Shown here: piece by piece, positions 1 through 46,731 of the stretch | Layout of the letters: each line of letters starts with the position of its first letter | How positions within the stretch are numbered: the first letter of the stretch is position 1 | The notes under the pieces: generated by a model | Databases searched by the model: none | Told to the model about the DNA's origin: nothing | The model's input: only the letters and a program-made list of their open reading frames with translations | Program-made: the position numbers and the translations under genes | IMG/VR virus record: IMGVR_UViG_2529292726_000019 | Origin: a virus | Taxonomy: Duplodnaviria; Heunggongvirae; Uroviricota; Caudoviricetes | DNA length: 46,731 nucleotides | Direction: 5' to 3' (one strand)

Positions 1-204
1 TGTTGGTGTCAGAGCCGGCCTCTCTTTCAACAGAGGAACAAGCATGCTGTCCCACACAGCTTCCAGAGGATCTTTGCGTGTGCGCCAGTGCCGAACACTG
101 TTTTTTGCCCACTCTCCTTTTTCGATCCGACGACCAGAACGGACTGAGATACCAGCCTTCATGGCCGAGATATGCTGAGTTATACCTTTCTTACGCTGAG
201 TCAT
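1..204 (-). CDS. istA: IstA-like transposase, N-terminal fragment (ORF runs off the window start)
   Basis: Minus-strand ORF with ATG at 204-202 translating MTQRKKGITQHISAMKAGISVRSGRRIEKGEW..., an HTH-like N-terminus. Assignment rests mainly on the adjacent IS21-like terminal repeat. Confidence 0.35.
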   Translation of the reverse strand, partial: MTQRKKGITQHISAMKAGISVRSGRRIEKGEWAKNSVRHWRTRKDPLEAVWDSMLVPLLKERPALTPT

Positions 205-338
205 ATAGTAACTGACCTGAGAAGTATTGAGCGTCACGCCATTTCCTGTTGGATCATGTAAATGACACTCAGGTTACAAAACCGGCCAGAATAATCGGCG
301 CCAGGCGGACTGAGTTATTGTCGTCTCATAGAGAGGAT
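1..338 (-). mobile_element. IS21-family insertion sequence, partial left-hand copy: terminal inverted-repeat region (about 205-338) plus 5' end of istA
   Basis: Plus 281-338 is about 70% identical to the reverse complement of plus 46362-46425 (cggccag..ata..ggcgc..cgtct..atag..gga), as expected for the IRL and IRR of one IS type. The right-hand copy carries an IstB-like ORF. Confidence 0.45.
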
Positions 339-679
339 TTAAGCCCGGCAATTTCACGATCTTTGCTGGCAATAATCGTCTCACTTTTGTTACCGTCATC
401 AGTTTCTTGAGTCTCGCTCACCATATCCAAAGTCGCTTGCAACTTATCAGCTCTCTCTTTTTCAGCAAGGTAATGAACACCGAAATGGTGTGCCAAAGCT
501 ACAATCTGAGTTGGCTCTTCAAAGGTGGAATTAAAATTAAGTATTGTAAACAGTCTCTCAAATATGGAAACGTCTTCTATTCCTCGAAGAATGGCTAACA
601 TTTTGACCAGTTCATTAGCATCCATTTCTTCGAATAAGGCGTTTTGTTCATCAGCTATTGCTTTGCATTTCTCGCACAT
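326..679 (-). CDS. hypothetical protein (117 aa)
   Basis: ORF preceded by the conserved start region (AAGGAAAACAC-ATG) and the upstream AAACAAGTTGTTTT motif. Its 3' end abuts the IS terminus. Confidence 0.5.
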   Translation of the reverse strand: MCEKCKAIADEQNALFEEMDANELVKMLAILRGIEDVSIFERLFTILNFNSTFEEPTQIVALAHHFGVHYLAEKERADKLQATLDMVSETQETDDGNKSETIIASKDREIAGLKSSL

Positions 680-976
680 GTGTTTTCCTTAATGCTTAAA
701 CAAGTTGTTTTCTTATTGGTTTTATTGTGATGTGGCATAAAAGGGGAGCAAGCTAAACGTAAAGGTGCAAACTCTCTATTTCGGTCAACGAAATACAAGG
801 GCCATTTGGCCCTTGTCATTAACACTTTGCTTTACGAACTAACGGATAAGCGAAGTAGATCGCCAAACCAATGAGGACGCCATCAGAAATGACAGACATC
901 ATCTTTCCCGTAAAATCCACCAACACCGCCATCACCAGAAGAGCAATGACGATCACAAGCCGGAATCTCTCAAGCA

Positions 977-1402
977 TTAGAGATAAGCATCCAGTGACAA
1001 CTGAAGCGCCTGGGCGATCTTTTTCAGTGCCTGCTCTTCTTGTTCACCAATGCCGTCCTGATCGGCAATATCAAGGCACAGACACAGAACATCGACCGCC
1101 TCTGGAGTACCCGCAATATCAGACAGCTCACGAATAGCTTGTGCATTAGCAGAACGAGGGGACGCTTCGTAACGAGCACGGATATTGGCGCTCATTTGGG
1201 CAATCTCACCAGCAAACGGAGAAAACGCAGGCAGAGCTGCAATTGTTTTCTCAAGAATGGAAATTTCCTTTGCGTCGCATGTGCCATCGGCATAGGAGAT
1301 CATGTACGCGCCCCACACGGTGGCTTCAACCGCATCTCGGTTCTCCATTTTTTTGACCTCGATAACAGCTTTACGAGTTTTCTTTTTGAATAAACCTAAC
1401 AT
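977..1402 (-). CDS. hypothetical protein (141 aa), possibly TerB-like
   Basis: ORF with conserved start region and upstream AAACAAGTTGTTTT motif. The TerB-like call is a weak impression from an acidic helical sequence. Confidence 0.5.
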   Translation of the reverse strand: MLGLFKKKTRKAVIEVKKMENRDAVEATVWGAYMISYADGTCDAKEISILEKTIAALPAFSPFAGEIAQMSANIRARYEASPRSANAQAIRELSDIAGTPEAVDVLCLCLDIADQDGIGEQEEQALKKIAQALQLSLDAYL

Positions 1403-1495
1403 GTGCTTTCCTTTTGTTATTTGTTAAAACAAGTTGTTTTCTAGTTACATGAATTGCTTACGAAAAGACGGTCAATGCATATGCACTAACAACCG

Positions 1496-1684
1496 TCAGA
1501 AATAACCAAGTACCGAACCGACTGGAAAAACAAAAATCCCAACAACACGAGCCAAGGTCATACCAGCCTGAAACTGGAGATCACCAGAGCAAACGAGTTT
1601 TACAATGTTCGATACCCAACCGGCGGCCATGAGGGCAAGAATTGCCAGCCAAATTTTTCCAAAGTGATTTGAAAACCAGTTCAT
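1496..1684 (-). CDS. small membrane protein (62 aa)
   Basis: Two hydrophobic segments (WLAILALMAAGWV, VVGIFVFPVGSVLGYF); start overlaps the upstream ORF stop. Confidence 0.4.
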   Translation of the reverse strand: MNWFSNHFGKIWLAILALMAAGWVSNIVKLVCSGDLQFQAGMTLARVVGIFVFPVGSVLGYF

Positions 1685-1693
1685 ACAACCGCC

Positions 1694-2188
1694 TTAGTCA
1701 CAGCATGATCCTGAGTAACTGGATGAACTTGAGGTATCGCATCCACCGCCATCCCATCCAGAGTGACAGGACGCTCCACTGGAGTGGTGGTAATTGTCGT
1801 CGACGAAGGTGTGGTGGTGGATGAATCCGGCATCAAAAGGCTCTGACCGGCTGGAACGGCTACCGTCGCCAGTGAAACTATAATGAGAACGTAGGCCATT
1901 GGTTTCAGCCTCTTTCTTTGAAAATTTTCCATTCGAACTGTCCTTGTTGTTTTTCTCCTTCACTAAAGGCCGTGCATTTTTCGCTTCGCGTGAAGAACCA
2001 GAGGCAACAATCGCCCCCACGTTCGCAACAACTGACGCTTGATTATCTAAACGTTCATTCAGCAACCGAACGGTAGTCTCTAGTTCATCAAGGCGTGACA
2101 TAACACGACCGCTAAATAATTCGGCCAAAATTTGACGTAAAGAACGAGGACGTTTAGTTACAGAAGTGAAATAGGTTTGACGTGCCAT
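1694..2188 (-). CDS. hypothetical protein (164 aa); 3' half overlaps an alternative-frame ORF (1681-1932) with a signal-peptide-like N-terminus
   Basis: Long ORF whose C-terminal half is low-complexity and Cys/Ser-rich. The other frame encodes MAYVLIIVSLATVAVPAGQ and is ATGA-coupled to the next gene. Confidence 0.35.
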   Translation of the reverse strand: MARQTYFTSVTKRPRSLRQILAELFSGRVMSRLDELETTVRLLNERLDNQASVVANVGAIVASGSSREAKNARPLVKEKNNKDSSNGKFSKKEAETNGLRSHYSFTGDGSRSSRSEPFDAGFIHHHTFVDDNYHHSSGASCHSGWDGGGCDTSSSSSYSGSCCD

Positions 2189-2217
2189 GTGGACTCCATC
2201 CAGTGTCAGAAAGAGTT

Positions 2218-2239
2218 GCGGCTGGCGATTGCCAGCCGC
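2218..2239 (-). terminator. GC-rich hairpin (gcggctggc-gatt-gccagccgc) downstream of rnh
   Basis: Perfect 9-bp stem in the intergenic region between rnh and the next gene. Confidence 0.35.
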
Positions 2240-2336
2240 CTTTCTCGTTCCATCCTGGAACTGTGTCTTACCGACACATTGTCATCCTGACGCCGATAAG
2301 ATACATGATTTAAAATGATAGGTAAACACTTACTTA

Positions 2337-2927
2337 CTATTTATTATAAACAAAACCAATATCTTTCTTGTGAGGCATATCTGCTGCTGAAAAAGCTGCG
2401 ATCTTCGCGAGTCGATCACATATTTCATTTTCACGATGCCCGGCGTGACCTTTAACCCACTTCCAGCGAACATTATGTCGACTTGCGGCCTCATCCAGAC
2501 GCTTCCACAGATCAACATTCTTTACCGGTTTTTTGTCAGAAGTCATCCATCCATTGCGTTTCCACCATTTCATCCACTGTGTCATGCCGTTTTTCAGATA
2601 CTGGCTATCAGAGTGCAAAATAACGTTGCATGGATATTTCAAACGCTCCAGCCCGATAAGTGCCCCCATCATCTCCATGCGGTTATTGGTGGTGCTATGA
2701 AAACCATCTGAGAACTCGCGTTCCTCACCACGATACTGGAGAACGATACCGTAACCGCCCGGGCCACCCGGATTTTTAAGGCAAGAGCCATCACTAAAGA
2801 TTTTCACGGTTTTAAGCTGGGGATTGAACTCTACGACAGGCGTTGTGGGATTGGTGCGGGGGGAATTTTTGTTTTTGGCTTTTTTGCGAGTTTTTGCTTG
2901 CGATCGGGCTGGTGTCTTCGTCGTCAT
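2337..2927 (-). CDS. rnhA: ribonuclease HI
   Basis: Motifs VKIFSDGSC...GGYG and ...HSDSQY...[20 protein letters not shown] match the RNase H catalytic core. Start chosen at MTTKTP (ATG 2927-2925) with an AGGAG Shine-Dalgarno; it carries a basic N-terminal extension of about 40 aa. Confidence 0.85.
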
Positions 2928-3509
2928 ATAAACTCCTGAATCAAGCGCCGCGCCGATTTTTCCTCGCGCGTGCGCACACGCGTGCGTGTTAATAATTATT
3001 AAAATAAACAAATTACTTCCCAGAACAGGTTTTTATAAACCTGAACTGAACGAACGAAGTGAGTGAAGTTCACCTCGAACGAAGTGAGAGGTTGTCTTTT
3101 CAGGTAATACTCTCCCAGGGAGGTGAGTATAAAAATCTCTCACCAACCTGGTCGTTTCATAACCTGAAAAGTTATGGTCTAAGTCTACTGCCAGCTTAGA
3201 CTTGGGAAGTTATGGATGACAGCACCCCAGAACCGAGATCTTCCCACACTTTATGAAGGGGAGTACTGGATTCAACCTCTCGAAACACCCCAGACTCGAC
3301 AATCATAAAGTGACCCTTGTCTCTGCTCACTTTGGTTCCCCCTTCCCCGACACCTAAACGGCACCAGTTCTACGCTGGTAGTGAGCTTTTTTAAACCTGA
3401 CGCCAGTGACGCTTACCCCCACCCATCAGGTCGAGTCTCCAGTCTACGACTGGAAACTATCAGATCTTAGCACTTACAATTCACTTTATGAATAGTTTGT
3501 ACTTATCTA

Positions 3510-3764
3510 TCATTGTGATTGATTATTTTCTCTACCATGTAGTTGAACATTCAAGGCAAACACCTCATTGATCAACTCACCTAAAAGCTGTTCAACAAGT
3601 TCGCGATGCTCGCCAAGATGCAAGCACTTAATTGCCCATTCGTACAAGTTGAAAGCCTGCTCACGATCTTTCATCATTTCACGAGCCTGGGCCAGAAAAT
3701 CGCTCTCTACGAGCGCAACGACATTAGTCGGGTATGACATGTTGGTTTCCTTAAAGTGGTTCAT
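3510..3764 (-). CDS. hypothetical protein (84 aa)
   Basis: ORF with a start-region-like sequence upstream. Confidence 0.45.
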   Translation of the reverse strand: MNHFKETNMSYPTNVVALVESDFLAQAREMMKDREQAFNLYEWAIKCLHLGEHRELVEQLLGELINEVFALNVQLHGRENNQSQ

Positions 3765-3925
3765 AAAATCGATTTTAAAGCGTCTGGGAAGGGGCTCTAG
3801 TGGATTCTGTAGTGATGTTCAGGTCTGGAGTCTCTGATACAAAACAGCCTTCTTCCGTATATTAATAATTAATATGTAGTTATTTATATATACAGAAGCA
3901 GGCTAATTACAGACACCAGAACAAA

Positions 3926-4519
3926 CTAAGCAGCCTTCTTTGATGGTCTTTTTTTCCTGATCACATTCGCAGGATCATACCCTCCCAGACTTTTCATGAC
4001 GTCCAAAGGGATCTTGCTTATAGAGTGCCCAGCGTCCTGACAGAATCCTCGAAAAACAACGAGCATACTGCCACCTGGGTTGATGTTTACTTCTACCTGA
4101 CCCAGATTTACGTCAGGCTCGACAAACGCTACGCGGCCACCAGACAGAATAATCGTCTCATTCGCACACTCTGTTGCACGCTCATACCACTTTGTATCTA
4201 GGGATTGAGGAATTAGCATCACTGTTGTAACTCCACGAGCCTGCTCACGTATAGCCGCATCAATCCAGGGGGAGATTTTGGAGTAGGGTGGATTGAGGAA
4301 GGCAATTGTACCTGGCTGTCCCCATTCAGATTTCAAAGCATCACGCTCAACGCCTATGAAATTAGGCAGCTTTGCATTGTCCTTGTTGCAGGCAACGTCA
4401 ACATCAAATGTCACTCCAAGATAACGTTGAATGGCAGAAAACAGCCAGTCAGGTGTTCTCCAGAGGTCACGAAGAGAGTTGTCGCGCTTTCGCTGTTTGA
4501 TTTTTTCGGCTGCAATCAT
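3926..4519 (-). CDS. DNA N6-adenine methyltransferase (phage Dam-like)
   Basis: N-terminal WRTPDWLF and catalytic NPPYS motif typical of phage Dam-like N6A methyltransferases. GATC specificity is not provable from sequence. Confidence 0.8.
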   Translation of the reverse strand: MIAAEKIKQRKRDNSLRDLWRTPDWLFSAIQRYLGVTFDVDVACNKDNAKLPNFIGVERDALKSEWGQPGTIAFLNPPYSKISPWIDAAIREQARGVTTVMLIPQSLDTKWYERATECANETIILSGGRVAFVEPDVNLGQVEVNINPGGSMLVVFRGFCQDAGHSISKIPLDVMKSLGGYDPANVIRKKRPSKKAA

Positions 4520-4585
4520 CTTCTTTCTCGATAGGTAAGTAAATACCTATTTTTGCATTTGATTTTATGTCTGGCAATCAAATAA

Positions 4586-4662
4586 AACGCGCCAGAAATG
4601 CAAACGAGAAGCTCTCTGGCGCGTTTTTGTGGTGCTGGGTATGTGATTGGCTTACCCAGCAC
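4586..4662 (-). terminator. two tandem perfect hairpins (11-bp and 10-bp stems) flanked by T-runs on both strands
   Basis: aacgcgccaga...tctggcgcgtt followed by gtgctgggta...tacccagcac, downstream of the 269-aa gene. Confidence 0.45.
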
Positions 4663-4702
4663 TATAAAGCTCTCTATGGGCTTTATTTTCAGTAGGGGAA
4701 CG

Positions 4703-5512
4703 TCATCCAATAGTGTACTCCGCGACAAACTTCTTAACGATCGGTGATTCTTCGTTCAATGTTAGATTTCCACCGTCTCTAACGGCAATTCCTGTCGCTG
4801 GAAATACAGCCATCATTTGCCCAGCCTGAGTTGACGCAGTGTTAAGCGGATACGGTTTTTCTGGATTGCTCATTAAAGCAATCTTAATACTATTACTTGT
4901 AGCCTTCTTTTCTGTGAGAAGGTGTCTCATGGAAATTACCGTGTAAACACTAATATCTGGACCTCCGCTAAACCAATTAAGAAGGTTTAATATCTTATCC
5001 TTTGCTTTGACAGGCGCGTTATCGTAAGCGTCTAAGAAAATATCTTTTTCTAAGCCCGCTTTATTGAAAAACGAATCATCTTTATCACTTAAAGTAAAAC
5101 GAGGACCTCTTGCAGTACGAGCTTTTTTATTTGTATTGCTATCATTTGACTGTTGAACTTTTAATTCATCATTAACCTCAACACACTCTTCAACCTCAAT
5201 AAATCCCAATTGTTCTGGCTCGTTTTCGGCAGCTTCAACACTTTCAGCGTTAATTACGTTTATAGGCTCATGCGCTAACTCCAACTCATTTAAAGCAGAG
5301 CTGAAATCACCTGTTTTTTCTTCATTGAACAGTTCTTCGGCAACATCATCAGAACTGATGGCTACGCCAGCATCTAGGCCGAGCAGCAGATCGTCAATAT
5401 CATCAGTATTTTCAACCTGTGCAGCTTTTTTTACTGGTTCATCAAGTGATTGCAACATGGCTGTCAGCTCGTCCAGATCATCATTTGTCATTACATTTTC
5501 AACCGAACTCAT
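4703..5512 (-). CDS. hypothetical protein with strongly acidic N-terminal half (269 aa)
   Basis: Asp/Glu-rich N-terminal ~110 aa (DDLDEL..., DDIDDLLLGLD, EVEECVEVNDE). Confidence 0.5.
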   Translation of the reverse strand: MSSVENVMTNDDLDELTAMLQSLDEPVKKAAQVENTDDIDDLLLGLDAGVAISSDDVAEELFNEEKTGDFSSALNELELAHEPINVINAESVEAAENEPEQLGFIEVEECVEVNDELKVQQSNDSNTNKKARTARGPRFTLSDKDDSFFNKAGLEKDIFLDAYDNAPVKAKDKILNLLNWFSGGPDISVYTVISMRHLLTEKKATSNSIKIALMSNPEKPYPLNTASTQAGQMMAVFPATGIAVRDGGNLTLNEESPIVKKFVAEYTIG

Positions 5513-5672
5513 GTAAGTCTCCTTCTGTTTAGTTGCATTTGCGTTTCGATGGCTACATTTTGACTAAATCTATCAGGCGGAAAAGTATTAAATACAGGCA
5601 GGAAATGATTGAAAGGCGACTGTTCTTTAAAAGAAAGCCTGCTTCAAACTCTCTTTAAAGCAGGCTTTTGTT

Positions 5673-6221
5673 TTACACAATTTCAGAGGGTAATTTAAAA
5701 AATCCGTATTTATTACGTGCCTTAAAGAAGCATTGCATCATTAAGTTTGTGTCATATAAGGCACTATGTGCTTTGGCATGATCGTATATAAAGCCAAGAG
5801 AGAAGGCCAACTCTTCAAGGCGGGGACGTTTACCGTCTTCTGTGGCCCACAGGGAAAATAGAGTGTCAATCAATGGGATGTCTGGAAGCGAAAAACCGTA
5901 ACTTTTCAGCTCATGCCTAATAAACGGAATATCGAACGCTTCGCCGTTGTGGGCTATCCAAATATCGGAAGAAGAGAGATACGAAGCGACAGATGAAGCG
6001 TGATCGGCTAGTAACGGCTCGGCGGCTAAATCTTCAAGACTGATGCCGTGTACCGCTTGCGCTTTCGGATCGATACTGCGACGCGGGTTGAACCGCATTA
6101 CAAAACTATCAACCATTGTCTGTGTCTCAATTTCGTACTTCACCATTGCGATTTCAATGATTTTATGGCCTGAGAGGAAATCAAGACCTGTTGATTCGAT
6201 GTCCACCCCTGTAGCAATCAC
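5673..6221 (-). CDS. DnaQ-like 3'-5' exonuclease (DEDDh family)
   Basis: Exo motifs DIESTG, HNGEAFDIPF and HSALYD. Confidence 0.7.
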   Translation of the reverse strand: MIATGVDIESTGLDFLSGHKIIEIAMVKYEIETQTMVDSFVMRFNPRRSIDPKAQAVHGISLEDLAAEPLLADHASSVASYLSSSDIWIAHNGEAFDIPFIRHELKSYGFSLPDIPLIDTLFSLWATEDGKRPRLEELAFSLGFIYDHAKAHSALYDTNLMMQCFFKARNKYGFFKLPSEIV

Positions 6222-7012
6222 TTTTTATCTCCTTTTACTGGTCGTTTGGACGGTGTGAAGATGGCAGCTTCAACATCCCACCCCCTCAAGATTCGCTGCG
6301 AGATAATGGTCGCAGTCAAGCCAACCTCTCTAGCCCATTCGGTAATTCGCTGAGTTCTGCCGCGACACTCGATCAGACGCTTACTATCTCGGTTGGCATA
6401 CGTGTCGACGCTGGCGTTAAGCGCGCGATCTAATGGCCACCCTTTCTTGATTCGATAGTGAAGAGTTGATGTCTGAATCCCGGCTCTTTTAGCCCATTGT
6501 GAGAGAGTCAGCTTTTCCCCCTTATGCTCCAAAATTAAGTTTGAACGCGTGTTATTGGCCTGTTCTTCAAAAGTCGCCCATCTGCAATTTTCAGGTTCGT
6601 AGTCACCATTCACATCTTTGCGATCAAGAGACATCCCCTCTGGTCGCTCTCCCATGTCAGCATAAAAGTTTTCAAATATTTGCCACCGCTCGCAGACTTT
6701 GATACCTCGGCCGCCATACCACTTATAGGCGTGATGGGTTGGTTTTTCACATCGTTCCCGCATACCCAGCCATATACGATAAATTGGCGTTTTACTCATA
6801 CCATGAGGCTTTACGCTACGGCGATGTGCGTTGTAGACACAGCCACACGATATTGTCGCCCCGTGATTTAGCTTCCCGTAACTAACCAGGCAGGTGTTGC
6901 CGCAATCGCAGATGCAATCCCAAAGTCGCCCTTGTTTGTTTGAAATACCGGAATATTTAAGTGCAACCAACTTTCCAAAACGTTTACCTGTTATGTCTAC
7001 CGGTTGTCCCAT
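6218..7012 (-). CDS. putative HNH/homing-endonuclease-like DNA-binding protein
   Basis: YRIWLGMRERC...YKWYGGRGIKVCERW motif common in phage homing-endonuclease-like proteins, plus Cys cluster CICDCGNTC. Family recalled by motif only. Confidence 0.4.
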   Translation of the reverse strand: MGQPVDITGKRFGKLVALKYSGISNKQGRLWDCICDCGNTCLVSYGKLNHGATISCGCVYNAHRRSVKPHGMSKTPIYRIWLGMRERCEKPTHHAYKWYGGRGIKVCERWQIFENFYADMGERPEGMSLDRKDVNGDYEPENCRWATFEEQANNTRSNLILEHKGEKLTLSQWAKRAGIQTSTLHYRIKKGWPLDRALNASVDTYANRDSKRLIECRGRTQRITEWAREVGLTATIISQRILRGWDVEAAIFTPSKRPVKGDKK

Positions 7013-7021
7013 TACTACTCC

Positions 7022-7441
7022 TTACAACTTCTTAGCGCCCTTAAGTAGTGCGCTACGTACAAATTGAGCCGCTTTTTTCAAAGTTTCTTCACTGGTTTCA
7101 CAGACAATCGGATCTTTCCACTTACCTGACGCAGTGTTGAGAATATTGATTTGGTTGCTATCCAGACAAACAGAGATATAAAGCACCGTGCCACCAGCCA
7201 GCATCAAATGCATAGGAAACAGAGGCTTTTTACTGCCTTCACTGAACTGAGACATGGCGATGTTAATGGCTTCACCTACTTGTGCGCCAACAAGCCCCTG
7301 CGCAGTTTCGAATATGGCACGAATAGCCAGACGAGCCTCTCGATCGCTCATAAGAGACCGGGAATGTTCGTCCGCTACACGAATCAAAGCCTCTGTTGTT
7401 TTCCGATCCAGTTCATCTTCAAGCAACATTTCACTAAACAT
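7022..7441 (-). CDS. hypothetical protein (139 aa)
   Basis: ORF in an operon-like run; no recognisable motif. Confidence 0.45.
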   Translation of the reverse strand: MFSEMLLEDELDRKTTEALIRVADEHSRSLMSDREARLAIRAIFETAQGLVGAQVGEAINIAMSQFSEGSKKPLFPMHLMLAGGTVLYISVCLDSNQINILNTASGKWKDPIVCETSEETLKKAAQFVRSALLKGAKKL

Positions 7442-7502
7442 TTTTTATCCTTAACCCATTTTGAGAGTTTTATTGTCGCAATGTCGAAGAGGCGAACAAT
7501 TT

Positions 7503-8147
7503 CTAATGAACGGTTACTCGGCCACAGAACCGGTTTTCTATCTTTTCTACAGCGTTATCTAGCATTCTCATCACTGATCTGGCTCTTGCTTCAACCGTGC
7601 GATATCGGTTGGAAACGACGAAGGTTTGCAGATCCCCCCTTTGCGGATGCAGGTGAATTTTTGTCAGTTCCCCGCACATCAACGCATCAATACGAGCGAC
7701 ATACAGACGGTCTAATGATGCTCGTTGTGATCGCAAGTAATCTCGCTCTGAGAGAGCGACTCCCGGGCGTAAGCCAGCAATGGCGTTAAAGTTTGAAATA
7801 GCAGTTTTGTGGCAAAACTTTTCGATATCGAGGGCTAACTCAATACACCGATCTTCATTTGTATGGCCGACCAAATCCAACGTGTAGGCCATAACATCAG
7901 CAGGTGTGCGATCGATAACAAAGCCTTCAACACCACGTGTAAGTAGCTCTATATGCTTTGCTATTTCCATTTGAATCTGAAGCCGCTCATATAGAGGCAT
8001 AGACTCACCTACTCGAACACCGAGGCGGCTCATCAAACTTCCGACACCAGCATCCACGTAAGGGATTCCGTAATGTTTGTCGATATATTTAGCCAGGGTT
8101 GTTTTCCCACTGCCCTGAGCACCAGTGATCCCAATCCGGTAATCCAT
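7503..8147 (-). CDS. P-loop kinase, probable deoxynucleoside monophosphate kinase
   Basis: Walker A GITGAQGSGKTT at the N-terminus; sits among thymidylate-synthesis genes. Confidence 0.5.
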   Translation of the reverse strand: MDYRIGITGAQGSGKTTLAKYIDKHYGIPYVDAGVGSLMSRLGVRVGESMPLYERLQIQMEIAKHIELLTRGVEGFVIDRTPADVMAYTLDLVGHTNEDRCIELALDIEKFCHKTAISNFNAIAGLRPGVALSERDYLRSQRASLDRLYVARIDALMCGELTKIHLHPQRGDLQTFVVSNRYRTVEARARSVMRMLDNAVEKIENRFCGRVTVH

Positions 8148-8623
8148 TACGACCTTCTGTATACGATCTGCGAAAAGCCAGGCTCTTCCTCGCTGGCTCG
8201 TTGGGTATAAGCTGTTTCAACAGGCACAAAGCCTAAGTTACGCATCATGCTTGCCGGGAAGAATGCATCGGCGTTTGGTACATCAACGCCGATGTGGGAG
8301 AGCCAAATCTCTTCAACATGCGGCATGAATAGCGAGTAAATTTGTTCCCCGCCAATCACCCACACTGGCTCTGGTAATCGCAACACATCATCCACACCAG
8401 CAGGGTAGAATCCATTTGGTACAAAGCCATGAGAGCGCGTCAAAACGAGGTTATGACGCTCTGGAAGAGGGCGTTTGAGACTTTCCATCGTTTTACGCCC
8501 CATAACGACAGTGGCGTTTTTGGTGAGTCTCTTAAATAGCTTCAGATCGGTAGAACAACGCCAGGGCAGTTCGTTCGCTATGCCGATCTCATAGTTACGG
8601 CCAACAGCAGCTATCATCTTCAT
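8147..8623 (-). CDS. folA: dihydrofolate reductase
   Basis: MIAAVGRNYEIGIANELPW...VMGRKTMESL matches the DHFR N-terminal signature; ATGA-coupled to the kinase gene. Confidence 0.8.
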   Translation of the reverse strand: MKMIAAVGRNYEIGIANELPWRCSTDLKLFKRLTKNATVVMGRKTMESLKRPLPERHNLVLTRSHGFVPNGFYPAGVDDVLRLPEPVWVIGGEQIYSLFMPHVEEIWLSHIGVDVPNADAFFPASMMRNLGFVPVETAYTQRASEEEPGFSQIVYRRS

Positions 8624-9033
8624 TTGCTCACCTCATAGATGACCGGTCTATGATGAGAGTCAGCTAAAGCGGCACGGAGTCGAGGATCGTGCACCAGCGC
8701 AGCGATAAGCAGATCGCCTTTATGCTCCGCTAATGTGCGCTTAATATGCTTCTCATAACTGGTGCTATTCGGTACGAGGTGAAGCCAGTCGTAATCAACA
8801 CCAAAATCTTTCAGCCATCGTTTAGTGGGCGCTTCAAGAGTTTCAGAGCGGCTACTGATAAGCACCACTTCAGCCCCTGAGCGAGCAAAACCACGCAACA
8901 TACGGCTGGGGGGGAAAATGAGTTCATCACCGGCAATGAATTGGCCTGCATCCGAGTCAGATACAGATTTACGATGGCTGGTATTTGCCAGCACACCTTC
9001 AATTTCGCATAAGACATACATACCTCTTGCCAT
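8620..9033 (-). CDS. hypothetical protein, possibly HAD-like phosphatase fold (non-canonical motif I)
   Basis: Start set at internal MARGM (ATG 9033-9031) to avoid a 95-nt overlap with thyA. Motif CEIEGVL sits where HAD enzymes have DxDG, so activity is doubtful. Confidence 0.35.
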   Translation of the reverse strand: MARGMYVLCEIEGVLANTSHRKSVSDSDAGQFIAGDELIFPPSRMLRGFARSGAEVVLISSRSETLEAPTKRWLKDFGVDYDWLHLVPNSTSYEKHIKRTLAEHKGDLLIAALVHDPRLRAALADSHHRPVIYEVSK

Positions 9034-9034
9034 A

Positions 9035-10165
9035 TCACACCGCCACTGGAACCTTGATCCACGGTAGAGGGGCATAGCCAAGAATAAGAATCTCGTCCCA
9101 TTTGAAATCATCCAGCTCAGACCATTCATTAGGGAATATAACGACCGGATCTGAATGCTCTGGAGCCTGTCGTTGCATTAGCTCACACACACCTTCCATG
9201 TGGTTGTTGTACAAATGCACGTCAAAGCCAAAATGCACAAATGCACCGGCCATGTGACCCGTAATCTTCGCGAGAAAATGAGTGAGAATGCCATAGCCAG
9301 CAATATTGAATGGCATACCAACAAAAGTGTCTACGCTACGCTGTACGAGGCAGGAGTTGAGGATGCGTTTGGGGATTCCAAGTTCATCCAGTTCAGTTTC
9401 AGTAACACTGCCGTCCATCTCCAGATCGTATAGCATCTTGGTGTAGATAGACTCATAACCGAGGCGACTGTGTTGAAGACCAATGTCAGTTGCCATCGTT
9501 AAACGGGTTTCAAAATCCAGTTCACGACTCCACAAAGAGAAGACAAAGTGGCAAGGGGGCAGTTTCATATCCTCAAGCTCGCCTACGTTCCATGCGTTAA
9601 GCATGATGCGACGATCGGTAGGGTTCGTGCGCAGTGTATCGACAATACGCTGTAGCTGATCGATTTCACGGGACAGCACTACGCGATCTTCACTGATACC
9701 CAGGTATCCCTCGACTTTGTACCCGCGTTCACGGAAAGTAGCGATCTTGCTCAGATATTCACTATGGCTCACGATGCGGGTATCTTCCCATCGACGCCAC
9801 TGCTTACCGTAAACCGGCCCCAAATCGCCATTCTCATCGGCCCATGCATCCCAAATCTTAACGCCGTTATCCTTGAGAAATTGGATGTTGCCCGTGCCTT
9901 TCAGATACCACTCAAGTTCGACAAGCAGTGGCTTAAGATTTACCGCCTTTCCAGAAATAAGCGGCACAGTCCCACCAGTAAGCATGTAGTAAGAGGGAAC
10001 GTAGCAGGTGCTTAAAGTACCAGTGCCTGTGCGATCATCAGCCTGCACGCCGCTTTTAAGCACCGTCTCAATAACTTTTGCATACGATGCGTTTGTTCCC
10101 TGACCGTTCGTATGCTCACGATTCAAAAGGAGTGACACAAAAACCTCACAAAGATAAGTAACCAC
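9035..10165 (-). CDS. thyA: thymidylate synthase
   Basis: DDRTGTGTLS, LKPLLVELEWYLKG, GDLGPVYGKQWRRW and catalytic-Cys region MKLPPCHFVFSLW. Confidence 0.85.
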   Translation of the reverse strand: MVTYLCEVFVSLLLNREHTNGQGTNASYAKVIETVLKSGVQADDRTGTGTLSTCYVPSYYMLTGGTVPLISGKAVNLKPLLVELEWYLKGTGNIQFLKDNGVKIWDAWADENGDLGPVYGKQWRRWEDTRIVSHSEYLSKIATFRERGYKVEGYLGISEDRVVLSREIDQLQRIVDTLRTNPTDRRIMLNAWNVGELEDMKLPPCHFVFSLWSRELDFETRLTMATDIGLQHSRLGYESIYTKMLYDLEMDGSVTETELDELGIPKRILNSCLVQRSVDTFVGMPFNIAGYGILTHFLAKITGHMAGAFVHFGFDVHLYNNHMEGVCELMQRQAPEHSDPVVIFPNEWSELDDFKWDEILILGYAPLPWIKVPVAV

Positions 10166-10222
10166 TTATTCATTGCGTGAGTTTACATTTATTGAGAGAA
10201 CAAGACCAGACAGATAAAAAAA

Positions 10223-10241
10223 TGGTGGCCATAGGCCACCA
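10223..10241 (-). terminator. hairpin tggtggcc-ata-ggccacca flanked by A/T runs (bidirectional)
   Basis: Perfect 8-bp stem with T-run on the minus strand after the 289-aa gene. Confidence 0.45.
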
Positions 10242-10309
10242 AAAACGAATAGTTGTTTCAGAAATTTAACGCGCCAGCGCAATATACACAGATAGATAAC
10301 TACCTACAA

Positions 10310-11179
10310 TTATTTTTTGATCATTCCGTACATTGCTGAGGCTTTAGCTTGCTCAACAAAGGAGGATAAATCGACATCACTATAGGTTGGAGACTTCAGA
10401 ATCTTTCCATCGGAAATTCGAAAACCGATCATCTTATCGGTGCCATCAGCATGGCGAAATCCCAGGTCAGAAGAGTCGTATTTGCAGTTGGCCACAGCAT
10501 GGCGACGCTCTTCGGCATCTGCAGGCCATAATTTTGTCATGTTGGACCGATGAATTTCGCCAACCAGCTCGACGACATTGATACCGAGAAAATCAGCCAG
10601 TCGATAAGTCATCATGCACGCCACATAGATTTTGTTCATTACACGGCGCAGTTCCTGAATCAGCTCAGAATCCTTAACAGTCTTCTTCTCAAGTTTATCT
10701 GCCAGCTCTTCGAGCATACATGACGCCTCACGAGCTTCCTGAAATGGCATTGCCATATCATCGAAAACAGTGTTACCAGGCACAAAAATTGTCTGCATAA
10801 AGCGATCAATGCTCTGTTCCTGCGTGTAATAAGTCATGCCGGTAGAAATACCACCTTTGATGGCGACCATCGTACCAACACCAACGTATAAAAAGTCGGC
10901 CATTGCATCCAGCAGTTGCTCAATATCCCCATTCATTGCGGCTGGAATACCTTCCACTACAGCTTCTTCATGAATCAGGCTTGCACGGAGACGAAGCAGC
11001 TCTGGTGTCGGCATAACGCGTCTCGGATGCTGGAAGAGTTCATGAAACTGATCGACCATCTTGTAAATACTTTCAGTGGCTACACCATGGCCTTCATGCA
11101 ACTCATATGGTTCTGGCTTAAATCCAATGAGTCGATCGGTGGCAAGTTTCAGGTGGTCAGTCAGTTTGGTAAAGTTCAT
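10310..11179 (-). CDS. hypothetical protein (289 aa), possibly all-alpha NTP pyrophosphohydrolase (MazG-like)
   Basis: Helical protein in the nucleotide-metabolism block; MazG-like assignment is a weak motif impression. Confidence 0.45.
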   Translation of the reverse strand: MNFTKLTDHLKLATDRLIGFKPEPYELHEGHGVATESIYKMVDQFHELFQHPRRVMPTPELLRLRASLIHEEAVVEGIPAAMNGDIEQLLDAMADFLYVGVGTMVAIKGGISTGMTYYTQEQSIDRFMQTIFVPGNTVFDDMAMPFQEAREASCMLEELADKLEKKTVKDSELIQELRRVMNKIYVACMMTYRLADFLGINVVELVGEIHRSNMTKLWPADAEERRHAVANCKYDSSDLGFRHADGTDKMIGFRISDGKILKSPTYSDVDLSSFVEQAKASAMYGMIKK

Positions 11180-11256
11180 GCTAGTTTTGCTCCTTCTTAA
11201 TTCTTGTGATCCATTGTGGCCCAGCGTTGCCAGGCCACATAATGCTTTGTATCGGT

Positions 11257-12399
11257 TTACAGGTCTGCAAACTGGCTTAGAGAAGCCTTATCCACGGTAG
11301 AATCGATCTGACCTACCAGATATGTGCTTTGCTCTGCCTCTTGTGGTGCAATTTGCAGTGTGTCGGTTAACAACCACTTGTTCATCCAGACCAGCGGATC
11401 AGTGGTAACTTCTGGAAATAAAGCCTTCAGGCCAAGACGATTCATAGCCAGATTGGTGCGGTATTTTACATAGGTCTTCAGAATATCCGCGTTTAAACCA
11501 ATCATCGAACCGTCTTTGAAGAGATAGTCTGCCCAGTTCATTTCTTGTTCGGCGACTGATTTCATGGTGTCGCAAATGACGTTTTCTTCATCAGCAGCAA
11601 TCTCTTTCCACAATAAACCTTCGCGACCGGTACGCATGAAGCGGATCATGCGTTCAGTTCCTTCGCAATGCAGAGCTTCATCACGGGCAATAAAGCGCAT
11701 AATTTTGGTGTTACCCTCAAGCAACTTCCGTTCACCAAAGGCAAACGTACATGCAAAACTTACGTAGAAACGGATCGCCTCAAGCGCATTAATGGACACC
11801 AACGTGCGGAAAAGCTGACGATGCAAAGGGTATGGCCCCCAGCCATATTCATTTACGTACAGACGCTCAAATTCCTTCTCACCTAACGACTGGCGCTCGC
11901 AGGTCATCCCATAAAGCCTGTCATATTCAGCAGAGATACTGATCGCTCGGTTGATGATTTCTTCATCCGTAACAATACCGTCAAAAACAATGCTCGGATC
12001 GTCCACCATGCCACGAATAATGTGGGTGTAGCTGCGGCTATGGATAGTCTCAGAGAAAGACCACGTTTCAACCCACGTTTCCAGTTCAGGAATAGAGATA
12101 AGCGGCAGCAGCGTTGCATTTGGACTACGTCCCTGAACTGAATCGAGTAACGTTTGATAACGGAGATTGCTCAGAAAAATGTGACGTTCGTGGTCCCGCA
12201 GCTTCGTGTTGAAGTCGATACGATCGCTCGAAATATCAACTTCTTCCGGCCGCCAGAAGAAAGACAATTGACGTTCAATCAACTTTTCAAAATCACGGTA
12301 TTTTTGCTGATCGTAACGTGCCACGTTGACAGATTGTCCGAGGAACATAGGCTCTTTGGTTGCATCATTAGCACCCAAACGGAACGTTGAATATGACAT
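11257..12399 (-). CDS. nrdB: ribonucleotide reductase class Ia beta subunit
   Basis: FFWRPEEVD, diiron/tyrosyl-radical region and overall length; conserved start region upstream. Confidence 0.9.
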
Positions 12400-12481
12400 G
12401 TGTTTTTCCTTTTTCTTTTTTGGTGCGTTTAAACAAGTTGTTATCTTATGTGTTTAAACAAGGCTTACAAATCAAAGAGAA

Positions 12482-12500
12482 GGTGGGGATATCCCCCACC
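12482..12500 (-). terminator. hairpin ggtggggatatcccccacc downstream of nrdA
   Basis: Perfect stem followed by a T-rich run on the minus strand. Confidence 0.45.
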
Positions 12501-12505
12501 ATATG

Positions 12506-14821
12506 TCAGATTTTGCAGGCTCCGTCGCACTCATCTTCTGGCTCGACGGCTACAGCTTGCGCCAATGGATTCTGCGGTTCGTCGTCATCACGCTTTCCTG
12601 CACCATCTCTGGTGTTGTGGTAGTAAAGCGTTTTAACTCCCATCTTGTAGGCGAGAAGCAAATCTGACAGTAGCGTCATCATTGGGACTTTATCGCCTTC
12701 AAAGCGAGAAGGGTCATAGTTGGTATTGGCTGAAATAGCCTGGTCAAAGAACTTCTGGATGATCGCCACCTTTGTCAGATAGCCGCGGTTGTCCGGCATA
12801 TCCCACAGGTATTCATACTGTTCCTTCAGTTTTTCAAACTCAGGCACGACCATCTTAACGATGCCGTCCTTAGAAGATTTCACCGACACCGGGCCACGAG
12901 GCGGTTCGATGCCGTTGGTGGAATTAGTGATCTGGCTGGAAGTCTCGCATGGCATTTGTGCCGTCAGTGTGGAGTTGCGAAGGCCGTATTTTGCAATACG
13001 TTCACGCAGTTCTTCCCACGGCATCTTTAACTCAAAGTTGGTTTCGCCACTTTCGTCTAATGAAGAACGGTAATGGTCGATCGGCAACTGACCAATTGCG
13101 TACTTGGTCTGCTCAAACCAGTCACACTCACCTTTTGCTTCAGCAAGTCGGCAGCTGGCATCAAGAAGGTAATACTGGATAGCTTCGAATGTTTCATGCA
13201 CCAGTTTATTGCCAGCGGTATCAGAATAACGAACGCCATTCTTTGCCAGGTAATAAGCAAAGTTGGTTACACCAATTCCCAAGCTACGACGAGCTTTGGC
13301 AGGCACTTCGGCTGCCTCCATCGGATAGTCTTGATAATCCAGTAACGAATCCAGTGCAGCAACGGCATAGAACGCCACCTCTTTAAGAGACTCCAGTGAA
13401 CGGATGGCTCCGAGGTTAAAAGCGGATAAAGTGCATAGCGCGATCTCACCGTTCGGGTCGTCGGTAAATGCCAGTGGACGGGTGGGTAGGGTGATCTCCA
13501 TACACAGGTTTGACTGGCGGACAGGTGCAAGAGCAGGAATGAAAGCGCCATGCTCATTAATATGATCGACGTTCGCAATATAAATTCGGCCCGTGGACGC
13601 TCGTTCCTGCATCAGAGATGAGAACAGCTCAATGGCAGGTACTGACTTCTTGCGAATTGAATCATCGGCTTCGTATTTATGGTACAGCTTTTCAAACAGC
13701 TCCTGGTCTGTGAAGAAGGCTTCGTACATATCAGGCACATCATGCGGGCTGAACAGAGTGATGTTCTCGCTTCTGACGAGTCGACGGTACATTAGACGGT
13801 TACTCATGACGCCGTAATCAAGATGGCGAACGCGGTTTTCATCAATACCACGGTTATTTTTCACCACCAGCAGACTTTCAACTTCAAGATGCCAGATCGG
13901 GTAAAACGCTGTTGCTGCGCCACCACGAACACCACCTTGCGAACAAGATTTAACAGCCGTCTGGAAATGCTTCAGGAATGGAATAACTCCGGTATGGGTG
14001 GCTTCACCATTGCGGATCTCGCTGCCCAGCGCACGGATACGGCCAAAACCAATACCAATTCCAGCACGACGTGAAACGTAGTCGATAATTGCGGCTGAAG
14101 CTGCACTAATCCCTTTCAGACTATCGCCAGACTCAATCAGCACACAACTGGAGAACTGACGGGTTGGAGTACGGACGCCGGCCATGATTGGTGTGGGCAG
14201 AGACAGTTTGAACGTACTTGTAACGTCATAGAAACCTTTGACCATCTCCATACGTGTTTTGCCAGCGCAGTCGTCTTCCCAATTCTGGAACAGACACATG
14301 CCTACCAGCATATAGATATGTTGCGGCCCCTCATGAATCTCACCAGTAACACGGTTTTGAACGAGGTATTTGCTTTGCAACTGCACCGTAGCTGCATAGC
14401 CAAAAAGATCGTCACGTTTCGGCTTAATGTAATTGCCGAGTTCTTCGATCTCTTCAAACGAATAATGAGTCAGCAAATCCTTGTCATAAACGCCCTTGTT
14501 AACGTTCTTGACAATGTGTTGGTAGAAGTTCGGATAGTCGTAACGACCGAAGGCATCTTTGCGGATTTTAAAAATGTTCAGGCGGGCAGCCACCTGTGAG
14601 TAATTTGGTGCTTCTGGTGAGATCAAATCAGCGGCAGATTTAACCAAAGCCTCATGCAACTGGCTGGTGGTCATCCCATCAAAAATGCTGGCCGCAGCTC
14701 CCATTGCTACAGCGGATGCGCTTACACCACGAATGCCTTCTACGCCATACATTACGACGCGGTTGTATTTTTCTTCGGATAACGGCTCTGTTTGGCCGTT
14801 ACGTTTTACGATGCTTATCAT
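12506..14821 (-). CDS. nrdA: ribonucleotide reductase class Ia alpha subunit
   Basis: 771 aa with ATP-cone N-terminus and catalytic-site region (NLCMEI, C-terminal redox Cys pair CDGACKI). Confidence 0.9.
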   Translation of the reverse strand: MISIVKRNGQTEPLSEEKYNRVVMYGVEGIRGVSASAVAMGAAASIFDGMTTSQLHEALVKSAADLISPEAPNYSQVAARLNIFKIRKDAFGRYDYPNFYQHIVKNVNKGVYDKDLLTHYSFEEIEELGNYIKPKRDDLFGYAATVQLQSKYLVQNRVTGEIHEGPQHIYMLVGMCLFQNWEDDCAGKTRMEMVKGFYDVTSTFKLSLPTPIMAGVRTPTRQFSSCVLIESGDSLKGISAASAAIIDYVSRRAGIGIGFGRIRALGSEIRNGEATHTGVIPFLKHFQTAVKSCSQGGVRGGAATAFYPIWHLEVESLLVVKNNRGIDENRVRHLDYGVMSNRLMYRRLVRSENITLFSPHDVPDMYEAFFTDQELFEKLYHKYEADDSIRKKSVPAIELFSSLMQERASTGRIYIANVDHINEHGAFIPALAPVRQSNLCMEITLPTRPLAFTDDPNGEIALCTLSAFNLGAIRSLESLKEVAFYAVAALDSLLDYQDYPMEAAEVPAKARRSLGIGVTNFAYYLAKNGVRYSDTAGNKLVHETFEAIQYYLLDASCRLAEAKGECDWFEQTKYAIGQLPIDHYRSSLDESGETNFELKMPWEELRERIAKYGLRNSTLTAQMPCETSSQITNSTNGIEPPRGPVSVKSSKDGIVKMVVPEFEKLKEQYEYLWDMPDNRGYLTKVAIIQKFFDQAISANTNYDPSRFEGDKVPMMTLLSDLLLAYKMGVKTLYYHNTRDGAGKRDDDEPQNPLAQAVAVEPEDECDGACKI

Positions 14822-14838
14822 GTATCACCAAATAAAGA

Positions 14839-14860
14839 GGGCCACTAAATATAGTGGCCC
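14839..14860 (-). terminator. perfect hairpin gggccact-aaatat-agtggccc, 18 nt upstream of the nrdA start codon
   Basis: 8-bp GC-rich stem followed by a T-rich run on the minus strand. Could equally be a 5'-UTR regulatory structure for nrdA. Confidence 0.4.
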
Positions 14861-14894
14861 ATGTTAATAGATAAGCACTTACCTATCAATGAAA

Positions 14895-15464
14895 TCAAAT
14901 GAGAGACTTAAGAACATCGCGCACCTGGCGGAACTGATCTGTTTGCATACCGGTATGGATGGCAGCCACCGCATCAGCCAAATGTTCGTTTTTGTTCACG
15001 AGAACATCCTGTCCAGATTGCTTACGACGCAGCCACGGTGCTTTAGGGTGTTTTTTCGTAGCCCACTGGATAATCTCTTCTTTCGATGTAGTAAGTTTAT
15101 TGCCGACAAAATGCTTGATTTCGTTTGGAGTAACCTGGATCAATGGCTTATCCACACACGCAAGTACACCGATACAAATACCGTAAGACGTCTGCGAACG
15201 AGAGTTTTGGCTCCCAACCGGTAGCTCACAAAAAACCATATTTGCCTTATCAATGATTGGCTTCGCAACACGCCATATTTCACTGGCTCGGCGCAGATCG
15301 TCACTGTTCACACGAACGGTCTTTTTGTTACTCCCCGCTTTAGTCTCAACAAGAGTAAGGCCGTGAATCTCAAGTTCGTCCGTCTCAAGGTCTAAAGTGC
15401 CCACAGCAAGCCCAAAGTTGCTCATTGAGGGATCAACACCAACTACGCTGATTTTTTTACTCAT
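14895..15464 (-). CDS. putative RuvC-like Holliday junction resolvase
   Basis: N-terminal VGVDPSMSNFGLAV, ELPVG and C-terminal NEHLADAVAAIH resemble RuvC catalytic motifs. Confidence 0.5.
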   Translation of the reverse strand: MSKKISVVGVDPSMSNFGLAVGTLDLETDELEIHGLTLVETKAGSNKKTVRVNSDDLRRASEIWRVAKPIIDKANMVFCELPVGSQNSRSQTSYGICIGVLACVDKPLIQVTPNEIKHFVGNKLTTSKEEIIQWATKKHPKAPWLRRKQSGQDVLVNKNEHLADAVAAIHTGMQTDQFRQVRDVLKSLI

Positions 15465-15473
15465 ATAGTCTCC

Positions 15474-16217
15474 TTACCATGTTCCCCATATAGGGTTTTC
15501 CAATAATCTCGCCTCCAACGAATTGGCTACTATTGCCGTTTGCAACGTTGGTTGGGGATAGTTTGCAAAGTCTGAATACTCATTTTCCTGCGTGACACGT
15601 TTATCTGCGGCATGTTTAACACCACTTGCTATGAAATGACGCATGATGCCCAACAGCCTCCGACTGTCTGCACTATCGTTTGCTAAAACATGAGGGAGCT
15701 GAAGTTCGATTTCTACCATTTCTCCATACTTACCAACAAACTGTAGTTTGTCCGCACTGTACTTTTTATCCCTCCTTTGGATAAGGAAACCAGTAAAAGC
15801 ATCACCTGGCGATGCCAAACTATCCACCCGCTTATTGGCAAGTCGAATAAGGTTCGTGAAAGCCATACAGTGATGCGCACCCATTCCCCCAAAGAACCCT
15901 TCGCTATTAATGTTAAGATCTTCAGTTTCATGGGATGCAATAAACCCAGGCCCGACGTTGGGAAGATATCCCCCCTCAACAAAAGGATTAATCAGGATCG
16001 GCGCAATACATCCAGGTGGTAGTGATTTCAAACTTTGCATCAATGGCGTCTCGGATATTAGACCAAGCAACGCGGCGAATTGTACTCCGTCAATATTGTT
16101 GCTGCCCCACAGAATACGTGGAGCCGCACCATTGGAAGTATGCCCATTGATCAGTTTTATCGACTGCATCACTGCAAATACCTGCAAAAACTGCGAGCGG
16201 CTTAATTTAAACGACAT
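15474..16217 (-). CDS. hypothetical protein (247 aa)
   Basis: ORF between the RuvC-like gene and sbcC; no motif recognised. Confidence 0.5.
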   Translation of the reverse strand: MSFKLSRSQFLQVFAVMQSIKLINGHTSNGAAPRILWGSNNIDGVQFAALLGLISETPLMQSLKSLPPGCIAPILINPFVEGGYLPNVGPGFIASHETEDLNINSEGFFGGMGAHHCMAFTNLIRLANKRVDSLASPGDAFTGFLIQRRDKKYSADKLQFVGKYGEMVEIELQLPHVLANDSADSRRLLGIMRHFIASGVKHAADKRVTQENEYSDFANYPQPTLQTAIVANSLEARLLENPIWGTW

Positions 16218-18123
16218 AGCTGCGCCCCTCTTTAACTTCCAGCGTAATAGTTTCCCGGAACCATGACTTCATCTCTTTATGGGAGATAATCAGCACAGTA
16301 CCTCGCTCGCGAGCTTTGGACTCCAGAATACCCATGAGGCGTTCAAGACCGGCTGTATCGAGTGCATCGTCAATTTCGTCGCCGATAAACAAATCGATGT
16401 TTTTACTCGCCCGGTTACTAACCAGATCCTGCAATGCCAAAGAACACGCAATGCGAACCTTCCGCTTCTCACCACCAGAGAGGGTCTGGAACGACTTACT
16501 TGAACCTTTCTTCTGCACACTAATGTTGAATTTGTCGCGATACTCACCTTTTTTAGTGACATCCATCGTCGACCACTCAGCAGTAATATTCCCGTCAGAC
16601 AACGTATTGAGATACTCGGCAGTGCGTGTATTCAGGAAAGGCGTAACAGACGTCAAAATATGAGAACGCACCCCGGCAGGAGAGTAGACCTGACGAGCTT
16701 TTTCCAATAGCAACGTTTGTTCCTGAATAGCCTTCAACTCATCTTTTAAGGACTTGAAGGTAGACTTACTGGATACCAGGTTATCTTCGTGTCTGGCGAT
16801 AAGAGCAATAAACGGATTAATCTCTTTTGATATACGATCGACCTCAGTACGAGCACGAGTCACAAGAGACTCAATAGCAACAACCTCCTTCTCACGATGA
16901 CGCAAAGATGAGAGTTGTTTCGTAAGCTCTTCAATCCGGGCAATGATAGCCGTTACATCAGGTGTCGTTTTAACAAGGGCAGACTCAATGCTTAACGCTT
17001 TCTCAAGATTCGTTTTGTGTTTAGCCATTGCCTCTGCAAGTGTCTTCGCCTGACCAATTTCCTGACGTGCTTGTTCAATGAAATTCTCCTTCACCGTTGA
17101 TAGATCTTCTTCGCAGTAGGCTTTGCCACAAGTAGGGCATGGTGATCCCACTTTAGTACCAACCTCTTCTGCTTTGGTCTTAAAATTACGCGCGCGGCTC
17201 ATTGCATCAGCCTGACTATTTTCTGTAGCTTTGATGCTTGCCCGAATATCAGTTATCGCACCACGAACTTTGAGCAACTTGGCGTCATGTTCTTCTTTTG
17301 AGGCTAACTTTTTGCGCTCACTTTCGATTGCCTTCTCGGTATCACGGATCTGTTCGGGAAGAGTGCGGATCTCAAGTTCAACTTCCGTTAACTCAACTTC
17401 GGCACTGGCCAGCCCAGCCAGGGCATCGTCATAACGTTTAGAACGCTCTTGCTCCCATGATTCAGAGGAGGCTTTCGCTGACTCAATTTCTGACTGTGTT
17501 GCCTCAATGGTCGAGATTGTCGACTCCAATTTGGTTTTAACCACATCCATACGTGCGGCAGCTGCATTAGCTCGCTCACGAGCAATAGCGTAGGCGCGTG
17601 TCAGTCTGTCAACGCCAGCGGCTTCTTCTACGATGGTTTTGAGGTTTTTGTCGGACATTCCAGGTAAATCTGGCATAGCTTCTTGGCTCGCATAGATGGA
17701 AGCCATGAAAACCTCTTTAGATGCACCGATCAGACGCTCGACGAACTCTTGCGTCAGCGCATCTTTGCCTTTCGTCATATCGCCGTCTTCACCACGAACG
17801 ATAAGCCGATTTTTGAACTCTTTGTGTTTACGGTGACGAATGATCGCATATCTCTTGCCTTCATCCTCGATGGTTACTGCAACACGACAGTTCTTTTCAT
17901 GGTCGGTAGACAACACATCGTCACCCTTCACACCATGAGCTGTTTCGCCATAAAGACACCACATCAGGCTATTCATTAGCGTTGACTTTCCAGAGCCATT
18001 ACTTGATGCGGAACTATCATCACTATTAACACCCTGAATGAGCACTAAACCACGCTGATCTAACTCGACCTCCGCGCTGGCGATAGCCATAAAATTCTCA
18101 ACCTGGAGCTTTAAAAACTTCAT
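16207..18123 (-). CDS. sbcC: SbcC/Rad50-like ATPase
   Basis: Walker A GSGKST, long coiled-coil centre with CPTCG zinc hook, signature LSGGEKRK and Walker B IGDEIDD. Confidence 0.8.
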   Translation of the reverse strand: MKFLKLQVENFMAIASAEVELDQRGLVLIQGVNSDDSSASSNGSGKSTLMNSLMWCLYGETAHGVKGDDVLSTDHEKNCRVAVTIEDEGKRYAIIRHRKHKEFKNRLIVRGEDGDMTKGKDALTQEFVERLIGASKEVFMASIYASQEAMPDLPGMSDKNLKTIVEEAAGVDRLTRAYAIARERANAAAARMDVVKTKLESTISTIEATQSEIESAKASSESWEQERSKRYDDALAGLASAEVELTEVELEIRTLPEQIRDTEKAIESERKKLASKEEHDAKLLKVRGAITDIRASIKATENSQADAMSRARNFKTKAEEVGTKVGSPCPTCGKAYCEEDLSTVKENFIEQARQEIGQAKTLAEAMAKHKTNLEKALSIESALVKTTPDVTAIIARIEELTKQLSSLRHREKEVVAIESLVTRARTEVDRISKEINPFIALIARHEDNLVSSKSTFKSLKDELKAIQEQTLLLEKARQVYSPAGVRSHILTSVTPFLNTRTAEYLNTLSDGNITAEWSTMDVTKKGEYRDKFNISVQKKGSSKSFQTLSGGEKRKVRIACSLALQDLVSNRASKNIDLFIGDEIDDALDTAGLERLMGILESKARERGTVLIISHKEMKSWFRETITLEVKEGRSYVV

Positions 18124-18352
18124 ATAACACCTTTGATACCGTGTGTTAGCTTTTGACCTTCTTTCAATCTGAACTCCGTATGCGCCGGGAAGGATCTGCG
18201 CCTCAATACGCCTTTTCTGGTTAACCTTCCAAGATAAAACGCTACGGGATTTCCTTGTGGCGGGTAGGGCTTGTGAAACATCACCGTCTGGCCTCGTTCA
18301 AGTCTTTTCATCGTGATGGCAAAGTCTCGAAAGCTCCCATAACGACTTTGCC

Positions 18353-19438
18353 TCACACAGCCTCCGAACTCTCCGCTTCGGTGAGGATTTCCTGACACAA
18401 AATATCCAACTTGCTCAGATCAAATCCGCCGTCAGTATCGTGGACAATCTTGCAATAAGCAGATACCGACTCTCCCAGGCTATCGATTTTGCTGGTTTCC
18501 GTTGTGCTTGCTGTCCCTTCCATCATTGATGACTTACGGATGAAGTTGCACACGACACCTTTTGCACCCATTGTTTTGAGGATGTTCTGGTACTTAATGC
18601 CTTCTTCATCGTTCTCAATTACGGCGCGGAAACGCACGTAGTTGCCGCGAATTTGGTCATCGGCAACATAATCTTCCAGGTTAATGAATTTAGGCGCACT
18701 GGTTTCGTAGTGACTGAAACTGCCGTCCGGGTTTACGATCATGTAACCAGCCAGAGATCCAACATCTCCCCAATTTTGATGGGTCAGCGCACCGACACTG
18801 ATAACTCCAGGAATGACCTCTTTGTGGTTGTGGTAATGCCCACTAAGCACGAGACGAAAGCCGATATCCTTTAACTCCTGCGCATCGATACCGACGTCAG
18901 GCATTGTTGGAATGGCTTTGTTAATGGATGTATGGATAACAACGTCATGATTATCACCTTCTACGCTCTTACGTAATGCTTTCAGATCGCTGATAAGCTC
19001 TGCATGATTGTTACGCCAGCTAATCAGGTGGACAGTCACATCACCAATTTTTATTGAGTGTGGGCGTTTGCCACATACGATTACCACGCCGATAGAACTC
19101 AGCGATGCTGCTGCGTTGGCGCTATATACTGAATCGTTGGTTTCAAGATCGTGATTACCGGCCAGCATTACTACTGTCAGATCAAGCTCGTTGATAATCC
19201 ACTTGTACGTTTCAGTTACGTAATGCAAAACAGAAGGGGACACAGTTCCTCGGACGTGAAATGTATCACCGGCAACCAACATGTACTTACAACCGGCCTT
19301 CTTCATGGCGATGGCTGCTTCTTTCGTTGCTTCCAACTGTATTTCAAGTCTGGAGTTAAGCCCCTCTGCGTTCGTCGTGGAGAACGCATCCCATTTGTGG
19401 TAGTGGCAGTCAGAAATGACGCCGTATGGCAAAGTCAT
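18353..19438 (-). CDS. sbcD: SbcD/Mre11-like nuclease
   Basis: Calcineurin-like phosphoesterase motifs GDTFH, GNHD, GHYH; conserved start region upstream. Confidence 0.8.
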   Translation of the reverse strand: MTLPYGVISDCHYHKWDAFSTTNAEGLNSRLEIQLEATKEAAIAMKKAGCKYMLVAGDTFHVRGTVSPSVLHYVTETYKWIINELDLTVVMLAGNHDLETNDSVYSANAAASLSSIGVVIVCGKRPHSIKIGDVTVHLISWRNNHAELISDLKALRKSVEGDNHDVVIHTSINKAIPTMPDVGIDAQELKDIGFRLVLSGHYHNHKEVIPGVISVGALTHQNWGDVGSLAGYMIVNPDGSFSHYETSAPKFINLEDYVADDQIRGNYVRFRAVIENDEEGIKYQNILKTMGAKGVVCNFIRKSSMMEGTASTTETSKIDSLGESVSAYCKIVHDTDGGFDLSKLDILCQEILTEAESSEAV

Positions 19439-19692
19439 GTGTTTTTCCTTTGTGGTTATTTTGATACAAATTTTAAGAGCAATGAGAAGGTAAACAACTA
19501 TGCATAACGGTATGTTAGGAATGAAACGAGCGTCTTAATATACAAAATTTATAAGTAAGTATATACCTATTTGTTGTGACGCAACTTTGCTTGTCTGTAT
19601 AACTAAAAATAAGACAGGATCACTGTAGAACGCTATGAGAGCTATTTTGAGGAGGCGTAGATTCTATCTACGCCAATATACGATCTGGAGGG

Positions 19693-20337
19693 TTACAGCG
19701 CGTCAGTGGGCTTTTTACGCGCTGCGTTTATGCTTATGACGCCAGCTTTTGGACGTGGGTCAACAAGGTTAAGCTCTTCTTCGCTGTGGTATTCGAGGTC
19801 GAACTCACGTTTTACATGTCTGATGTAGATTGCGGTGAGCAGGCTATTTTTGGTCAGAAAGTGTCCGTAGGATTTGCGGATCACTTCTTCTACCTTCTCG
19901 ATTTTCTCACCACCCATACAGAGATGATTAAACCGGCTGTGTTTCCGCAACATTTCGTCTACTGGGCCTGAGTAAACCTTGTCTACTTTCCCAAAACGGA
20001 TGATTTTCCCTGTGTCTGCGGATACGAGGCAAATCAGCTTGTCTGGTGATAAACGATCTCGCCACGTCACACCTGAACGGAGTGTGTTGAAGTAGGGAGC
20101 ATCCAATCCGATGATCGGTTTACGAAATGCGAGTAATGGAACGTACCTGATGCAACTGTTTAAATGAAAATTCACACCAGCCTTATCAAGTTTAATTCTG
20201 GTTTCGTAGATCGGGCACTTCGCCGCTATACCGCAGATGTCACAAAGCAACTTCTGCTTATTCAGGTTGGAATTTGATTCGATAGTGTAGGAGCCGTCTT
20301 CAAGACGACGAACCCAGCGCGTGCGTTTTAGATCCAT
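19693..20337 (-). CDS. hypothetical protein (214 aa)
   Basis: ORF with a CDICG...C cysteine cluster; no family recognised. Confidence 0.5.
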   Translation of the reverse strand: MDLKRTRWVRRLEDGSYTIESNSNLNKQKLLCDICGIAAKCPIYETRIKLDKAGVNFHLNSCIRYVPLLAFRKPIIGLDAPYFNTLRSGVTWRDRLSPDKLICLVSADTGKIIRFGKVDKVYSGPVDEMLRKHSRFNHLCMGGEKIEKVEEVIRKSYGHFLTKNSLLTAIYIRHVKREFDLEYHSEEELNLVDPRPKAGVISINAARKKPTDAL

Positions 20338-20419
20338 ATGTCATTTTTCTGTGATTGTTAGCCGAGGCAACGATAACCCACCAGGTGCGCCGAAGGTAGT
20401 AAATGCCTGTTTTAATTAT

Positions 20420-20500
20420 TCACATATCCACAGGATAGATCCTAATAAAGAGATCCATAGATAGATCCTTATATAGATCAAATAAGATCCCCGATCGCTG
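20420..20500. promoter_or_regulatory. origin-like region: DnaA-box-like TATCCACA plus six GATC sites in about 59 bp (AGATCC heptamer repeats)
   Basis: GATC at about 20438, 20452, 20464, 20476, 20486 and 20493; DnaA-box-like atatccaca at 20424-20432. Confidence 0.5.
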
Positions 20501-20536
20501 TAAGCCGCGCCACGACTGGTCTGAAGTCATGTTCAT

Positions 20537-20648
20537 GTATGCTGTCAGCGGTAATTGATAGTCTGTCAGCGGTTCACCGTATGCTGCCAACTGTTTTTGG
20601 TATTCTGTCAGCGGCAAATCAAGTATGCTGTCAGCGGTTGAATGACAA
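20537..20648. repeat. five iterons (consensus GTATGCTGTCAGCGGT) upstream of repA at roughly 21-22 bp spacing
   Basis: Direct repeats at about 20537, 20559, 20579 (degenerate), 20600 and 20633. Confidence 0.8.
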
Positions 20649-20658
20649 AGGTGTCCAC

Positions 20659-21753
20659 ATGTCCACAAAAAATAAAAAAGGTAAAAATAACAAAGAAGTA
20701 GAAGATAACATCGACAACTTTGAAGAAGGTTCCCTTGAATTGTACACAGGGGAACTTGTCCCTAATAGCAACAATACAGTCCAACCAATTGCGTTGATGC
20801 GACTGGGGTTGTTCGTCCCCACGCTTAAGGGAACAAAATACAGTAAACGTAACAAGCCAAATGAGATCGATGCTTCAAAGGAGCTTGTCCAGCTCGAAGT
20901 AGCCCGTTCTGAAGGCTATTCCGATATCAAGATAACCGGTCCTCGTCTCGACATGGATCATGATTTCAAAACGTGGGTGGGCGTTGTGCGTTCGCTGGCA
21001 GAATACGGCGAACCTAACGGTCGTGTCGAGTTAAGCATCACGAAATTTGCTAAGTTTTGTGGCTATCCATCGTCACAGATCCGCAAAACACTCCGCGACC
21101 GGCTTACAAACAGTCTTTTGAAGATCATGCGTACAACTCTGTCTTTCCAGAGAACGTATGAAGAAAAGAACGTCGACGGCTCTAACAAGATCTCGCTTCT
21201 GATGGTGCACCTCATCAATAGCGTGGACTACAACGAGCAGAAAGATACGGTGGTGTTCTATGCAGAACCGAAGCTGGCCGAACTATATCGCTTTGACCAT
21301 AAGGTTCTTTTGCAGTTAAAGGTTATCAATAAGCTACCACGCAAAGAAACAGCACAGGCTCTGTACACCTTCATCGAAAGTCTTCCAACCAAGCCTGCGC
21401 CGGTATCGCTTGCTCGATTGCGTGCGCGACTCAATTTGAGTAGCAGAAATGTCAGCTCGCAGAATCAGACTATACGTAACGGCTTAAAAGCTCTCCAAGA
21501 TTTGGGCTATCTCGAATACAGCGAGATTAAGCGTGGGCGGTCGATCTATATCCAGATTCACAGCCGCAATCCAAAACTCAAAGTCGCACCGCCAAAACCT
21601 GAAGACATCGAACCCAAAAAACCAGATGAGAAAGCTGGGGAAATTGATGCCAAACAGAACATTATCAACAAGATAACCGAACTTTCGCAGAATTTGACGC
21701 CTGAAAATATCAAGATGATTGAGATCCTTTCCAATAGTCTCAAACTGCTTTGA
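20659..21753 (+). CDS. repA: iteron-binding replication initiator (RepA-like)
   Basis: Only long plus-strand gene in this block, bracketed by 17 copies of its presumptive binding site. Start placed at ATG 20659 (MSTKNKKGK) downstream of the iterons. Confidence 0.75.
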   Translation: MSTKNKKGKNNKEVEDNIDNFEEGSLELYTGELVPNSNNTVQPIALMRLGLFVPTLKGTKYSKRNKPNEIDASKELVQLEVARSEGYSDIKITGPRLDMDHDFKTWVGVVRSLAEYGEPNGRVELSITKFAKFCGYPSSQIRKTLRDRLTNSLLKIMRTTLSFQRTYEEKNVDGSNKISLLMVHLINSVDYNEQKDTVVFYAEPKLAELYRFDHKVLLQLKVINKLPRKETAQALYTFIESLPTKPAPVSLARLRARLNLSSRNVSSQNQTIRNGLKALQDLGYLEYSEIKRGRSIYIQIHSRNPKLKVAPPKPEDIEPKKPDEKAGEIDAKQNIINKITELSQNLTPENIKMIEILSNSLKLL

Positions 21754-21870
21754 TATGCTGTCAGCGGTGAAATGTATGCTATCAGCGGCTATTTTTCTGA
21801 AAAGTATGCTGTGAACGGTTAAAGATATGCTACCAGCGGTATAGTGAGATGAACGTATGCTGTGAGCGGT
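21754..21870. repeat. five iterons immediately downstream of repA
   Basis: Copies at about 21754, 21774, 21804, 21825 and 21855 with single-base variants. Confidence 0.8.
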
Positions 21871-22030
21871 AAATCATCTATCACCACTCAATGCTCTGTC
21901 ATACCTCCCCAGTGGTTACTAACCTCGAAGAGTGCATTCCATATAGGTTTGCGCTCACTAACATTCTATTGCTATTGCGCTGATTGCTTGTAGTGAAAGG
22001 CATTTATTGCCTGCTACTCCCTGATAGAAC

Positions 22031-22285
22031 GTATGCTGTCAGCGGTGTTTTATTGAGGAATTTTTGTTTGGATATGCTATCAGCGGTAATTAATGGTATA
22101 TGTCAGACATTCGTATGCTGCCAGCGGTAATTTTGTTCTGGTTATACCCATACCGGGACACATTATTCATGCAATTTCTTAAGTATGCTGTCAGCGGTAA
22201 AAAATCGAGTAAAGTATGCTGTGAGCGGTGAGATAGACTCTCGATATGCTATCAGCGGTAGTTGATTGTGTATGCTGTCAGCGGT
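22031..22285. repeat. seven further iterons (incA-like copy-control array)
   Basis: Copies at about 22031, 22072, 22114, 22183, 22214, 22244 and 22270. Confidence 0.8.
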
Positions 22286-22300
22286 GACGACTATGAAATA

Positions 22301-22325
22301 TGACTGCGGAACGTGCCGCAGTCAG
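22301..22325 (-). terminator. hairpin gactgcgg-aacgt-gccgcagtc
   Basis: Perfect 8-bp stem followed by a T-rich run on the plus strand, i.e. after the repA/iteron unit; it precedes rather than follows the adjacent minus-strand gene. Confidence 0.45.
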
Positions 22326-22332
22326 TTTGCAT

Positions 22333-22545
22333 TTAGTGTATTTTCTTTAACAGACCCCAAAGTGTTCCGGCTTTTGTAGTCAGTTTTCCTGTTTCTGGAT
22401 CGTACATACGCCATTCACGCCGCTGGTGGACGATATACCCATCTTCACGTTCCAGACGCTCAAGAATGCCAGGCTGCTTGAAACCCTTAGCACGCCAGTA
22501 GCCGCTTGTTTTCTCGATTTCCAGACCTGCCAGTGTTAATGCCAT
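22333..22545 (-). CDS. hypothetical protein (70 aa)
   Basis: ORF; stop/start coupled with the upstream gene. Confidence 0.4.
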   Translation of the reverse strand: MALTLAGLEIEKTSGYWRAKGFKQPGILERLEREDGYIVHQRREWRMYDPETGKLTTKAGTLWGLLKKIH

Positions 22546-22880
22546 TACCCAACCTCCTTGCAGTCATCGAAAAGGTAGCTTTGCTGAGAAGCGTGAACGC
22601 CATAGAAGCCCTTGTATTTGTTGTATACGAAGTGGTCTTCTCCGACGCCGGTTAATTTGCCATTACGATTTGTGAGATATGGGGATGACAACACTCGATC
22701 GTCACGCACAACATAGAACTGGTCGCCGCTGTCTACGACCATCGCTCCATATGGTGCTTTTATGACGTCGGTAAGAGCGCCATTCTTAACGTCGGCTACA
22801 GACATTTCACACTGATAAACAGTGGTGTCGGCCACAACGATCGAAGAAAGAAACAACAGCGCGAATGGGATGGTCTTCAT
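22545..22880 (-). CDS. secreted protein (111 aa) with N-terminal signal peptide
   Basis: MKTIPFALLFLSSIVVA signal-like N-terminus. Confidence 0.5.
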   Translation of the reverse strand: MKTIPFALLFLSSIVVADTTVYQCEMSVADVKNGALTDVIKAPYGAMVVDSGDQFYVVRDDRVLSSPYLTNRNGKLTGVGEDHFVYNKYKGFYGVHASQQSYLFDDCKEVG

Positions 22881-23056
22881 GCTGCCACCTCTTTGATTAC
22901 ATCAAATGCTGAATTAAATACGAGCACGATAGCCAAAGCGTTTATGACTACGTCGTGCACCGGGGAAAAGACTTTACGAATGACACCAGTGAAAATGCAG
23001 TCGATGACAAAAGCTATTGAAACGATGAGTAACAAGTATTCAATAAAAATCTTCAT
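22877..23056 (-). CDS. small membrane protein (59 aa, below the ORF-track cutoff)
   Basis: Hand-translated MKIFIEYLLLIVSIAFVIDCIF...; ATGA-coupled to the next gene. Confidence 0.3.
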   Translation of the reverse strand: MKIFIEYLLLIVSIAFVIDCIFTGVIRKVFSPVHDVVINALAIVLVFNSAFDVIKEVAA

Positions 23057-23095
23057 GATAGGTAGATACTAACTTATATAAACTTTACTGTAAAC

Positions 23096-23371
23096 TCACT
23101 CAAAAGTGCTGATGCTTAAAATACGCTCAAGATGTTCAGCATCTTCATTACTGATTTGTTGAGTCTCTTCTACGTACCAACAGTTGCCGTTATGCCAACA
23201 AACACCATCATCATCAACCATCACTGAATCAGCGTCATGACCTGTATATTCAACAAGAGTACGCTGGATCAGCGCGTCAGTTTCTTCATCGTTAAGGCCA
23301 TCGACTTTGACCATAAAAAGCGGAAACACGTCATAGACAGTGCTGGTAACGATTCGAACTAAAACTCTCAT
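23096..23371 (-). CDS. hypothetical acidic protein (91 aa)
   Basis: ORF with conserved start region. Confidence 0.45.
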   Translation of the reverse strand: MRVLVRIVTSTVYDVFPLFMVKVDGLNDEETDALIQRTLVEYTGHDADSVMVDDDGVCWHNGNCWYVEETQQISNEDAEHLERILSISTFE

Positions 23372-23426
23372 GTGTTTTTCCTTTTGTGGTTAGTGTTTAC
23401 TTATTTTGTTAGTTATGAATAGGCGA

Positions 23427-23852
23427 TCAATCTTCTTGGTTAGGGAAAAACTGTTCAATAACTCTGTCAACGGCTGTGTCTATATGGAGTAGATGCCACA
23501 CAACCATATCTTTGCTTCCCATGCCTTGTGTGAATATCACGTCATACTTACGCCATGCGCAGTGGAACCAATATGCTGAGTCATCAATTGGTAAATCCTC
23601 TCCCGCCTCTTTGAAGTATTTCAGCAGCATTGCCTGCTCTGCCGTTGGCGTTGGACCTATTTCCTGAGCGTACATACGGATGAATCGCTGCCAGTCTGTC
23701 TCGTCGGGGGTTGGATCTGGTGGGGGCATTTCTGCGATAGCGTTTCGTAGCTGATGCGCCCAATCAGGTTCAGGAAAGCCTTTTGCTACTTCATCATCAA
23801 TAACATCCAGAGCCACGTTTGCGGCATCGTAGAGTTTCTTAATAACTGTCAT
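23427..23852 (-). CDS. hypothetical protein (141 aa)
   Basis: ORF with the AAACAAATTGTTTT motif upstream. Confidence 0.5.
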   Translation of the reverse strand: MTVIKKLYDAANVALDVIDDEVAKGFPEPDWAHQLRNAIAEMPPPDPTPDETDWQRFIRMYAQEIGPTPTAEQAMLLKYFKEAGEDLPIDDSAYWFHCAWRKYDVIFTQGMGSKDMVVWHLLHIDTAVDRVIEQFFPNQED

Positions 23853-23906
23853 GTTTTCTTATCCTTTTAAACAAATTGTTTTCTTAATAAGATAATTGCG
23901 ATAAAA

Positions 23907-23928
23907 AAGGCGTCCAACTGGACGCCTG
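23907..23928 (-). terminator. rho-independent terminator aaggcgtcc-aact-ggacgcctt
   Basis: Hairpin followed by a T-run on the minus strand after the SPFH gene. Confidence 0.5.
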
Positions 23929-23943
23929 AACTTTTTAGGGGAG

Positions 23944-24774
23944 TTATTTCACTGTAATGAAAGGAGTGTTAGCCCCTTGAGTCATGTACTGCGGTAACTG
24001 GCCATTCCATTTATTGATGGCTTCCAGTTCCATAACGTTCGGGTTTTGACGCAGAGCTTCACCGCGCAGACGAATGGCGTCTGCTTCTGCTTGCGCACGA
24101 GCACGGATAGCATCAGCTTCACCATTAGCCTGTTCACGTAGCATATTCGCCTCAGCTTTACGTTGTTCAACTTCCTGCTGACGTTGCAGAGTACGCTGGT
24201 TAGCCGTTACTTTGGCGTTGATAGATTCAATGACGGTTTTTGGGTAATCAGGCTTTCCAACCCATGACAGGCTCAGTACCTCAATACCAACCGGAGACAT
24301 CTCTTTCTGAATGTCTTTCAGTGCGTTGTCCAGCAATTGCGCCTTACCACCGTCGATAAATGAGTCAGTGGTCATACGGCTGGCCAAACGGTTTAGAGAG
24401 TCGGCAATTTTCTGACGCAGATCTGATTCGGTGATATCGTCTACGCCTTTGCGATAGGTCTGGAACACCGTCGTTACCTTGTCACGATTAACCAGATACG
24501 CAACGCCAATTTTGTGACCAATAGCAGTACCGTCACTCATCTGGAATGTGAACGGTTCGTCGTAGGTCTTCATTTGTTTGAAGGTCGGGAATACGTAAAG
24601 TTCGGTGTTAAGACCTGTCCATTGGCGACCAACGCCAACCACTTCACCGATCCCTTTGTCTTCACCTAATTTGTTTACTTTGATGCCAACGTATCCAGGC
24701 TCCACGCGATCACAGCCAGTAAGACCCATTGTGCAAATAGCCGCCAGAGCAACTGCAAGTAAACCTTTCTTCAT
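23944..24774 (-). CDS. SPFH/band-7 (stomatin/prohibitin-like) lipoprotein
   Basis: Lipobox LTGC after a signal peptide, band-7-like core, Ala/Glu/Arg-rich coiled-coil tail (EADAIRARAQAEADAIRLRGE). Confidence 0.6.
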   Translation of the reverse strand: MKKGLLAVALAAICTMGLTGCDRVEPGYVGIKVNKLGEDKGIGEVVGVGRQWTGLNTELYVFPTFKQMKTYDEPFTFQMSDGTAIGHKIGVAYLVNRDKVTTVFQTYRKGVDDITESDLRQKIADSLNRLASRMTTDSFIDGGKAQLLDNALKDIQKEMSPVGIEVLSLSWVGKPDYPKTVIESINAKVTANQRTLQRQQEVEQRKAEANMLREQANGEADAIRARAQAEADAIRLRGEALRQNPNVMELEAINKWNGQLPQYMTQGANTPFITVK

Positions 24775-24777
24775 TAC

Positions 24778-24978
24778 TTATTTCCCCTTTGCTTTGATTA
24801 ATGAGTTGATAAACTTACGACCAGCAATAAGACCGATTACAGGAGCACCAAAACCAACGATAACTCCAAACATGACGGCTAAATCACTCTTGGTAGAAAT
24901 CAGCGACGGAACCAGTAAACCGTAGATGAGAGTCACTGAAAGGCCTGTGGCTACTGCCAATAGATAGATTTTGATCAT
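24778..24978 (-). CDS. small two-helix membrane protein (66 aa), co-transcribed upstream of the SPFH gene
   Basis: Hydrophobic throughout; conserved start region and a palindrome upstream. Confidence 0.5.
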   Translation of the reverse strand: MIKIYLLAVATGLSVTLIYGLLVPSLISTKSDLAVMFGVIVGFGAPVIGLIAGRKFINSLIKAKGK

Positions 24979-25045
24979 GTGTTTTCCTATGTGGTTGTTA
25001 TGCGAAAATAATAAGTAAGCACTTATATATTTTCAAGAGATAAAA

Positions 25046-25066
25046 AAGGCGTCCTGTGGACGCCTT
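25046..25066 (-). terminator. rho-independent terminator aaggcgtcc-tgtg-gacgcctt
   Basis: Hairpin plus T-run on the minus strand after the recA-like gene. Confidence 0.5.
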
Positions 25067-25070
25067 GTGT

Positions 25071-26144
25071 TTACTCTTCTACTGACTCGGTTGGGTTGTC
25101 TTTTGCTCTTCGGTCGTCGATTGCCTGCAAAGCCGCAATGATTTCAGCCAGTGGCTTCTCCCGATACATCTCGACGATCTGCGATTTGGTGTATTTCTTG
25201 TCACCAATTTCAACTCGCCCGCTGGCGTTCTTTGGCAGGTATCCTTCTTCCAGCATGTACTCGACGAGCGATTCGATAACGTCGAGGCCACGAGTAGGAT
25301 CGAAGTAGAATTTCCAGGTGCATTTGCCATACGGTGGTGCAACTTTGTTTTTGATGCATTCTGCGCCTACGTCCTGGCCGATCTTCTCTTTACCATCCTT
25401 CATCACCGATGCACCAAGACGGATACGTACAGAAGCGTAGAACTTCGGTGAATCTCCACCTGGCGACGTAGTAGGGTCGCCAAACATTACACCGATTTTT
25501 GTGCGAACCTGATTCAAGAAGATGATGCAGGCGTTGTATTTGCGTGCCCACAAAGCCAGAGTAGGGAAGTTCGCACTTGTCGCACGAGCCAGTGCCGTAT
25601 TGTCGTTCATGTTCAGCTGATCTTTGTCTTTGGCAGTGCCTTCAGCCATCTTTTCGAACTTCTCGGCTTTGGAGTTCGGAACCATAGACGCAAGTGAGTC
25701 AGCCACGATACAGATAGGTGCTGATTCAGGAATAAGCTCTTCATCACGTACCAATTTAAGAATTGTGCCGATCAACTCTACAGAGTCTTCGAAGGTATCA
25801 GGCTGCTTGTATACCCACTGACCGTCATCCTCATCTGCGTTCAGGCCATTGGCTACAGCCAGGCCAACGTCAAAACTGTTTTCATGATCGAGGAATACCG
25901 CCAGACCATCTTGTTTTTGAGCGGAGATCATCGCTGCTGTTGCAAGGAACGTTTTCCCTGCACTTGGAGGACCGAATACTTCGACGATACGACCACATGG
26001 GAAGCCGCCATCGTAACGACCAGAAATAGCTTTGTTTAACGGTGGAAAGCCTGTATCAATCCAATGAGTTACTTTCTGAATTTCGTCGTTGCTACCGATT
26101 TTCTTTTTCAGAGCAAGTGCCAGTGCGGATTTTCCTTTTGCCAT
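25071..26144 (-). CDS. recA: RecA-like recombinase
   Basis: GGFPCGRIVEVFGPPSAGKTFLA Walker A region and RecA-like core. Confidence 0.85.
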   Translation of the reverse strand: MAKGKSALALALKKKIGSNDEIQKVTHWIDTGFPPLNKAISGRYDGGFPCGRIVEVFGPPSAGKTFLATAAMISAQKQDGLAVFLDHENSFDVGLAVANGLNADEDDGQWVYKQPDTFEDSVELIGTILKLVRDEELIPESAPICIVADSLASMVPNSKAEKFEKMAEGTAKDKDQLNMNDNTALARATSANFPTLALWARKYNACIIFLNQVRTKIGVMFGDPTTSPGGDSPKFYASVRIRLGASVMKDGKEKIGQDVGAECIKNKVAPPYGKCTWKFYFDPTRGLDVIESLVEYMLEEGYLPKNASGRVEIGDKKYTKSQIVEMYREKPLAEIIAALQAIDDRRAKDNPTESVEE

Positions 26145-26146
26145 GA

Positions 26147-26419
26147 TCAGGCTCCTTTTGTTTCGTTGATTCGTTTTAAAGCGGCGGATTCGTCGAATAC
26201 AATCGCATCGTGGTTAAGGAGTCTGGATACACGAGCGAGGATTTTTACGACCTGCTCGCTGACTAATCCAAACTCGCGATCTGTCGCTTTCATTCCGGCA
26301 GCGCCTAGAATTGACGGCAGTGCGATGACAGCGTACTCACCGTGATAAAAGACAATCTCTTTTGCCAGTTGGGCAGGGGTGGTTGTAGCGCCATTGATAA
26401 TCGATTTAAGCATTAGCAA
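26147..26419 (-). CDS. hypothetical protein (90 aa)
   Basis: ORF between the exonuclease and recA-like genes. Confidence 0.4.
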   Translation of the reverse strand: MLMLKSIINGATTTPAQLAKEIVFYHGEYAVIALPSILGAAGMKATDREFGLVSEQVVKILARVSRLLNHDAIVFDESAALKRINETKGA

Positions 26420-27357
26420 TACCTTTCGAATGGAAGAACAAACACTTCAAGGTCTTCAAGGAACGAACGGAAATTCAGCTCGTAGCACAGTTGCTCGAAT
26501 GCTTTCACGTCACGATTGCCTTTGATTGTTTCGATTTCGGTAGGCGGAAACTTCGTCTCAATCAGGTTCATTAGCGTGATGTTTCTCTTGAACGCTTCGA
26601 GCATTCGACAGCCTGTTTTCTCGTTGAAGGCATTCTTCGCTAGTTTGTTGAAGGCGGTCTTATGGCGTCCTTTGTCAACCACGATTGAGCCGTCGTTGAT
26701 GCCGCGTACCATCGTTGCGACACTTCCCCATTCATGCAGCAGCTCTTTCGCACCGCCAGCACCAATGCCACCAACACCGCTAATGTTGTCCGATTTATCG
26801 CCTTGTAATGCTTTTGCTTCCAAAAATGCGCGAGGAGTAGCGAATCCTGTCAGCTCCGCAAATTGCTCAAAATTAACCTGCTTGTTTTTGGCGTCTTCGC
26901 GCAGGCTTACCCAGCTTACGTTTTCGCGAACTAACTGAAGCCAGTCGCTATCGCCTGTTAACAGATAGATGTGTTCAACGATTGGCTGCGGTGCAATGCT
27001 GGCTACCAGCAGCCCGGCCAGATCATCCGCTTCTGCATCTTTTGCAATGAGTTGGGTAACTCCAAGCGCGGTCATCATTTTGAGGATGTATGGCTTCTGG
27101 ATAGCAAAGCCTTCCTTCATCTTTTTCATATCAGGATCGTCGTCGCGATTTGCTTTGTAGTCCGGGTAAAAGTCGCGACGCTTGTCACTAAATCCATCCC
27201 AAAGAATCATAGGTCGGGCATGGAGGATGGAGGCATAACGACGGACGTTCTTAACAAAGCCGAAAGCAGCCTGTACTTCCATTTCGCCGTTGTGCAATTT
27301 GTCAGATTGCTGGTGGTAATAACCCAGGCTATTGCCATCTACGAAGAGATAATTCAC
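26413..27357 (-). CDS. 5'-3' exonuclease / flap endonuclease
   Basis: NYLFVDGNSLG, KANRDD, TGDSDWLQLV, GDKSDNISGVGGIG motifs. Start moved to GTG at 27357 (RBS GGAAGGA) because the first 17 codons of the track ORF coincide with a terminator hairpin. Confidence 0.8.
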   Translation of the reverse strand: MNYLFVDGNSLGYYHQQSDKLHNGEMEVQAAFGFVKNVRRYASILHARPMILWDGFSDKRRDFYPDYKANRDDDPDMKKMKEGFAIQKPYILKMMTALGVTQLIAKDAEADDLAGLLVASIAPQPIVEHIYLLTGDSDWLQLVRENVSWVSLREDAKNKQVNFEQFAELTGFATPRAFLEAKALQGDKSDNISGVGGIGAGGAKELLHEWGSVATMVRGINDGSIVVDKGRHKTAFNKLAKNAFNEKTGCRMLEAFKRNITLMNLIETKFPPTEIETIKGNRDVKAFEQLCYELNFRSFLEDLEVFVLPFERYC

Positions 27358-27379
27358 CGGTACATTCCTTCCAAAAAGT

Positions 27380-27399
27380 AAGGCGTCCGTAGACGCCTT
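27380..27399 (-). terminator. rho-independent terminator aaggcgtcc-gta-gacgcctt
   Basis: Hairpin plus TTTTT on the minus strand after the SSB gene. Confidence 0.5.
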
Positions 27400-27417
27400 A
27401 CTGGTCACGTAATGGGA

Positions 27418-37196: not shown

Positions 37197-38294
37197 AAAA
37201 TTTACACGAATAAGCTCTGTTGATAGACGATCTCCCTTGAATTTGTGGTCAATTTCGTCTAAATCCGGTTGCTCTACGATTGATGCGATGTACGTCGAGA
37301 AACTTTCTAAGGCGTCTCGCATCTCGTCCATATAATCGTGCCGGTCGTAGACTCGATCTATCCCCTCAAGACTGTGGTTCATGATTTTGCGTGATACCTC
37401 CTGGCTTATGCCTAATGCTGGGAAGTAACTACGCGCAGTACGGCGCAAATCTCGGGGTGTAAATGGCTCAAGCTCCATCAGTTCTGGTCGTTCCAGAATA
37501 CGACGTAATGCCTGGGCTATTGCCACTTTAGACATAGGAAGGTCTTTCCCGATTTTTTTATTCGAAGGCACGAGCCACTGGCTGCCTTTACCGTATTCGA
37601 ACAACTCTTCAATACATGTGCGCATTAATGTGCTTAAAGGCAGCGAATGCTCACGGGCAGATTTGTTCCTCTTGCCTTGATTCCAAACCCCACGCTTAAG
37701 ATTGAACTCACTTTTTTTAGCCCGCAGTACTTCGTCAGGTCGTCTTGCGGATACAAGACACAGCCTGGCCGCCCATTTTGTACCAGCGCACACATTGAAG
37801 TAGTCCCATATATTCCAGAACACCCATACCTCTGCGTCGGTCAGCTTCCGCTCGCGAGGTGTGGGCTTTGCGCCACCGGCAACTTTGTTTAGTGACATAT
37901 CGTTTAACGGTGACACGTCTATCATCCCCTGGAAGGCGCACCAGCTAAGGAACTGCTTCATCAGAGAGAAAACGCGGCGGCCCATAACAATTTTGCCATC
38001 CAGTATTAGTGGGTTGACCAGTTGGTTCACCATGAACCTATTAATGTCACTTACTTTTACATCGGCAATGTGCGGCAAAACATGTATCAAAATACAATGA
38101 ACAGCGATCTCTGGCCGACGTCTGGTTATCAGCAGAGATAAGCGAGTGAATAACATGAATGCGTCCGAGAATCTCATGTCATTGCTGACCTGGGAGATCA
38201 TAACGGCCTGCATTTGAGATGCTCTTTCGAGATACTCAATCGCCTCTTTTGAGGTGTTCTCCGCAGCGCGTGCTCTGTCAAAGCTATTTTTCAT
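37191..38294 (-). CDS. tyrosine site-specific recombinase (integrase/Cre-like)
   Basis: C-terminal catalytic region ARRPDE...RDLRRTARSY...MNHS...YDRHDY consistent with the R-H-R-Y tetrad. Confidence 0.75.
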   Translation of the reverse strand: MKNSFDRARAAENTSKEAIEYLERASQMQAVMISQVSNDMRFSDAFMLFTRLSLLITRRRPEIAVHCILIHVLPHIADVKVSDINRFMVNQLVNPLILDGKIVMGRRVFSLMKQFLSWCAFQGMIDVSPLNDMSLNKVAGGAKPTPRERKLTDAEVWVFWNIWDYFNVCAGTKWAARLCLVSARRPDEVLRAKKSEFNLKRGVWNQGKRNKSAREHSLPLSTLMRTCIEELFEYGKGSQWLVPSNKKIGKDLPMSKVAIAQALRRILERPELMELEPFTPRDLRRTARSYFPALGISQEVSRKIMNHSLEGIDRVYDRHDYMDEMRDALESFSTYIASIVEQPDLDEIDHKFKGDRLSTELIRVNFS

Positions 38295-38392
38295 ATGACA
38301 ATCACCGAGTTACGCCGATTCACTGTATAAGTAAACAGTATATTAGGCATAGATTCTTATAGGATCAAGAGTAAAAGTAACTCATTTTCACT

Positions 38393-38425
38393 AATGATTC
38401 CATACATAGTAGGTATGGAATCATT
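38393..38425. repeat. 13-7-13 inverted repeat aatgattccatac-atagtag-gtatggaatcatt, candidate recombinase core site
   Basis: Perfect 13-bp arms with a 7-bp spacer, about 100 bp upstream of the recombinase start. Confidence 0.45.
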
Positions 38426-38561
38426 GAGGATGCGTTTTTTGAAATCTACCCTTCGTTCTAGGAGGTAATATTGAAAATCAAAATAATACATAACAATGCA
38501 TATAAACGTTTGGTAGGGTACAATAAGACAACTTATACTAATAAAGAGGGATTCGAGACAG

Positions 38562-39116
38562 ATGCACTTGCATAAGTTGGTTACACCTGGTTTGGCTTCA
38601 TTGCCGGGTGATCTGTCATATTTAGATATAGACTTTGTTTTCTCTGGCAATGAAGCTCGTAAGGCTAGATACCGTTTAGTCTTTTGCCCTCCTTCTTTAG
38701 ATCCTGTTGCCGCAGAAACTATGCATAATATGTTAGGGGCTGATGTTTATGGGTTGTGTGTATCTGTCGTTAGTTTTGTGGACATGATTCAACTTGACAG
38801 GCAGCAAGAACAGCTCCAGAATGTCGCTCTTGGAGCGGAAGAGCCAATTAACGTATTTGCCAAACCCGAAGGGTCTTTTAATCTTACTTTAGGTGAACTT
38901 CAATACCTTTACGGTACTTTAGTTGACTTAATGCTCAAAGTTGCCGACAATGAAGGCATACAGATTTTATTCTTTGCGGCAGAACGCGAAGAACTGATGG
39001 CCACATACAAGAGATATGTGAAGAGATTTACACAAGAGCGTGGCCTAACTTATTTAAATGACGGAGCTTCCTATGCGATACGAACACAACACTACCCAAA
39101 ACAAAGGGAAGATTGA
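38562..39116 (+). CDS. hypothetical protein (184 aa)
   Basis: Plus-strand ORF followed by a terminator. Confidence 0.45.
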   Translation: MHLHKLVTPGLASLPGDLSYLDIDFVFSGNEARKARYRLVFCPPSLDPVAAETMHNMLGADVYGLCVSVVSFVDMIQLDRQQEQLQNVALGAEEPINVFAKPEGSFNLTLGELQYLYGTLVDLMLKVADNEGIQILFFAAEREELMATYKRYVKRFTQERGLTYLNDGASYAIRTQHYPKQRED

Positions 39117-39240
39117 TTTTAAAACTATCCATGCTAGCAAAGTCGAAATGATCAAACGATTCATGACTGCTAAAGCTGAAGCTGAACGCAAGGGTGAAGT
39201 GGTCTTTAAGCCACTGTAGTGGTTAGCTAGAAGTTATGAA

Positions 39241-39260
39241 AAAGGCCCATATGGGCCTTT
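39241..39260. terminator. bidirectional rho-independent terminator aaaggcccat-atgggccttt
   Basis: Perfect palindrome with A-run before and T-run after, between convergent genes. Confidence 0.5.
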
Positions 39261-39300
39261 TTTGTTATATGTACTATATGTACAAAGATGTGGCTTTTAC

Positions 39301-39546
39301 TTATAAGAAACTTACGAAAGATGCCATCTCTGTGTATCCGCCAATCGGCTGGCCATCGATCAGCACCTGGGGGATAGTCTCTACCGGTTTACCAACAATT
39401 TCACTAAGTTTTTCCTTGTCGATACCGGCAGTGGTGATGTCGATGTACTCATAATCACCGTAGCCATGTCCCTTTAGTTGCTTCGCCAGCTCGACTGCAC
39501 GTTTGCAGTATGAGCAGTTATCTCGTCCGTAGATAGTGATCGTCAT
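39301..39546 (-). CDS. glutaredoxin-like protein
   Basis: CSYC active-site motif near the N-terminus in a thioredoxin-fold-sized ORF (81 aa). Confidence 0.7.
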   Translation of the reverse strand: MTITIYGRDNCSYCKRAVELAKQLKGHGYGDYEYIDITTAGIDKEKLSEIVGKPVETIPQVLIDGQPIGGYTEMASFVSFL

Positions 39547-39893
39547 TGCTTTGCCTCATGCCACTTTTGCTTCAGGAGATAGCCTTCCAGGGGCCAGATT
39601 TGATCGATAGCATCTTTTCGAGCGTACTCGCGACCAACATCAAAGTTGAAGATTTCTGGTCTTACGCACGCAGATTTTCCCGTTACGGTATATCCATTTT
39701 TGAGAACCATAACGCAGAACGTTAAGAGTTTTAACGACTCATGACCTTTGTCGATATCTGTTTTTGAATTGTAAACAGAGATGAAGTTATCCCCGTGGCT
39801 GGCATCATATGCAGTGAAATAATGTTCACTTTGAATGAGTTGTTCAATGTGTTCAGGGGTGACTTTTAGTGGTGTGTTCTCTTTGCTGGTCAT
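39543..39893 (-). CDS. hypothetical protein (116 aa)
   Basis: ORF stop/start coupled to the glutaredoxin gene. Confidence 0.45.
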   Translation of the reverse strand: MTSKENTPLKVTPEHIEQLIQSEHYFTAYDASHGDNFISVYNSKTDIDKGHESLKLLTFCVMVLKNGYTVTGKSACVRPEIFNFDVGREYARKDAIDQIWPLEGYLLKQKWHEAKQ

Positions 39894-39939
39894 TATTTCT
39901 TCCTACAAAGTTCGTAGACTTGACTCTTTCAGTTGCAAA

Positions 39940-39959
39940 AAAGGGGCCGAAGCCCCTTT
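39940..39959 (-). terminator. hairpin ggggccgaagcccc with T-run, downstream of the tRNA cluster
   Basis: aaaggggccgaagccccttt flanked by A/T runs. Confidence 0.45.
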
Positions 39960-40035
39960 GAATTTTGCGCTGAAAAAAAAGTGTTGCTAGGATGTTAGCA
40001 AGCTATGGTTAAGAACGTCTGCCGTAATTGTCTAT

Positions 40036-40113
40036 CACAGCGTTGAGCGGTCTGGTTTATGTTAGCGGAGTCTTAATCTGGGTGATTAAAAGGCCAAACC
40101 GCTCAACGCTGTG
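40036..40113 (-). ncRNA. long hairpin (16-bp perfect stem, about 46-nt loop) abutting the 3' end of tRNA-Ser
   Basis: cacagcgttgagcggt...accgctcaacgctgtg. Confidence 0.3.
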
Positions 40114-40115
40114 TC

Positions 40116-40202
40116 TGGCGGAGAGTAATGGAATCGAACCATCATCGCTTGCGCAATGGGACGGTTTTCAAGACCGCTTGAGCACCATGCTCCCTACTCT
40201 CC
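40116..40202 (-). tRNA. tRNA-Ser (anticodon TGA), class II with long variable arm
   Basis: Acceptor GGAGAGT/ACTCTCC, anticodon loop CTTGAAA, T-loop TTCGATT, encoded CCA. Confidence 0.7.
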
Positions 40203-40346
40203 GGCCGTTGTGGTGGCCGGGACTGAATCTCCGGCATACGGTGCAGCCAATTAGGACTACGGACGATCACCGCTCGCGAAAGGGAAGATTTGCGGCCGCA
40301 TTTCCCTAACATCCAAGAAAGCTATCGCATCAGTCTGCGAATCCAC

Positions 40347-40425
40347 CACAACGGTAAGATCACTACCTTTCGACCAGTCATTGTGCACATGAACGACGAT
40401 TAACCGTAATGATCTTATCGTTGTG
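40347..40425 (-). ncRNA. structured hairpin element 1 (stem cacaacggtaagatca / tgatcttatcgttgtg)
   Basis: About 79-nt imperfect hairpin; paralogous to element 2 and sharing the 3' flank gttgtgttg. Confidence 0.3.
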
Positions 40426-40476
40426 TTGTGAAGCCAGATGCTTATCTTCTGGTTGCCTCAAAGAGCTGCACTTCCT

Positions 40477-40565
40477 CACAACGGTAAGAGCACTGGTCTG
40501 ACTCTATCGATTTACGGGCTTGTGGGTCAGTATCGCCGATTCGCCCAATGCACTTACCTGTTGTG
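40477..40565 (-). ncRNA. structured hairpin element 2 (stem cacaacggtaag / cttacctgttgtg) abutting the 3' end of tRNA-Thr
   Basis: About 89-nt imperfect hairpin; does not fold as a tRNA by eye. Confidence 0.3.
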
Positions 40566-40566
40566 T

Positions 40567-40643
40567 TGGTGCCGGTTAACGGACTCGAACCGCTGACATC
40601 CTGCTTACAAGGCAGGCGCTCTACCAACTGAGCTAAACCGGCA
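40567..40643 (-). tRNA. tRNA-Thr (anticodon TGT)
   Basis: Reverse complement TGCCGGTTTAGCTCAGTTGGTAGAGCGCCTGCCTTGTAAGCAGGATGTCAGCGGTTCGAGTCCGTTAACCGGCACCA folds as a cloverleaf. Confidence 0.8.
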
Positions 40644-40646
40644 ATT

Positions 40647-40733
40647 TGGTGGGGAGTGATGGAGTCGAACCACCCGAGTCGCCATGACAGTAGATTTACA
40701 GTCTACCCCGCTGCCCCTACGGACTAACTCCCC
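40647..40733 (-). tRNA. tRNA-Tyr (anticodon GTA), long variable arm
   Basis: Acceptor GGGGAGT/ACTCCCC, anticodon stem-loop GTAGA-CTGTAAA-TCTAC, T-loop TTCGACT, CCA encoded. Confidence 0.8.
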
Positions 40734-40738
40734 TAAAT

Positions 40739-40813
40739 TGGCGATGGTGGGTGGATTCGAACCACCGACCAGTTGGTTAACAGCCAACTGCTCTACCGCT
40801 GAGCTACACCATC
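40739..40813 (-). tRNA. tRNA-Asn (anticodon GTT)
   Basis: Reverse complement GATGGTGTAGCTCAGCGGTAGAGCAGTTGGCTGTTAACCAACTGGTCGGTGGTTCGAATCCACCCACCATCGCCA. Confidence 0.8.
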
Positions 40814-41591
40814 AATTCAGCACTGCCAGTATTTATTACTCAACAGTGCCAATCGCGACGGTTTAGTTTCTGCCAGGAAACGCACCGCTACTTGCACTTT
40901 TCGTTAGTGCCAGACGCTTTCGACTTCGCTCAATAGTAGAAGGCAAAATCTTTAAGTAGATGATGTTTCTGAGGACAGCACCTACTTTGTAATTTATACA
41001 ATGTGATGTATGGAATCATTTGTTGTGAAAACAGGCACCAATGGCAACAGTGGTTAAACCTACACAACAATCCTGTCTTCACAACGTTGAGGCCACTACT
41101 CCGATTGAATGTTTGCCCAACATGTTACATATCAACGCTCGCCGGTATCTCTGTGAATAGAACCTTAGAATTGATAAAAATGTAATGGCCTCAACGTTAT
41201 GTGCTGGCTAACCATACCAGCCGGGCTACGTCGCCGCTTTTTAACCCAGTATAAACGACATAATTGAACAAAATGACGTAACAGGATGGGCGGTCAGTGG
41301 CTAAGAATCCGGGAGTCATATGGAGTTGAAAATATACCAACCGCCCATTCTGTTACTTCATCGGAGGGAACATGAATGTTCCCTCCTGCGTTCTGCAATC
41401 ACACTCGCTCAGTGTGTCCCATTTCGGTAACGAGGCTGGAAACTGACCTCGCTGGTGTTTGGCTTATTAGGCTACTGCCAGATAGACTTCTTCGTTTGCA
41501 CTTGTATTTAAGTTCAAACAGTCGCGTCTCAACGAAAACAAAGTCATCTTATACACAAAAGATAAGTAAGTAAATACTTATCAATATGTTT

Positions 41592-41882
41592 TTATTCGGT
41601 TGTGACTTTTTTGATCAAGGCCACTCTACGACTAGGTGTTCTTGTGATGGTGGCAGTGAATCGTTTCGCTTGGATAGTAATGGTTTCGTTCTCCTTAAGT
41701 TGCCCGTAGCGAGTTTCCACCAGGGTGCCAAGACGCCACAGACCATCATCGATACGTTTATGACTAGCAAATTTAATCAGCAACAGTTTTACGACTAACT
41801 GACCTACGTAAAAGGCGAATGCGACTCCGGCCGCTAAGAAATAGGTGGCCAACCACCAGTCCCAAGAAGTTAAATTGCTCAT
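41592..41882 (-). CDS. membrane protein (96 aa), member of a small tandem paralogous family
   Basis: N-terminal TM helix WWLATYFLAAGVAFAFYVGQLVV and a basic tail. Confidence 0.5.
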   Translation of the reverse strand: MSNLTSWDWWLATYFLAAGVAFAFYVGQLVVKLLLIKFASHKRIDDGLWRLGTLVETRYGQLKENETITIQAKRFTATITRTPSRRVALIKKVTTE

Positions 41883-42031
41883 TTTCTAACCTTTGTTTCA
41901 TGAACTACCCGATACACACGCTTTCCGATGCATAGTGTTTTGGTTTTAAGTTCCTGCTTAATTAAATCACGACAGATGCCGAAGCCAATAAGGAAGCCAC
42001 CCATAAAAGCTAATGAGATGTATGGAATCAT
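41879..42031 (-). CDS. small membrane protein (50 aa, below the ORF-track cutoff), paralog
   Basis: Hand-translated MIPYISLAFMGGFLIGFGICRDLIKQELKTKTLCIGKRVYRVVHETKVRK; ATGA-coupled to the 96-aa gene. Confidence 0.3.
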   Translation of the reverse strand: MIPYISLAFMGGFLIGFGICRDLIKQELKTKTLCIGKRVYRVVHETKVRK

Positions 42032-42243
42032 TTTAACGCTCCTGATTCTACTAATTGCTGTAGCAATACTTTCCCTTTATCAGTTAACTGGTAGTTGGCC
42101 GAACACTTCGTTTCAGAAACGTTTGCAACCAACCCTAAACGCTCTAACTTAGCTCGCGTTTTAGGCTTCCAGTACTCAGGGAACTCCGGCCACTTACTGA
42201 TTTCATGAAGCGTTTCCTTCTCCCGTTTACTTAATACGATCAT
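42028..42243 (-). CDS. hypothetical protein (71 aa)
   Basis: ORF; start overlaps the end of the upstream small ORF. Confidence 0.45.
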   Translation of the reverse strand: MIVLSKREKETLHEISKWPEFPEYWKPKTRAKLERLGLVANVSETKCSANYQLTDKGKVLLQQLVESGALK

Positions 42244-42406
42244 CCTTAATCTCCTTCACTGTGTGGGTTATTTCTACAATGCGATAAATACGACCGCGTC
42301 GTTCTATAACACCGCTTTTAATGTAGTCATTGATGCAACTGGACATCACCACAATACCTATGAAAAAACCAACTGCTAAAAATGCAATCATCCAGCCGAG
42401 CATCAT
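42227..42406 (-). CDS. small membrane protein (59 aa, below the ORF-track cutoff), paralog
   Basis: Hand-translated MMLGWMIAFLAVGFFIGIVVMSSCINDYIKSGVIERRGRIYRIVEITHTVKEIKDDRIK, sharing the GxRxYRxVE tail with the 50-aa paralog. Confidence 0.3.
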   Translation of the reverse strand: MMLGWMIAFLAVGFFIGIVVMSSCINDYIKSGVIERRGRIYRIVEITHTVKEIKDDRIK

Positions 42407-43725
42407 TCTTTATCTCCGATTCGATCTTCTGTATCGCGTAAGCAACGCGGCCATTTCAGTCGTGGGTGGCGTAAGCTGCCGTCCGGTGTTTTCTCGTGAC
42501 AATGAACCTCGACAATACGACCACGGTACTTCTCTTTGTTGTTCCAGATCTCATCCAGATATTTATGCTTAATGCCGCTCGCACGAACGATGACGCCGTT
42601 TTCAAGACGAATAACAATTTTTCCAAGTGTGTTGGCAAAACCAGAGTCCGGGTCGCCCGGCTCAAAGTCGATAATTTCACCATCTTCTGAATCTTCGTCT
42701 TTTAACTTCCACCAGCTGCGGGTACGTTTAAACTCGTAAACAGAGTTCGGATCTTTGCCCATCTCCCCTTCTTCGTTATCGTCCAGGCGTTTCATGAAGC
42801 GTTCGATGAAGTCTTCGTGGCTATGGATGATATAGAACGGATGCAGGTGAATGTCTTGTGTGTAGCCTTCACTGCGATCGTTTTTGAACAACGCCACCAG
42901 CATAGCCAGGCGCTCTTTCAGCTTCATACCTGTCTTTGCATACTCTTTGGATTTAGCCTGTGCTCGCCATTCCGGTAGGAAGAAGTCGAAAACATGATAA
43001 ATAGCGCCAATTGCCTGCACGTTCTTTTTGCGCAATGCAGATACGGACTGGTTAAATGAACCGGCAGTTCCTTCACCATCGAAGAAGATGTGTTTGTGGC
43101 CTGAAAGTTTGCCTAATTCGAGCATTGCTGGCTTTAGGTGATCGAGAGACGTGATTGGATTACCAGTACGAGAAAGGAAGTTAACCTCTTCCTCGTCAAC
43201 AATAACCTCGCAAATTACTCGCAAACCATCGAGCTTAAGACTGCCAATCATCGGCCATTTTGCTTTAGGATTTGGCTTGAAGGGGTATTTGTCGCCTTTT
43301 TCTTTATACGGTGACGCCAGCTGCACCTCGAATTTCGGAATGGGATTTTCAAAAACCTTGTTGCATAGGCTAATCCCAACACCTGCTTTCGGGTCTTTTA
43401 AGAGGAAACGACGGAACACGTCCTGCCCATCGGCGCACATTGACGCCACGATAGACTCAACAGCTGCTATTGCTGCGTTCCCCGTTAGCTCGCGAGAGGC
43501 CAGCTTATTCAGTACATCAATGGCTTTTTCGTCACTTGGGATGGACTCACTAAGCGGCTCTGCCACTTTGTATTTCTTTACCCCAAAACGGATGAAAGGG
43601 TTGAGCATCAATGAAACCATGCTTTGCTCGAAGTCATCCATGTTGGCCAATGCCTCTTTTTTTGCATTGGTTCCCATAGCTTTCATTTCGTCCAGCTTAT
43701 GCTTAAGTGCGATCAACTTTTTCAT
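42403..43725 (-). CDS. ATP-dependent DNA ligase
   Basis: Motif I KLDGLR (SLKLDGLRVICEV) and nucleotidyltransferase/OB-fold layout. Confidence 0.8.
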   Translation of the reverse strand: MKKLIALKHKLDEMKAMGTNAKKEALANMDDFEQSMVSLMLNPFIRFGVKKYKVAEPLSESIPSDEKAIDVLNKLASRELTGNAAIAAVESIVASMCADGQDVFRRFLLKDPKAGVGISLCNKVFENPIPKFEVQLASPYKEKGDKYPFKPNPKAKWPMIGSLKLDGLRVICEVIVDEEEVNFLSRTGNPITSLDHLKPAMLELGKLSGHKHIFFDGEGTAGSFNQSVSALRKKNVQAIGAIYHVFDFFLPEWRAQAKSKEYAKTGMKLKERLAMLVALFKNDRSEGYTQDIHLHPFYIIHSHEDFIERFMKRLDDNEEGEMGKDPNSVYEFKRTRSWWKLKDEDSEDGEIIDFEPGDPDSGFANTLGKIVIRLENGVIVRASGIKHKYLDEIWNNKEKYRGRIVEVHCHEKTPDGSLRHPRLKWPRCLRDTEDRIGDKE

Positions 43726-44204
43726 TGTTGTTTTACCTCCATATGTTGATCGATTTGCTCATGTGTTTCTTTTGTTGTTTCTTCAAGCAACGCCGCATAC
43801 ACGTCAGTGATCGCTGTTTGTGATGTGGTGCTCTTCTTAACCATGCTATTAATCGTTACACTGTCACGTTTTCGTTTTAAAGTTCTGGCTTGTTTATTCC
43901 GTTCTTCAACCTCCTTAATGAGCGCGGTCATATCTTCGAAATACAGAGATTCTCCTTTACGAATCTCTTCAACCATCATTTTTAACGCCTTGCATTTGCC
44001 TGCTTTGATAGCGGTTGCGCACGACTGGAATGAAGTTCGAGGAAGACGGTTTTCTTTGAAGGCAAGAATGGTGTGCTGGCAAACGGAGTAGCTGCAATAT
44101 GCCGACTCACCGTTTATCTTTACTTCCTCACAACGAAGTGAATAACCATTATTTCCTGAAATAGAGGGGATTTTTGACAAATCAGCTTTCACAACTACCG
44201 CCAT
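43722..44204 (-). CDS. hypothetical protein (160 aa)
   Basis: ORF with several Cys residues; stop/start coupled with the ligase gene. Confidence 0.5.
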   Translation of the reverse strand: MAVVVKADLSKIPSISGNNGYSLRCEEVKINGESAYCSYSVCQHTILAFKENRLPRTSFQSCATAIKAGKCKALKMMVEEIRKGESLYFEDMTALIKEVEERNKQARTLKRKRDSVTINSMVKKSTTSQTAITDVYAALLEETTKETHEQIDQHMEVKQQ

Positions 44205-44259
44205 AAATAATCTTGTACTTACCTATCGTTATTTGCGTAAAAAACGACGCGCGGAGAGA

Positions 44260-45042
44260 TTACCAACTTCCCCAGCTAATCATCTTGCGCTGATCGCTTT
44301 CTAAGCGATAGGGGACAAGAAGCTCTGTGACATGATTGGGGGCGTATGATTTAGCCTCTTGCTCTATCATCGGTAATTCGTTAGCAATCCTGACCATCTT
44401 CCCAGCAAACTCCGCCATTACGCCATCACATGCCTTCCCAGCATCAATAACGATATGCACCAGATCCAACTGGCTTTTGCACATGTCGCAAAGAGACGCA
44501 TACTCACTCTCTCTGATTACATTTACGGCATCATTAGCCCCTTTATTAAGCAAGACTTCCAACAGGTTTGTCGGGGTAACGAAATCGGCTTTAAGTGACA
44601 ATGTTCTCTCACCTTTTATCGACCGTAAGTACTCTTCGTAGTTTTGCTTGTCTTCCAGCAAAAATAAGCTATGCATAGTTAGAAGTGATTCTTGAATAGC
44701 CTCTTCAATAATACTGTCATTTGACGCACAAAAAACGGTATTTGTGTAGATCACTTTGCCATCCATCCATGCCCCAACCTGCACTTTAAGACTGATCGGG
44801 TTTTCTTTGCTAATAAAAACAACTAATGCAGAACGCCGTGCACAAGAAGGTTCACCCCATACGTGTAACTTAACCTTCAGATAAGGTAGCCCCGGTAGCG
44901 GGATCTCGACCAAACGAGTGGCGATATGATCCATTGCTGTTTTTACGGCTTTTTCAATGATGTCTAGCCGATTGCTCTCGCTGATTTCTAAACCAGTTTT
45001 ATCAATGATGTCGCAGGCTAATTTCTGAATTTCGTCTTTCAT
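44260..45042 (-). CDS. hypothetical protein (260 aa)
   Basis: ORF downstream of the primase; function unassigned. Confidence 0.5.
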   Translation of the reverse strand: MKDEIQKLACDIIDKTGLEISESNRLDIIEKAVKTAMDHIATRLVEIPLPGLPYLKVKLHVWGEPSCARRSALVVFISKENPISLKVQVGAWMDGKVIYTNTVFCASNDSIIEEAIQESLLTMHSLFLLEDKQNYEEYLRSIKGERTLSLKADFVTPTNLLEVLLNKGANDAVNVIRESEYASLCDMCKSQLDLVHIVIDAGKACDGVMAEFAGKMVRIANELPMIEQEAKSYAPNHVTELLVPYRLESDQRKMISWGSW

Positions 45043-45117
45043 ACCAACTCCTAGCTAACAGATGAAAGTATTCTCACAGAAAGATAAGTAATCATCTACT
45101 TATTTTGAAGGTGATTG

Positions 45118-46299
45118 TTATGATAGAGCCTTAATGCCCAAAACCTTGCTTTGCAACTCCAACTGCTTGGTATACGGTTTTGCCCGATAATAGGCTTTGA
45201 TGATTTGCTCTGGCGTTGCATCGCCCGGGTCGAGTCCTTCCTCACCCAAACACGCAACTTTGACATTAAGACCGATACTGGTCAGTCGCCTGGCTGCGGC
45301 CATAGTGTTGCGTATAGCTTGCTTTTCACTATCCCACATCATGATCACATTACGTAACCCACGCGCCTTGAGCGTCAGGAACGCGCCTAACTGATCTTCT
45401 GCATCCTGAGTGGTGTTACCAGATAGATGCATCCCGAACGTTCCTATTGGTTCCACGTAATCACGTAATGTTTCTTCGTCAAAAATAGCTCGTTTAACCC
45501 CCATAACATCGAACGCCCCCTCACAGACAACTACAGTCTGTTTGCCGACTGCATTATGGCCGTTGTAGAGAAACTTACCTGAAGCTGGAAGTTGCATAGG
45601 AAAGAGGTAGCGGCGTTCTGCTGTACCGGTAATGTCTCGTCCCTGAAATGTCTTCATTACCCCATCCAGATCGTAAACCGGTATCAGTATTCGCATATCG
45701 AATATCTGTCCTTTAACCTGATCTGTATACGGATCTACATAGGCGTGCTTGCCTTCGACGCAGTATCGTAGGTCAAAATACTTTGCCATTTCAGGCGATA
45801 TGTTTCGTTCAACCAGATAGTCTGGAAGACGGCCATCTATAGGAAGCTCGTAATGACGAGGGAGTGCAACTGGCCCCTCTAACTCGACTGTGCTTGCAAG
45901 CACTAGCTCTTCTTTCTTTGGTGCCCACCCCTGGGAAAGAAGGGCGTTCTGCACATATTCCTCGAACTGTCGTCGTGATTTGCCGCTGTAGTGCTTGAGG
46001 AAGACCAGCTTATTGAACTGAATCTCTTCGGGATGATCACCAGCGAAGCATTTACCGACACCACTGGTCAGATTGAAATATACCTTCCAGTTGGAGCTGC
46101 CACATACCGGACACTCCTTGATATTCACTTCATGACCGCGAGTACTCACGCCTCCACGTCGATAAACGATACCTTCAGTATCCAACCATTGTTCAAAATC
46201 TAATTCGGTAATTAGCTCTTTCAGCTCGCTCACGATAATTCCACTTTTAACAGGCAATATTGTGACCAACCTAAATGTTGATATAACATAAAGGCTCAT
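45118..46299 (-). CDS. DNA primase (DnaG-like, zinc finger plus Toprim)
   Basis: CPVCGSSNWKV zinc-binding motif and Toprim-like VVVCEGAFDVMGV...MMWDSEKQ. Start moved to ATG 46299 (MSLYV) because it carries the conserved start region. Confidence 0.7.
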   Translation of the reverse strand: MSLYVISTFRLVTILPVKSGIIVSELKELITELDFEQWLDTEGIVYRRGGVSTRGHEVNIKECPVCGSSNWKVYFNLTSGVGKCFAGDHPEEIQFNKLVFLKHYSGKSRRQFEEYVQNALLSQGWAPKKEELVLASTVELEGPVALPRHYELPIDGRLPDYLVERNISPEMAKYFDLRYCVEGKHAYVDPYTDQVKGQIFDMRILIPVYDLDGVMKTFQGRDITGTAERRYLFPMQLPASGKFLYNGHNAVGKQTVVVCEGAFDVMGVKRAIFDEETLRDYVEPIGTFGMHLSGNTTQDAEDQLGAFLTLKARGLRNVIMMWDSEKQAIRNTMAAARRLTSIGLNVKVACLGEEGLDPGDATPEQIIKAYYRAKPYTKQLELQSKVLGIKALS

Positions 46300-46361
46300 G
46301 TGTTTTTCTTTTGTGGTTTGGCAAAAGAAAAGTTGTTTCACCAATGAATCAAGCGTGGAGG

Positions 46362-46731
46362 TGTTCTCCACTATTAGACGTCAACTAGTTTTGCCGACTC
46401 GCGCCAACTATACTGGCCGCACCCTTCAGTGCGACATCAAGTCGCGCTTGTTACTGCCTTCGCTGTCTTTTTCCTGTAGCTTTCACCTTTCAGTTCGAAC
46501 ATATATCCGTGATGGATCAGCCGGTCTGCCGCCGCCACCGCCATAGTCTCATCCACGAAGATGCTGCCCCACATGCTGAACGGATGGTTACTGGTTATCA
46601 CCAGGCTCCCACGTTCATAGCGATGCGCTATTAACTCGAACAGTACTCCCGTTTCGGCGCTGTCGCGTTTGACATAGCCAAGATCATCCACCACTATCAC
46701 ACGGTATCGATCCAGTTTCAGTAGCAGCTCA
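46362..46731 (-). mobile_element. IS21-family insertion sequence, partial right-hand copy: terminal inverted repeat (46362 to about 46436) plus 3' end of istB
   Basis: Terminus TGTTCTCC... is an inverted-repeat match to the left window end and is followed by an IstB-like ORF. Confidence 0.55.
46437..46731 (-). CDS. istB: IstB-like ATP-binding transposition helper, C-terminal fragment (ORF runs off the window end)
   Basis: DDLGY...ITSNHPFSMWGSIF...DRLIHHGYMFELKGESYR resembles the IstB C-terminus (DExx box, TSN, RLxHH, GESYR). Confidence 0.6.
   Translation of the reverse strand, partial: ELLLKLDRYRVIVVDDLGYVKRDSAETGVLFELIAHRYERGSLVITSNHPFSMWGSIFVDETMAVAAADRLIHHGYMFELKGESYRKKTAKAVTSAT

What the first reader, a model, noticed from the sequence alone, without database searches (positions are those of the whole stretch)
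20420..22285. P1-type plasmid replicon embedded among phage replication genes
The layout is a DnaA-box-like TATCCACA, six GATC sites in about 59 bp, five iterons at ~21-bp spacing, repA, five more iterons, a 160-bp gap and seven further iterons. This mirrors phage P1 oriR/incC/repA/incA, where Dam methylation of the GATC heptamers controls initiation. The same window encodes a Dam-like methyltransferase (3926-4519), so the element may supply its own origin methylation.
Basis: partly seen in the sequence, partly recalled or inferred. Interest (0 to 1): 0.6.

Follow-up and report, generated by a model that had tools for sequence, protein, structure and literature searches.

The report
P1/RepFIB-type plasmid replicon of phage-plasmid
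This stretch is the low-copy plasmid replication unit (origin, initiator gene repA and copy-control repeats) that lets an SSU5-like E. coli phage persist as a plasmid; it is a clear relative of the phage P1 and IncF RepFIB replicons and is already catalogued as a replicon type, so it is real but ordinary.

Summary

- **Initiator:** RepA (364 aa, true start 20659) is 46% identical to P1 RepA and 52% to F-plasmid RepFIB RepA. It models as a two-winged-helix iteron initiator.
- **Origin core:** the DnaA boxes, AGATCC heptamers, CGATCG and GC-rich spacer align base by base with P1 oriR. Only the iteron sequence differs.
- **Element:** an SSU5-like phage-plasmid of the pECOH89/p09EL50 group. The replicon is in 119 of 5,426 complete E. 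coli genomes, always on plasmids. It is already typed as IncFIB(H89-PhagePlasmid).

Differences from P1:
- all 12 control iterons are direct;
- the spacer holds a conserved non-iteron block of unknown function;
- RepA has a C-terminal helical tail;
- no parAB lies next to it.

The Dam-family gene exists, on the minus strand. That it methylates the origin is untested and unnecessary, because the hosts have Dam and F RepFIB has the same GATC array in its origin. Ordinary and already known; low interest.

The parts
20416..20432 (+). Two tandem DnaA boxes overlapping by one base: TTATTCACA (perfect TTATNCACA) and ATATCCACA (1 mismatch). This is the left end of the origin.
   Evidence: They align with the annotated DnaA site of P1 oriR (TTATCCACATTATCCACT).
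20433..20497 (.). AT-rich (35% GC) array of five (A/G/T)AGATC(C/A) heptamers plus CGATCG, giving six GATC (Dam/SeqA) sites. Presumed strand-opening region.
   Evidence: 1 of 500 shuffles. Columns are invariant across P1, JK004, Ro157, pJN2-26 and SSU5 in alignment A1. P1 Dam sites are annotated.
20504..20519 (.). GC-rich spacer GCCGCGCCACGACTGG between the GATC array and the first iteron.
   Evidence: Conserved against P1 (GCCGCGCCACGTCTGG) and the other relatives in alignment A1. The wider segment 20498-20537 that contains it is 55% GC.
20538..20638 (+). Five origin iterons (incC-like), consensus TATGCTGTCAGCGGT, spaced 21/21/21/23 bp.
   Evidence: Same number and spacing as P1 incC copies 14-10. 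At a 3-mismatch threshold, 34 of 37 related IMG/VR loci show five and 3 show four.
20597..20626 (+). Candidate repA promoter TTGGTA-N18-AAGTAT, overlapping iterons 4 and 5 (inferred autorepression).
   Evidence: It occupies the position of the annotated P1 PrepA (TTGCTA-N18-TATAGG between iterons 12/11 and 11/10). It is a weak match (7 of 12) and was not found by the strict scan.
20651..20667 (+). Two overlapping DnaA-box-like 9-mers, GTGTCCACA and ATGTCCACA (2 mismatches each), at the right end of the origin, across the repA start codon.
   Evidence: Sequence. Relatives have GTATCCACA (1 mismatch) at the same place. P1 has CTATCCACA on this side.
20659..21753 (+). repA, the iteron-binding initiator (364 aa): winged-helix domains WH1 and WH2, a disordered linker (309-329) and a C-terminal helical hairpin (331-363).
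   Evidence: Pfam Rep3_N 3.9e-9. 46% identity to P1 RepA, 52% to F RepFIB RepA, 49% to SSU5 RepA. AF2 model. Foldseek hits to RctB, RepE, pi and TrfA.
21754..21870 (+). Proximal control array: five direct iterons starting at the base after the repA stop codon, spaced 21/30/21/30 bp (incA-like).
   Evidence: P1 incA also starts at the repA stop.
21871..22031 (.). 161-bp spacer without iteron-like sequence. It holds a conserved block at 21907-21964: CCCCAGTGGTTACTAACCT...AGGTTTG...TCACTAACAT.
   Evidence: PWM scan. The block is conserved in Salmonella, Cronobacter, Klebsiella and SSU5-type replicons. It lies 140-380 bp past repA in 72 of the 73 IMG/VR loci (of 80 analysed) that also have a RepA homologue, and about 1.6 kb away in the other one. 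Its orientation is flipped in the SSU5 group.
22032..22285 (+). Distal control array: seven direct iterons spaced 41/41/70/31/30/26 bp.
   Evidence: The number varies among relatives: phage PhiR41_1 lacks the last three, and Klebsiella elements carry 8-9 downstream iterons in all.
22301..22324 (.). GC-rich hairpin (9 pairs), terminator-like on both strands, closing the replicon against the converging minus-strand genes.
   Evidence: Conserved in the Salmonella relative.
3926..4519 (-). Phage Dam-family N6-adenine methyltransferase (197 aa). It is context only; a role at the origin is unproven.
   Evidence: PF05869 2.5e-38. TIGR01712 at 113.9 bits against a cut-off of 97. phrog_111.

Best explanation
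This is the plasmid-prophage maintenance replicon of an SSU5-like E. coli phage-plasmid of the pECOH89/p09EL50 group. It belongs to the P1/RepFIB family of iteron replicons.

Inferred mechanism, by homology with P1 (none of these steps was shown here):
1. RepA monomers bind the five origin iterons.
2. Host DnaA binds the boxes at both ends of the origin.
3. Together they open the AT-rich GATC-heptamer array and load the host replisome.
4. After firing, the six hemimethylated GATC sites are sequestered by SeqA until Dam remethylates them, which limits re-initiation.
5. RepA bound to the origin iterons also covers its own weak promoter, giving autorepression.
6. The 12 extra iterons downstream of repA titrate RepA and pair with origin iterons (handcuffing), holding copy number near one per chromosome.

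RepA and its iterons form a specificity cassette. It has diverged far more than the flanking phage genes and the host-factor part of the origin, which probably allows related phage-plasmids to coexist.
For: Shown here:
- RepA homology to P1 RepA (46%, 3e-86), F RepFIB RepA (52%, 2e-110) and SSU5 RepA (49%).
- Pfam Rep3_N above its cut-off.
- The AF2 model has WH1 and WH2 domains. Its best PDB matches are iteron initiators: RctB, RepE with operator, a Rep-iteron-DUE complex, pi and TrfA.
- The origin core aligns with P1 oriR, with invariant DnaA-box, GATC and GC-spacer columns across six replicons that use four different iteron sequences. P1 features are annotated.
- 17 iterons against 1 expected, with a clean PWM separation.
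- The architecture is kept in 37 related loci: five origin iterons in 34 and four in 3, 8-12 direct control iterons, and six GATC in 36.
- 119 of 5,426 complete E. coli genomes carry the replicon. All 185 places are on plasmids and none is chromosomal.
- 142 PLSDB plasmids carry it, mostly about 110 kb and non-mobilizable.
- p09EL50 is typed with a single replicon cluster and was seen as a ~110-kb plasmid by PFGE (PMC3486847).
- Typing tools list the SSU5 replicon as IncFIB. The name IncFIB(H89-PhagePlasmid) appears in 25 papers.
- Cassette divergence: the flanking proteins are 85% and 94% identical to SSU5, against 49% for RepA.

From the literature: P1 oriR requires methylated DNA and is opened by DnaA with RepA (review text and reference-list titles).
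Against: - No experiment on this sequence was available to me. Autonomous replication, DnaA, Dam and SeqA dependence, autorepression and handcuffing are all inferred from P1 and RepFIB.
- The right-hand DnaA-like boxes are weak (2 mismatches each).
- The candidate promoter matches only 7 of 12 consensus positions, and the strict scan missed it.
- The control arrays differ from P1 incA. All iterons are direct, they are split by a spacer, and the spacer holds a conserved non-iteron block that the P1 model does not explain.
- No parAB lies next to the replicon, unlike in P1.
Confidence: 0.9

Rival explanations
1. One reading: the phage-encoded Dam (3926-4519, minus strand) methylates the origin GATC array. 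This would make plasmid replication independent of host Dam, or would override SeqA sequestration.
For: - A genuine Dam-family gene is in the same element.
- dam is listed among the genes conserved across pECOH89, p09EL50 and pLF82 (PMC3999498).
- Six GATC sites are conserved in the origin.
- GATC is not avoided in the window: 222 sites against 191 expected.
Against: - The hosts seen here are Escherichia, Shigella, Salmonella, Klebsiella and Cronobacter. From general knowledge, these enterobacteria have their own Dam.
- F-plasmid RepFIB has the same DnaA-box and GATC origin core. That F carries no dam gene is my recollection; only a 7-kb stretch was inspected. If so, host Dam suffices for this origin type.
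- dam sits in the long minus-strand DNA-metabolism gene block, while repA is transcribed the other way. That fits a lytic-phase function such as protecting or marking progeny DNA.
- The GATC specificity of this particular enzyme is not established.
Confidence: 0.12
2. The RepA-iteron origin is also, or mainly, the origin for lytic phage replication rather than a lysogeny-only plasmid origin.
For: - It sits inside the phage replication and nucleotide-metabolism module.
- No second initiator was recognised in this 46.7-kb window.
Against: - In P1, from my knowledge, the homologous replicon serves the prophage and a separate origin (oriL, with repL) serves lytic growth.
- Twelve copy-control iterons and a SeqA-type GATC array are devices for once-per-cycle replication, the opposite of what lytic amplification needs.
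- Only about 43% of the element is in the window, so another origin may lie outside it.
Confidence: 0.1
3. The distal seven-repeat cluster (22032-22285) is not a copy-control array but a centromere or other protein-binding array.
For: - It is separated from the proximal array by 161 bp that contain a conserved non-iteron block.
- Its spacing (26-70 bp) is irregular.
Against: - The repeats match the origin iterons (0-1 mismatches), so they should bind RepA.
- Their number varies freely among close relatives, from 12 to 9 to 8 downstream iterons in all, as expected for a titrating array.
- parA and parB are listed among the family's genes (PMC3999498), and no ParA/ParB family was found among the window ORFs scanned here.
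Confidence: 0.03

Closest known systems
Phage P1 / P7 plasmid replicon (oriR-incC-repA-incA)
   Same: - RepA is 46% identical.
- Same order of parts: tandem DnaA boxes, GATC heptamers, GC-rich spacer, five iterons at about 21 bp, repA, then control iterons starting at the repA stop codon.
- The origin core aligns at the DNA level.
- Both belong to phages that lysogenise as plasmids, and (from my knowledge for P1) both phages also encode a Dam-type methylase.
   Different: - Iteron sequence: TATGCTGTCAGCGGT here, GATGTGTGCTGGAGGG in P1.
- Six intact GATC sites here against five in P1.
- 12 control iterons, all direct and split 5 + 7 by a 161-bp spacer. P1 has nine in one block, three direct and six inverted.
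- RepA is 78 aa longer (N-terminal 12 aa, C-terminal linker plus helical hairpin).
- parAB and parS do not follow the control array.
- The left DnaA boxes overlap by one base, and the right-hand boxes are weaker.
RepFIB basic replicon of IncF plasmids (F, P307, pColV-K30 REPI)
   Same: - This is the closest characterised RepA found here, at 52% identity.
- It has the C-terminal tail, which aligns to about query residue 339 of 364 with weak similarity.
- The same DnaA-box plus GATC array lies upstream.
- The window's replicon is named an IncFIB type by PlasmidFinder.
   Different: - Different iteron sequence and arrangement.
- RepFIB sits on conjugative plasmids next to a tyrosine recombinase gene, not in a phage genome.
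- The conserved ACTAAC block was not found in F by pattern search.
SSU5 / pHCM2 / pLF82 (Cyrano)-type replicon of sister phage-plasmids
   Same: - Same genomic slot, between the same flanking genes (85% and 94% protein identity).
- Same origin core, and the same conserved ACTAAC block downstream of repA.
   Different: - RepA is only 49% identical, with unrelated iterons (about ATCCACTGTAGNGAG).
- Its control iterons are partly inverted and the ACTAAC block is in the opposite orientation.
- SSU5 has a second, degenerate copy of the origin core.
Vibrio cholerae chromosome 2 origin (RctB)
   Same: - An iteron origin with a DnaA box, Dam/SeqA control and separate inhibitory sites (PMC6090056).
- RctB domains 2-3 are the best structural match to the RepA model.
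   Different: - GATC lies inside the RctB iterons there, not in a separate heptamer array.
- RctB has extra domains.
- Its inhibitory sites (39-mers) are a different sequence class from its iterons.

Membership tests
P1/RepFIB-family iteron replicon (Rep_3 initiators) | Initiator homologous to P1 RepA / RepFIB RepA | tested here: met
   46% identity to P1 RepA (3e-86). 52% to F RepFIB RepA (2e-110). 477 homologues named RepA, RepB-family or RepFIB.
P1/RepFIB-family iteron replicon (Rep_3 initiators) | Two winged-helix domains (WH1 + WH2) as in RepE, pi and pPS10 RepA | tested here: met
   Pfam Rep3_N (WH1) at 37.5 bits against a cut-off of 22.4. The AF2 model has WH1 at 89-202 and WH2 at 204-303. 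Foldseek probability is 1.00 to RctB, RepE and Rep-iteron complexes. A sequence-only PDB search found nothing.
P1/RepFIB-family iteron replicon (Rep_3 initiators) | Array of direct iterons at about two helical turns, immediately upstream of repA | tested here: met
   Five iterons at 21/21/21/23 bp, ending 20 bp before the ATG.
P1/RepFIB-family iteron replicon (Rep_3 initiators) | DnaA boxes flanking the origin | tested here: met
   On the left, one perfect box and one with a single mismatch. On the right, only 2-mismatch boxes, although relatives have a 1-mismatch box at that position.
P1/RepFIB-family iteron replicon (Rep_3 initiators) | AT-rich GATC-heptamer array and GC-rich spacer between the DnaA boxes and the iterons (P1 origin core) | tested here: met
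   Six GATC in 59 bp, with columns invariant across six replicons.
P1/RepFIB-family iteron replicon (Rep_3 initiators) | Second set of iterons downstream of repA acting as copy-control locus (incA) | tested here: met
   The iterons are present: 12 of them, starting at the repA stop codon. Their orientation and split layout differ from P1. The copy-control function itself was not testable.
P1/RepFIB-family iteron replicon (Rep_3 initiators) | repA promoter inside the origin iterons (autorepression) | tested here: inconclusive
   Only a weak positional homologue of P1 PrepA was found (TTGGTA-N18-AAGTAT), and the strict scan found none. Geometry forces any promoter to overlap the origin, because only 20 bp separate iteron 5 from the ATG.
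P1/RepFIB-family iteron replicon (Rep_3 initiators) | Autonomous replication dependent on RepA, DnaA, Dam methylation and DnaK/DnaJ/GrpE | not testable with these tools
   Needs cloning and host-mutant tests. Indirect support: every one of the 185 places in complete E. coli genomes is on a plasmid.
P1 plasmid maintenance region specifically (rep + par block) | parA-parB-parS immediately downstream of incA | tested here: not met
   Small minus-strand genes of unknown function follow the replicon. No ParA/ParB family was found among the window ORFs scanned. parA and parB are listed among the family's genes (PMC3999498).
IncFIB(H89-PhagePlasmid) / MOB-suite rep_cluster_488 replicon type | Near-identity to the pECOH89 / p09EL50 repA reference | tested here: met
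   99.8% DNA identity to p09EL50 over 1,901 bp. p09EL50 is typed rep_cluster_488. pECOH89 RepA is reported as 100% identical to that of p09EL50 (PMC3999498). PlasmidFinder itself was not run.
Phage Dam methyltransferase (PF05869 / TIGR01712) | Profile match above the curated cut-offs | tested here: met
   PF05869 at 131.8 bits (cut-off 28.1). TIGR01712 at 113.9 bits (cut-off 97.05).
Phage Dam methyltransferase (PF05869 / TIGR01712) | GATC specificity and action on the element's own origin | not testable with these tools
   Needs methylome data from a dam-minus host carrying the element.

The most novel reading that the evidence does not exclude
Two things are not excluded.

(a) The phage Dam, sitting in the lytic DNA-metabolism operon, acts as a switch. 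On induction it remethylates the six origin GATC sites at once, abolishes SeqA sequestration and turns the once-per-cycle P1-type origin into a repeatedly firing one.

(b) The conserved ACTAAC block in the control-array spacer (21907-21964) is a binding site for a host or phage factor that modulates iteron handcuffing. It is shared by replicons with unrelated iterons and is flipped in orientation between them.

The probability given is for either being true.
Probability: 0.15. Interest if true: 0.5.

Novelty: already known. Interest (0 to 1): 0.2.

Why it matters
SSU5-like phage-plasmids spread resistance genes such as CTX-M-15 in E. coli (pECOH89, PMC3999498). About 2% of complete E. coli genomes carry this replicon. 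It decides their copy number, their incompatibility and their detection by replicon typing.

The base-level map given here is useful for three things:
- correcting annotation (repA start; iterons mislabelled as attL/attR; "replication helicase");
- designing mini-replicons;
- interpreting copy-number mutants.

It does not reveal a new mechanism. It is a textbook P1/RepFIB-type iteron replicon. The only loose end of possible interest is the conserved non-iteron block in the control region.

Tried and rejected
- **Sequence search of RepA against PDB chains:** no hit. The fold search was needed instead.
- **NCBIfam:** no model for RepA.
- **Translating 3926-4519 on the + strand:** failed; the gene is on the minus strand.
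- **Strict sigma-70 scan:** no + strand promoter in the origin. Only a weak positional homologue turned up with relaxed rules.
- **161-bp spacer:**
  - no degenerate iterons on either strand by PWM;
  - no Rfam family (only a chance mir-2 hit at E = 1);
  - no significant ssDNA folding (z = -1.4 and -0.5);
  - not coding (a stop codon in the Cronobacter version);
  - by eye, no convincing IHF consensus or conserved -10;
  - no operator-like copies of the ACTAAC motif elsewhere in the window;
  - not found in P1 or F RepFIB by pattern.
- **Centromere reading of the distal repeats:** rejected because they match the origin iterons.
- **Papers I could not read:** the 2026 bioRxiv preprint on phage-plasmid heteroresistance, which mentions RepA 41 times, the P1 genome paper and the primary P1 oriR papers. 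P1 biology beyond the GenBank annotations and the review text therefore rests on titles in reference lists and on my own knowledge.
Full report
**1.

Reading 20200-22500 and searching the repeat consensus confirm the layout.

- Left end: TTATTCACA (20416-20424, a perfect DnaA box) overlaps ATATCCACA (20424-20432) by one base.
- GATC array: six sites at 20438, 20452, 20464, 20476, 20486 and 20493, spanning 59 bp. Five are (A/G/T)AGATC(C/A) heptamers and the sixth is CGATCG.
  - The window has 222 GATC sites overall, about one per 210 bp.
  - This is the only cluster of more than three.
  - Only 1 of 500 dinucleotide shuffles reached six in 59 bp.
- Iterons: TATGCTGTCAGCGGT occurs 17 times with up to 3 mismatches, all on the + strand, against 1.0 expected.
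  - A PWM built from them scores all 17 at 19 bits or more. The next best site in the window scores 13.4.
  - Origin set: 20538, 20559, 20580, 20601, 20624.
  - Proximal downstream set: 21754, 21775, 21805, 21826, 21856.
  - Distal set: 22032, 22073, 22114, 22184, 22215, 22245, 22271.
  - A 161-bp gap (21871-22031) separates the last two sets.

There are two corrections. The longest repA ORF starts at 20539, inside iteron 1. The real start is very probably ATG 20659, for three reasons:
- it has an AAGG ribosome-binding site 7 nt upstream;
- phage PhiR41_1 is annotated with this start;
- similarity to P1 RepA begins at residue 32.

The Dam-like ORF at 3926-4519 is on the minus strand.

**2. What the element is**

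The 2.1-kb region is 99-100% identical to Escherichia phage PhiR41_1 (108 kb) and phage CMS-2020a. It also matches 142 PLSDB plasmids. Most are non-mobilizable E. coli or Shigella plasmids of about 110 kb, including p09EL50 of E. coli O104:H4 (99.8%).

- The pECOH89 paper states that its RepA is 100% identical to that of p09EL50 and 48% to that of pLF82. It also states that these plasmids are SSU5-like (PMC3999498).
- p09EL50 was seen physically as a ~110-kb plasmid (PMC3486847).
- Among 5,426 complete E. coli genomes, 119 carry the replicon. All 185 matching places are on plasmids and none is on a chromosome.
- Typing tools already hold the SSU5 replication gene as IncFIB (bioRxiv 2025.09.12.675607). 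The label IncFIB(H89-PhagePlasmid) appears in 25 papers. MOB-suite calls it rep_cluster_488.

The surroundings are a phage DNA-metabolism module, nearly all on the minus strand:
- RNase H, Dam, a DnaQ-like exonuclease, DHFR, thymidylate synthase;
- RNR large and small subunits, SbcCD-like nuclease, a RecA-like protein;
- 5'-3' exonuclease, gp32-like SSB, Pol III alpha, a tyrosine recombinase, ligase and primase.

repA is one of the few plus-strand genes. That fits a separately controlled lysogeny function.

**3. Homology to P1 and RepFIB**

*Protein.* RepA (364 aa) hits Pfam Rep3_N above threshold. It is 46% identical to P1 RepA over residues 32-309 (3e-86), 52% to the RepFIB RepA of plasmid F (2e-110) and 49% to SSU5 RepA. 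A database search found 477 homologues, named RepA, RepFIB or RepB-family, across Enterobacterales.

*Structure.* An AlphaFold model built from a 30-sequence alignment has mean pLDDT 70.9, and above 80 through most of the core. It shows:
- two winged-helix domains (about 89-202 and 204-303);
- a disordered linker (309-329);
- a C-terminal helical hairpin (331-363) that P1 RepA lacks.

F RepFIB RepA also extends past the WH2 domain; its tail aligns to about residue 339 with weak similarity. The best PDB matches are iteron initiators: RctB domains 2-3, RepE with its operator, a Rep-iteron-DUE complex, pi with an iteron, and TrfA.

*DNA.* The part of the origin that host factors use is homologous to P1 oriR.
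- P1: TTATCCACATTATCCACTGGATAGATCCAATAA...GATCCCTGATCGTTGCAGGCCGCGCCACGTCTGG
- Window: TTATTCACATATCCACAGGATAGATCCTAATAA...GATCCCCGATCGCTGTAAGCCGCGCCACGACTGG

 In K02380 and AF234172 these P1 positions are annotated as the DnaA site, Dam methylation sites, incC iterons, PrepA and incA iterons.

The alignment covers six replicons: the window, Klebsiella pJN2-26, P1, Cronobacter JK004, P1-like Ro157 and SSU5. The DnaA boxes, GATC heptamers, the GATCCCnGATCG motif and the GCCG...CTGG spacer are invariant or nearly so. The iterons fall into four unrelated sequence classes.

Further parallels with P1:
- The control iterons begin at the base after the repA stop codon.
- DnaA-like boxes lie at the right end of the origin (GTGTCCACA and ATGTCCACA across the ATG). 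Relatives have GTATCCACA there and P1 has CTATCCACA.
- A weak promoter-like pair, TTGGTA-N18-AAGTAT, sits where P1 PrepA sits.

**4. Differences from P1**

- All 12 downstream iterons are direct. P1 incA has three direct and six inverted. This held in all 37 IMG/VR loci with the same iteron type. Those loci carry 8-12 downstream iterons. At the 3-mismatch threshold, 34 show five origin iterons and 3 show four; 36 keep six GATC and one keeps five.
- PhiR41_1 lacks the last three iterons, consistent with an 87-bp deletion between repeats. Klebsiella pJN2-26 has 4 + 4.
- The arrays are split by a spacer.
- RepA carries extra N- and C-terminal segments.
- No parAB follows the replicon.

The RepA-plus-iteron cassette is far more diverged from SSU5 (49%) than the genes on either side (85% and 94%). 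Phage Cyrano (pLF82-type) still matches the window up to the first iteron at 76% DNA identity. The specificity module has therefore been exchanged or has diverged rapidly inside a conserved slot. That is the expected route to escape incompatibility.

**5. The 161-bp gap**

The gap holds no iteron-like sequence, no Rfam family and no unusual ssDNA fold. It does hold a block at 21907-21964, CCCCAGTGGTTACTAACCT...AGGTTTG...TCACTAACAT.

- The block is much better conserved than the spacers between iterons in Salmonella and Cronobacter relatives.
- A pattern scan of IMG/VR gave 84 loci, of which I analysed 80. In 73 of them a RepA homologue is present. In 72 of those 73 the block lies 140-380 bp past the end of the RepA match; in one (L025) it is about 1.6 kb away.
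- In the H89/Klebsiella iteron group it has the same orientation as repA. In the SSU5-type group, which has different iterons, it has the opposite orientation.
- In Klebsiella pJN2-26 it follows the last iteron rather than splitting the arrays.
- It is not coding, has no copies elsewhere in the window and was not found in P1 or F RepFIB.

I could not assign a function. It may be a host- or phage-factor site in the control region.

**6. How it most likely works**

This is inferred from the P1 and RepFIB literature: the review PMC5043065, reference titles, and my own knowledge of P1.

1. RepA monomers occupy the five origin iterons.
2. DnaA binds the flanking boxes.
3. Together they melt the AT-rich heptamer array.
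4. The GATC sites must be methylated for firing. While hemimethylated they are sequestered by SeqA.
5. RepA on the iterons represses its own promoter.
6. The 12 downstream iterons titrate RepA and handcuff origins, keeping copy number low.

The parts list and the homology are shown here. Every functional step is inferred.

**7. The Dam idea**

The ORF is a true phage Dam-family enzyme (PF05869 2.5e-38; TIGR01712 above cut-off), and dam is conserved in the family. Against a role at the origin:
- From general knowledge, the enterobacterial hosts seen here have Dam.
- The F RepFIB origin has the same kind of GATC array. That F carries no dam gene is my recollection, not something tested here.
- The gene sits in the lytic-type minus-strand operon.

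I rate origin self-methylation at about 0.1. It is not excluded. A role as an induction switch that defeats SeqA sequestration would be the most interesting version.

**8. Verdict**

The replicon is a catalogued member of the P1/RepFIB family (IncFIB(H89-PhagePlasmid)) in a well-known group of phage-plasmids.

The open papers I could search on SSU5-type elements never mention iterons, so the base-level anatomy may not be in print. Even so, it follows directly from homology. Interest is low. The one unexplained item is the conserved block in the control region.

Noticed in passing
window 21907-21964: A conserved non-iteron block (CCCCAGTGGTTACTAACCT...TCACTAACAT) lies inside the spacer between the two control-iteron clusters. 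It occurs downstream of repA in both the H89-type and the SSU5-type replicons. Its orientation is opposite in the two groups. Function unknown.
   Followed up: partly
L005 (SSU5 JQ965645) 1771-1950 and 2155-2430: SSU5 has two copies of the origin core upstream of repA. The distal copy has six intact GATC sites and five iterons. The repA-proximal copy has most GATC sites mutated (GAACC, GACCC) and six iterons.
   Followed up: no
window 20539-20658; L002 3140-4354; L006 2378-2397 and 3648-3667: Annotation errors in public records. RefSeq starts repA 40 codons too early, inside the first iteron (404 aa). The pJN2-26 record labels two iterons as phage attachment sites attR and attL. PHROGs (phrog_775) and RefSeq phage records call RepA a 'replication helicase', although it has no helicase domain.
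   Followed up: partly
L001 (PhiR41_1) 4061-4120 against window 22184-22285: The phage PhiR41_1 (its record gives E. coli K-12 MG1655 as host) lacks the last three control iterons. The spacing fits an 87-bp deletion between iterons 22184 and 22271. It is a natural variant that might have a raised copy number.
   Followed up: no
window 37191-38294 (-): A tyrosine recombinase (Phage_integrase domain) is encoded in an element that is never found integrated in E. coli chromosomes. It is probably a Cre/ResD-like multimer-resolution enzyme. Its site was not looked for.
   Followed up: no
window 8147-8623 (-), 9035-10165 (-), 11257-14821 (-): The element carries its own DHFR, thymidylate synthase and class I ribonucleotide reductase. 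A search result title (PMC12217456) reports novel trimethoprim-resistance dfrA genes in phage-plasmids, so this phage DHFR might affect trimethoprim susceptibility.
   Followed up: no
window 32808-36247 (-): A CobT-like VWA protein (702 aa) sits next to a dynein-type AAA_5 ATPase (411 aa), between Pol III alpha and the recombinase. This is a MoxR/VWA-like pair of unknown role in a phage replication module.
   Followed up: no
window 20991-21009 (-): One weak iteron-like site (CGTATTCTGCCAGCGAACG, PWM 9.4 bits) lies on the minus strand inside repA. It is probably chance.
   Followed up: no

Follow-up and report, generated by a model that had tools for sequence, protein, structure and literature searches.

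Four small genes beside the replicon of an SSU5-type phage-plasmid: two gene units, a candidate operator and two predicted envelope proteins

A row of four short genes lies next to the iteron array in a viral DNA of 46,731 nucleotides (IMG/VR record IMGVR_UViG_2529292726_000019; the whole of this stretch is called the window), and its position raises the question of whether such genes serve the replicon, the phage, or the bacterial carrier. The window is an SSU5-type phage-plasmid of Escherichia coli, belonging to the SSU5/pHCM2/pMT1 group. To our knowledge, the regulation and the accessory genes of SSU5-type elements are almost unstudied. Hundreds of deposited records already list the products of the genes considered here as hypothetical proteins, and the homology of one of them to Cra of phage P1 is already annotated. 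We add a split of the genes into two units, a conserved promoter overlapped by a candidate operator, a regulon motif, the predicted targeting and fold of one protein, and a link to induction in macrophages.

Position, reality and conservation of the genes

In the list of open reading frames (ORFs), the four genes are p91 (23096–23371, 91 aa), p59 (22877–23056, 59 aa), p111 (22545–22880, 111 aa), and p70 (22333–22545, 70 aa), the last of which is the Cra homologue. The coordinates, lengths, and common orientation given in a preliminary description all hold, but that description placed the genes downstream of the iterons; because all four lie on the minus strand, transcription runs towards the iteron array and not away from it. 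Its picture of an acidic p91, a membrane protein p59, and a signal-peptide protein p111 is matched by the computed pI, the hydropathy, and the N-terminal motif, respectively.

The upstream boundary is a hairpin terminator on the minus strand (23908–23927; an 8-pair stem followed by TTTTTTAT), which closes an SPFH-lipoprotein operon. The first gene after it (23427–23852, minus strand), outside the interval described earlier, encodes a 141-aa acidic cytoplasmic protein of the DUF7238 family (Pfam PF23885, E 5e-38; PHROG 1451) and stands upstream of p91 in every relative that retains it. At the other end, 8 nt past the p70 stop, a GC-rich hairpin (22301–22324) with a terminator-like score on both strands separates the operon from the iteron array. 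Most lineages have a stable hairpin after the Cra stop, and the sequences of these hairpins are unrelated. The array itself (21749–22285, plus strand) consists of about 11 copies of GTATGCTGTCAGCGGT and is a neighbour from the replicon, not a part of the operon.

Two kinds of evidence indicate that the four ORFs are real genes. First, intact orthologues of the cluster ORFs are present in all 12 loci examined, and each protein matches a PHROG family from end to end (p91, 2209; p59, 2535; p111, 2077; p70, 804), with no function attached to any of these four families. Second, pairwise Nei–Gojobori estimates against relatives at about 70–85% nucleotide identity gave dN/dS values of 0.07–0.17 for p91, 0.07–0.15 for p111 (0.07–0.17 for these two jointly), and 0.02–0.05 for p70; for p59, dS was saturated and dN was about 0.19. 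Judged from these substitution patterns, all four are under purifying selection and are genuine genes rather than chance ORFs. The preliminary description would have been overturned by a lack of conservation or of a coding signature in relatives, and both are present.

A distant blastn search found all or part of the cassette in 787 plasmid records, from Klebsiella, Escherichia, Enterobacter, Yersinia (pMT1), Salmonella (pHCM2), Citrobacter, and Cronobacter. The order DUF7238–p91–p59–p111–Cra, facing Rep, is kept down to 45–68% Cra identity, and the overlap of the p111 and Cra genes is kept in the same diverged lineages. Klebsiella pneumoniae plasmids have neither the DUF7238 gene nor the SPFH gene, and some of them are also without p91; all of them retain p59, p111, and Cra together with a palindrome described below, so these three genes form the conserved core. 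In pHCM2 of Salmonella Typhi, an in-frame deletion joins the first transmembrane segment of p59 to the core of p111, from which it follows that the p59/p111 pair is dispensable in S. Typhi.

The closest relatives define the setting of the cluster. Over positions 21800–24000, identity is 100% with plasmid CP025888.1, 99.8% with “Escherichia phage CMS-2020a”, 98% with phages PhiR41_1 and Cyrano, and about 75% with Salmonella phage SSU5. According to the annotation of Cyrano, the counterpart of the cluster is CYRAN_59–62, which lies inside a long co-directional block of DNA-metabolism genes (ligase, PolIII alpha, UvsY, a gp32-like SSB, RecA, SbcCD, RuvC, RNR, and ThyX), with RepA inserted into this block in the opposite orientation. 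The co-directional DNA-metabolism and early region of the SSU5-type element, which includes the cassette, extends over roughly 45 kb. The cluster belongs to this phage early region and not to the neighbouring replicon.

A three-gene unit behind a candidate operator

It had been proposed that the whole set is translationally coupled. This is true of p59, p111, and p70: the p59 and p111 genes overlap by ATGA and the p111 and p70 genes by TAATG, and a strong Shine–Dalgarno (SD) sequence lies inside each upstream gene (GAGGTG before the p111 start, AAGGAGGT before the p70 start). The proposal fails for p91, which is separated from p59 by 39 nt without an SD sequence for p59; this spacer holds a conserved promoter and candidate operator (23058–23094, minus strand). 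We therefore group p91 with the upstream DUF7238 gene, apart from a second unit, p59–p111–p70, which has its own promoter and is closed by the hairpin before the iterons.

In the promoter scan, the spacer contains TTTACA-17-TAGTAT, with the −35 hexamer at 23094–23089 and the −10 hexamer at 23071–23066. The −10 lies within a 20-bp palindrome, ATAAGTTAGTATCTACCTAT (23077–23058), and the p59 ATG begins 1 nt beyond it. This palindrome is nearly invariant before p59 in SSU5, pMT1, pHCM2, two K. pneumoniae plasmids, Serratia, K. variicola, and a metagenome contig, while the spacer and coding sequences around the invariant 20-mer have diverged to 45–70%. In every lineage, a −35-like hexamer is found 17–18 nt upstream of a central TA(G/C)TAT. 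An alternative promoter, TTTATA-16-TATCAT, whose start would fall inside p59, is less likely, because what the lineages share is TTTACA-17-TAGTAT. In the E. coli, Salmonella, Yersinia, and Klebsiella lineages, the p59 ATG abuts the palindrome, so the p59 mRNA would be nearly leaderless; in distant lineages, a leader of 14–24 nt with an SD sequence follows the motif. The second unit would thus begin at a sigma-70-type promoter whose −10 is embedded in the palindrome, and translational coupling would deliver p59, p111, and Cra in a fixed proportion. The first unit would comprise DUF7238 and p91, both acidic and predicted to be cytoplasmic.

The palindrome is not confined to this spacer. The pattern ATAAGTWAGTATNTACCTAT, with up to three mismatches, has seven sites in the window, against 0.01 expected, and half-site scoring finds 11. 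In Cyrano, which was annotated independently, all nine distinct sites (9/9) are intergenic, in a genome where intergenic DNA makes up 16%; they precede the genes for SSB, SbcD, RNR alpha, ThyX, Dam methylase, CobS, the tRNA cluster, CYRAN_83, and p59. At the SPFH operon, the spacer of TTGAAA-17-TATTAT is made up exactly of the palindrome, both in the window and in distant relatives. A related palindrome, GGTAAGCACTTACC, lies 29 nt upstream of a putative repressor gene (36810–37196, a homologue of CYRAN_45) and, together with half-sites, occupies the region between this gene and a divergent gene in the cro position. The occurrence of the motif before many early operons, with a related form in the repressor/cro-position intergenic region, leads us to read it as an operator, probably one bound by a phage-encoded dimeric repressor.

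In the C1 regulon of phage P1, many operators are scattered ahead of lytic operons. The arrangement seen here is similar, with a short operator-like motif before many early operons and in the immunity region. On the other hand, the C1 operator is an asymmetric 17-bp sequence, whereas the candidate operator here is a 7-N6-7 palindrome (ATAAGTA-N6-TACTTAT). A literature search for work on an SSU5 repressor or operator found nothing relevant.

Two predicted envelope proteins, a Cra homologue and p91

When the seven proteins encoded between recA and repA were searched against Pfam, NCBIfam, and PADLOC, DUF7238 and SPFH were the only families found. The protein p91 (pI 4.2) has no signal peptide and is predicted to be cytoplasmic. 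It matches PHROG 2209 (E 2e-56) and nothing in Pfam, NCBIfam, PADLOC, or the PDB, and its Cys pair (CWHNGNC) varies among distant relatives. Searches of a phage collection with p91 and p111 by tblastn gave matches confined to SSU5-type phages.

The hydropathy of p59 (GRAVY 1.56) shows two hydrophobic segments, at about residues 3–26 and 33–55, and the protein is predicted to be an inner-membrane hairpin with two transmembrane segments joined by a basic loop. The homologues, of 49–59 aa, keep these features and a motif F-(R/K)-K-x-F-x-P. The family match is clear (PHROG 2535, E 4e-31), and orthologues are found in all lineages, including an unannotated one (locus L018).

The N-terminus of p111 reads MKTIPFALLFLSSIVVA, followed after the cleavage point by DTT; it has the order MK, hydrophobic core, and VVA/D cleavage motif. 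It carries the n-h-c regions of a signal peptide with small residues at −3 and −1, and the mature part has a Cys pair that would suit DsbA. These sequence motifs predict a Sec-exported periplasmic protein of about 94 aa when mature. The two cysteines, C24 and C107, are invariant in close and distant members of the family, with one near the mature N-terminus and the other near the C-terminus. Every full-length member examined has 111–121 aa and an AXA-type signal peptide, one of them with an extended N-terminus. The family is narrow: a word-indexed search gave 23 matches, and an exhaustive HMMER profile search of 1.84 billion representatives gave 25 at E <= 1e-3, of which one, a repeat protein (P0135), is spurious.

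The AlphaFold2 model of p111 is all-beta (pLDDT 83.8). In the PDB, neither the sequence (no match) nor the model (best neighbour LolA, TM 0.40) has a significant counterpart. Among predicted viral structures (BFVD), 12 match the model at E <= 1e-3, the highest TM being 0.76, and all 12 are small phage proteins. Four of the 12, from Erwinia jumbo phages and Pectobacterium phage Possum, are annotated as lipoproteins, and the others, Xanthomonas DIBBI among them, are unnamed or uncharacterised. Distant sequence relatives (E 1e-4 to 1e-6) stand alone as insertions within the tail module of an E217-like myophage, and another, in a prophage-like island, has a Tlde1-domain protein and two further exported or membrane proteins as neighbours.

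The YQC...DDC cysteine pattern of p111 recalls the MliC/PliC lysozyme inhibitors, which are likewise exported beta proteins of about 100 aa with an N- and C-terminal Cys pair. However, the Pfam MliC family (PF09864) is unmatched at E <= 1, and the Foldseek similarity to MliC of Pseudomonas aeruginosa (3f6z_B; E about 0.03 (0.029), TM 0.36–0.40) is not significant. Assignment of p111 as an o-spanin fails because the residue at +1 after cleavage is not Cys and a lipobox is hence lacking.

The basic protein p70 (pI 9.6) belongs by sequence to the P1 Cra family. It matches PHROG 804 over residues 1–70 (E 6.5e-34) and P1 cra in tblastn (43.5% identity over 62 aa, E 1e-4). P1 Cra (cre-associated ORF, 73 aa) shares with it the motif LEIEKxxGYWRAKGF, a C-terminal LLK helix, and an enterobacterial phage-plasmid as carrier; the family is limited to SSU5-type and P1-type phage-plasmids. 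The genomic settings differ. P1 cra precedes cre, contains cre promoters, and carries the GenBank note “putative cre associated function”, whereas p70 is the last coupled gene of a membrane/periplasmic operon without cre. It does not lie immediately upstream of a cre/lox system: the hairpin and then the iterons follow, with no adjacent recombinase. Position lies outside the definition of a sequence family, and the name “cre-associated” is unfit for p70. AlphaFold2 models p70 as six short strands with a helix at the C-terminus (pLDDT 74.7). A Foldseek search of the Cra model against the PDB returned only single beta-propeller blades, which are uninformative, and a Cra profile search of the PDB gave a bL36 match at chance level.

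Expression in Cyrano and the function of the trio

RNA-seq data are available for E. coli LF82 carrying Cyrano (GSE154648), as re-analysed in PMC9928086. The five conditions (S1 Table of that paper) are LB stationary phase, DMEM for 1 h and 6 h, and THP-1 macrophages for 1 h and 6 h, and the values, given here in this order, are means of log2(fpkm+5). They are 2.5 / 3.4 / 3.0 / 2.9 / 4.1 for DUF7238, 3.2 / 4.1 / 4.1 / 5.6 / 5.0 for p91, 2.3 / 4.3 / 3.3 / 7.0 / 8.6 for p59, 2.5 / 4.7 / 3.1 / 6.2 / 8.4 for p111, 3.7 / 5.4 / 6.3 / 7.2 / 8.9 for Cra, and 7.0 / 7.9 / 7.5 / 8.3 / 8.3 for RepA. Both p59 and p111 are thus at the floor in LB, and none of p91, p59, p111, and Cra is on the list of genes expressed in the LB lysogen given by the authors (PMC9928086). 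Between 6 h in DMEM and 6 h in macrophages, p111 (+5.4 log2) and p59 (+5.3 log2) rank first and second among the 123 genes, in a data set of two replicates with few bacterial reads in macrophages, a median baseline raised by 2.25 log2, and Cyrano in place of the present element. Unlike the trio, p91 (67th of 123) and DUF7238 (54th) are not induced in macrophages, with a change of about 1 log2. Expression steps up between CYRAN_59 and CYRAN_60, which fits an internal promoter before p59.

The profile of p59 correlates best (r 0.97–0.98) with those of HicAB, the integrase, a LexA-like S24 protein, and CYRAN_46, the gene in the cro position (r 0.98). Macrophages are called genotoxic in PMC9928086, and the correlation with CYRAN_46, the integrase, and the S24 protein fits derepression in such a setting. 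The sbcD, RNR, and SSB operons, which are also preceded by the palindrome, stay low in macrophages. The palindrome alone does not, therefore, account for the induction of the trio, and something further sets its level.

We take the reality of the genes, their coupling, the targeting signals, the conservation of the motif, and the expression pattern as established, and we place the cluster among the small accessory modules for the envelope that phages encode, which are a broad class. What the module does is a matter of graded likelihood. The reading that we favour, tentatively and with less than even confidence, is that p59–p111–Cra is a repressor-controlled early operon, whose products p59 and p111 reach the envelope when the cell is induced and there most likely block phage entry or protect the wall, with Cra made alongside. 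The operon would be off in the quiescent plasmid prophage and would be turned on early by relief of repression or by stress to the cell, as seen in macrophages for the near-identical Cyrano. The two helices of p59 would form a hairpin in the inner membrane. After export by Sec and cleavage behind VVA, p111 would be held together by a disulfide in the periplasm, and Cra would remain cytoplasmic. Together, p59 and p111 would modify the envelope so that the entry of further phage DNA is blocked or the wall is shielded from incoming lytic enzymes.

Exclusion or envelope protection by the pair is plausible by analogy. The Imm and Sp proteins of phage T4 and Llp of phage T5 are early phage envelope proteins that block superinfection. 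The likeness is one of logic only, a small inner-membrane protein and a small exported protein made early; the searches found no sequence similarity and no significant structural similarity to these proteins. Searches of Pfam, PHROG, NCBIfam, and PADLOC found no homology to a characterised exclusion, immunity, or inhibitor protein, and the sole PADLOC match to a defence family was to Cas5 at chance level (E 0.009).

The trio may instead be small early genes that are merely co-transcribed and do unrelated jobs, Cra acting alone, for example as a small nucleic-acid-binding regulator, and p59 and p111 being independent ORFan-type accessories. Because Cra occurs in P1 without p59 and p111, the three products may not work as a single machine; in P1-type elements Cra is found with cre/lox, and with p59 and p111 only in SSU5-type elements. 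Moreover, p111-like proteins occur without a p59-like neighbour in two loci (L020 and L022), and Cra stands about 3 log2 above p59 and p111 after 6 h in DMEM. Nevertheless, the order p59–p111–Cra and its start/stop overlaps persist at 45–60% protein identity, which is usual where products are needed together, and we consider separate jobs unlikely.

The macrophage data invite another interpretation, in which signals of the host cell (acid, low Mg, lysozyme, or antimicrobial peptides) induce p59 and p111, and the envelope is hardened, for example by inhibition of a peptidoglycan hydrolase, which would help the carrier bacterium to survive in macrophages. The macrophage-specific induction is the strongest among the 123 Cyrano genes and is seen at 1 h, before the late genes, and the carriers are plasmids of intracellular pathogens (pMT1, pHCM2, and the adherent-invasive E. 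coli LF82). There are also structural echoes of p111 in MliC (TM 0.36–0.40) and in an LprI-like protein of RB49 (TM 0.48), and the Tlde1-domain gene beside a distant p111 homologue is of a cell-wall-targeting effector type. However, these structural similarities are weak and not significant, with Pfam MliC unmatched; the module is broken in pHCM2; and the induction tracks the prophage SOS/derepression markers noted above in a cell type called genotoxic. Such protection of the carrier is, in our judgement, improbable. A bolder version, quite improbable as a whole, is that p59 and p111, as carried by pMT1 of Y. pestis and by phage-plasmids of adherent-invasive E. coli, with a broken copy in pHCM2 of S. 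Typhi, provide a stress- or macrophage-induced protection of the envelope of the carrier, and that the switch is an undescribed palindromic-operator regulon of the SSU5 group.

A role in the control of lysis is very improbable. In it, p59 would be a holin- or antiholin-like protein and p111, by analogy with T4 RI, a periplasmic modulator of lysis timing; the size and two-transmembrane topology of p59 do resemble those of class II holins, and p111 is small and predicted to be periplasmic. The complete lysis cassette of Cyrano (holin, endolysin, Rz/Rz1; CYRAN_22–25) nevertheless lies elsewhere, with no endolysin near the trio. The PHROG families of p59 and p111 are not classed as lysis proteins, p111 has no spanin lipobox, and the trio is expressed before and above the lysis genes.

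The position beside the replicon had suggested a replicon accessory or a toxin–antitoxin (TA) system, and neither suggestion is borne out. The RepA of the window is only 50% identical to that of Cyrano, and the iterons differ (GTATGCTGTCAGCGGT in the window, TATCCACTGTAGTGAG in Cyrano), whereas the cluster is about 98% identical, with 96–100% identity for the proteins from p91 to Cra, and the nucleotide match between the two elements begins exactly at the Cra stop. A diverged RepA and iterons beside a nearly identical cluster indicate that the replicon module was exchanged while the cluster stayed as it was, which speaks against a role specific to the replicon; the cassette also lies inside the phage early region and is silent while repA is expressed. 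As for TA systems, no toxin or antitoxin domain family of type II was found in Pfam, NCBIfam, or PADLOC, and an Rfam scan of 21500–25200 gave no match at E <= 1, neither to the antisense RNA or mRNA fold of a Hok-like type I system nor to a leader RNA. In the LB lysogen of Cyrano, the cluster transcripts are at the floor, and KacT, RelE, and HicAB are high. Plasmid maintenance, with p59 as the membrane toxin of an addiction system or Cra as a copy-number or iteron-binding factor, is accordingly the least probable reading: the adjacency to iterons is constant in SSU5-type elements and P1 cra lies beside lox-cre, another maintenance locus, but the cluster stays 98–100% identical where RepA and iterons do not, gives no TA, antisense-RNA, or PADLOC signal, and is silent in the stable lysogen, which does express repA, parA, and its genuine TA pairs.

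Phage-plasmids of the SSU5 type, to which pMT1 of Y. pestis and pHCM2 of S. Typhi belong, are common in clinical Enterobacteriaceae. In these elements, four “hypothetical proteins” now become a defined and testable unit, with a promoter and candidate operator, a predicted membrane protein, a predicted periplasmic protein, and a Cra homologue. The unit is tied to a published expression phenotype, the top macrophage induction of a whole element, and the analysis has brought to light a candidate operator common to the early operons. If the module does neither exclusion nor protection, it would be an ordinary accessory cassette; if it excludes phages or protects the envelope, it would be relevant to phage therapy and to the carriage of such plasmids.

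The recurrent palindrome and its candidate role

A 20-bp palindrome with the consensus ATA(A/G)GTA-N6-TAC(C/T)TAT recurs through the window at intergenic sites directly upstream of early operons. Its sites are at 2318-2337, 4531-4550, 10154-10173, 14867-14886, 19551-19570, 23058-23077, 25011-25030, 28531-28550, 41562-41581, 44203-44222, and 45084-45103, and it is kept at equivalent positions in SSU5, in pMT1, and in relatives from Serratia and K. variicola. The putative HTH repressor gene (36810-37196, plus strand) is separated from the divergent gene at the cro position by an intergenic region (36559-36809) that contains a palindrome related to the 20-bp motif, GGTAAGCACTTACC (36765-36778), and the half-sites CTTACCTAT at 36653 and TATGGTAAGG at 36584. 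We take the 20-bp palindrome as a candidate binding site (operator) for the repressor of the SSU5 group; a literature search on the SSU5 repressor and its operator found no account of it.

One operon in which the palindrome can be placed within a promoter (23944-24978) pairs the gene of a 66-aa membrane protein with that of a 276-aa SPFH/Band-7 protein, which bears a lipobox (LTGC). Its promoter, TTGAAA-17-TATTAT (25036-25008), has a spacer that is filled by the palindrome, and the copies of these genes in the near-identical phage-plasmid Cyrano are likewise induced in macrophages at 6 h.

The replicon module and anomalies in single genes

The window and Cyrano are approximately 98% identical elsewhere, yet their replicon modules are unlike: over the Cyrano stretch compared (L001 2293-3798), the RepA proteins share only 50% identity and the iterons, which in the window occupy an upstream set at 20533-20638 and a second stretch at 21749-22285, are unrelated. 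The breakpoint of this difference is the Cra stop/hairpin, and it looks as if the replicon has been exchanged between close relatives. In the region 20539-20660, a mechanical ORF listing places the beginning of the 404-aa RepA ORF within the upstream iterons (20533-20638); translation probably begins further in, at the Met that opens MSTKNKKGK (about 20659), giving a product of about 364 aa, near the 351 aa of RepA in relatives.

Seven 70-aa P1-type Cra homologues (P0070, P0075, P0076, P0081, P0084, P0089, and P0096) are labelled "creatininase" in NCBI, evidently a mis-annotation that has spread from the gene symbol cra. Separately, the RecA-like gene is 2340 nt long in Cyrano (L001 6740-9079) versus 1074 nt in the window (25071-26144) and in SSU5, which suggests that the Cyrano copy carries an intein or other insertion.

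Rearranged and distant forms of p111

In pHCM2 of S. Typhi, an in-frame deletion has joined the first TM and loop of the membrane protein p59 to p111 from residue ~44 on (protein P0016, L005 3202-3507), leaving a fusion without the signal peptide and first Cys of p111, and this form is present on many pHCM2 contigs. A distant p111-like exported protein is found on a chromosomal island (L020 3676-5711), where it has three neighbors: one has a Tlde1 domain, one is a 104-aa membrane protein, and one is a further exported protein, of 117 aa. This group is followed by phage-baseplate-like genes, and such a layout is suggestive of an effector/immunity-type context.

Follow-up and report, generated by a model that had tools for sequence, protein, structure and literature searches.

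A prohibitin/HflK-type SPFH lipoprotein and a hairpin membrane protein encoded as a pair by an SSU5-like phage-plasmid and other phages

The larger protein of a two-gene unit in an SSU5-like phage-plasmid of Escherichia coli (IMG/VR record IMGVR_UViG_2529292726_000019; the whole stretch of 46,731 nucleotides is the window analysed here) belongs to the SPFH proteins of prohibitin/HflK type and carries a lipoprotein signal peptide. Its 66-aa hairpin neighbour is, judged by conserved adjacency, gene overlap and natural fusion, its true partner. SPFH proteins (prohibitins, stomatins, flotillins, HflK/C) build membrane cages. We favour the reading, at a probability of about one half, that the two proteins make up a phage accessory module in which a periplasm-facing SPFH cage includes the hairpin as an integral subunit. 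A compact lipid-anchored prohibitin-like protein with a dedicated 66-aa partner is retained by very different phages, including the tractable coliphage N4, and the pair offers a minimal system in which to study the function of an SPFH cage and the need that a phage has for it.

The pair lies on the minus strand, where the 66-aa ORF (24978-24778) is followed by the 276-aa ORF (24774-23944; Table 1). The stop codon of the first and the ATG of the second are 3 nt apart on the same strand, so that translational coupling of the two genes is allowed. Both ORFs are under purifying selection, with dN/dS values of 0.13-0.24 for the small gene and 0.03-0.07 for the SPFH gene. Their neighbours are a RecA-like gene and genes for an exonuclease, SSB, a UvsY-like protein, DnaE and RepA, and the position of the pair is fixed across all SSU5-like elements. 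About 4-5% of complete E. coli genomes contain SSU5-like phage-plasmids, and the pair is also kept by ~100-kb plasmids of Yersinia pestis.

Table 1. Positions in the window of the two genes, their protein regions and the associated signals
Feature	Position	Strand	Basis
Intrinsic terminator closing the two-gene unit	23908..23927	-	8-pair stem and U6; -15.1 kcal/mol, z -4.6
Gene for the 276-aa SPFH (prohibitin/HflK-like) lipoprotein	23944..24774	-	Band_7, PHROG 200, AlphaFold2, Foldseek
C-terminal tail, residues 256-276	23947..24009	-	Alignments A1 and A2; pLDDT
Long helix CC1 (residues 179-243) and short helix CC2 (residues 245-255)	24010..24240	-	AlphaFold2; cage-protomer alignment; weak Flotillin-tail match
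SPFH/Band_7 domain (residues 23-209), beta-rich SPFH1 and alpha/beta SPFH2	24148..24708	-	Pfam envelope, AlphaFold2 secondary structure
Lipoprotein signal peptide, lipobox LTGC (Cys21), Asp at +2	24712..24774	-	Sequence; model helix 2-18
Gene for the 66-aa two-helix (hairpin) inner-membrane protein	24778..24978	-	ORF, hydropathy, phrog_1130
Shine-Dalgarno GGGG, SPFH gene	24784..24787	-	Within 3' end of hairpin gene; read from sequence
Shine-Dalgarno AGGA, hairpin gene	24985..24988	-	6 nt 5' of ATG; read from sequence
Promoter-like site, sigma-70-type, TTGAAA-17-TATTAT	25008..25036	-	10/12 match; conserved
Operator-like palindrome ATAAGTA-NN-TACTTAT	25011..25026	.	1 mismatch; overlaps promoter spacer and -10
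Intrinsic terminator past the upstream RecA-like gene	25046..25066	-	9-pair stem and U6; -15.6 kcal/mol, z -6.1

An earlier note on this DNA had described a two-gene unit with a promoter-like motif and terminator, and these signals are all conserved in SSU5-like variants. The promoter-like site has an invariant -35 and a -10 of TAT(T/C)AT in every variant despite diverged flanks; matches of this kind in the region as a whole are not above shuffled sequence (2 observed vs 2.9). The terminator past the RecA-like gene is conserved, with a compensatory T>C/A>G stem change in the variant L037, and it insulates the pair against read-through from that gene. The terminator closing the unit is kept in all SSU5-like variants. 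The palindrome that overlaps the promoter occurs at 8 sites in the window (0.15 expected) and at 9 in Cyrano (0.06 expected), a near-identical element; the remaining sites lie between minus-strand genes, mostly immediately 5' of DNA-metabolism genes. The pair has its own promoter and terminator, which is one criterion for a moron. The same note had called such a unit unusual inside a replication module: the module setting stands, and the word "unusual" does not, given a location fixed in SSU5-like elements and a palindrome common to the pair and neighbouring DNA-metabolism genes.

Pfam Band_7 (PF01145) matches the 276-aa protein at E = 2.6e-30 and 106.2 bits (cutoff 23.6), over residues 23-209 and profile positions 2-176 of 176, which confirms the SPFH domain first proposed from the sequence alone. 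PHROG 200 ("lipoprotein") gives a full-length profile match (3e-108, residues 1-275). The AlphaFold2 model, built as a single chain (pLDDT 91.9), consists of an anchor helix, SPFH1, SPFH2, CC1, CC2 and a tail. CC1 is a single 65-residue helix (residues 179-243), and residues 190-245 contain 12 Ala, 9 Arg, 8 Gln and 7 Glu among 56, in keeping with the Ala/Glu/Arg-rich coiled-coil tail previously described. The C-terminal tail has a family-invariant W256 and near-invariant G258 and P261, and is a region of low confidence in the monomer model. Foldseek places HflK first (7vhq_E, 2.8e-14), with HflC, PHB1/2, erlin, stomatin and flotillin also aligned full-length; the probability is 1.00 for HflK/C, PHB, erlin, stomatin, flotillin, QmcA and MVP, and the match to QmcA (8z5g) reaches 6e-8. 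Counterparts of CC1 and CC2 form the walls of solved SPFH cages, to whose protomers the lipoprotein aligns over its full length. Searched against the PDB, the family profile finds prohibitin-1 first (7e-10, nearly full length) and ranks prohibitin-1, PHB2 and HflK above QmcA, and HflK is the sole match of a single-sequence PDB search with the lipoprotein. Profile and structure matches together make prohibitin and HflK/C the nearest relatives of the SPFH protein. At only ~15-18% identity to HflK, HflC and prohibitin, its sequence does not allow an FtsH interface to be inferred; the NCBIfam equivalog cutoffs for HflC (TIGR01932; 30.2 vs 134.4 bits) and HflK (TIGR01933; 18.7 vs 159.4 bits) are missed. 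The SPFH1-SPFH2-CC1-CC2-tail architecture is that of prohibitin-type SPFH proteins (PHB1/PHB2; bacterial "SPFH4", Hinderhofer et al. 2009), and the phage protein would likewise lie on the non-cytoplasmic side. Unlike prohibitins (~15% identity), it is phage-borne and lipid-anchored with no TM helix, occurs as a single paralogue and has a hairpin partner.

The lipoprotein begins with MKKGLLAVALAAICTMGLTGC followed by DR, comprising an n-region, an h-region and the lipobox LTGC. Written as MKK-GLLAVALAAICTMG-LTGC, this signal fits a charged n-region, a hydrophobic h-region and a lipobox [LVI][ASTVI][GAS]C, and together with the PHROG 200 match it upholds the earlier designation of the protein as a lipoprotein. 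The lipobox Cys (C21) does not vary in alignment A2 or among 19 fusion proteins (alignment A4), and the C21-D22-R23 reading is supported by close relatives in which CDR is kept. Because of this lipoprotein signal peptide, the SPFH domain probably lies on the periplasmic side of the inner membrane. The Asp at +2 of the lipoprotein is the Lol-avoidance signal of Enterobacteriaceae; across the SPFH lipoprotein family the +2 residue differs (S, T, D, G or E). Judging from work on Lol sorting, retention through Asp at +2 may be less effective when Arg follows at +3.

The 66-aa protein has hydrophobic helices at residues ~4-22 and 33-51 and a basic C-tail by hydropathy, and phrog_1130 ("membrane protein") gives a significant full-length profile match (4.9e-25, residues 1-65); the ORF and both helices agree with its earlier description as a two-helix membrane protein. 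Its N- and C-termini are both predicted to be cytoplasmic. The turn between the helices carries a conserved motif, YG-LVP-x-LIS-x-K/S-D, in which P24 and S28 are invariant (alignment A3). Pfam gives no match to NfeD (PF01957) in this protein at E<=1, and 92 of 92 homologues have no precomputed Pfam assignment of any kind. Single-sequence tblastn with the 66-aa protein returns SSU5-like elements only; the wider distribution was found by inspecting upstream ORFs and by their common motif.

The SPFH lipoprotein family comprises 413 phage records, many of them from virulent phages, and virulent carriers of the pair include N4-like, rV5-like, Bruynoghevirus and phiCbK phages. In the phage regions examined, the family is always found among early or replication genes, which is the setting of the pair in N4-, P2-, lambdoid and rV5-like phages. 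The hairpin gene is directly 5' of the SPFH gene in SSU5-, P2-, P1-, lambdoid, N4- and rV5-like phages; homologues stand directly upstream in P88, phiP27 (where the gene is present and unannotated), N4 (gp19), Moo19 (gp30) and PVP-SE1 (gp115), and also in P1-like elements, a chromosomal P2-like prophage and distant metagenomic phages. N4 gp19-gp20 are direct homologues in the same order and with overlap (gp20 is 64% identical, and gp19 41% over the hairpin core), and the same PHROG 1130 and PHROG 200 pair is found in P88, phiP27, PVP-SE1, SSU5 and Cyrano with nothing essential different. Among viral loci on IMG/VR contigs, the hairpin gene lies directly 5' of the SPFH gene in 79 of 80; these loci were gathered with the narrower alignment A2 and cover few backbones, because A2 returned only close relatives (at least 77% identity), and the broad alignment A1 has no stretch conserved enough for such a search. 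A lysis-cassette role for the pair is unlikely, with no annotated lysis genes adjoining it in the phage regions examined.

The two genes overlap by 4, 8, 14 or 20-26 nt in other phages, and about 18 of 150 distant cluster representatives (50%-identity clusters) encode in-frame hairpin-SPFH fusions with the same motif. A single-chain model of a fusion has three N-terminal helices (pLDDT ~82-84); a hairpin with both termini inside plus a third helix would place SPFH outside the cytoplasm in these proteins. Conserved synteny and these natural fusions bear out the small membrane partner postulated at the outset. P0021, an apparent fusion protein of a P1-like element, stems from a frameshift inside the normal 14-nt overlap and weighs less than the 18 divergent fusions. 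Erwinia phage phiEa104 has no recognisable hairpin beside its SPFH gene, and the only ORF at the hairpin position of Pseudomonas phage TL encodes a single TM helix.

The favoured reading can be set out as a sequence of steps. The two genes form one insulated transcription unit, which would yield a two-component membrane scaffold. The lipoprotein would be exported, lipidated at Cys21 and held in the inner membrane by Asp at +2, which would leave its SPFH domain on the periplasmic face. There it may assemble into a ring or dome like those of HflK/C or prohibitin through its 65-residue helix and C-terminal tail. The hairpin would serve as the integral-membrane subunit of the assembly, with its conserved P-x-L-I-S-x-x-D turn at the periplasmic surface. 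Function is the least certain element: the most likely role is that of a host-takeover accessory, made alongside early and DNA-metabolism genes, which, while the phage develops or the envelope is under stress, may fence off or stabilise a patch of the host's inner membrane. The analogy with HflK/C and prohibitin makes the FtsH protease, or another membrane machine of the host, a candidate target. A bolder version, which we consider unlikely, has a phage-specific two-component periplasmic cage, present in over 400 genomes of phages as different as N4 and the Lak megaphages, that captures a defined host inner-membrane machine, for example FtsH or a membrane-acting immune effector. If that were true, the cage would represent a new class of device for host takeover or counter-defence, and in the fused lineages a precursor would be cleaved at the invariant lipobox cysteine.

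It is quite unlikely that the pair is an HflK/C mimic directed at FtsH, a reading by analogy only in which the host protease would be trapped or shielded by the phage cage. Phage proteins such as CII/CIII-like regulators and membrane proteins would thereby be stabilised, or LpxC and membrane proteostasis shifted. Among solved structures the closest are those of prohibitin and HflK/C, and PMC12048511 and PMC2636767 describe both as acting from the non-cytoplasmic side to regulate AAA proteases of the FtsH family. The universal occurrence of FtsH matches a family spread over phages of many phyla, and HflK/HflC have a historical tie to phage biology through lambda lysogeny. The phage protein may resemble E. 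coli HflK/HflC-FtsH in forming an inner-membrane SPFH cage that faces the periplasm. However, its HflK and HflC scores fall far under the NCBIfam cutoffs, contact residues are not comparable at 15-18% identity, and, unlike HflK/C, the pair lacks hflK-hflC paralogues and an N-terminal TM helix and has a 66-aa hairpin as the neighbour.

Early membrane proteins and lipoproteins are classic exclusion factors, e.g., T5 Llp and T4 Imm/Sp. That the lipoprotein and hairpin block foreign phage DNA entry at the inner membrane or trigger abortive infection, a superinfection-exclusion or defence role of the kind suggested in the earlier note, appears rather improbable. In N4 and Moo19 the pair adjoins a P22 gp17-like "superinfection exclusion" gene, and a whole Klebsiella SSU5-like plasmid cut phage burst and plasmid uptake, an effect assigned to no gene (PMC8969562). 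However, no PADLOC-DB v2 model matches either protein, even at E<=1, and the pair belongs to no catalogued defence system. Solved SPFH cages span only small membrane patches, which also counts against exclusion. No literature was found that ties SPFH to exclusion or defence; what has been written on SPFH proteins in these connections, on N4 gp19/gp20 and on phage-plasmids is annotation and speculation only. Expression in Cyrano is a further argument. During growth of a Cyrano lysogen in LB, log2(fpkm+5) is 2.32, the floor value, for the small gene and 3.0-4.3, near the element background, for the SPFH gene (PMC9928086); the SPFH gene is ~1.4-fold over that background, against a moron cut-off of 5-fold, and the pair is missing from the list of 13 Cyrano morons (PMC9928086). 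The silence of the pair in the LB-grown lysogen therefore counts against constitutive prophage defence.

The Cyrano data bear equally on a role in lysogenic conversion or envelope stress, in which the pair would be switched on in a host-associated niche and protect the inner membrane of the lysogen, or in which the lipoprotein would act on the animal host. In macrophages at 6 h, the Cyrano orthologues reach log2(fpkm+5) values of 7.6 and 7.3, compared with ~4.0-4.1 for both flanking genes (PMC9928086 S1 Table), a rise of about 10-40-fold while the flanking genes stay low (PMC9928086). In Cyrano the pair is transcribed independently of the upstream gene, and expression falls 3' of the SPFH gene. 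LF82 data record induction of the pair inside macrophages without replication genes (PMC9928086), which fits a purely lytic role no better, and perhaps less well, than a conditional lysogenic one. The pair's own promoter and terminators are in line with such a role, as is the Pasteurella prophage HflK/C-like lipoprotein PM0222, an SPFH lipoprotein that is a virulence factor via TLR1/2 (PMC9872710); E. coli HflKC contributes to aminoglycoside and oxidative-stress tolerance (PMC10434171). We nevertheless regard the fitness role as distinctly doubtful: strictly virulent phages, which form no lysogens that could profit, keep the pair, transcripts of some Cyrano late genes (major capsid protein, tail) are likewise up in macrophages (PMC9928086), which makes partial induction possible, and the Cyrano counts rest on few reads in two replicates.

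A true NfeD-stomatin operon, with a cytoplasm-facing stomatin and an NfeD partner as in QmcA-YbbJ, is extremely improbable despite the matching gene order and the place of QmcA among the structural matches, for neither the 66-aa partner, which is too short for an OB-fold domain, nor eight fused proteins (NfeD searched at E<=0.1) contain an NfeD or ClpP-type domain, the lipoprotein signal peptide puts SPFH in the periplasm, and the HflK/C and prohibitin subfamilies have no known NfeD partners (PMC2636767). The resemblance to the NfeD-stomatin operon that the earlier note had pointed out holds for gene order: in NfeD-SPFH operons (QmcA-YbbJ, YqiJK, archaeal PH1510/PH1511), as in the phage pair, there are two genes with the membrane partner upstream, and a partner within the assembly is probably a shared trait. 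It fails for the NfeD domain and for the predicted membrane face, as NfeD-type SPFH proteins face the cytoplasm; unlike these operons, the phage pair has a partner with no NfeD OB-fold or protease domains and a predicted orientation on the opposite face.

The SPFH assignment itself is not new, and the pair is annotated in public records (Cyrano, SSU5, N4 gp19/gp20). New are the hairpin partnership, the fusions, the non-NfeD nature of the hairpin, the affinity to prohibitin and HflK/C, the reading of the expression data and the promoter palindrome; current understanding is not overturned by them. The practical gain is modest and consists of better annotation, including the partner missed in phiP27, and of a two-gene knock-out target. 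In a virion proteome of a Vi01-like phage, three peptide retrievals only were recorded for the family, which we read as probable membrane carry-over and not as a virion component. Homologues are recorded as an uncharacterised "membrane protein" or "lipoprotein", and some are wrongly labelled "serine protease" or "transposase".

The small gene directly upstream of the SPFH lipoprotein gene encodes a real partner of that protein, which is the main new result of this analysis. Both minus-strand ORFs were confirmed where the earlier note had placed them, and purifying selection acts on both. The smaller product has two hydrophobic helices, as had been claimed, followed by a basic C-terminal tail, and matches phrog_1130. 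Its homologues have a turn motif in common, (Y/F)G-x-x-x-P-x-L-(I/V)-S-x-x-(S/D), in which P24 and S28 never vary, and their genes lie directly 5' of the SPFH gene, mostly overlapping it, across unrelated phage backbones. Examples are gp11 of P2-like P88, gp30 of N4-like Moo19, gp19 of coliphage N4 (adjoining gp20, which is 64% identical to the window SPFH protein), gp115 of rV5-like PVP-SE1 (one ORF removed), an overlapping ORF in P1-like elements, a 67-aa ORF in a chromosomal P2-like prophage, and 2-TM ORFs in distant metagenomic phage contigs. In lambdoid phiP27, an ORF that the RefSeq record leaves without annotation runs into the 5' end of L05, the lipoprotein gene. A partner is present in 79 of 80 IMG/VR loci, which stand for few backbones only; beside the SPFH gene, Erwinia phiEa104 has no recognizable hairpin and Pseudomonas phage TL has a single-TM ORF only. 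The hairpin has no Pfam family and is named in no source. It is not an NfeD protein, and the NfeD-stomatin analogy of the earlier note fails.

Natural single-ORF fusions, about 18 among the best 150 cluster representatives (50% identity), tie hairpin and SPFH functionally together. They consist of a hairpin with the same turn motif, a third hydrophobic helix and the SPFH domain; the three N-terminal helices are modelled by AF2 at pLDDT ~82-84. The fusions would thereby fix the predicted topology: hairpin N-in/C-in, third helix in-to-out, and SPFH outside. In an alignment of 19 fusions (proteins P0125-P0241), the lipobox Cys is invariant and always follows G, A or S. Here the "signal peptide" is the internal third helix, and the precursor may be lipidated and cleaved. 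Between the window and Cyrano, the near-identical SSU5-like element of E. coli LF82, the SPFH protein is identical (no non-synonymous differences, dS 0.04), whereas the adjoining hairpin genes share just 73% identity (dS 0.63), which places a recombination breakpoint at or near the 24774/24778 gene junction. Through this mosaicism, different hairpin alleles work with one SPFH allele.

Coordinates of the cassette, its protein domains and associated features
Feature	Location	Coordinates	Remark
Hairpin partner gene	window, minus strand	24978-24778	66 aa
SPFH lipoprotein gene	window, minus strand	24774-23944	276 aa
Cassette region compared	Cyrano (L001)	8245-9279	
Anchor helix	SPFH protein, AF2 model	aa 2-18	
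SPFH1 strands	SPFH protein, AF2 model	aa 21-95	
SPFH2	SPFH protein, AF2 model	aa 97-176	
CC1	SPFH protein, AF2 model	aa 179-243	
CC2	SPFH protein, AF2 model	aa 245-255	
C-terminal tail	SPFH protein, AF2 model	after CC2	low confidence
Palindrome sites, 16 bp	window	3872, 4535, 10154, 14871, 19555, 25011, 28535, 41566	equivalent places in Cyrano (L012)
CYRAN_60-62 orthologues	window	~22333-23056	
RecA-like gene	window	25071-26419	357 aa, then 90-aa ORF
RecA CDS	Cyrano (L001)	9373-11712	annotated as 2,340 nt
hicA-hicB	Cyrano (L012)	26536-28514	
Place of hicA-hicB	window	29019-29121	~100 nt only
Hairpin partner ORF	phiP27 (L003, NC_003356)	2816-3004	62 aa
Acb2/Tad1-hairpin protein	phage locus L093	218-520	near SPFH pair
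Tad2-like protein	phage locus L010	9729-10304	near SPFH pair
NADAR protein	phage locus L099	2714-3151	near SPFH pair
P22 gp17-like protein	phage locus L098	669-983	near SPFH pair

The larger product starts with a classic lipoprotein signal peptide (MKK...LTGC) and matches Pfam Band_7 (E 2.6e-30) and PHROG 200 (3e-108). Its tail, described earlier as an Ala/Glu/Arg-rich coiled coil, is rich in Ala, Arg, Gln and Glu and is modelled as one 65-residue helix (AF2, pLDDT 91.9 for the protein). The lipoprotein and SPFH calls were right, yet the latter is already in public annotation: Cyrano labels the genes "membrane protein" and "Stomatin-like integral membrane protein", and the SSU5 record labels the larger "putative SPFH domain / band 7 protein". 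Several records mislabel it "serine protease" or "putative transposase". Solved SPFH-cage protomers align with the whole chain in Foldseek (HflK 2.8e-14, HflC, PHB1/2, erlin1/2, stomatin, flotillin, QmcA and vault protein), all at 13-18% identity. With a family profile (104 members), prohibitin-1 comes out on top (7e-10, almost the full length), followed by PHB2, HflK, QmcA and HflC, and the protein falls short of both NCBIfam HflK and HflC models by >100 bits. It therefore represents a distinct prohibitin-like SPFH subfamily rather than HflK/C. Lipoproteins are exported, and in enterobacteria an Asp at +2 is the signal for Lol avoidance, so the protein is predicted to stay in the inner membrane, on its outer leaflet. 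This signal may be weaker with Arg at +3; CDR is kept among close relatives, and the +2 residue differs across the wider family.

The pair is bracketed by a promoter-like site (10/12) and two hairpin-plus-U6 terminators, in agreement with the promoter-like motifs and terminator noted earlier. Consensus promoter matches (2 found vs 2.9 expected) are no evidence by themselves; every SSU5-like variant keeps the -35 and -10 elements and both terminators, and one stem shows a compensatory change. Published RNA-seq of E. coli LF82 covers LB, DMEM (1 h/6 h) and macrophages (1 h/6 h) in two replicates with low counts (log2(fpkm+5); PMC9928086, S1 Table). From LB to macrophages at 6 h, CYRAN_56 (hairpin) rises from 2.32/2.32 to 7.61/7.70 and CYRAN_57 (SPFH) from 4.30/3.02 to 7.25/7.42, against 3.56/3.12 to 4.06/4.05 for upstream CYRAN_55 (RecA-like) and 2.69/2.32 to 4.20/3.94 for downstream CYRAN_58. 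Nor does the pair figure among the 13 Cyrano morons listed as expressed in LB (PMC9928086). In this near-identical element, the unit is therefore insulated, silent in the LB lysogen and switchable apart from its neighbours. Macrophages also raise some Cyrano late genes, namely major capsid protein and tail (PMC9928086). Downstream of the cassette, CYRAN_60-62 (two hypotheticals and a P1 Cra-like gene) reach log2 ~8.3-9.0 in macrophages at 6 h while CYRAN_58-59 stay low, and look like a second, separately induced unit.

The cassette promoter is overlapped by a palindrome, ATAAGTA-NN-TACTTAT, of which eight copies with <=2 mismatches lie in the window (0.15 expected) and nine in Cyrano (0.06 expected). 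They fall in gaps between minus-strand genes, for the most part immediately 5' of methylase, ThyX, RNR-alpha, SbcD and SSB genes. The palindrome is probably a phage regulator's operator or a phage-specific promoter element, and its recurrence suggests that the cassette is tied into a DNA-metabolism regulon of the element itself. The placement was previously considered unusual inside a replication module, a view that does not hold given this apparent wiring. The modest new points are a hairpin partner that is conserved and in some cases fused, the prohibitin-like and putatively periplasmic character, and the regulatory wiring.

The SPFH family occurs in 413 of 50,697 phage records, both virulent and temperate, with hosts including Pseudomonas, Erwinia, Klebsiella, Escherichia, Burkholderia, Caulobacter, Salmonella, Bacillus and Prevotella (Lak megaphages), and also in crAss-like phages. 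It is carried by 658 PLSDB plasmids (620 non-mobilizable), among them ~100-kb Yersinia pestis plasmids (93.8% identity), and by 283 of 5,426 complete E. coli genomes (198 plasmid and 101 chromosomal places). In the regions examined, its neighbours are early, replication or accessory genes, never structural or lysis genes. Counter-defence-type neighbours in distant phages (Acb2/Tad1-hairpin, Tad2-like, NADAR and P22 gp17-like proteins) hint that the pair resides in anti-defence or accessory islands. A P22 gp17-like gene also lies near the pair in N4 and Moo19.

Domain, fold, lipobox, hairpin, genetic linkage and insulated transcription are established for the pair, and the literature offers only speculation on its function. 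We favour a generic host-takeover role in compartmentalising or stabilising membranes, in which a periplasmic SPFH lipoprotein at the inner membrane would assemble into a cage with the hairpin as its membrane subunit. By analogy with prohibitin and HflK/C, FtsH is the leading, speculative candidate client. Superinfection exclusion or defence is a rival explanation, as is a conditional lysogen fitness or virulence factor; a true NfeD operon is the sole rival judged excluded.

Over the 1.5 kb around the pair, identity to Escherichia phage CMS-2020a is 99.3%, which indicates that the window is part of an SSU5-like phage-plasmid. In Cyrano, the surrounding genes nearly all share one strand and are annotated as RecA-like, exonuclease, gp32-like SSB, UvsY-like, DnaE, RNR, ThyX and SbcCD; RepA is present as well. 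The RecA annotation is longer there than in the window, which could mean that an intein or homing element is inserted or that the Cyrano annotation is fused. A hicA-hicB toxin-antitoxin pair separates the UvsY-like gene from dnaE in Cyrano; the window has only ~100 nt at this place, so the interval is a variable accessory-gene slot; hicA-hicB is among the element's most highly expressed morons.

What the first reader, a model, noticed from the sequence alone, without database searches (positions are those of the whole stretch)
25011..25026. Dispersed TAAGTA-N4-6-TACTTA palindromes in intergenic regions
At least twelve intergenic sites carry an AT-rich inverted repeat of this form: 2321-2338, 4531-4550, 14866-14884, 19551-19570, 23059-23076, 25011-25026, 28538-28556, 34106-34121, 36765-36778, 41561-41582, 44215-44226 and 45084-45103. 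Most lie 30-60 nt upstream of start codons. They could be operators for a single repressor that controls many scattered operons, as C1 does in P1, with the XRE regulator at 36810 as a candidate. The same half-sites form the stems of the tRNA-region hairpins, so an RNA-level role is equally possible.
Basis: partly seen in the sequence, partly recalled or inferred. Interest (0 to 1): 0.6.

Follow-up and report, generated by a model that had tools for sequence, protein, structure and literature searches.

The report
Dispersed palindromic operator sites, phage-plasmid
About fifteen copies of one 18-22 bp palindrome sit between the lytic genes of this SSU5-like phage-plasmid; they are conserved in roughly a thousand related plasmids and are most likely binding sites for the prophage repressor that keeps these genes silent.

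Summary
The repeat is real. TARGTA-N6-TACYTA with up to 2 mismatches gives 20 matches against 3.3 expected. Within intergenic DNA alone, exact matches number 5 against 0.01 expected.

The true unit is an 18-22 bp palindrome, (G/A)ATARGTAAGT|ACTTACYTAT(C/T). The window holds about 15 copies, all but one intergenic.

The window is the replication module of an SSU5-like phage-plasmid, 98% identical to E. coli LF82 phage Cyrano. The motif occupies orthologous positions in Cyrano, Salmonella SSU5, 80 viral contigs and a distant Klebsiella plasmid. Acinetobacter phage-plasmids carry it as ATTAGTAAGCGCTTACTAAT.

The half-sites show no compensatory change, and several copies do not fold as RNA. So this is a site on double-stranded DNA for a symmetric protein, not an RNA hairpin.

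Some copies fill the spacer or -10 of sigma-70 promoters. Published LF82 RNA-seq shows expression stepping up immediately downstream of several copies. Other copies lie 2-16 nt from the next ATG or directly after stop codons.

The XRE protein at 36810 remains the best candidate binder. It co-occurs with the family, is expressed in lysogens, and has a site over its own predicted start. Binding is untested. The proposed link to the tRNA-region hairpins and the '30-60 nt upstream' claim do not hold.

The parts
2319..2336 (.). Motif site. The gene-sense (minus) strand reads TAAGTA-agtgtt-TACCTA. It abuts the stop codon of gene 2337-2930 and lies 130 nt upstream of the ATG at 2188.
   Evidence: Exact match. 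Position-weight-matrix score 31.8. Orthologous site in Cyrano at 79652 and SSU5 at 79905. Gaps.
3492..3509 (.). Weaker motif site (TAGATA-agtaca-AACTAT on the sense strand), directly after the stop codon of gene 3510-3764.
   Evidence: Score 16.5-17.9. Orthologues at Cyrano 78487 and SSU5 78710, where it reads TCGGTAagtactTACCAT.
4532..4549 (.). Motif site (TAGGTA-tttact-TACCTA), 12 nt upstream of the adenine-methyltransferase ATG at 4519.
   Evidence: Exact match. Score 27.3. Orthologues at Cyrano 77437 and SSU5 77652. Gap.
10155..10172 (.). Motif site (TGAATA-agtggt-TACTTA), 16 nt upstream of the ThyX start.
   Evidence: Score 25.0. Orthologues at Cyrano 72600 and SSU5 72512. The downstream gene (CYRAN_72) rises from about 3.4 to 6.2 log2 in the macrophage 6 h columns.
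10289..10306 (.). Weaker motif site (TAGGTA-gttatc-TATCTG), 3 nt after the MazG stop codon and upstream of an intrinsic terminator at 10223-10241.
   Evidence: Score 16.6. Terminator. Orthologue at Cyrano 72463.
14868..14885 (.). Motif site (TAGGTA-agtgct-TATCTA), 9 nt after the RuvC stop codon. It is followed by a terminator-like hairpin at 14839-14860 and then the NrdA ATG at 14821.
   Evidence: Score 28.0. Promoter-like TTGATA-17-TAACAT at 14889..14861 and the hairpin. Orthologues at Cyrano 67884 and SSU5 67776.
19552..19569 (.). Motif site (TAGGTA-tatact-TACTTA), 113 nt upstream of the SbcD ATG.
   Evidence: Exact match. Score 28.4. Orthologues in SSU5 at 63081 and in IMG/VR loci.
23059..23076 (.). 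Motif site (TAAGTT-agtatc-TACCTA) only 2 nt from the ATG of gene 22877-23056. It overlaps the -10 of the promoter-like TTTACA-17-TAGTAT, which implies a near-leaderless transcript.
   Evidence: Score 24.4. Promoter scan. The downstream operon CYRAN_60-62 steps from 4.95 (CYRAN_59) to 8.6 log2 in the MB6 columns.
25012..25029 (.). The flagged site (TATATA-agtgct-TACTTA). It fills the 17-bp spacer of a sigma-70 promoter, lies downstream of the intrinsic terminator at 25046-25066, and is 33 nt from the ATG at 24978.
   Evidence: Score 28.3. Promoter and terminator. The TTGAAA -35 and the site are conserved in E. coli, Salmonella and Klebsiella-type loci. CYRAN_56 rises from 2.3 to 7.65 log2 while the upstream RecA gene stays near 4.
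25008..25036 (-). Sigma-70 promoter TTGAAA-17-TATTAT (10 of 12 matches) that encloses the flagged site.
   Evidence: Expression step in the LF82 data.
28532..28549 (.). Motif site (TAAGTA-agtact-GATCTA), 14 nt after the UvsY stop codon and 85 nt upstream of the gp32-like SSB ATG.
   Evidence: Score 30.1. Promoter-like TAGATA-17-TATCAT. Conserved in 38 distinct upstream sequences from 80 loci.
34103..34120 (.). Weak motif site (TAAGTA-accact-TACGAT), 18 nt after a stop codon and 59 nt upstream of the ATG at 34043.
   Evidence: Score 11.9. Orthologue at SSU5 45125.
35434..35451 (.). Weak motif-like match inside the coding sequence of gene 34139-36247. Of doubtful significance.
   Evidence: Score 14.8-17.2. 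Cyrano 43933 scores 12.5.
36763..36780 (.). Motif site with the perfect inner palindrome GGTAAGYRCTTACC, between the divergent XRE gene and the lytic-direction gene 36346-36558. It overlaps the predicted transcription start of the XRE promoter.
   Evidence: Score 15.3. Sequence. Orthologue in locus L079. CYRAN_46 rises from 4.3 to 10.8 log2 and XRE from 6.6 to 9.9 in the same columns.
36736..36763 (+). Predicted XRE promoter, TTTACA-16-TAATAT, ending 1 nt before the palindrome.
36810..37196 (+). XRE/Cro-CI-type helix-turn-helix protein (128 aa). Candidate motif-binding repressor, unproven.
   Evidence: PHROG 8, E = 6.6e-12. Pfam HTH_19 below its cut-off. Present in 961 plasmids next to an integrase. 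Conserved recognition helix. 96 FPKM in lysogens against a background of 9.8.
41563..41580 (.). Motif site (TAAGTA-tttact-TACTTA), 11 nt after a stop codon, at the head of the 0.75-kb leader of the tRNA cluster.
   Evidence: Exact match. Score 31.3. Identical core in SSU5 at 41774.
44208..44225 (.). Half-degenerate motif site (TAGGTA-agtaca-AGATTA), 3 nt from the ATG at 44204.
   Evidence: Score 18.7. Orthologue at Cyrano 35617. Expression drops across it, from 7.3 to 4.8 log2 in MB6.
45085..45102 (.). Motif site (TAAGTA-gatgat-TACTTA), 15 nt after the primase stop codon and 42 nt upstream of the ATG at 45042. It lies within TTCAAA-17-TATCTT.
   Evidence: Exact match. Score 26.7. CYRAN_34 steps up relative to primase in every condition, for example 5.1 to 8.5 log2 in B6.

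Best explanation
The repeats are copies of one protein-binding site on double-stranded DNA. It is an 18-22 bp palindrome, ATARGTAAGT|ACTTACYTAT, present about 15 times in the window and about 27 times in the whole roughly 108-kb phage-plasmid. Copies are confined to the lytic modules (replication, nucleotide metabolism, structure, lysis).

The most likely mechanism is repression. A dimeric phage-encoded repressor made in the plasmid-prophage state occupies the sites and keeps the lytic genes off. The best candidate is the XRE-type protein at 36810-37196.

Two modes of action are proposed:
- Where the site fills the -35/-10 spacer or covers the -10 or start point of a promoter (25012, 23059, 45085, 28532, 14868, and the repressor's own promoter at 36763), binding would block RNA polymerase. 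At the repressor's own promoter this would give negative autoregulation.
- Where the site sits in very short gene junctions with no room for a promoter (2-16 nt before an ATG, or overlapping a stop codon), it may act as a roadblock to read-through.

Shown here: the motif, its enrichment, its symmetry, its deep positional conservation, the lack of RNA-type covariation, its overlap with promoter-like sequences, and expression steps at several sites in published RNA-seq.

Inferred: repression rather than activation, XRE as the binder, and the roadblock role.
For: - Enrichment and intergenic restriction.
- Two-fold symmetry extending over about 22-26 bp.
- Purifying selection. In 12 orthologous window/SSU5 pairs the core is 88% identical (outer halves 94%, spacer 76%) against 43-64% in the flanks.
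- The same sites at the same junctions in Cyrano (27 sites) and SSU5 (25 sites), in 80 IMG/VR loci, and in a Klebsiella plasmid whose SSB is only 42% identical.
- Acinetobacter phage-plasmids carry about 18 sites of ATTAGTAAGCGCTTACTAAT, including the terminase-portal junction and the helicase/ParB divergent region.
- Four of the nine minus-strand sigma-70-like hits in the window fall on the sites.
- In the LF82 data, expression steps up exactly at genes following sites: CYRAN_46 (+6.4 log2), CYRAN_56 (+5.3), CYRAN_60 (+6.3), CYRAN_12 and CYRAN_34. Upstream neighbours change little. XRE mRNA rises about 10-fold in the same samples, as expected for a negatively autoregulated repressor that has been inactivated.
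- XRE is expressed in lysogens at 96 FPKM. The other DNA-binding proteins shared with the Acinetobacter group are at background: the two ParB_N proteins at 5 and 9.5 FPKM, and the winged-helix protein CYRAN_123 at 7.8.
- XRE has the same distribution as the family and a conserved recognition helix.
- The only XRE-less relative is the plaque-isolated phage SSU5. None of 822 plasmids is colinear across its junction.
Against: - No binding data exist.
- Only 2 of 27 Cyrano sites have a canonical -35 (TTGAAA). About half have a TAnnnT at the fixed register, and that is equally frequent on the antisense strand. Most sites therefore cannot be shown to be promoters.
- Several sites precede terminator-like hairpins (14868; Cyrano 5444 and 15530). 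This is odd for a promoter-operator.
- Expression drops at some sites coincide with intrinsic terminators, so a roadblock effect cannot be separated from termination.
- Because XRE is a core gene, co-distribution is weak evidence. Its Pfam helix-turn-helix hit is below the gathering score and no solved homologue was found.
- The RNA-seq is per gene, not start-site resolved, and comes from Cyrano (98% identical), not from this exact element.
Confidence: 0.55

Rival explanations
1. The palindrome is the recognition element of activator-dependent lytic promoters. A phage activator binds it in place of a -35 element and recruits host RNA polymerase, as Lpa does at the P1 late promoters.
For: - Most sites lack a -35 element.
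- The P1 late-promoter -22 box AAGTTACTT (LPhot) resembles the inner core AAGT|ACTT.
- In Acinetobacter the core is flanked by TATAAT/TAATAT.
- Expression steps up after several sites.
- A small winged-helix gene sits just upstream of the small terminase gene (CYRAN_123). It rises modestly in the macrophage samples, from 2.9 to 6.6 log2.
Against: - No Lpa homologue is found (tblastn E >= 0.29).
- The -10-like hexamer is as frequent on the antisense strand. No -10 is enriched at Lpa-like, class II or class I distances.
- Sites 2-16 nt from the next ATG, or overlapping a stop codon, leave no room for a start point plus ribosome-binding site.
- A site lies over the start of the lysogeny-expressed XRE promoter.
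Confidence: 0.15
2. The sites are operators, but for a phage protein other than XRE. Candidates are the FljA-like regulator, the 71-aa protein at 42028-42243, the winged-helix protein CYRAN_123, or the ParB_N proteins acting like KorB of plasmid RK2.
For: - SSU5 keeps all its sites without XRE.
- A site lies 18 nt upstream of the first ParB-like gene in Cyrano, SSU5 and the Acinetobacter plasmid.
- Cyrano encodes an FljA-family protein (Pfam PF03614, E = 1e-80; PHROG 'transcriptional repressor').
Against: - The ParB_N proteins show no helix-turn-helix domain and have acidic C-terminal halves. They are at background in lysogens.
- The FljA-like protein, the 71-aa protein and the Cra-like protein have no detectable homologue in the Acinetobacter plasmids that share the motif.
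- CYRAN_123 is at background in lysogens.
- The absence of XRE in SSU5 is a unique derived deletion.
Confidence: 0.15
3. The element works at the RNA level, as a hairpin in the polycistronic transcripts that serves as a processing, stability or translational-control signal.
For: - The sites are inverted repeats on the transcribed strand, at gene junctions, some next to ribosome-binding sites.
- Five of the thirteen folded sites have z-scores of -2.8 or lower.
Against: - The commonest half-site combination is an A-C mismatch (42 of 113 distinct sites), with no depletion relative to independence.
- Two sites have 0 kcal/mol and four more are -2.5 kcal/mol or weaker.
- Sequence is conserved rather than pairing.
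- No Rfam family matches.
- The motif is equally good on both strands.
Confidence: 0.04
4. The sites are core-type binding sites for the adjacent tyrosine recombinase (37191-38294). They would allow in-register exchange of gene modules between co-resident phage-plasmids.
For: - The geometry, 7-8 bp inverted arms around a 6-bp spacer, resembles lox/dif-type cores.
- The integrase always accompanies XRE.
- Spacers differ between paralogous sites but are often identical between orthologous ones.
Against: - The spacer has its own palindromic consensus (AGTACT) and carries information. That is typical of an operator, not of a crossover region.
- The similarity breakpoints seen in the BLAST comparisons (window 18123, 20658, about 43697) do not fall on sites.
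- Dimer-resolution systems need a single site.
Confidence: 0.03

Closest known systems
Phage P1 C1 repressor and its dispersed operators
   Same: A plasmid prophage in which one repressor holds many scattered lytic operons through numerous operators, several of them overlapping sigma-70 promoters (see the P1 annotation). The repressor gene is itself flanked by operators.
   Different: C1 operators are asymmetric 17-mers of unrelated sequence. C1 is a 283-aa protein with no homologue here (tblastn E >= 0.55). The present sites are palindromic. They also occur inside the structural-gene block, which in P1 is governed by Lpa rather than C1.
Mycobacteriophage L5 gp71 'stoperators' (from my own knowledge, Brown et al. 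1997; not checked in the paper library)
   Same: About 25-30 copies of one repressor site are spread over early and late regions. They lie in very short intergenic gaps and often touch stop or start codons. This matches the 9 of 15 window sites that start 0-19 nt after a stop codon, and the terminase-portal junction site whose first three bases are the terminase stop codon.
   Different: L5 sites are asymmetric 13-mers with a single orientation relative to transcription. The host and the proteins are unrelated. Blocking of elongation is not shown here.
P1 late promoters (Lpa-dependent -22 box plus -10)
   Same: A short inverted repeat, AAGTTACTT, replaces the -35 element. Its half-sites AAGT/ACTT equal the inner core of the present motif. 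P1 has eleven such promoters (PMC10695390).
   Different: The P1 box is 9 bp with a central base. No Lpa homologue is present. No separate -10 at a fixed distance is found, and the -10-like flank is symmetric.
KorB/OB global regulon of plasmid RK2 (from my own knowledge)
   Same: A dozen copies of one palindromic operator are dispersed over a plasmid. Some are at promoters and some are far from any promoter.
   Different: KorB is a ParB-family protein with a helix-turn-helix domain. The ParB_N proteins here lack a recognisable one and are silent in lysogens.

Membership tests
P1 C1 operator/repressor system | Asymmetric 17-bp operator and a C1-family repressor gene | tested here: not met
   The motif is a palindrome of unrelated sequence. 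tblastn of P1 C1 against Cyrano, SSU5 and pC714_2 gives E >= 0.55.
P1 C1 operator/repressor system | Many dispersed operators at lytic transcription units of a plasmid prophage | tested here: met
   About 15 sites in the window and 27 in Cyrano, confined to the lytic modules. This is an analogy of function, not homology.
L5-type stoperators | Sites in short intergenic gaps within operons, touching stop or start codons | tested here: met
   Stop-to-core gaps of 0, 0, 3, 9, 11, 14, 15, 18 and 19 nt. Core-to-ATG gaps of 2, 3, 12 and 16 nt. The terminase stop codon lies inside the site in Cyrano and SSU5.
L5-type stoperators | Asymmetric site with one orientation relative to transcription | tested here: not met
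   The sites score similarly on both strands.
L5-type stoperators | Repressor bound at the site blocks elongating RNA polymerase | not testable with these tools
   Expression drops across some sites coincide with intrinsic terminators.
P1 Lpa-dependent late promoter | Inverted repeat centred near -22 with a -10 hexamer at a fixed distance, and an Lpa activator | tested here: not met
   The inner core AAGT|ACTT resembles the P1 box AAGTTACTT. However, there is no directional -10 and no Lpa homologue.
Sigma-70 promoter | -35 and -10 hexamers 16-18 bp apart on the gene strand | tested here: inconclusive
   Met at 25008-25036, 23055-23094, 28528-28556, 14861-14889 and 45085. Only 2 of 27 Cyrano sites have a TTGAAA -35.
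Intrinsic terminator | G+C-rich stem followed by a T run | tested here: not met
   None of the terminator-like hits coincides with a site; they lie beside the sites. The stems are A+T-rich and weak.
Structured RNA element (processing or regulatory hairpin) | Base pairing maintained by compensatory change, with stable folding | tested here: not met
   A-C pairs are the commonest class. Fold energies are 0 to -8.3 kcal/mol. There are no Rfam hits.
XRE/Cro-CI helix-turn-helix repressor (protein at 36810-37196) | Helix-turn-helix domain of the XRE type | tested here: inconclusive
   PHROG 8 'transcriptional regulator', E = 6.6e-12. Pfam HTH_19 scores 18.9 bits against a cut-off of 30.2. No NCBIfam or PDB sequence match.
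Tyrosine-recombinase core site | Inverted arms around an asymmetric, unconstrained 6-8 bp crossover region, usually one site per replicon | tested here: not met
   The arm and spacer geometry fits, but the spacer has a palindromic consensus (AGTACT) and there are about 27 sites.

The most novel reading that the evidence does not exclude
One small XRE-type repressor silences about 90 kb of lytic genes through a grid of about 27 palindromic sites. These would act both as promoter operators and as intra-operon roadblocks, a Gram-negative counterpart of mycobacteriophage stoperators. The grid would be conserved site-for-site from Enterobacteriaceae (including Y. pestis pMT1-type and S. Typhi pHCM2-type plasmids) to Acinetobacter phage-plasmids. 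Loss of the repressor module, as in phage SSU5, would turn the plasmid into a virulent phage.
Probability: 0.25. Interest if true: 0.7.

Novelty: new member of a known kind. Interest (0 to 1): 0.55.

Why it matters
The switch between plasmid maintenance and lytic growth is uncharacterised for the SSU5 supergroup. This is the largest known set of phage-plasmids and is found in E. coli, Klebsiella, Salmonella, Yersinia pestis, Enterobacter and Acinetobacter.

This finding gives a concrete, testable regulon: a defined 22-bp site, about 27 mapped positions, and a named candidate repressor. It also offers a natural explanation for why SSU5 itself behaves as a lytic phage.

The motif is a simple sequence marker for lytic transcription units in about a thousand clinical plasmids. 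It could be used to predict inducibility or to engineer strictly lytic derivatives.

I found no paper describing the motif in four full-text searches. The library does not hold most subscription journals, so it may have been described elsewhere.

Tried and rejected
1. I first took the absence of XRE from SSU5 as a refutation of the XRE hypothesis. I withdrew this after finding XRE in 961 plasmids and finding that none of 822 plasmids is colinear across the SSU5 junction. SSU5 carries a derived deletion.
2. I read the TAT..T that follows the right half-site as a directional -10. It is equally frequent on the antisense strand and is simply the palindrome's outer flank.
3. I searched for a -10 at Lpa-like, class II or class I distances. 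None is enriched.
4. Homology to P1 Lpa or C1: none.
5. A phage sigma factor: present in the Acinetobacter group but with no homologue in the enteric elements.
6. Rfam scan: only tRNAs.
7. An exact 18-mer scan of IMG/VR returned SSU5-like contigs plus unrelated contigs carrying (TAAG)n(CTTA)n palindromes, for example L102, L093 and L164. I judged these to be chance or unrelated.
8. The FljA-like regulator as binder: I could not obtain the FljA target sequence from the held papers, and the protein is absent from the Acinetobacter relatives.
9. I looked for an Aeromonas relative lacking XRE, to serve as a natural control. None appeared among the listed rows.
10. The papers on SSU5 itself were not held. 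The 2026 preprint on a phage-plasmid promoter could not be opened.
Full report
**What the window is.** The 46.7-kb window is 97-99% identical to E. coli phage-plasmids (CMS-2020a, PhiR41_1 and Cyrano, also known as pLF82). It is about 77-80% identical to Salmonella phage SSU5 and to Klebsiella phage-plasmids. It covers the replication, recombination and nucleotide-metabolism module. Nearly all genes are on the minus strand. It also contains four tRNA genes, the RepA replicon, and a divergent XRE-integrase pair.

- The hexamers TARGTA/TACYTA fall 31 of 44 times in the 14.6% of the window that is intergenic.
- TTACTTA occurs 14 times in intergenic DNA against once in coding DNA.
- Aligned on the gene-sense strand, all sites share one register: TARGTA, six bases, TACYTA.
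- With up to 2 mismatches this pattern gives 20 matches against 3.3 expected.
- Against dinucleotide shuffles of the intergenic DNA alone, the counts are 5 against 0.01 (exact), 7 against 0.09 (up to 1 mismatch) and 14 against 1.3 (up to 2 mismatches).

The full unit is a palindrome, (G/A)ATARGTAAGT|ACTTACYTAT(C/T), and scores similarly on both strands. Three further sites (3492, 10155, 10289) and one weak intragenic match (35434) were missed.

- Only 4 of 15 sites lie 30-60 nt from the next ATG. The gaps range from 2 to 749 nt, whereas 9 of 15 sites begin 0-19 nt after the preceding stop codon.
- The hairpins in the tRNA region have unrelated G+C-rich stems.

**Conservation.**
- In the complete Cyrano genome the motif occurs about 27 times. 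All but two copies are intergenic, and the sites cover the structural, lysis, replication and nucleotide-metabolism modules. The plasmid-maintenance and accessory regions are essentially free of it.
- SSU5 has 25 sites at the orthologous junctions.
- In 12 orthologous window/SSU5 pairs the 18-bp core is 88% identical (outer halves 94%, spacer 76%). The flanks are 43-64% identical.
- Eighty IMG/VR loci with 77-100% SSB identity keep the sites. So does a Klebsiella plasmid whose SSB is only 42% identical.
- Acinetobacter baumannii phage-plasmids share only about 25-40% protein identity. They carry about 18 copies of ATATTAGTAAGCGCTTACTAATAT. This matches the enteric half-site at 8 of 10 positions. 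The copies sit at the same places, including the terminase-portal junction and the helicase/ParB divergent region.

The element is therefore an ancient, positionally conserved feature of the whole SSU5/AB lineage.

**DNA or RNA?** If pairing mattered, the R at position 3 and the Y at position 16 should covary. Among 113 distinct sites the commonest combination is A with C, a mismatch (42 sites). G-C accounts for 22, A-T for 20 and G-T for 14. That is what independence predicts. Folded as RNA, 13 window sites range from 0 to -8.3 kcal/mol, and two do not fold at all. Rfam finds only tRNAs. What is conserved is sequence with two-fold symmetry. This is the signature of a dimeric protein binding double-stranded DNA.

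**Relation to promoters.**
- Sigma-70-like promoters are generally depleted in the window (13 found against 30 expected, 21 against 31, and 4 against 18). Yet four of the nine minus-strand hits fall on motif sites.
- At the flagged locus the site exactly fills the spacer of TTGAAA-17-TATTAT (25036..25008). It lies just downstream of an intrinsic terminator. This arrangement is conserved across genera.
- At 23059-23076 the site overlaps the -10 of TTTACA-17-TAGTAT, and the ATG follows 2 nt after the core. This implies a near-leaderless mRNA.
- At 36763-36780 the palindrome begins 1 nt after the -10 of the XRE gene's own promoter, TTTACA-16-TAATAT.
- The motif is not an intrinsically directional promoter. 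A TAnnnT at the fixed register is found in about half the sites on the sense strand and about equally on the antisense strand. Only 2 of 27 Cyrano sites have a good -35. No -10 is enriched at other fixed distances.
- Sites lying 2-16 nt before an ATG, overlapping a stop codon, or preceding terminator-like hairpins cannot all be promoters for the next gene.

**Independent expression evidence.** The supplementary per-gene RNA-seq table for Cyrano in E. coli LF82 (PMC9928086, file 2) shows lytic genes at background in LB lysogens. The median is 9.8 FPKM.

In the columns labelled MB6 there is partial, unit-specific induction. The paper compares LB stationary cultures with bacteria inside macrophages, so I take MB6 to be macrophages at 6 h. 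Expression steps up exactly at genes that follow sites:

| Upstream gene to downstream gene | log2 expression across the site | Window site |
|---|---|---|
| CYRAN_55 to CYRAN_56 | 4.05 to 7.65 | 25012 |
| CYRAN_59 to CYRAN_60 | 4.95 to 8.6 | 23059 |
| CYRAN_11 to CYRAN_12 | 5.9 to 8.4 | outside the window |
| CYRAN_33 to CYRAN_34 | +2 to +3.4, in every condition | 45085 |

CYRAN_46, which follows window site 36763, rises from 4.3 to 10.8. XRE mRNA itself rises from 6.6 to 9.9 in the same samples. That is the behaviour expected of a negatively autoregulated repressor whose protein has been inactivated.

At other sites expression drops, for example CYRAN_30 to CYRAN_31 (10 to 4) and CYRAN_34 to CYRAN_35 (7.3 to 4.8). 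Intrinsic terminators lie nearby, so a roadblock effect cannot be isolated.

**Who binds?** I first thought XRE was excluded because SSU5 lacks it, along with the integrase and two neighbouring genes. That inference was wrong.
- XRE occurs in 961 PLSDB plasmids with the same genus breakdown as the family's SSB gene (976 plasmids), always next to the integrase.
- None of 822 plasmids is colinear across the SSU5 junction. SSU5, a phage isolated by plaque formation and proposed for biocontrol cocktails (PMC7969092), therefore carries a unique derived deletion. That is what one would expect of a virulent repressor-deletion variant.
- The XRE recognition helix (GYKNANNLSLIKSGK) is nearly invariant among homologues of 57-69% identity. 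It is recognisably similar in Acinetobacter (NQNMVSFIVRGK), in parallel with the conserved core GTAAG-YR-CTTAC.
- Proteins shared between Cyrano and the Acinetobacter plasmid that could bind DNA are XRE, two ParB_N proteins, a small winged-helix protein and the small terminase.
- The ParB_N proteins show no helix-turn-helix domain and have acidic C-termini. They and the winged-helix protein are at background in lysogens, whereas XRE is at 96 FPKM.
- The FljA-like regulator, the 71-aa protein and the Cra-like protein are not detectable in Acinetobacter.

XRE is thus the best candidate, but nothing here demonstrates binding.

**Comparison with known systems.** In mode of action the closest are the P1 C1 regulon and the mycobacteriophage L5 stoperators. 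In P1, many dispersed operators lie on a plasmid prophage. In L5, about 25-30 sites lie in tight junctions across early and late genes. Membership fails for both. The site here is palindromic, its sequence is unrelated, and no C1 homologue exists. The inner core AAGT|ACTT resembles the P1 late-promoter -22 box AAGTTACTT. However, there is no Lpa homologue and no Lpa-type geometry. Four full-text searches found no description of this motif. The library is incomplete, so prior description elsewhere cannot be excluded.

**Verdict.** This is a real, highly conserved family of palindromic DNA sites that marks the lytic transcription units of SSU5-type phage-plasmids. It is best explained as the operator set of the prophage repressor. 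The candidate is XRE, acting by promoter occlusion at some sites and possibly as a roadblock at others. It is a new member of a known kind of system. Interest is moderate to good, because it makes the unknown lysis-lysogeny switch of a very large, clinically widespread plasmid family directly testable.

Noticed in passing
window 698-710, 1427-1439, 12431-12443, 23869-23881, 36267-36279: A second dispersed palindrome, AAACAA-N-TTGTTT, with three exact copies and two one-mismatch copies. Every copy is intergenic, about 20-25 nt upstream of an ATG and just before a conserved AAGGAAAACACATG ribosome-site context. The related k-mers TTGTTTA and CAACTTGT are also intergenic-only in the distant Klebsiella plasmid pC714_2. 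This may be a second regulator's site.
   Followed up: partly
window 3840-3900; Cyrano 31160-31215, 78080-78140 and 108350 to the end; SSU5 about 33483 and 78329: A recurring long A+T-rich hairpin, CTGCTTCTGTATATA...TATATAC(A/G)GAAG(C/A)AGG. The weight matrix picks it up as a weak hit, but it is clearly a different element. In Cyrano, expression falls from about 10 to 4 log2 across one copy.
   Followed up: partly
window 39894-41600: Long G+C-rich inverted repeats surround the tRNA genes (CACAGCGTTGAGCGGTCTGG, CACAACGTTGAGGCCACTAC, ATGACGTAACAGGATGGGCGGT). The window also has a 364-nt spacer and a tRNA-Tyr gene that Cyrano lacks. They are unrelated to the TAAGTA motif.
   Followed up: partly
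window 21754-22332: About a dozen iterons, ACCGCTGACAGCATA(C/T), lie beside the RepA gene (20539-21753). This is presumably the plasmid origin.
   Followed up: no
L005 (SSU5) about 42630-42670, compared with window 36250-39300: Phage SSU5 lacks the XRE-integrase-orf184-orf70 block found in essentially all plasmid relatives. None of 822 plasmids is colinear across the junction. SSU5 may be a natural repressor-deletion (virulent) variant.
   Followed up: yes
window 38562-39116 (+): This 184-aa ORF of unknown function (CYRAN_43, PHROG 28788) is by far the most highly expressed Cyrano gene in lysogens, at about 7000 FPKM against a background of 9.8.
   Followed up: no
L166 15101-15766 (Acinetobacter plasmid NZ_CP061522): The Acinetobacter relatives encode a sigma-70-family sigma factor between the MoxR-like ATPase and the DNA polymerase III alpha gene. 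The enteric elements have no detectable homologue.
   Followed up: partly
L004 18791-19312 (Cyrano CYRAN_114): A full-length FljA-family protein ('repressor of phase-1 flagellin', Pfam E = 1e-80) is encoded on the phage-plasmid. In Salmonella, FljA controls flagellin expression, so this might affect host flagellin.
   Followed up: no
window 23908-23927 and 25046-25066: Two intrinsic terminators share nearly the same stem, AGGCGTCC...GGACGCCT.
   Followed up: no
window, whole: Sigma-70 consensus promoters are markedly depleted relative to shuffles: 13 found against 29.6 expected, 21 against 31.1, and 4 against 18.1.
   Followed up: no
L102 11620-11700; L093, L164, L153, L138, L161: Unrelated metagenomic viral contigs carry (TAAG)n(CTTA)n palindromes identical to the motif core. 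In L102 two copies lie 55 nt apart near the terminase gene. I could not tell whether this is chance or a shared binding specificity.
   Followed up: partly

What the first reader, a model, noticed from the sequence alone, without database searches (positions are those of the whole stretch)
38393..38425. lox-like 13-7-13 palindrome next to the tyrosine recombinase
A perfect 13-bp inverted repeat (aatgattccatac / gtatggaatcatt) with a 7-bp spacer lies about 100 bp upstream of the recombinase gene. The geometry matches simple core sites of Cre/XerCD-type recombinases, so the enzyme may resolve multimers of an episomal phage-plasmid rather than integrate it. No obvious tRNA-derived attP was seen, although phage tRNAs lie 2 kb away.
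Basis: partly seen in the sequence, partly recalled or inferred. Interest (0 to 1): 0.6.

Follow-up and report, generated by a model that had tools for sequence, protein, structure and literature searches.

The report
Lox-like site of phage-plasmid recombinase
A 33-base palindrome beside a recombinase gene on a plasmid-like phage is very probably that enzyme's own DNA target, most likely used to keep plasmid copies apart, and it is also the seam where cargo genes get swapped; it is a new example of a familiar kind of system.

Summary
38393-38425 is a perfect 13-7-13 inverted repeat, 99 bp upstream of a 367-aa tyrosine recombinase gene (37191-38294, minus strand). It is the only such repeat in the window (0.008 expected by chance).

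The window is an SSU5/pHCM2-like phage-plasmid (98% to Escherichia phage Cyrano). Searching by the recombinase alone, 78 of 80 relatives carry the exact palindrome upstream. The arms stay invariant down to 57% protein identity. The 7-bp spacer keeps its length but varies in sequence.

In the 44-52% identity clade, both arms change in concert (ATGATTCCATAC to ATGACTCCAGAC). That clade includes non-phage Erwinia and Pantoea plasmids.

All 255 copies in 5,426 complete E. coli genomes are on plasmids, none on chromosomes. The protein lacks an arm-binding domain but keeps its catalytic residues. Sequence similarity switches exactly at the palindrome, and all four left/right flank combinations occur.

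Best reading: this is the recombinase's core site, used for multimer resolution and acting as a cargo-exchange seam. The function is inferred, not demonstrated.

New finding: the same 12-mer (+ATC) occurs as three conserved single copies (32362, 41020, 42032), only in this lineage. Their role is unexplained; they may be monomer recombinase-binding sites.

The parts
38393..38405 (+). Left arm of the core site (AATGATTCCATAC); invariant 12-mer ATGATTCCATAC
   Evidence: Invariant in 112 loci with recombinase identity of 57-100%. Changes in concert with the right arm in the 44-52% clade.
38406..38412 (.). 7-bp asymmetric spacer ATAGTAG, the presumed strand-exchange (overlap) region
   Evidence: Its length is always 7. 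Its sequence is clade-specific (ATAGTAG, TTAATAG, CTACCAA, CTTACAA, TATATAA and others). It is flipped in situ between near-identical flanks at least 3 times. Cleavage positions are inferred by analogy only.
38413..38425 (-). Right arm of the core site (GTATGGAATCATT on the + strand)
   Evidence: Similarity between relatives switches immediately to its right.
37191..38294 (-). Tyrosine recombinase ('Int', 367 aa), the presumed enzyme acting on the palindrome
   Evidence: PF00589, E 6.8e-10, with no arm-binding domain. AlphaFold model pLDDT 87 with an all-helical N-terminus. Best fold matches are the lambda Int core-binding and catalytic domains. R185, K211, R284, H307 and Y316 are conserved; the His-II position is Arg281.
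38340..38368 (-). Candidate sigma-70 promoter for int (TTGATC-17-TAATAT), lying between the palindrome and the int start
   Evidence: Read directly from the sequence. It scores only 8/12 and was not reported by the scan. The TAATAT region is conserved in relatives. Weak inference.
38426..38450 (+). Semi-conserved cargo-side flank (T-run followed by GAAATCT/AAATTCTGA)
   Evidence: A similar pattern recurs in most otherwise different right flanks. Function unknown: possibly an accessory site or promoter element. It is not an intrinsic terminator.
38562..39116 (+). First gene (184 aa) of the variable cargo region to the right of the site
   Evidence: No Pfam hit. It is replaced by unrelated DNA in CMS-2020a and PhiR41_1. 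The Cyrano orthologue CYRAN_43 is transcribed 723-fold above prophage background in the lysogen (PMC9928086). A promoter-like site lies at 38510-38539.
32362..32377 (+). Single half-site A (AATGATTCCATACATC), antisense inside the DNA polymerase III alpha gene
   Evidence: Present exactly in 38 of 39 relatives that reach this position. It forms 14 consecutive invariant bases, including synonymous positions, while neighbouring codons vary. It is absent from the variant-arm clade.
41005..41020 (-). Single half-site C in the non-coding stretch upstream of the tRNA cluster
   Evidence: It is an invariant island (ATGATTCCATACAT) within diverged flanks across clades.
42017..42032 (-). Single half-site D, overlapping the stop codon of a 71-aa ORF and the start codon (MIPYI...) of a conserved 50-aa membrane ORF
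   Evidence: Invariant across clades, preceded by a Shine-Dalgarno sequence. The ORF is conserved at 52-98% identity.

Best explanation
The palindrome is the core recombination site of the adjacent tyrosine recombinase. One protomer binds each 12-13-bp arm. Two sites synapse as a tetramer, and strands are exchanged across the 7-bp asymmetric spacer, which sets polarity. The site is present once per phage-plasmid, which is a low-copy, non-integrating replicon. Its main job is therefore most likely to convert plasmid multimers back to monomers, as Cre/loxP does for P1. Because it sits in the int promoter region, occupancy probably also autoregulates int. Occasional recombination at this site between co-resident relatives makes it the seam at which the neighbouring cargo region is exchanged. 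What is shown: the site exists, its linkage to Int, arm covariation, the episomal state, and the similarity switch at the site. What is inferred: binding, cleavage positions, multimer resolution and autoregulation.
For: The palindrome is far beyond chance: 0.008 expected. Linkage: 78 of 80 loci retrieved by the protein alone have the exact palindrome less than 300 bp upstream, and the two exceptions are a truncated int and an insertion. In 112 of 115 palindrome-retrieved loci, int lies on the same side in the same orientation. Anatomy matches a tyrosine-recombinase core site: invariant arms and a fixed 7-bp spacer of free sequence. Covariation: in Int homologues of 44-52% identity the arms are ATGACTCCAGAC/GTCTGGAGTCAT. 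Two positions are changed symmetrically and the spacer is still 7 bp. This clade includes an Erwinia 106-kb plasmid and a Pantoea 507-kb megaplasmid with no phage genes and no HTH neighbour. Enzyme: there is no arm-binding domain, and PF13356 appears only in homologues below 35% identity. The N-terminus is helical. The catalytic Arg, Lys, Arg, His and Tyr are conserved. Life style: 255 of 255 copies in 5,426 complete E. coli genomes are on plasmids. 926 PLSDB plasmids carry the family, and 893 are non-mobilizable. Cyrano is a plasmid of about 5.5 copies per cell (PMC9928086). There is one site per 108-kb genome and no dif/cer-like Xer site. Seam: 494 locus pairs are at least 96% identical on the left with unrelated right flanks. 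30 pairs show the reverse, for example 75.6% left and 94% right. All four left/right combinations exist.
Against: No experiment exists, and no paper on this site was found. The His-II catalytic position is Arg throughout the family, so activity is presumed rather than known. The similarity switch could partly reflect the edge of a conserved module rather than site-specific crossover. Exchange between sites with different spacers (ATAGTAG and TTAATAG) is not what a strict lox-type enzyme does efficiently. The in-situ spacer flips are not produced by ordinary conservative recombination. The three conserved single half-sites are not needed for multimer resolution and are not explained by it.
Confidence: 0.65

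Rival explanations
1. Int is mainly, or additionally, a sequence-specific DNA-binding regulator. Monomers clamp the 15-bp motif ATGATTCCATACATC at three single sites: inside dnaE, upstream of the tRNA cluster, and at the orf50 start. A dimer sits on the palindrome. Together they repress or block transcription of replication genes in the plasmid state, as the integrase-fold repressors MrpR/SroF do in SPbeta-like phages.
For: There are three single copies identical to the arms, and Cyrano's whole 108-kb genome contains the 12-mer nowhere else. They are conserved as invariant islands across clades, even at synonymous positions in dnaE. Integrase-fold proteins can bind asymmetric sites as monomers (bioRxiv 10.1101/2025.11.27.690993). 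MrpR binds a 15-bp repeated element at dispersed sites (PMC10516654). MrpR and SroF appear among the fold matches at E about 0.01. Tn5401 TnpI has extra single binding sites far from its core site and regulates expression (PMC7157771).
Against: The catalytic residues are conserved, unlike in MrpR. Single sites are absent from the variant-arm clade, including a complete 103-kb Providencia phage-plasmid, so they are not intrinsic to the Int/site system. No promoter-like sequences lie at sites C and D. SSU5 has lost int yet still carries sites A and D intact.
Confidence: 0.25
2. The palindrome is the operator of a conventional dimeric transcription factor, for example the 128-aa HTH protein encoded at 36810-37196 next to int. 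It would control the divergent int and cargo promoters, with the recombinase unrelated to it.
For: The palindrome lies in a divergent intergenic region, next to a gene very highly expressed in the lysogen. An HTH gene neighbours int in most clades. A symmetric site with a free central spacer also fits a dimeric repressor.
Against: The palindrome follows Int into plasmids and clades that lack the HTH gene: Erwinia, Pantoea and Chimaeribacter. The arms co-vary with the Int clade. The HTH protein diverges more than Int (42-69% against 57-90%) while the arms stay invariant. A different palindrome family, AAACAAnTTGTTT, occurs 5 times in the window, mostly outside long ORFs (for example upstream of cobT), and is a better operator candidate.
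Confidence: 0.06
3. The palindrome is an attP core for integration of the element into a host chromosome or another replicon.
For: The gene is annotated as an integrase and its fold is closest to lambda Int. The cargo region is adjacent.
Against: None of the 255 copies in complete E. coli genomes is chromosomal. There is no arm-binding domain. No second or split site was seen in any locus. The one cointegrate examined is fused through Tn3/IS5 in cobT, not at the palindrome. Large-contig occurrences have the same neighbours as the plasmids.
Confidence: 0.03
4. The repeat acts as an RNA or DNA hairpin, such as a terminator, a processing site or an sRNA, and not as a protein-binding duplex.
For: As RNA it would fold stably: -18.7 kcal/mol, z -3.6 on the plus strand (-18.2 kcal/mol, z -4.9 on the minus strand). 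A T-run follows 10 nt downstream on the + strand. Arm changes between clades are compensatory. Spacer flips are typical of hairpin-mediated template switching.
Against: The scan reports no terminator. The T-run is not adjacent to the stem and is absent on the other strand. The arms never show G-U-type or partial pairing in more than 130 loci; they are always exact complements with identical sequence across clades, which fits protein read-out. There is no Rfam match.
Confidence: 0.03

Closest known systems
Cre/loxP of phage-plasmid P1
   Same: The host element is a phage that lives as a low-copy plasmid. The recombinase gene lies beside a single simple site made of two 13-bp inverted arms around a short asymmetric spacer. 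No arm-type sites are present. The presumed role is multimer resolution. The site behaves as a recombination hot spot in comparative maps (own knowledge for P1; for this site).
   Different: The spacer is 7 bp rather than 8 bp. The protein is not a close Cre relative: Foldseek gives E 0.04 and 10% identity against 1e-7 for lambda Int. This lineage has three extra single half-sites. Activity is untested.
TnpI/IRS of Tn4430 and Tn5401 (tyrosine resolvases of Tn3-family transposons)
   Same: The core is a pair of inverted repeats directly upstream of the recombinase gene, overlapping its promoter. The same binding motif is reused elsewhere as single copies; in Tn5401 one copy lies near each transposon end. 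The recombinase also regulates expression. Cargo or toxin-antitoxin genes sit beside the site (PMC7157771).
   Different: In TnpI systems the accessory direct repeats lie within about 100 bp of the core, or in the transposon ends. Here the single sites are 2.6-6 kb away, inside or beside replication genes, and no transposase is present. No sequence relationship was tested.
Lambda/P4-type heteronomous phage integrases
   Same: These are the closest fold and profile matches, covering the core-binding and catalytic domains. There is a weak Pfam Phage_int_M match. The overlap-length spacer is 7 bp, as in lambda att cores (own knowledge).
   Different: There is no N-terminal arm-binding domain. No arm sites, Xis or integrated state were seen. 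The core arms are long (12-13 bp) and perfectly symmetric.
Plasmid multimer resolution sites used by XerCD (cer, psi) or ResD/rfsF of F
   Same: One site per plasmid, with a presumed role in stable inheritance of a low-copy replicon.
   Different: The enzyme is plasmid-encoded. The arms are identical rather than XerC/XerD-specific. No dif/cer-like sequence is present. No roughly 180-bp accessory region is evident.
MrpR/SroF integrase-fold master repressors of SPbeta-like phages
   Same: They have a tyrosine-recombinase fold and recognise an asymmetric motif of about 15 bp or more, repeated at dispersed sites in a phage genome. Binding is monomeric (PMC10516654; bioRxiv 10.1101/2025.11.27.690993). 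The three single 15-bp sites here resemble that pattern.
   Different: MrpR has lost catalytic Arg/His residues, while this protein keeps R185, K211, R284, H307 and Y316. There are only three single sites, all within 10 kb of int, and they are absent in the sister clade.
Integron IntI/attI with cassette array
   Same: A recombinase gene is transcribed divergently from an adjacent site, next to which variable cargo accumulates.
   Different: No attC-like second site bounds the cargo blocks, and no array structure exists. The site is a perfect palindrome rather than an attI. IntI is only a mid-rank fold match.

Membership tests
Tyrosine recombinase superfamily (PF00589) | Catalytic domain with the Arg-Lys-His-Arg-His/Trp-Tyr constellation | tested here: met
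   PF00589, E 6.8e-10. Profile alignment to lambda Int maps R185=R212, R284=R311, H307=H333 and Y316=Y342. K211 is nearly invariant. His-II (H308) is Arg281 throughout the family. So five of six positions are canonical and one is a basic substitution.
Simple-site recombinase systems (Cre/loxP, Flp/FRT type) | Site made of two inverted protein-binding arms of about 13 bp flanking a 6-8-bp asymmetric spacer, with no arm-type sites | tested here: met
   The site is 13-7-13, with invariant arms and a fixed 7-bp variable spacer across more than 130 loci. No other repeats lie within the intergenic region.
Simple-site recombinase systems (Cre/loxP, Flp/FRT type) | Site specificity co-evolves with the recombinase | tested here: met
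   Arms ATGATTCCATAC go with Int of 57-100% identity. Arms ATGACTCCAGAC go with Int of 44-52% identity. Both arms change together.
Simple-site recombinase systems (Cre/loxP, Flp/FRT type) | The enzyme alone recombines two sites (deletion, inversion or fusion according to orientation) | not testable with these tools
   Only indirect evidence exists: similarity switches and a four-combination pattern at the site.
Cre family proper (homology to P1 Cre) | Sequence or structure closest to Cre | tested here: not met
   Cre chains rank 40th or lower in the Foldseek PDB search, at E 0.04 and 10% identity. Lambda Int, Tn1549 Int, XerH and IntI rank higher. There is no PDB sequence hit.
Plasmid/phage-plasmid multimer resolution system | Carried by an autonomously replicating element, with one site per replicon | tested here: met
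   255 of 255 E. coli copies are on plasmids. One palindrome occurs in the 108-kb Cyrano genome and one in the 103-kb Providencia plasmid. 926 PLSDB plasmids carry the family.
Plasmid/phage-plasmid multimer resolution system | Loss of the enzyme or site causes multimer accumulation and instability | not testable with these tools
   Requires genetics in Cyrano/pLF82 or a similar element.
Heteronomous phage integrases (lambda/P4 type) with complex attP | N-terminal arm-binding domain and arm-type sites flanking the core | tested here: not met
   No PF13356 or DUF4102 hit was found, and such domains appear only in homologues below 35% identity. The modelled N-terminus is all-helical.
Heteronomous phage integrases (lambda/P4 type) with complex attP | The element is found integrated, with the site split into attL and attR | tested here: not met
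   No chromosomal copies were found in 5,426 E. coli genomes. Neighbours are the same in large contigs.
Integrase-fold repressors (MrpR/SroF) | Loss of catalytic residues, with no recombination | tested here: not met
   Catalytic residues are conserved, in contrast to MrpR (PMC10516654).
Integrase-fold repressors (MrpR/SroF) | Asymmetric motif of about 15 bp repeated at dispersed sites in the phage genome | tested here: inconclusive
   There are three conserved single sites with the consensus ATGATTCCATACATC. They lie in or beside genes rather than at recognisable promoters, and they are absent in the sister clade. Binding is untested.
Integron (IntI/attI/attC) | Cargo units each bounded by an attC-type site | tested here: not met
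   Variable blocks in CMS-2020a, PhiR41_1 and the Klebsiella relatives have no second palindrome or motif at their far ends.
Intrinsic terminator | G+C-rich stem directly followed by a U-tract | tested here: not met
   The scan finds none in 38200-38700. The stem is A+T-rich and the T-run starts 10 nt after it.

The most novel reading that the evidence does not exclude
In the SSU5/pHCM2/pKpn lineage, a catalytically intact resolution-type recombinase has also been recruited as a monomeric site-specific DNA-binding regulator. Three invariant 15-bp half-sites (inside the phage DNA polymerase gene, ahead of the tRNA cluster, and on the start codon of a small membrane-protein gene) would let Int read or throttle the replication module in the plasmid state. 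This would be a living intermediate between recombinases and the integrase-fold phage repressors (MrpR/SroF).
Probability: 0.25. Interest if true: 0.75.

Novelty: new member of a known kind. Interest (0 to 1): 0.45.

Why it matters
This recombinase/site pair is carried by a very common group of enterobacterial phage-plasmids. It is present in 252 of 5,426 complete E. coli genomes and in 926 PLSDB plasmids. A 108-kb plasmid-size Yersinia pestis contig and many plasmids of Klebsiella, Salmonella and Enterobacter also carry it. Members of this group are known carriers of resistance genes (PMC9600943).

Identifying the site has three uses. First, it explains why the 'integrase' of elements that never integrate is conserved. 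Second, it marks the exact seam beside which cargo (toxin-antitoxin pairs, colicins, metabolic operons, highly expressed morons) is exchanged. Third, it offers natural, apparently orthogonal recombinase/site pairs (ATGATTCCATAC and ATGACTCCAGAC arms, with many spacers) that could be tested as new genome-engineering tools.

The conserved single half-sites, if bound by Int, would show an active recombinase doubling as a regulator.

Tried and rejected
- **Invertible or excisable segment between half-sites A, C, D and the palindrome.** Rejected. Inversion between A and D would split dnaE. The sequences after the single arms (ATC...) do not match any palindrome spacer, and no second degenerate arm exists.
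- **Replication fork trap or KOPS-like polarity.** All left copies are + and all right copies are -. However, only three orthologous sites exist, so the orientation pattern has p of about 0.13-0.25. GC skew shows no switch. Dropped.
- **A fourth site inside int at -716 (TTGATTCCATACAT in many relatives).** It does not co-vary with the arms and is degenerate in the window, so it is a coding coincidence.
- **Int-mediated cointegrates.** The 324-kb ET350 plasmid is fused through Tn3/IS5 in cobT, not at the palindrome.
- **Scan for variant single sites with a 14-mer in IMG/VR.** Only chance hits in unrelated contigs were returned. This was replaced by scanning a complete Providencia plasmid.
- **Rfam.** Only tRNAs were found near the region.
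- **Literature.** No paper mentions the motif or assigns a function to this integrase. One possibly relevant 2026 preprint on phage-plasmid heteroresistance could not be opened.
- **Sequence search of Int against the PDB.** A single-sequence search found nothing; the profile and fold searches did.

Full report
**Observation.** Positions 38393-38425 read AATGATTCCATAC-ATAGTAG-GTATGGAATCATT, a perfect 13-bp inverted repeat around a 7-bp spacer. It starts 99 bp upstream of a 367-aa ORF on the minus strand (37191..38294). The palindrome lies in the gap between that ORF and a plus-strand ORF at 38562..39116. It is the only perfect inverted repeat in the window with arms of at least 13 and a spacer of at most 10; 0.008 are expected by chance. 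Four tRNA genes lie 1.7-2.4 kb to the right.

**What the element is.** The region is 98% identical to Escherichia phage Cyrano. Cyrano is the SSU5-like phage-plasmid pLF82 of E. coli LF82, with about 5.5 copies per cell (PMC9928086). The region is 95-99.8% identical to three other E. coli phage-plasmid records and about 74% identical to Klebsiella phage-plasmids. The ORF is a tyrosine recombinase (PF00589, E 6.8e-10) with a weak match to the central domain of P4-type integrases and no arm-binding domain. An AlphaFold model (pLDDT 87) has an all-helical N-terminus. Its best solved-structure matches are the core-binding and catalytic domains of lambda Int, followed by Tn1549 Int, XerH and IntI. 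Cre ranks far lower. A profile alignment to lambda Int maps R185, R284, H307 and Y316 onto R212, R311, H333 and Y342. K211 is nearly invariant. The His-II position is Arg281 in the whole family. The enzyme therefore looks catalytically competent, but this is not proven.

**Linkage of the palindrome to the recombinase.** Searching public viral contigs and species-representative genomes for the two 12-mers separated by any 7 bases gave 101 and 7 loci. In 112 of 115 loci (these 108 plus the window and six phage records) an Int homologue of 57-100% identity lies on the same side in the same orientation. It sits 96-101 bp away, or 44-47 bp in the 57-61% clade. That search is biased by the palindrome, so I repeated it starting from the protein. 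Of the 80 best Int loci, 78 have the exact palindrome within 300 bp upstream. The two exceptions are an N-terminally truncated int and a locus with inserted DNA. The arms never vary. The spacer is always 7 bp, but its sequence differs by clade (ATAGTAG, TTAATAG, CTACCAA, CTTACAA, TATATAA, TTACATA, CTTCCAA and others).

**Covariation.** Int homologues of 44-52% identity occur in Xenorhabdus, Providencia, Erwinia and Pantoea. Upstream of each int examined there is a palindrome of the same geometry with arms ATGACTCCAGAC/GTCTGGAGTCAT. Two arm positions have changed, in both arms, and the spacer is still 7 bp. Eight more such loci were found in viral contigs. Two of the hosts are non-phage plasmids: an Erwinia 106-kb plasmid and a Pantoea vagans 507-kb megaplasmid. 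Neither has the neighbouring HTH gene or any phage gene. Chimaeribacter elements (57% Int, same arms as the window) also lack a detectable HTH homologue and carry sugar-metabolism cargo beside the site. The palindrome therefore travels and evolves with the recombinase, not with the phage backbone or the HTH protein.

**Integration or plasmid maintenance.** In 5,426 complete E. coli genomes the int-plus-palindrome module occurs in 252 genomes at 255 places. All of these are on plasmids and none is on a chromosome. In PLSDB, 926 plasmids carry the family, and 893 are typed non-mobilizable. Cyrano (108 kb) and a complete Providencia phage-plasmid (103 kb) each have exactly one palindrome. Cyrano has no dif/cer-like Xer site. 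A simple-site recombinase lacking an arm-binding domain, on a low-copy replicon that is never seen integrated, fits a multimer-resolution role like Cre/loxP of P1. This role is an inference.

**The site as a recombination seam.** Homology between the window and CMS-2020a or PhiR41_1 ends at base 38425, the last base of the palindrome. Beyond it, 0.9 kb and 5.3 kb of the window are replaced by unrelated DNA. Among 105 loci with 500 bp on each side, 494 pairs are at least 96% identical on the int side but unrelated on the other side. Thirty pairs show the reverse. For example, CMS-2020a and L041 are 75.6% identical on the left and 94% on the right, and the alignment begins at the first base after the arm. 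All four combinations of two left types and two right types exist (window, L001, L041, L020), and the spacer stays with the int side. Near-identical E. coli-clade int modules are joined to seven different right flanks. This is what repeated crossover at or in the right arm would produce. It is also partly what any edge of a conserved module would look like, so I count it as supporting rather than decisive. The right side is cargo in every clade. In this window it is a 184-aa ORF whose Cyrano orthologue is transcribed 723-fold above prophage background. Elsewhere it is toxin-antitoxin pairs and a colicin or metabolic genes.

**Spacer flips.** PhiR41_1 has CTACTAT where its near-twin L052 and the window have ATAGTAG, with identical flanks on both sides. 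TTAATAG and CTATTAA show the same pattern, as do GTAATTA and TAATTAC in the variant-arm clade. These are at least three independent in-situ inversions of the 7-bp spacer. Ordinary conservative recombination does not do this. Template switching across the hairpin is the usual cause of such flips (own knowledge). A flip is neutral for resolving a plasmid's own dimers but would change compatibility between relatives.

**Single half-sites, a new observation.** The exact 13-mer occurs three more times in the window: 32362 (+), 41008 (-) and 42020 (-). In the whole Cyrano genome the 12-mer occurs only at these places and in the palindrome.
- Site A lies antisense inside the DNA polymerase III alpha gene.
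- Site C lies in the non-coding stretch upstream of the tRNA cluster.
- Site D covers the stop codon of a 71-aa ORF and the start codon of a conserved 50-aa membrane ORF.
- All three extend to ATGATTCCATACATC.
- They are conserved in the E. coli, 85%, Klebsiella and 60% Int clades while their flanks diverge.
- 38 of 39 loci that reach site A have it exactly.
- In dnaE the motif forms the only run of 14 invariant bases, and the two preceding codons change amino acid (MR, NG, KG, GG) while mostly keeping the motif bases they carry.

The sites are not general to the system. Xenorhabdus and Providencia phage-plasmids with variant arms have no single copies of either motif, even across a complete genome. 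SSU5 itself has lost the block carrying orf70, the HTH gene, int, the palindrome and the adjacent cargo, so that cobT lies next to tRNA-Asn. It still has A and D exactly, and C with one mismatch. A tyrosine-recombinase protomer naturally clamps one arm, so monomer Int binding is the simplest link. Precedents exist in Tn5401 TnpI (extra single sites near the transposon ends; PMC7157771) and in the monomeric integrase-fold repressors MrpR/SroF. I could not test binding. The uniform orientation of the sites rests on only three orthologous sites and is not significant.

**Rivals.**
- An HTH operator is unlikely, for the reasons given under covariation. A different palindrome family, AAACAAnTTGTTT, is a better operator candidate.
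- An attP is contradicted by the plasmid-only distribution and the missing arm-binding domain.
- A terminator or RNA hairpin is not supported by the scan, by the position of the T-run, or by the strictly exact complementarity of the arms.
- A purely regulatory, non-recombining Int is contradicted by the conserved catalytic residues, but a dual role remains open.

**Verdict.** This is an undescribed member of a known kind: a plasmid-borne tyrosine recombinase with a simple lox-like core site. It is closest in logic to Cre/loxP and TnpI/IRS, and closest in ancestry to lambda/P4-type integrases that have lost the arm-binding domain. My confidence that the palindrome is Int's cognate core site is about 0.85. 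My confidence that multimer resolution is its main job is about 0.55.

Noticed in passing
window 32362-32377 (+), 41005-41020 (-), 42017-42032 (-): There are three single copies of the palindrome arm, extended to ATGATTCCATACATC. They lie inside dnaE (antisense), upstream of the tRNA cluster, and on the start codon of a 50-aa ORF. They are invariant across clades but absent from the variant-arm sister clade. In the E. coli clade, sites A and D share 20 identical bases (AATGATTCCATACATCTCAT).
   Followed up: yes
L002 (PhiR41_1) 9682-9714 vs window 38393-38425; L054/L115; L246 vs L247: The 7-bp spacer is inverted in situ between otherwise identical flanks, in at least three independent cases. 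The mechanism is unknown; hairpin-mediated template switching is suspected.
   Followed up: partly
L118 (Salmonella phage SSU5, JQ965645) 17386-17551: SSU5 lacks the block carrying orf70, HTH128, int, the palindrome and the adjacent cargo, so cobT abuts tRNA-Asn. This is consistent with SSU5 being described as virulent, and with the HTH protein (CYRAN_45 homologue) being a lysogeny factor.
   Followed up: partly
window 698, 1427, 12431, 23869, 36267: A second repeated motif family, the palindrome AAACAAnTTGTTT (often extended to ...TTTTCT), occurs 5 times against 0.25 expected. It lies mostly outside long ORFs, for example upstream of cobT. It is a candidate operator or promoter element of the phage-plasmid.
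   Followed up: no
window 677, 12397, 19436, 23369, 24976, 28444, 32625, 34041, 46297 (all + strand): A third motif, CATGTGTTTTTC (GAAAAACACATG on the minus strand), occurs 9 times against 0.4 expected. At least two copies contain the ATG of minus-strand genes (dnaE, cobS-like), so it looks like a conserved translation-initiation leader.
   Followed up: no
window 36810-37196 (+) and 37191-38294 (-): The 128-aa HTH gene and int are convergent and overlap by 6 bp at their 3' ends. The HTH protein diverges faster than Int (42-69% against 57-90% identity across clades) and is undetectable next to int in the Chimaeribacter, Erwinia and Pantoea elements.
   Followed up: partly
window 38426-38450 and equivalents in relatives: A semi-conserved cargo-side flank (a T-run followed by GAAATCT/AAATTCTGA) persists next to the palindrome even where the rest of the right flank is unrelated. 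It could be an accessory site or a promoter element.
   Followed up: no
window 40203-40560 and 40647-40733: Relative to Cyrano, the window has about 360 extra bases between tRNA-Ser and tRNA-Thr, plus an additional tRNA-Tyr. Long inverted repeats flank tRNA-Ser (40036-40055/40094-40113 and 40344-40366/40406-40428).
   Followed up: no
L119 13481-15802 (Xenorhabdus phage-plasmid): The CobS-like AAA_5 ATPase gene carries a LAGLIDADG_3 domain, probably an intein or homing-endonuclease insertion. This is absent from the window's orthologue.
   Followed up: no
L334 (E. coli ET350 plasmid, 324 kb) 10684-19035: A phage-plasmid of this family is fused into a 324-kb plasmid through Tn3-like and IS5 elements that truncate the cobT-like gene. 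This cointegration is independent of the palindrome.
   Followed up: partly
window 39239-39262: A perfect palindrome AAAAAGGCCCATATGGGCCTTTTT lies between the 184-aa cargo ORF and the glutaredoxin gene. It looks like a bidirectional terminator.
   Followed up: no

What the first reader, a model, noticed from the sequence alone, without database searches (positions are those of the whole stretch)
40036..40565. tRNA cluster interleaved with long paralogous hairpin elements
Four tRNAs (Asn, Tyr, Thr, Ser) are co-oriented. tRNA-Thr and tRNA-Ser are each followed immediately by a long hairpin, and elements 40347-40425 and 40477-40565 are paralogs sharing the stem cacaacggtaag and the 3' flank gttgtgttg. 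None folds as a tRNA by eye. They may be processed stable small RNAs, comparable to the small stable RNAs in the T4 tRNA region, or RNase processing signals.
Basis: partly seen in the sequence, partly recalled or inferred. Interest (0 to 1): 0.55.

Follow-up and report, generated by a model that had tools for sequence, protein, structure and literature searches.

The report
Phage tRNA array punctuated by RNA hairpins
A phage-plasmid tRNA gene cluster is interleaved with copies of a long RNA hairpin also found just after the tR' terminator of phage lambda (probably an RNase III cutting signal), plus one copy of a widespread, unannotated tRNA-shaped RNA.

Summary
In transcription order the array is: hairpin E, tRNA-Asn, tRNA-Tyr, tRNA-Thr, hairpin A, a small linker hairpin, hairpin B, module C, tRNA-Ser, hairpin D, two terminators.

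A, B, D and E belong to one family: a roughly 20-bp stem (CACAAC(A)GGTAAG.../...CTTACCGTTGTG) closing an apex that varies greatly. The stem shows compensatory changes and a strand-specific excess of G·U pairs. It occurs in at least 120 viral contigs, always co-oriented with tRNAs or late genes. It is also in phage lambda at 44788-44862, directly after tR'. A 1988 paper title reports RNase III sites in that lambda transcript; I could not check its coordinates.

Module C belongs to a second, larger family. It has a 7-bp closing stem, a 4-bp hairpin, a 5-bp hairpin, a 6-bp loop-loop pairing and a variable insert of 12-166 nt. BLAST matched about 400 deposited phage genomes, including HK620. No listed match carried an RNA annotation, and Rfam 15 has no match.

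None of these elements is a tRNA or resembles T4 rnaC/rnaD. Best reading: co-transcribed RNA processing and structural modules. The trans-acting function of the variable parts is open.

The parts
41080..41201 (-). Hairpin E. A family-1 long hairpin (CATAACGTTGAGGCCATTAC ... GTAGTGGCCTCAACGTTGTG) with a 20-bp stem, upstream of tRNA-Asn.
   Evidence: Found by the arm-pairing scan. Fold -45.9 kcal/mol, z -6.0. Conserved in phage Cyrano (L001 4732-4853) and in L060. The U·G pair in the minus sense would be a C·A mismatch on the plus strand.
40739..40813 (-). tRNA-Asn (GUU)
   Evidence: ARAGORN; Rfam RF00005, 75.5 bits.
40647..40733 (-). tRNA-Tyr (GUA). Absent from the otherwise collinear array of phage Cyrano.
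   Evidence: ARAGORN; RF00005, 39.7 bits. Cyrano has Asn-Thr-Ser only. 88.7% identical to a stretch of the tRNA cluster of Phapecoctavirus DE16.
40567..40642 (-). tRNA-Thr (UGU), with encoded CCA
   Evidence: ARAGORN; RF00005, 74.9 bits. In 17 viral loci the family-1 pattern match starts 5 nt after a tRNA-Thr(UGU).
40477..40565 (-). Hairpin A. Family 1, with stem CACAAC-A-GGTAAGTGCATTGG / CCAGTGCTCTTACCGTTGTG and an apex of about 50 nt.
   Evidence: Fold z -4.05. Its arms closely match the lambda hairpin arms by eye. Its apex recurs in Klebsiella phage vB_Kpn_1825-KPC53 inside a different closing stem.
40426..40476 (-). Linker S, with a small conserved hairpin CCAGAAGATAAGCATCTGG (40452-40434) and a CA-rich 3' tail (CACAACACAAC).
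   Evidence: Conserved directly after family-1 hairpins in P1, P7, Sashavirus, Nonanavirus PJ16 and a Klebsiella phage-plasmid. An analogous hairpin follows the lambda copy. Its fold alone is not significant (z +0.74).
40347..40425 (-). Hairpin B. Family 1, with stem CACAACGATAAGATCATTAC / GTAGTGATCTTACCGTTGTG. Its apex type (ATCGTCGT..TGTGCACAA..TCGAAAG) is shared with other phages.
   Evidence: Fold z -4.49. 77-79% identical copies with compensatory stem changes in Phapecoctavirus DE16 and in Klebsiella phages SCNJ1-C and ST16-OXA48phi5.2 (the latter lambdoid-like).
40205..40354 (-). Module C. Family 2, a tRNA-shaped scaffold. Closing stem 40350-40344 / 40215-40209 (extendable to 11 bp). Hairpin 1 at 40340-40325, with loop AGACUGAU. 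Insert of 87 nt. Hairpin 2 at 40235-40216, with loop AGAUUCAGUC. The two loops are complementary (GACUGA / UCAGUC).
   Evidence: Family alignment A2: 93.7% of cells paired, 12 pairs with changes on both sides, 0 of 500 shuffles reach this. The window copy carries the only double change in the loop-loop helix in that alignment (2 of 93 sequences). A sister plasmid carries a different allele at the same place. No Rfam match.
40116..40202 (-). tRNA-Ser (UGA). It starts 2 nt after the 11-bp extended stem of module C (6 nt after the 7-bp core).
   Evidence: ARAGORN; Rfam clan match at 46.6 bits.
40036..40113 (-). Hairpin D. A family-1 variant clamp (CACAGCGTTGAGCGGTTTGG / CCAGACCGCTCAACGCTGTG) with a 20-bp stem and a 38-nt apex.
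   Evidence: Fold -41.2 kcal/mol, z -10.5. It follows tRNA-Ser(UGA) at 2 nt in the window, Cyrano, L060 and a Klebsiella phage-plasmid; in the last the apex differs.
39937..40001 (-). Two tandem intrinsic-terminator-like hairpins that end the array: TTGCTA..TAGCAA followed by T8 (40001-39973), and GGGGC-TTCG-GCCCC followed by T6 (39959-39937).
   Evidence: Read directly from the sequence. The simple terminator scan did not list them, so this is by eye only.

Best explanation
The region is one minus-strand transcription unit. Four tRNAs are punctuated by modular structured-RNA elements that act at the RNA level.

Hairpins E, A, B and D are members of a widespread phage hairpin family. Its archetype follows tR' in the lambda late leader. 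The conserved part is a stem of about 20 bp with a bulged A and a U·U or U-A position. The apex is free to vary. The most likely mechanism is as follows. Host RNase III recognises the two-turn stem and cuts it. This separates tRNAs from flanking RNA and removes a hairpin that would otherwise block 3' trimming; the stem starts only a few bases after the CCA of tRNA-Thr and 2 nt after tRNA-Ser. In lambdoid phages the same cut would detach the pR'/tR' leader from the late mRNA.

Module C is a separate, tRNA-shaped scaffold. Its acceptor-like, D-like and T-like stems are held together by a loop-loop helix, and it carries a variable insert. It probably behaves as a discrete folded domain, handled like a tRNA by end-processing enzymes.

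What is shown: the structures, their conservation and covariation, strand specificity, modular exchange, and genomic context. What is inferred: cleavage by RNase III, tRNA-like processing of C, and any function of the released pieces.
For: Hairpin family (family 1):
- The arm alignment gives a 20-bp stem, 91.6% paired, with 10 pairs changed on both sides; 0 of 500 shuffles reach this, and slid controls pair at 36-62%.
- In the sense orientation there are 93 G·U pairs against 11 A·C mismatches. This indicates RNA pairing on the strand of the tRNAs and late genes.
- Orientation: 35 of 133 copies have a same-strand tRNA within 1.5 kb and none has only opposite-strand tRNAs. The frequent identifiable neighbours, all co-oriented, are Q antiterminator, RusA and NinG upstream, and holin, endolysin and Rz downstream.
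- The element is in lambda at 44788-44862, right after tR'. It is the longest inverted repeat in the late leader.
- RNase III accommodates about 22 bp of dsRNA (PMC6212723). Daniels et al. 1988 report RNase III processing sites in the lambda late transcript (title seen).

Modularity:
- Cyrano has a compact Asn-Thr-Ser array without A, B or C.
- P1 and P7 share the clamp but have unrelated apexes.
- There are about 35 apex types.

Module C family (family 2).
Against: - No cleavage data exist for this window, and the coordinates of the lambda RNase III sites could not be read. The link rests on a title plus position.
- The stem has a conserved bulge and a conserved U·U mismatch. These could equally be determinants for another protein.
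- Some apex types are conserved across unrelated phages at 74-81% identity, with their own compensatory changes. C alleles are swapped between near-identical plasmids. Both hint that the variable parts are themselves functional, which a pure cutting-signal model does not explain.
- The family-1 alignment was selected by an exact outer pattern and a folding-energy filter. This inflates the percentage paired.
- No promoter was found for the unit.
Confidence: 0.55

Rival explanations
1. The elements are genes for discrete trans-acting small RNAs. The conserved stem (family 1) and the tRNA-shaped scaffold (family 2) would be constant frames that present or release a variable cargo RNA, excised by RNase III and tRNA-processing enzymes. 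The cargo would act on host or competitor targets, for example as a decoy, sponge or guide.
For: - The variable segments are very diverse inside strictly conserved frames: about 35 apex types, and 94 distinct inserts of 12-166 nt.
- Some cargo types are conserved between unrelated phages with their own compensatory changes.
- C alleles are exchanged between nearly identical plasmids at the same position.
- A crude pattern finds a terminator-like site within 120 nt downstream of 24 of 90 C elements. In HK620 the authors annotated the terminator tQ just after the element.
Against: - No target was found. The window's C insert matches only phage-plasmids in 5,426 E. coli genomes and no chromosomal site, although short seeds would be missed.
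- No expression data are available.
- Apex diversity is also what neutral drift would produce in an unconstrained loop.
Confidence: 0.25
2. The elements are decayed tRNA genes, or by-products of tRNA-gene recombination, without a function of their own.
For: - They sit in tRNA arrays.
- Ten family-1 apexes carry a T-loop-like GTTCRANTC motif, and the P1 copy has D-arm-like and T-arm-like hairpins.
- C has stems of 7, 4 and 5 bp, like the acceptor, D and T stems. NCCA follows its closing stem in 15 of 97 copies.
Against: - ARAGORN and the Rfam tRNA model detect nothing.
- 98 of 133 family-1 copies and 84 of 105 family-2 copies have no tRNA nearby.
- Strong covariation and invariant loops across hosts from Escherichia to Pseudomonas and Burkholderia argue for purifying selection.
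Confidence: 0.08
3. The elements are DNA-level palindromes: MITE/REP-like mobile elements, or recombination sites that shuffle tRNA and moron cassettes.
For: - CACAAC and GTTGTG motifs alternate and bound every module.
- Modules are present or absent between relatives.
- One C copy lies next to an HNH endonuclease gene.
Against: - The excess of G·U over A·C is strand-specific, 93 to 11.
- Co-orientation with transcription is strict.
- There are no dispersed copies in the 46.7-kb window beyond the array.
- No target-site duplications were seen.
Confidence: 0.07
4. The CA-rich arms and linkers (CACAACA) act as sponges for the host sRNA GcvB, like the prophage anti-sRNA AgvB.
For: - CACAACA is the GcvB R1 target consensus, and AgvB lies 3' of pR' in lambdoid prophages (PMC4104026).
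- The window has CACAACACAAC at 40428-40418.
- The P1 hairpin 3' arm is 18/26 identical to GcvB nt 56-81.
Against: - The best predicted duplex with GcvB R1 is no better than in dinucleotide shuffles: -26.4 against a mean of -26.6 kcal/mol.
- The Rfam AgvB model scores 16 bits against a cut-off of 56.
- Most CACAAC motifs are sequestered in stems.
- The GcvB resemblance is not kept in lambda.
Confidence: 0.05

Closest known systems
Hairpin after tR' in the phage lambda late leader (NC_001416 44788-44862); RNase III processing of the lambda late transcript (Daniels, Subbarao, Blattner and Lozeron 1988, Virology 167:568)
   Same: The clamp sequence is the same (CACAACAGGTAAGAGCATTG / CAGTGCTCTTTCCGTTGTG). 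So are the bulged A, the small hairpin that follows, the CA-rich tail, and the alternative pairing of GTTGTG with a downstream CACAAC.
   Different: In the window the hairpins flank tRNAs in a phage-plasmid operon, not a Q-dependent leader. There are four copies with two clamp variants and different apexes. That the mapped lambda RNase III sites lie in this hairpin comes from memory plus the paper's title and was not verified.
Phage T7 early and late RNase III processing sites (R0.3 to R18.5) - from general knowledge
   Same: They are paralogous hairpins between cistrons of a polycistronic phage transcript, with a conserved stem and a variable remainder.
   Different: Homology was not tested here. 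T7 sites separate mRNAs, not tRNAs.
Phage T4 stable RNAs species 1 and 2 (rnaC, rnaD) in the tRNA cluster
   Same: They are non-tRNA structured RNAs co-located and co-oriented with phage tRNAs. rnaC contains a T-arm-like hairpin, as do some family-1 apexes.
   Different: There is no sequence similarity. T4 rnaD shows no significant fold (z -0.83). The architectures differ.
tRNA-like scaffolds that lack an anticodon arm: the tmRNA tRNA-like domain and the bacterial Y RNA YrlA - from general knowledge
   Same: Module C has an acceptor-like closing stem, a D-like arm and a T-like arm, with a large replacement where the anticodon arm would be.
   Different: ARAGORN finds no tmRNA. The Rfam YrlA model gives only a chance-level match, elsewhere in the array (15 bits against a cut-off of 69). 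In C the elbow is a 6-bp Watson-Crick loop-loop helix, not a canonical T-loop/D-loop contact.
AgvB/AsxR anti-sRNAs and StxS, encoded 3' of pR' in lambdoid prophages (PMC4104026, PMC7547250)
   Same: They occupy the same genomic niche, the region downstream of pR', and share the CACAACA motif.
   Different: They are Hfq-binding sRNAs of 51-74 nt with terminators. The models do not match, and the GcvB pairing test was negative.

Membership tests
RNase III processing hairpin (lambda late-leader type) | An uninterrupted or nearly uninterrupted dsRNA stem of about two helical turns (about 20-22 bp) | tested here: met
   A, B, D and E have 19-20 bp stems. The family stem of 20 pairs is 91.6% paired. 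RNase III accommodates about 22 bp (PMC6212723).
RNase III processing hairpin (lambda late-leader type) | Sequence homology to the lambda hairpin at 44788-44862 | tested here: met
   The search pattern taken from the window matches lambda exactly. The arms of A and the lambda arms are near-identical by eye.
RNase III processing hairpin (lambda late-leader type) | Lies on the transcribed strand inside a polycistronic transcript | tested here: met
   Co-oriented with tRNAs in 35 of 35 tRNA-linked cases, and with Q, holin, endolysin and Rz genes. G·U outnumbers A·C on that strand. Transcription itself was not measured.
RNase III processing hairpin (lambda late-leader type) | The lambda archetype is the experimentally mapped RNase III site | tested here: inconclusive
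   Only the title of Daniels et al. 1988 could be confirmed; the paper is not held. The hairpin is the longest inverted repeat in the leader.
RNase III processing hairpin (lambda late-leader type) | rnc-dependent staggered cleavage in vivo or in vitro | not testable with these tools
   Needs end-mapping in rnc+ and rnc- cells, or purified enzyme.
tRNA or tRNA pseudogene | A cloverleaf recognised by tRNA finders or the covariance model | tested here: not met
   ARAGORN finds 4 tRNAs only. RF00005 and its clan give no further match at E<=10 in 39800-41100.
tRNA or tRNA pseudogene | Acceptor (7 bp), D (4 bp) and T (5 bp) stems with an anticodon arm and a canonical T-loop | tested here: not met
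   Module C has stems of 7, 4 and 5 bp. It has no anticodon arm; the insert ranges from 12 to 166 nt. Loop 2 is AGAUCAGCA, not UUCRANY.
T4 species 1/2 stable RNAs (rnaC/rnaD) | Sequence or structural similarity to rnaC or rnaD | tested here: not met
   BLAST of the array against the T4 tRNA region matches only tRNA genes. The folds differ.
T4 species 1/2 stable RNAs (rnaC/rnaD) | Accumulates as a stable processed RNA | not testable with these tools
   Needs Northern blots or small-RNA sequencing.
Any Rfam 15 family | A match at or near the gathering score | tested here: not met
   Tested on the window, the lambda leader, ten family-2 loci and the shortest family-2 member at E<=10.
MITE/REP-like DNA palindromes | Strand-neutral pairing and dispersed copies in both orientations | tested here: not met
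   G·U 93 against A·C 11. There are no copies outside the array in the window. No tRNA-linked copy has only opposite-strand tRNAs nearby.
AgvB-like anti-GcvB sponge | A match to the AgvB model and better-than-chance pairing to the GcvB R1 seed | tested here: not met
   AgvB scores 16 bits against a cut-off of 56. Duplex energy equals the shuffle mean.

The most novel reading that the evidence does not exclude
The fused pair 'long clamp hairpin + tRNA-shaped kissing-loop scaffold' may be an undescribed, phage-wide class of RNA. Constant frames, processed by RNase III and by tRNA-end enzymes, would display or release variable cargo RNAs. This would be a bacterial-virus analogue of the tRNA-linked pre-miRNA hairpins of murine gammaherpesvirus. 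The cargo would be under diversifying selection, for example as decoys or antagonists in phage-host or phage-phage conflict. The scaffold family (module C) gave BLAST matches in about 400 deposited phage genomes from Escherichia, Salmonella, Klebsiella, Pseudomonas, Burkholderia and others. No listed match had an RNA annotation, and Rfam has no match.
Probability: 0.3. Interest if true: 0.85.

Novelty: new variant of a known kind. Interest (0 to 1): 0.6.

Why it matters
If the hairpins are RNase III signals, they explain how phage tRNA arrays and lambdoid late leaders are cut into working pieces. The position of a 1988 lambda observation then extends to at least 120 viral contigs, about 900 enterobacterial plasmids (largely phage-plasmid-like) and several unrelated lytic phages.

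The more consequential point is module C. It is a strongly covarying, tRNA-shaped RNA whose two hairpin loops are nearly invariant and complementary to each other, and whose insert varies greatly. It occurs in well-studied phages such as HK620 but is missing from Rfam and from genome annotations. Between otherwise near-identical plasmids it is exchanged as a whole allele. That is the pattern expected of a specificity or conflict determinant.

The work also flags probable mis-annotated ORFs laid over these RNAs: P1 plp and Cyrano CYRAN_40.

Tried and rejected
- Rfam at the gathering score and at E<=10 on the window, the lambda leader and family-2 loci found nothing beyond tRNAs.
- T4 rnaC/rnaD homology: none.
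- GcvB sponge or mimic idea, prompted by a weak AgvB hit: GcvB was fetched and duplexes computed. They were no better than shuffles, so the idea was dropped.
- MG1655 cryptic prophages DLP12 and Qin were checked so that published K-12 RNase III maps could be used. The hairpin is absent there.
- Literature:
  - The 1988 lambda paper and the Court RNase III review are not held.
  - Full-text searches for the motif sequences returned only irrelevant hits.
  - Keyword searches found nothing that describes these elements.
  - The Pas-sRNA preprint concerns other RNAs.
- A global fold of the 901-nt array, and of the 613-nt lambda leader, mixes modules and is not informative.
- The sigma-70 promoter scan found no promoter. 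The terminator scan missed the two terminators that are visible by eye.
- A search for a chromosomal target of the C insert in 5,426 E. coli genomes found only phage-plasmid copies.
- A first clustering of apexes at 60% identity was too lax, because the background 99th percentile is 62%. It was redone at 70-80%.
- A coding explanation was rejected. Only short overlapping ORFs exist on both strands, and conserved stems with unrelated interiors do not fit a protein.
Full report
**What the window is.** The region matches SSU5/Cyrano/CMS-2020a-like E. coli phage-plasmids at 97-98% identity. The 364-nt Thr-Ser spacer matches about 925 enterobacterial plasmids, nearly all of them non-mobilizable.

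**The observation.** ARAGORN finds four tRNAs, all on the minus strand:
- Asn(GUU) 40813-40739
- Tyr(GUA) 40733-40647
- Thr(UGU) 40642-40567
- Ser(UGA) 40202-40116

Rfam agrees. Read 5'->3' on the minus strand, tRNA-Thr is followed within a few bases by hairpin A (40565-40477). Next come a 51-nt linker S, hairpin B (40425-40347), a 150-nt stretch I call C (40354-40205), tRNA-Ser, and 2 nt later hairpin D (40113-40036). Two terminator-like hairpins follow, read by eye at 40001-39973 and 39959-39937.

Folded alone, A, B and D are much more stable than dinucleotide shuffles, with z-scores of -4.05, -4.49 and -10.5. A and B share an 18-nt repeat at 94% identity. Nothing in the spacer or in D is a tRNA, a tmRNA or an Rfam family, even at E<=10.

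**The modules are separable.** Phage Cyrano has a compact Asn-Thr-Ser array. It lacks tRNA-Tyr, A, B and C, but keeps D. Pieces of the spacer recur separately, at 72-81% identity, in unrelated phages:
- B is in Phapecoctavirus DE16, inside a ten-tRNA cluster. There an A-like hairpin again follows tRNA-Thr.
- B plus C are in Klebsiella phages SCNJ1-C and ST16-OXA48phi5.2. In the latter they lie between a tRNA cluster downstream of a Q antiterminator gene and the holin gene.
- C is in a Klebsiella Jedunavirus, just 3' of an HNH endonuclease gene.
- A plus S are in Sashavirus and Nonanavirus, between capsid and neck genes.
- A plus S are in P1 and P7, right after tRNA-Thr.

In every case the sense defined by the window's tRNAs matches the flanking tRNAs, or, where no tRNA is nearby, the neighbouring genes.

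**Family 1, the clamp hairpin.** Comparing copies shows a constant stem, CACAAC-A-GGTAAGAGCATTG / CAGTGCTCTTWCCGTTGTG, around an unrelated interior. P1 and P7 have the same clamp with entirely different apexes.

It gave 79 distinct sequences and about 35 apex types at 70% identity or more, against a background 99th percentile of 62%.
- *Covariation.* On 54 distinct arm pairs, a 20-bp stem is 91.6% paired. Ten pairs show changes on both sides. No shuffle out of 500 reaches this, and slid controls pair at 36-62%. The bulged A after 6 bp, a U·U or U-A position, and a U·G pair are conserved.
- *Caveat.* The outer 10-12 nt were fixed by the search, and a folding filter was applied. The informative covariation is therefore at inner positions 14-17 and 20.
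- *Strand.* In the sense orientation there are 93 G·U pairs against 11 A·C mismatches. This means the pairing is selected in RNA of that strand, not in DNA.
- *Orientation.* 35 of 133 copies have a same-strand tRNA within 1.5 kb and none has only opposite-strand tRNAs. In 17 copies the pattern match starts 5 nt after tRNA-Thr(UGU).
- *Context of the rest.* The other 98 copies have no tRNA nearby. The most frequent identifiable neighbours, all co-oriented, are lambdoid late-region genes: Q, NinG and RusA upstream; holin, endolysin and Rz downstream.

The same scan of the window with relaxed outer motifs finds A, B and D, plus a fourth copy, E, at 41201-41080. E lies upstream of tRNA-Asn and has a perfect 20-bp stem. 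D and E use a variant clamp (CACAGC/CATAAC-GTTGAG...) related to the main one.

**The lambda link.** The element is in phage lambda itself, at NC_001416 44788-44862. It starts immediately after the tR' terminator of the 6S RNA, about 320 nt before gene S. It is the longest inverted repeat in the late leader. Its GTTGTG arm can also pair with a downstream CACAAC, the same alternating topology as in the window.

From memory, Daniels, Subbarao, Blattner and Lozeron (1988) mapped RNase III processing sites in the lambda late transcript. [quoted passage not shown] The paper is not held, so I could not check that the sites lie in this hairpin. RNase III accommodates about 22 bp of dsRNA (PMC6212723), which fits the conserved stem. 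Rfam has no family for the lambda hairpin.

**Family 2, module C.** C looked tRNA-like by eye, so I scanned for its 3' hairpin (GCCGGARAT-N5-8-CCGGCCAYC) and required the 5' hairpin upstream. This gave 93 distinct sequences from enterobacterial and environmental viral contigs. The common plan is:
- a closing stem
- AAU
- GCGC-AGGCUGAU-GCGC
- an insert of 12-166 nt
- AA
- GCCGG-AGAUCAGCA-CCGGC
- the 3' strand of the closing stem

Loop 1 (GGCUGAU) is complementary to loop 2 (AUCAGC). On 46 diverse scaffolds, the model has a closing stem drawn as 9 pairs (the inner 7 well supported), a 4-bp hairpin, a 5-bp hairpin and a 6-bp loop-loop helix. It is 93.7% paired, with 12 pairs changed on both sides; no shuffle out of 500 reaches this, and slid controls pair at 30-44%. 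The closing stem shows up to five pair types per position, and all four pairs of hairpin 1 covary. Hairpin 2 was fixed by the search, so it is uninformative, except in the sister plasmid below.

The window copy carries GACUGA with UCAGUC. This is the only double change in the loop-loop helix in the 46-sequence alignment; it occurs in 2 of the 93 sequences.

Further observations on the family:
- The stem sizes of 7, 4 and 5 bp mirror the acceptor, D and T stems of a tRNA. NCCA follows the closing stem in 15 of 97 copies, and NCC in 31 of 97. This is suggestive, but the flanks are C/A-rich.
- 21 of 105 copies have a same-strand tRNA within 1 kb and none has only opposite-strand tRNAs. Among the recurring co-oriented neighbours are Q and RusA upstream, and holins, endolysins and terminases downstream.
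- 48 of 90 copies abut an upstream long hairpin whose 3' arm overlaps the closing stem of C. This is the arrangement in the window, where B's ...CCGTTGTG overlaps C's TGTGGTG.
- A BLAST of one member against deposited phage genomes finds about 400 records from Salmonella, Klebsiella, Escherichia, Pseudomonas, Burkholderia and others. In the rows listed, the match carries no annotation or only 'hypothetical protein'.
- In HK620 a clamp hairpin fused to the scaffold lies between pR'/qut and the authors' terminator tQ.
- Rfam 15 has no match.

A sister plasmid, NZ_CP027358, has the same array at about 97% identity over the A-to-B part. At the same position it carries a different C allele. The closing stem (GUGAUG/CAUCAC), hairpin 1 (GCAC/GUGC) and hairpin 2 (GUCGG/CCGAC) are all co-varied, and the insert is unrelated. 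The window's own insert occurs only on plasmids: 141 of 5,426 E. coli genomes, with no chromosomal place.

**How it most likely works.**

*Shown:*
- These are RNA-level structures on the tRNA strand.
- They are conserved by compensatory change.
- They are modular.
- They sit in polycistronic units.

*Inferred:*
- RNase III cuts the two-turn stems of E, A, B and D. This frees tRNA precursors whose 3' ends would otherwise be locked by a hairpin that starts a few bases after the CCA of tRNA-Thr and 2 nt after tRNA-Ser. In lambdoid phages the same cut would separate the pR' leader from the late mRNA.
- C folds as an autonomous tRNA-shaped domain. RNase P cleavage at tRNA-Ser would define its 3' end 2 nt beyond the extended stem (6 nt beyond the 7-bp core).
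- Because the hairpin and C share the GTTGTG strand, cutting or melting of B may be needed for the full closing stem of C to form.

I put 0.55 on this processing and structural reading.

**Rivals.**
- *Trans-acting cargo RNAs in constant frames (0.25).* This is favoured by cargo types that are conserved across unrelated phages, and by the allele swapping.
- *Decayed tRNAs (0.08).* Ten apexes carry a T-loop-like motif, but most copies are far from tRNAs and are under clear constraint.
- *DNA palindromes or recombination sites (0.07).* The G·U asymmetry and the strict orientation argue against this.
- *GcvB sponge (0.05).* CACAACA is the GcvB target motif and AgvB lives in the same niche (PMC4104026). 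But the predicted pairing equals the shuffle mean, and the AgvB model does not match.

**Novelty.** The hairpins are new members of a kind whose archetype has sat in lambda since the 1980s. Its family-wide conservation, its variable apex and its link to tRNA arrays do not appear in Rfam or in the literature I could search. Module C appears to be an undescribed structured-RNA family. Overall I file the finding as a new variant of a known kind, with a substantial open upside.

Noticed in passing
The tRNA array is therefore bracketed by hairpins on both sides. The roughly 780-nt stretch between the upstream ORF (41592-41882) and tRNA-Asn is otherwise non-coding.
   Followed up: partly
L007 (phage P1, NC_005856) 1297-1674 and L001 (phage Cyrano) 4129-4341: Annotated ORFs on the opposite strand overlap these RNA elements. 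P1 plp overlaps tRNA-Thr, hairpin A and linker S. Cyrano CYRAN_40 overlaps tRNA-Ser and hairpin D. Both are probably over-annotations.
   Followed up: no
L246 (plasmid NZ_CP027358) 640-735, minus strand: A near-identical sister plasmid carries a different allele of module C at the same position. Every stem is co-varied and the insert is unrelated. This is whole-module replacement, not drift.
   Followed up: partly
L007 (P1) 1555-1645, and ten apex variants listed: Some family-1 hairpins enclose a D-arm-like hairpin plus a canonical T-arm (for example GGGTTCGAATCCC in P1). These are tRNA elbows mounted on a roughly 19-bp stem.
   Followed up: partly
L245 (E. coli gcvB) nt 56-81, against the P1 and window hairpin 3' arms: The hairpin 3' arm CUUACCGUUGUGAUG resembles the GcvB R1 region GGCUUACGGUUGUGAUG (18/26 identical in P1). 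A shuffle control on predicted GcvB pairing showed no signal, and the resemblance is not kept in lambda, so I treat it as a curiosity.
   Followed up: yes
L002 (Klebsiella phage BUCT_49532) 2501-2657: A module-C homolog with the same insert type as the window (74% identical) sits immediately 3' of an HNH endonuclease gene, inserted between tail genes. This suggests co-mobility with a homing cassette.
   Followed up: no
L249 (phage HK620) 857-925 and 1093-1303: HK620 has two clamp-type hairpins and a family-2 scaffold between pR'/qut and the authors' terminator tQ. If tQ ends the unantiterminated pR' transcript, these RNAs would be made constitutively in lysogens, like lambda 6S RNA or StxS.
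   Followed up: no
window 40647-40733; L004 (phage DE16) 3025-3121: The window's tRNA-Tyr is absent from Cyrano. It is 88.7% identical to a stretch in the tRNA cluster of a Phapecoctavirus that ARAGORN does not call as a tRNA. This points to tRNA exchange between unrelated phages.
   Followed up: no
L247 (plasmid CP056250) 1000-1670: In one relative, an IS3-family element lies about 30 bp beyond the point where similarity to the window stops, partway through the Thr-Ser spacer. Only tRNA-Ser is still detected there.
   Followed up: no
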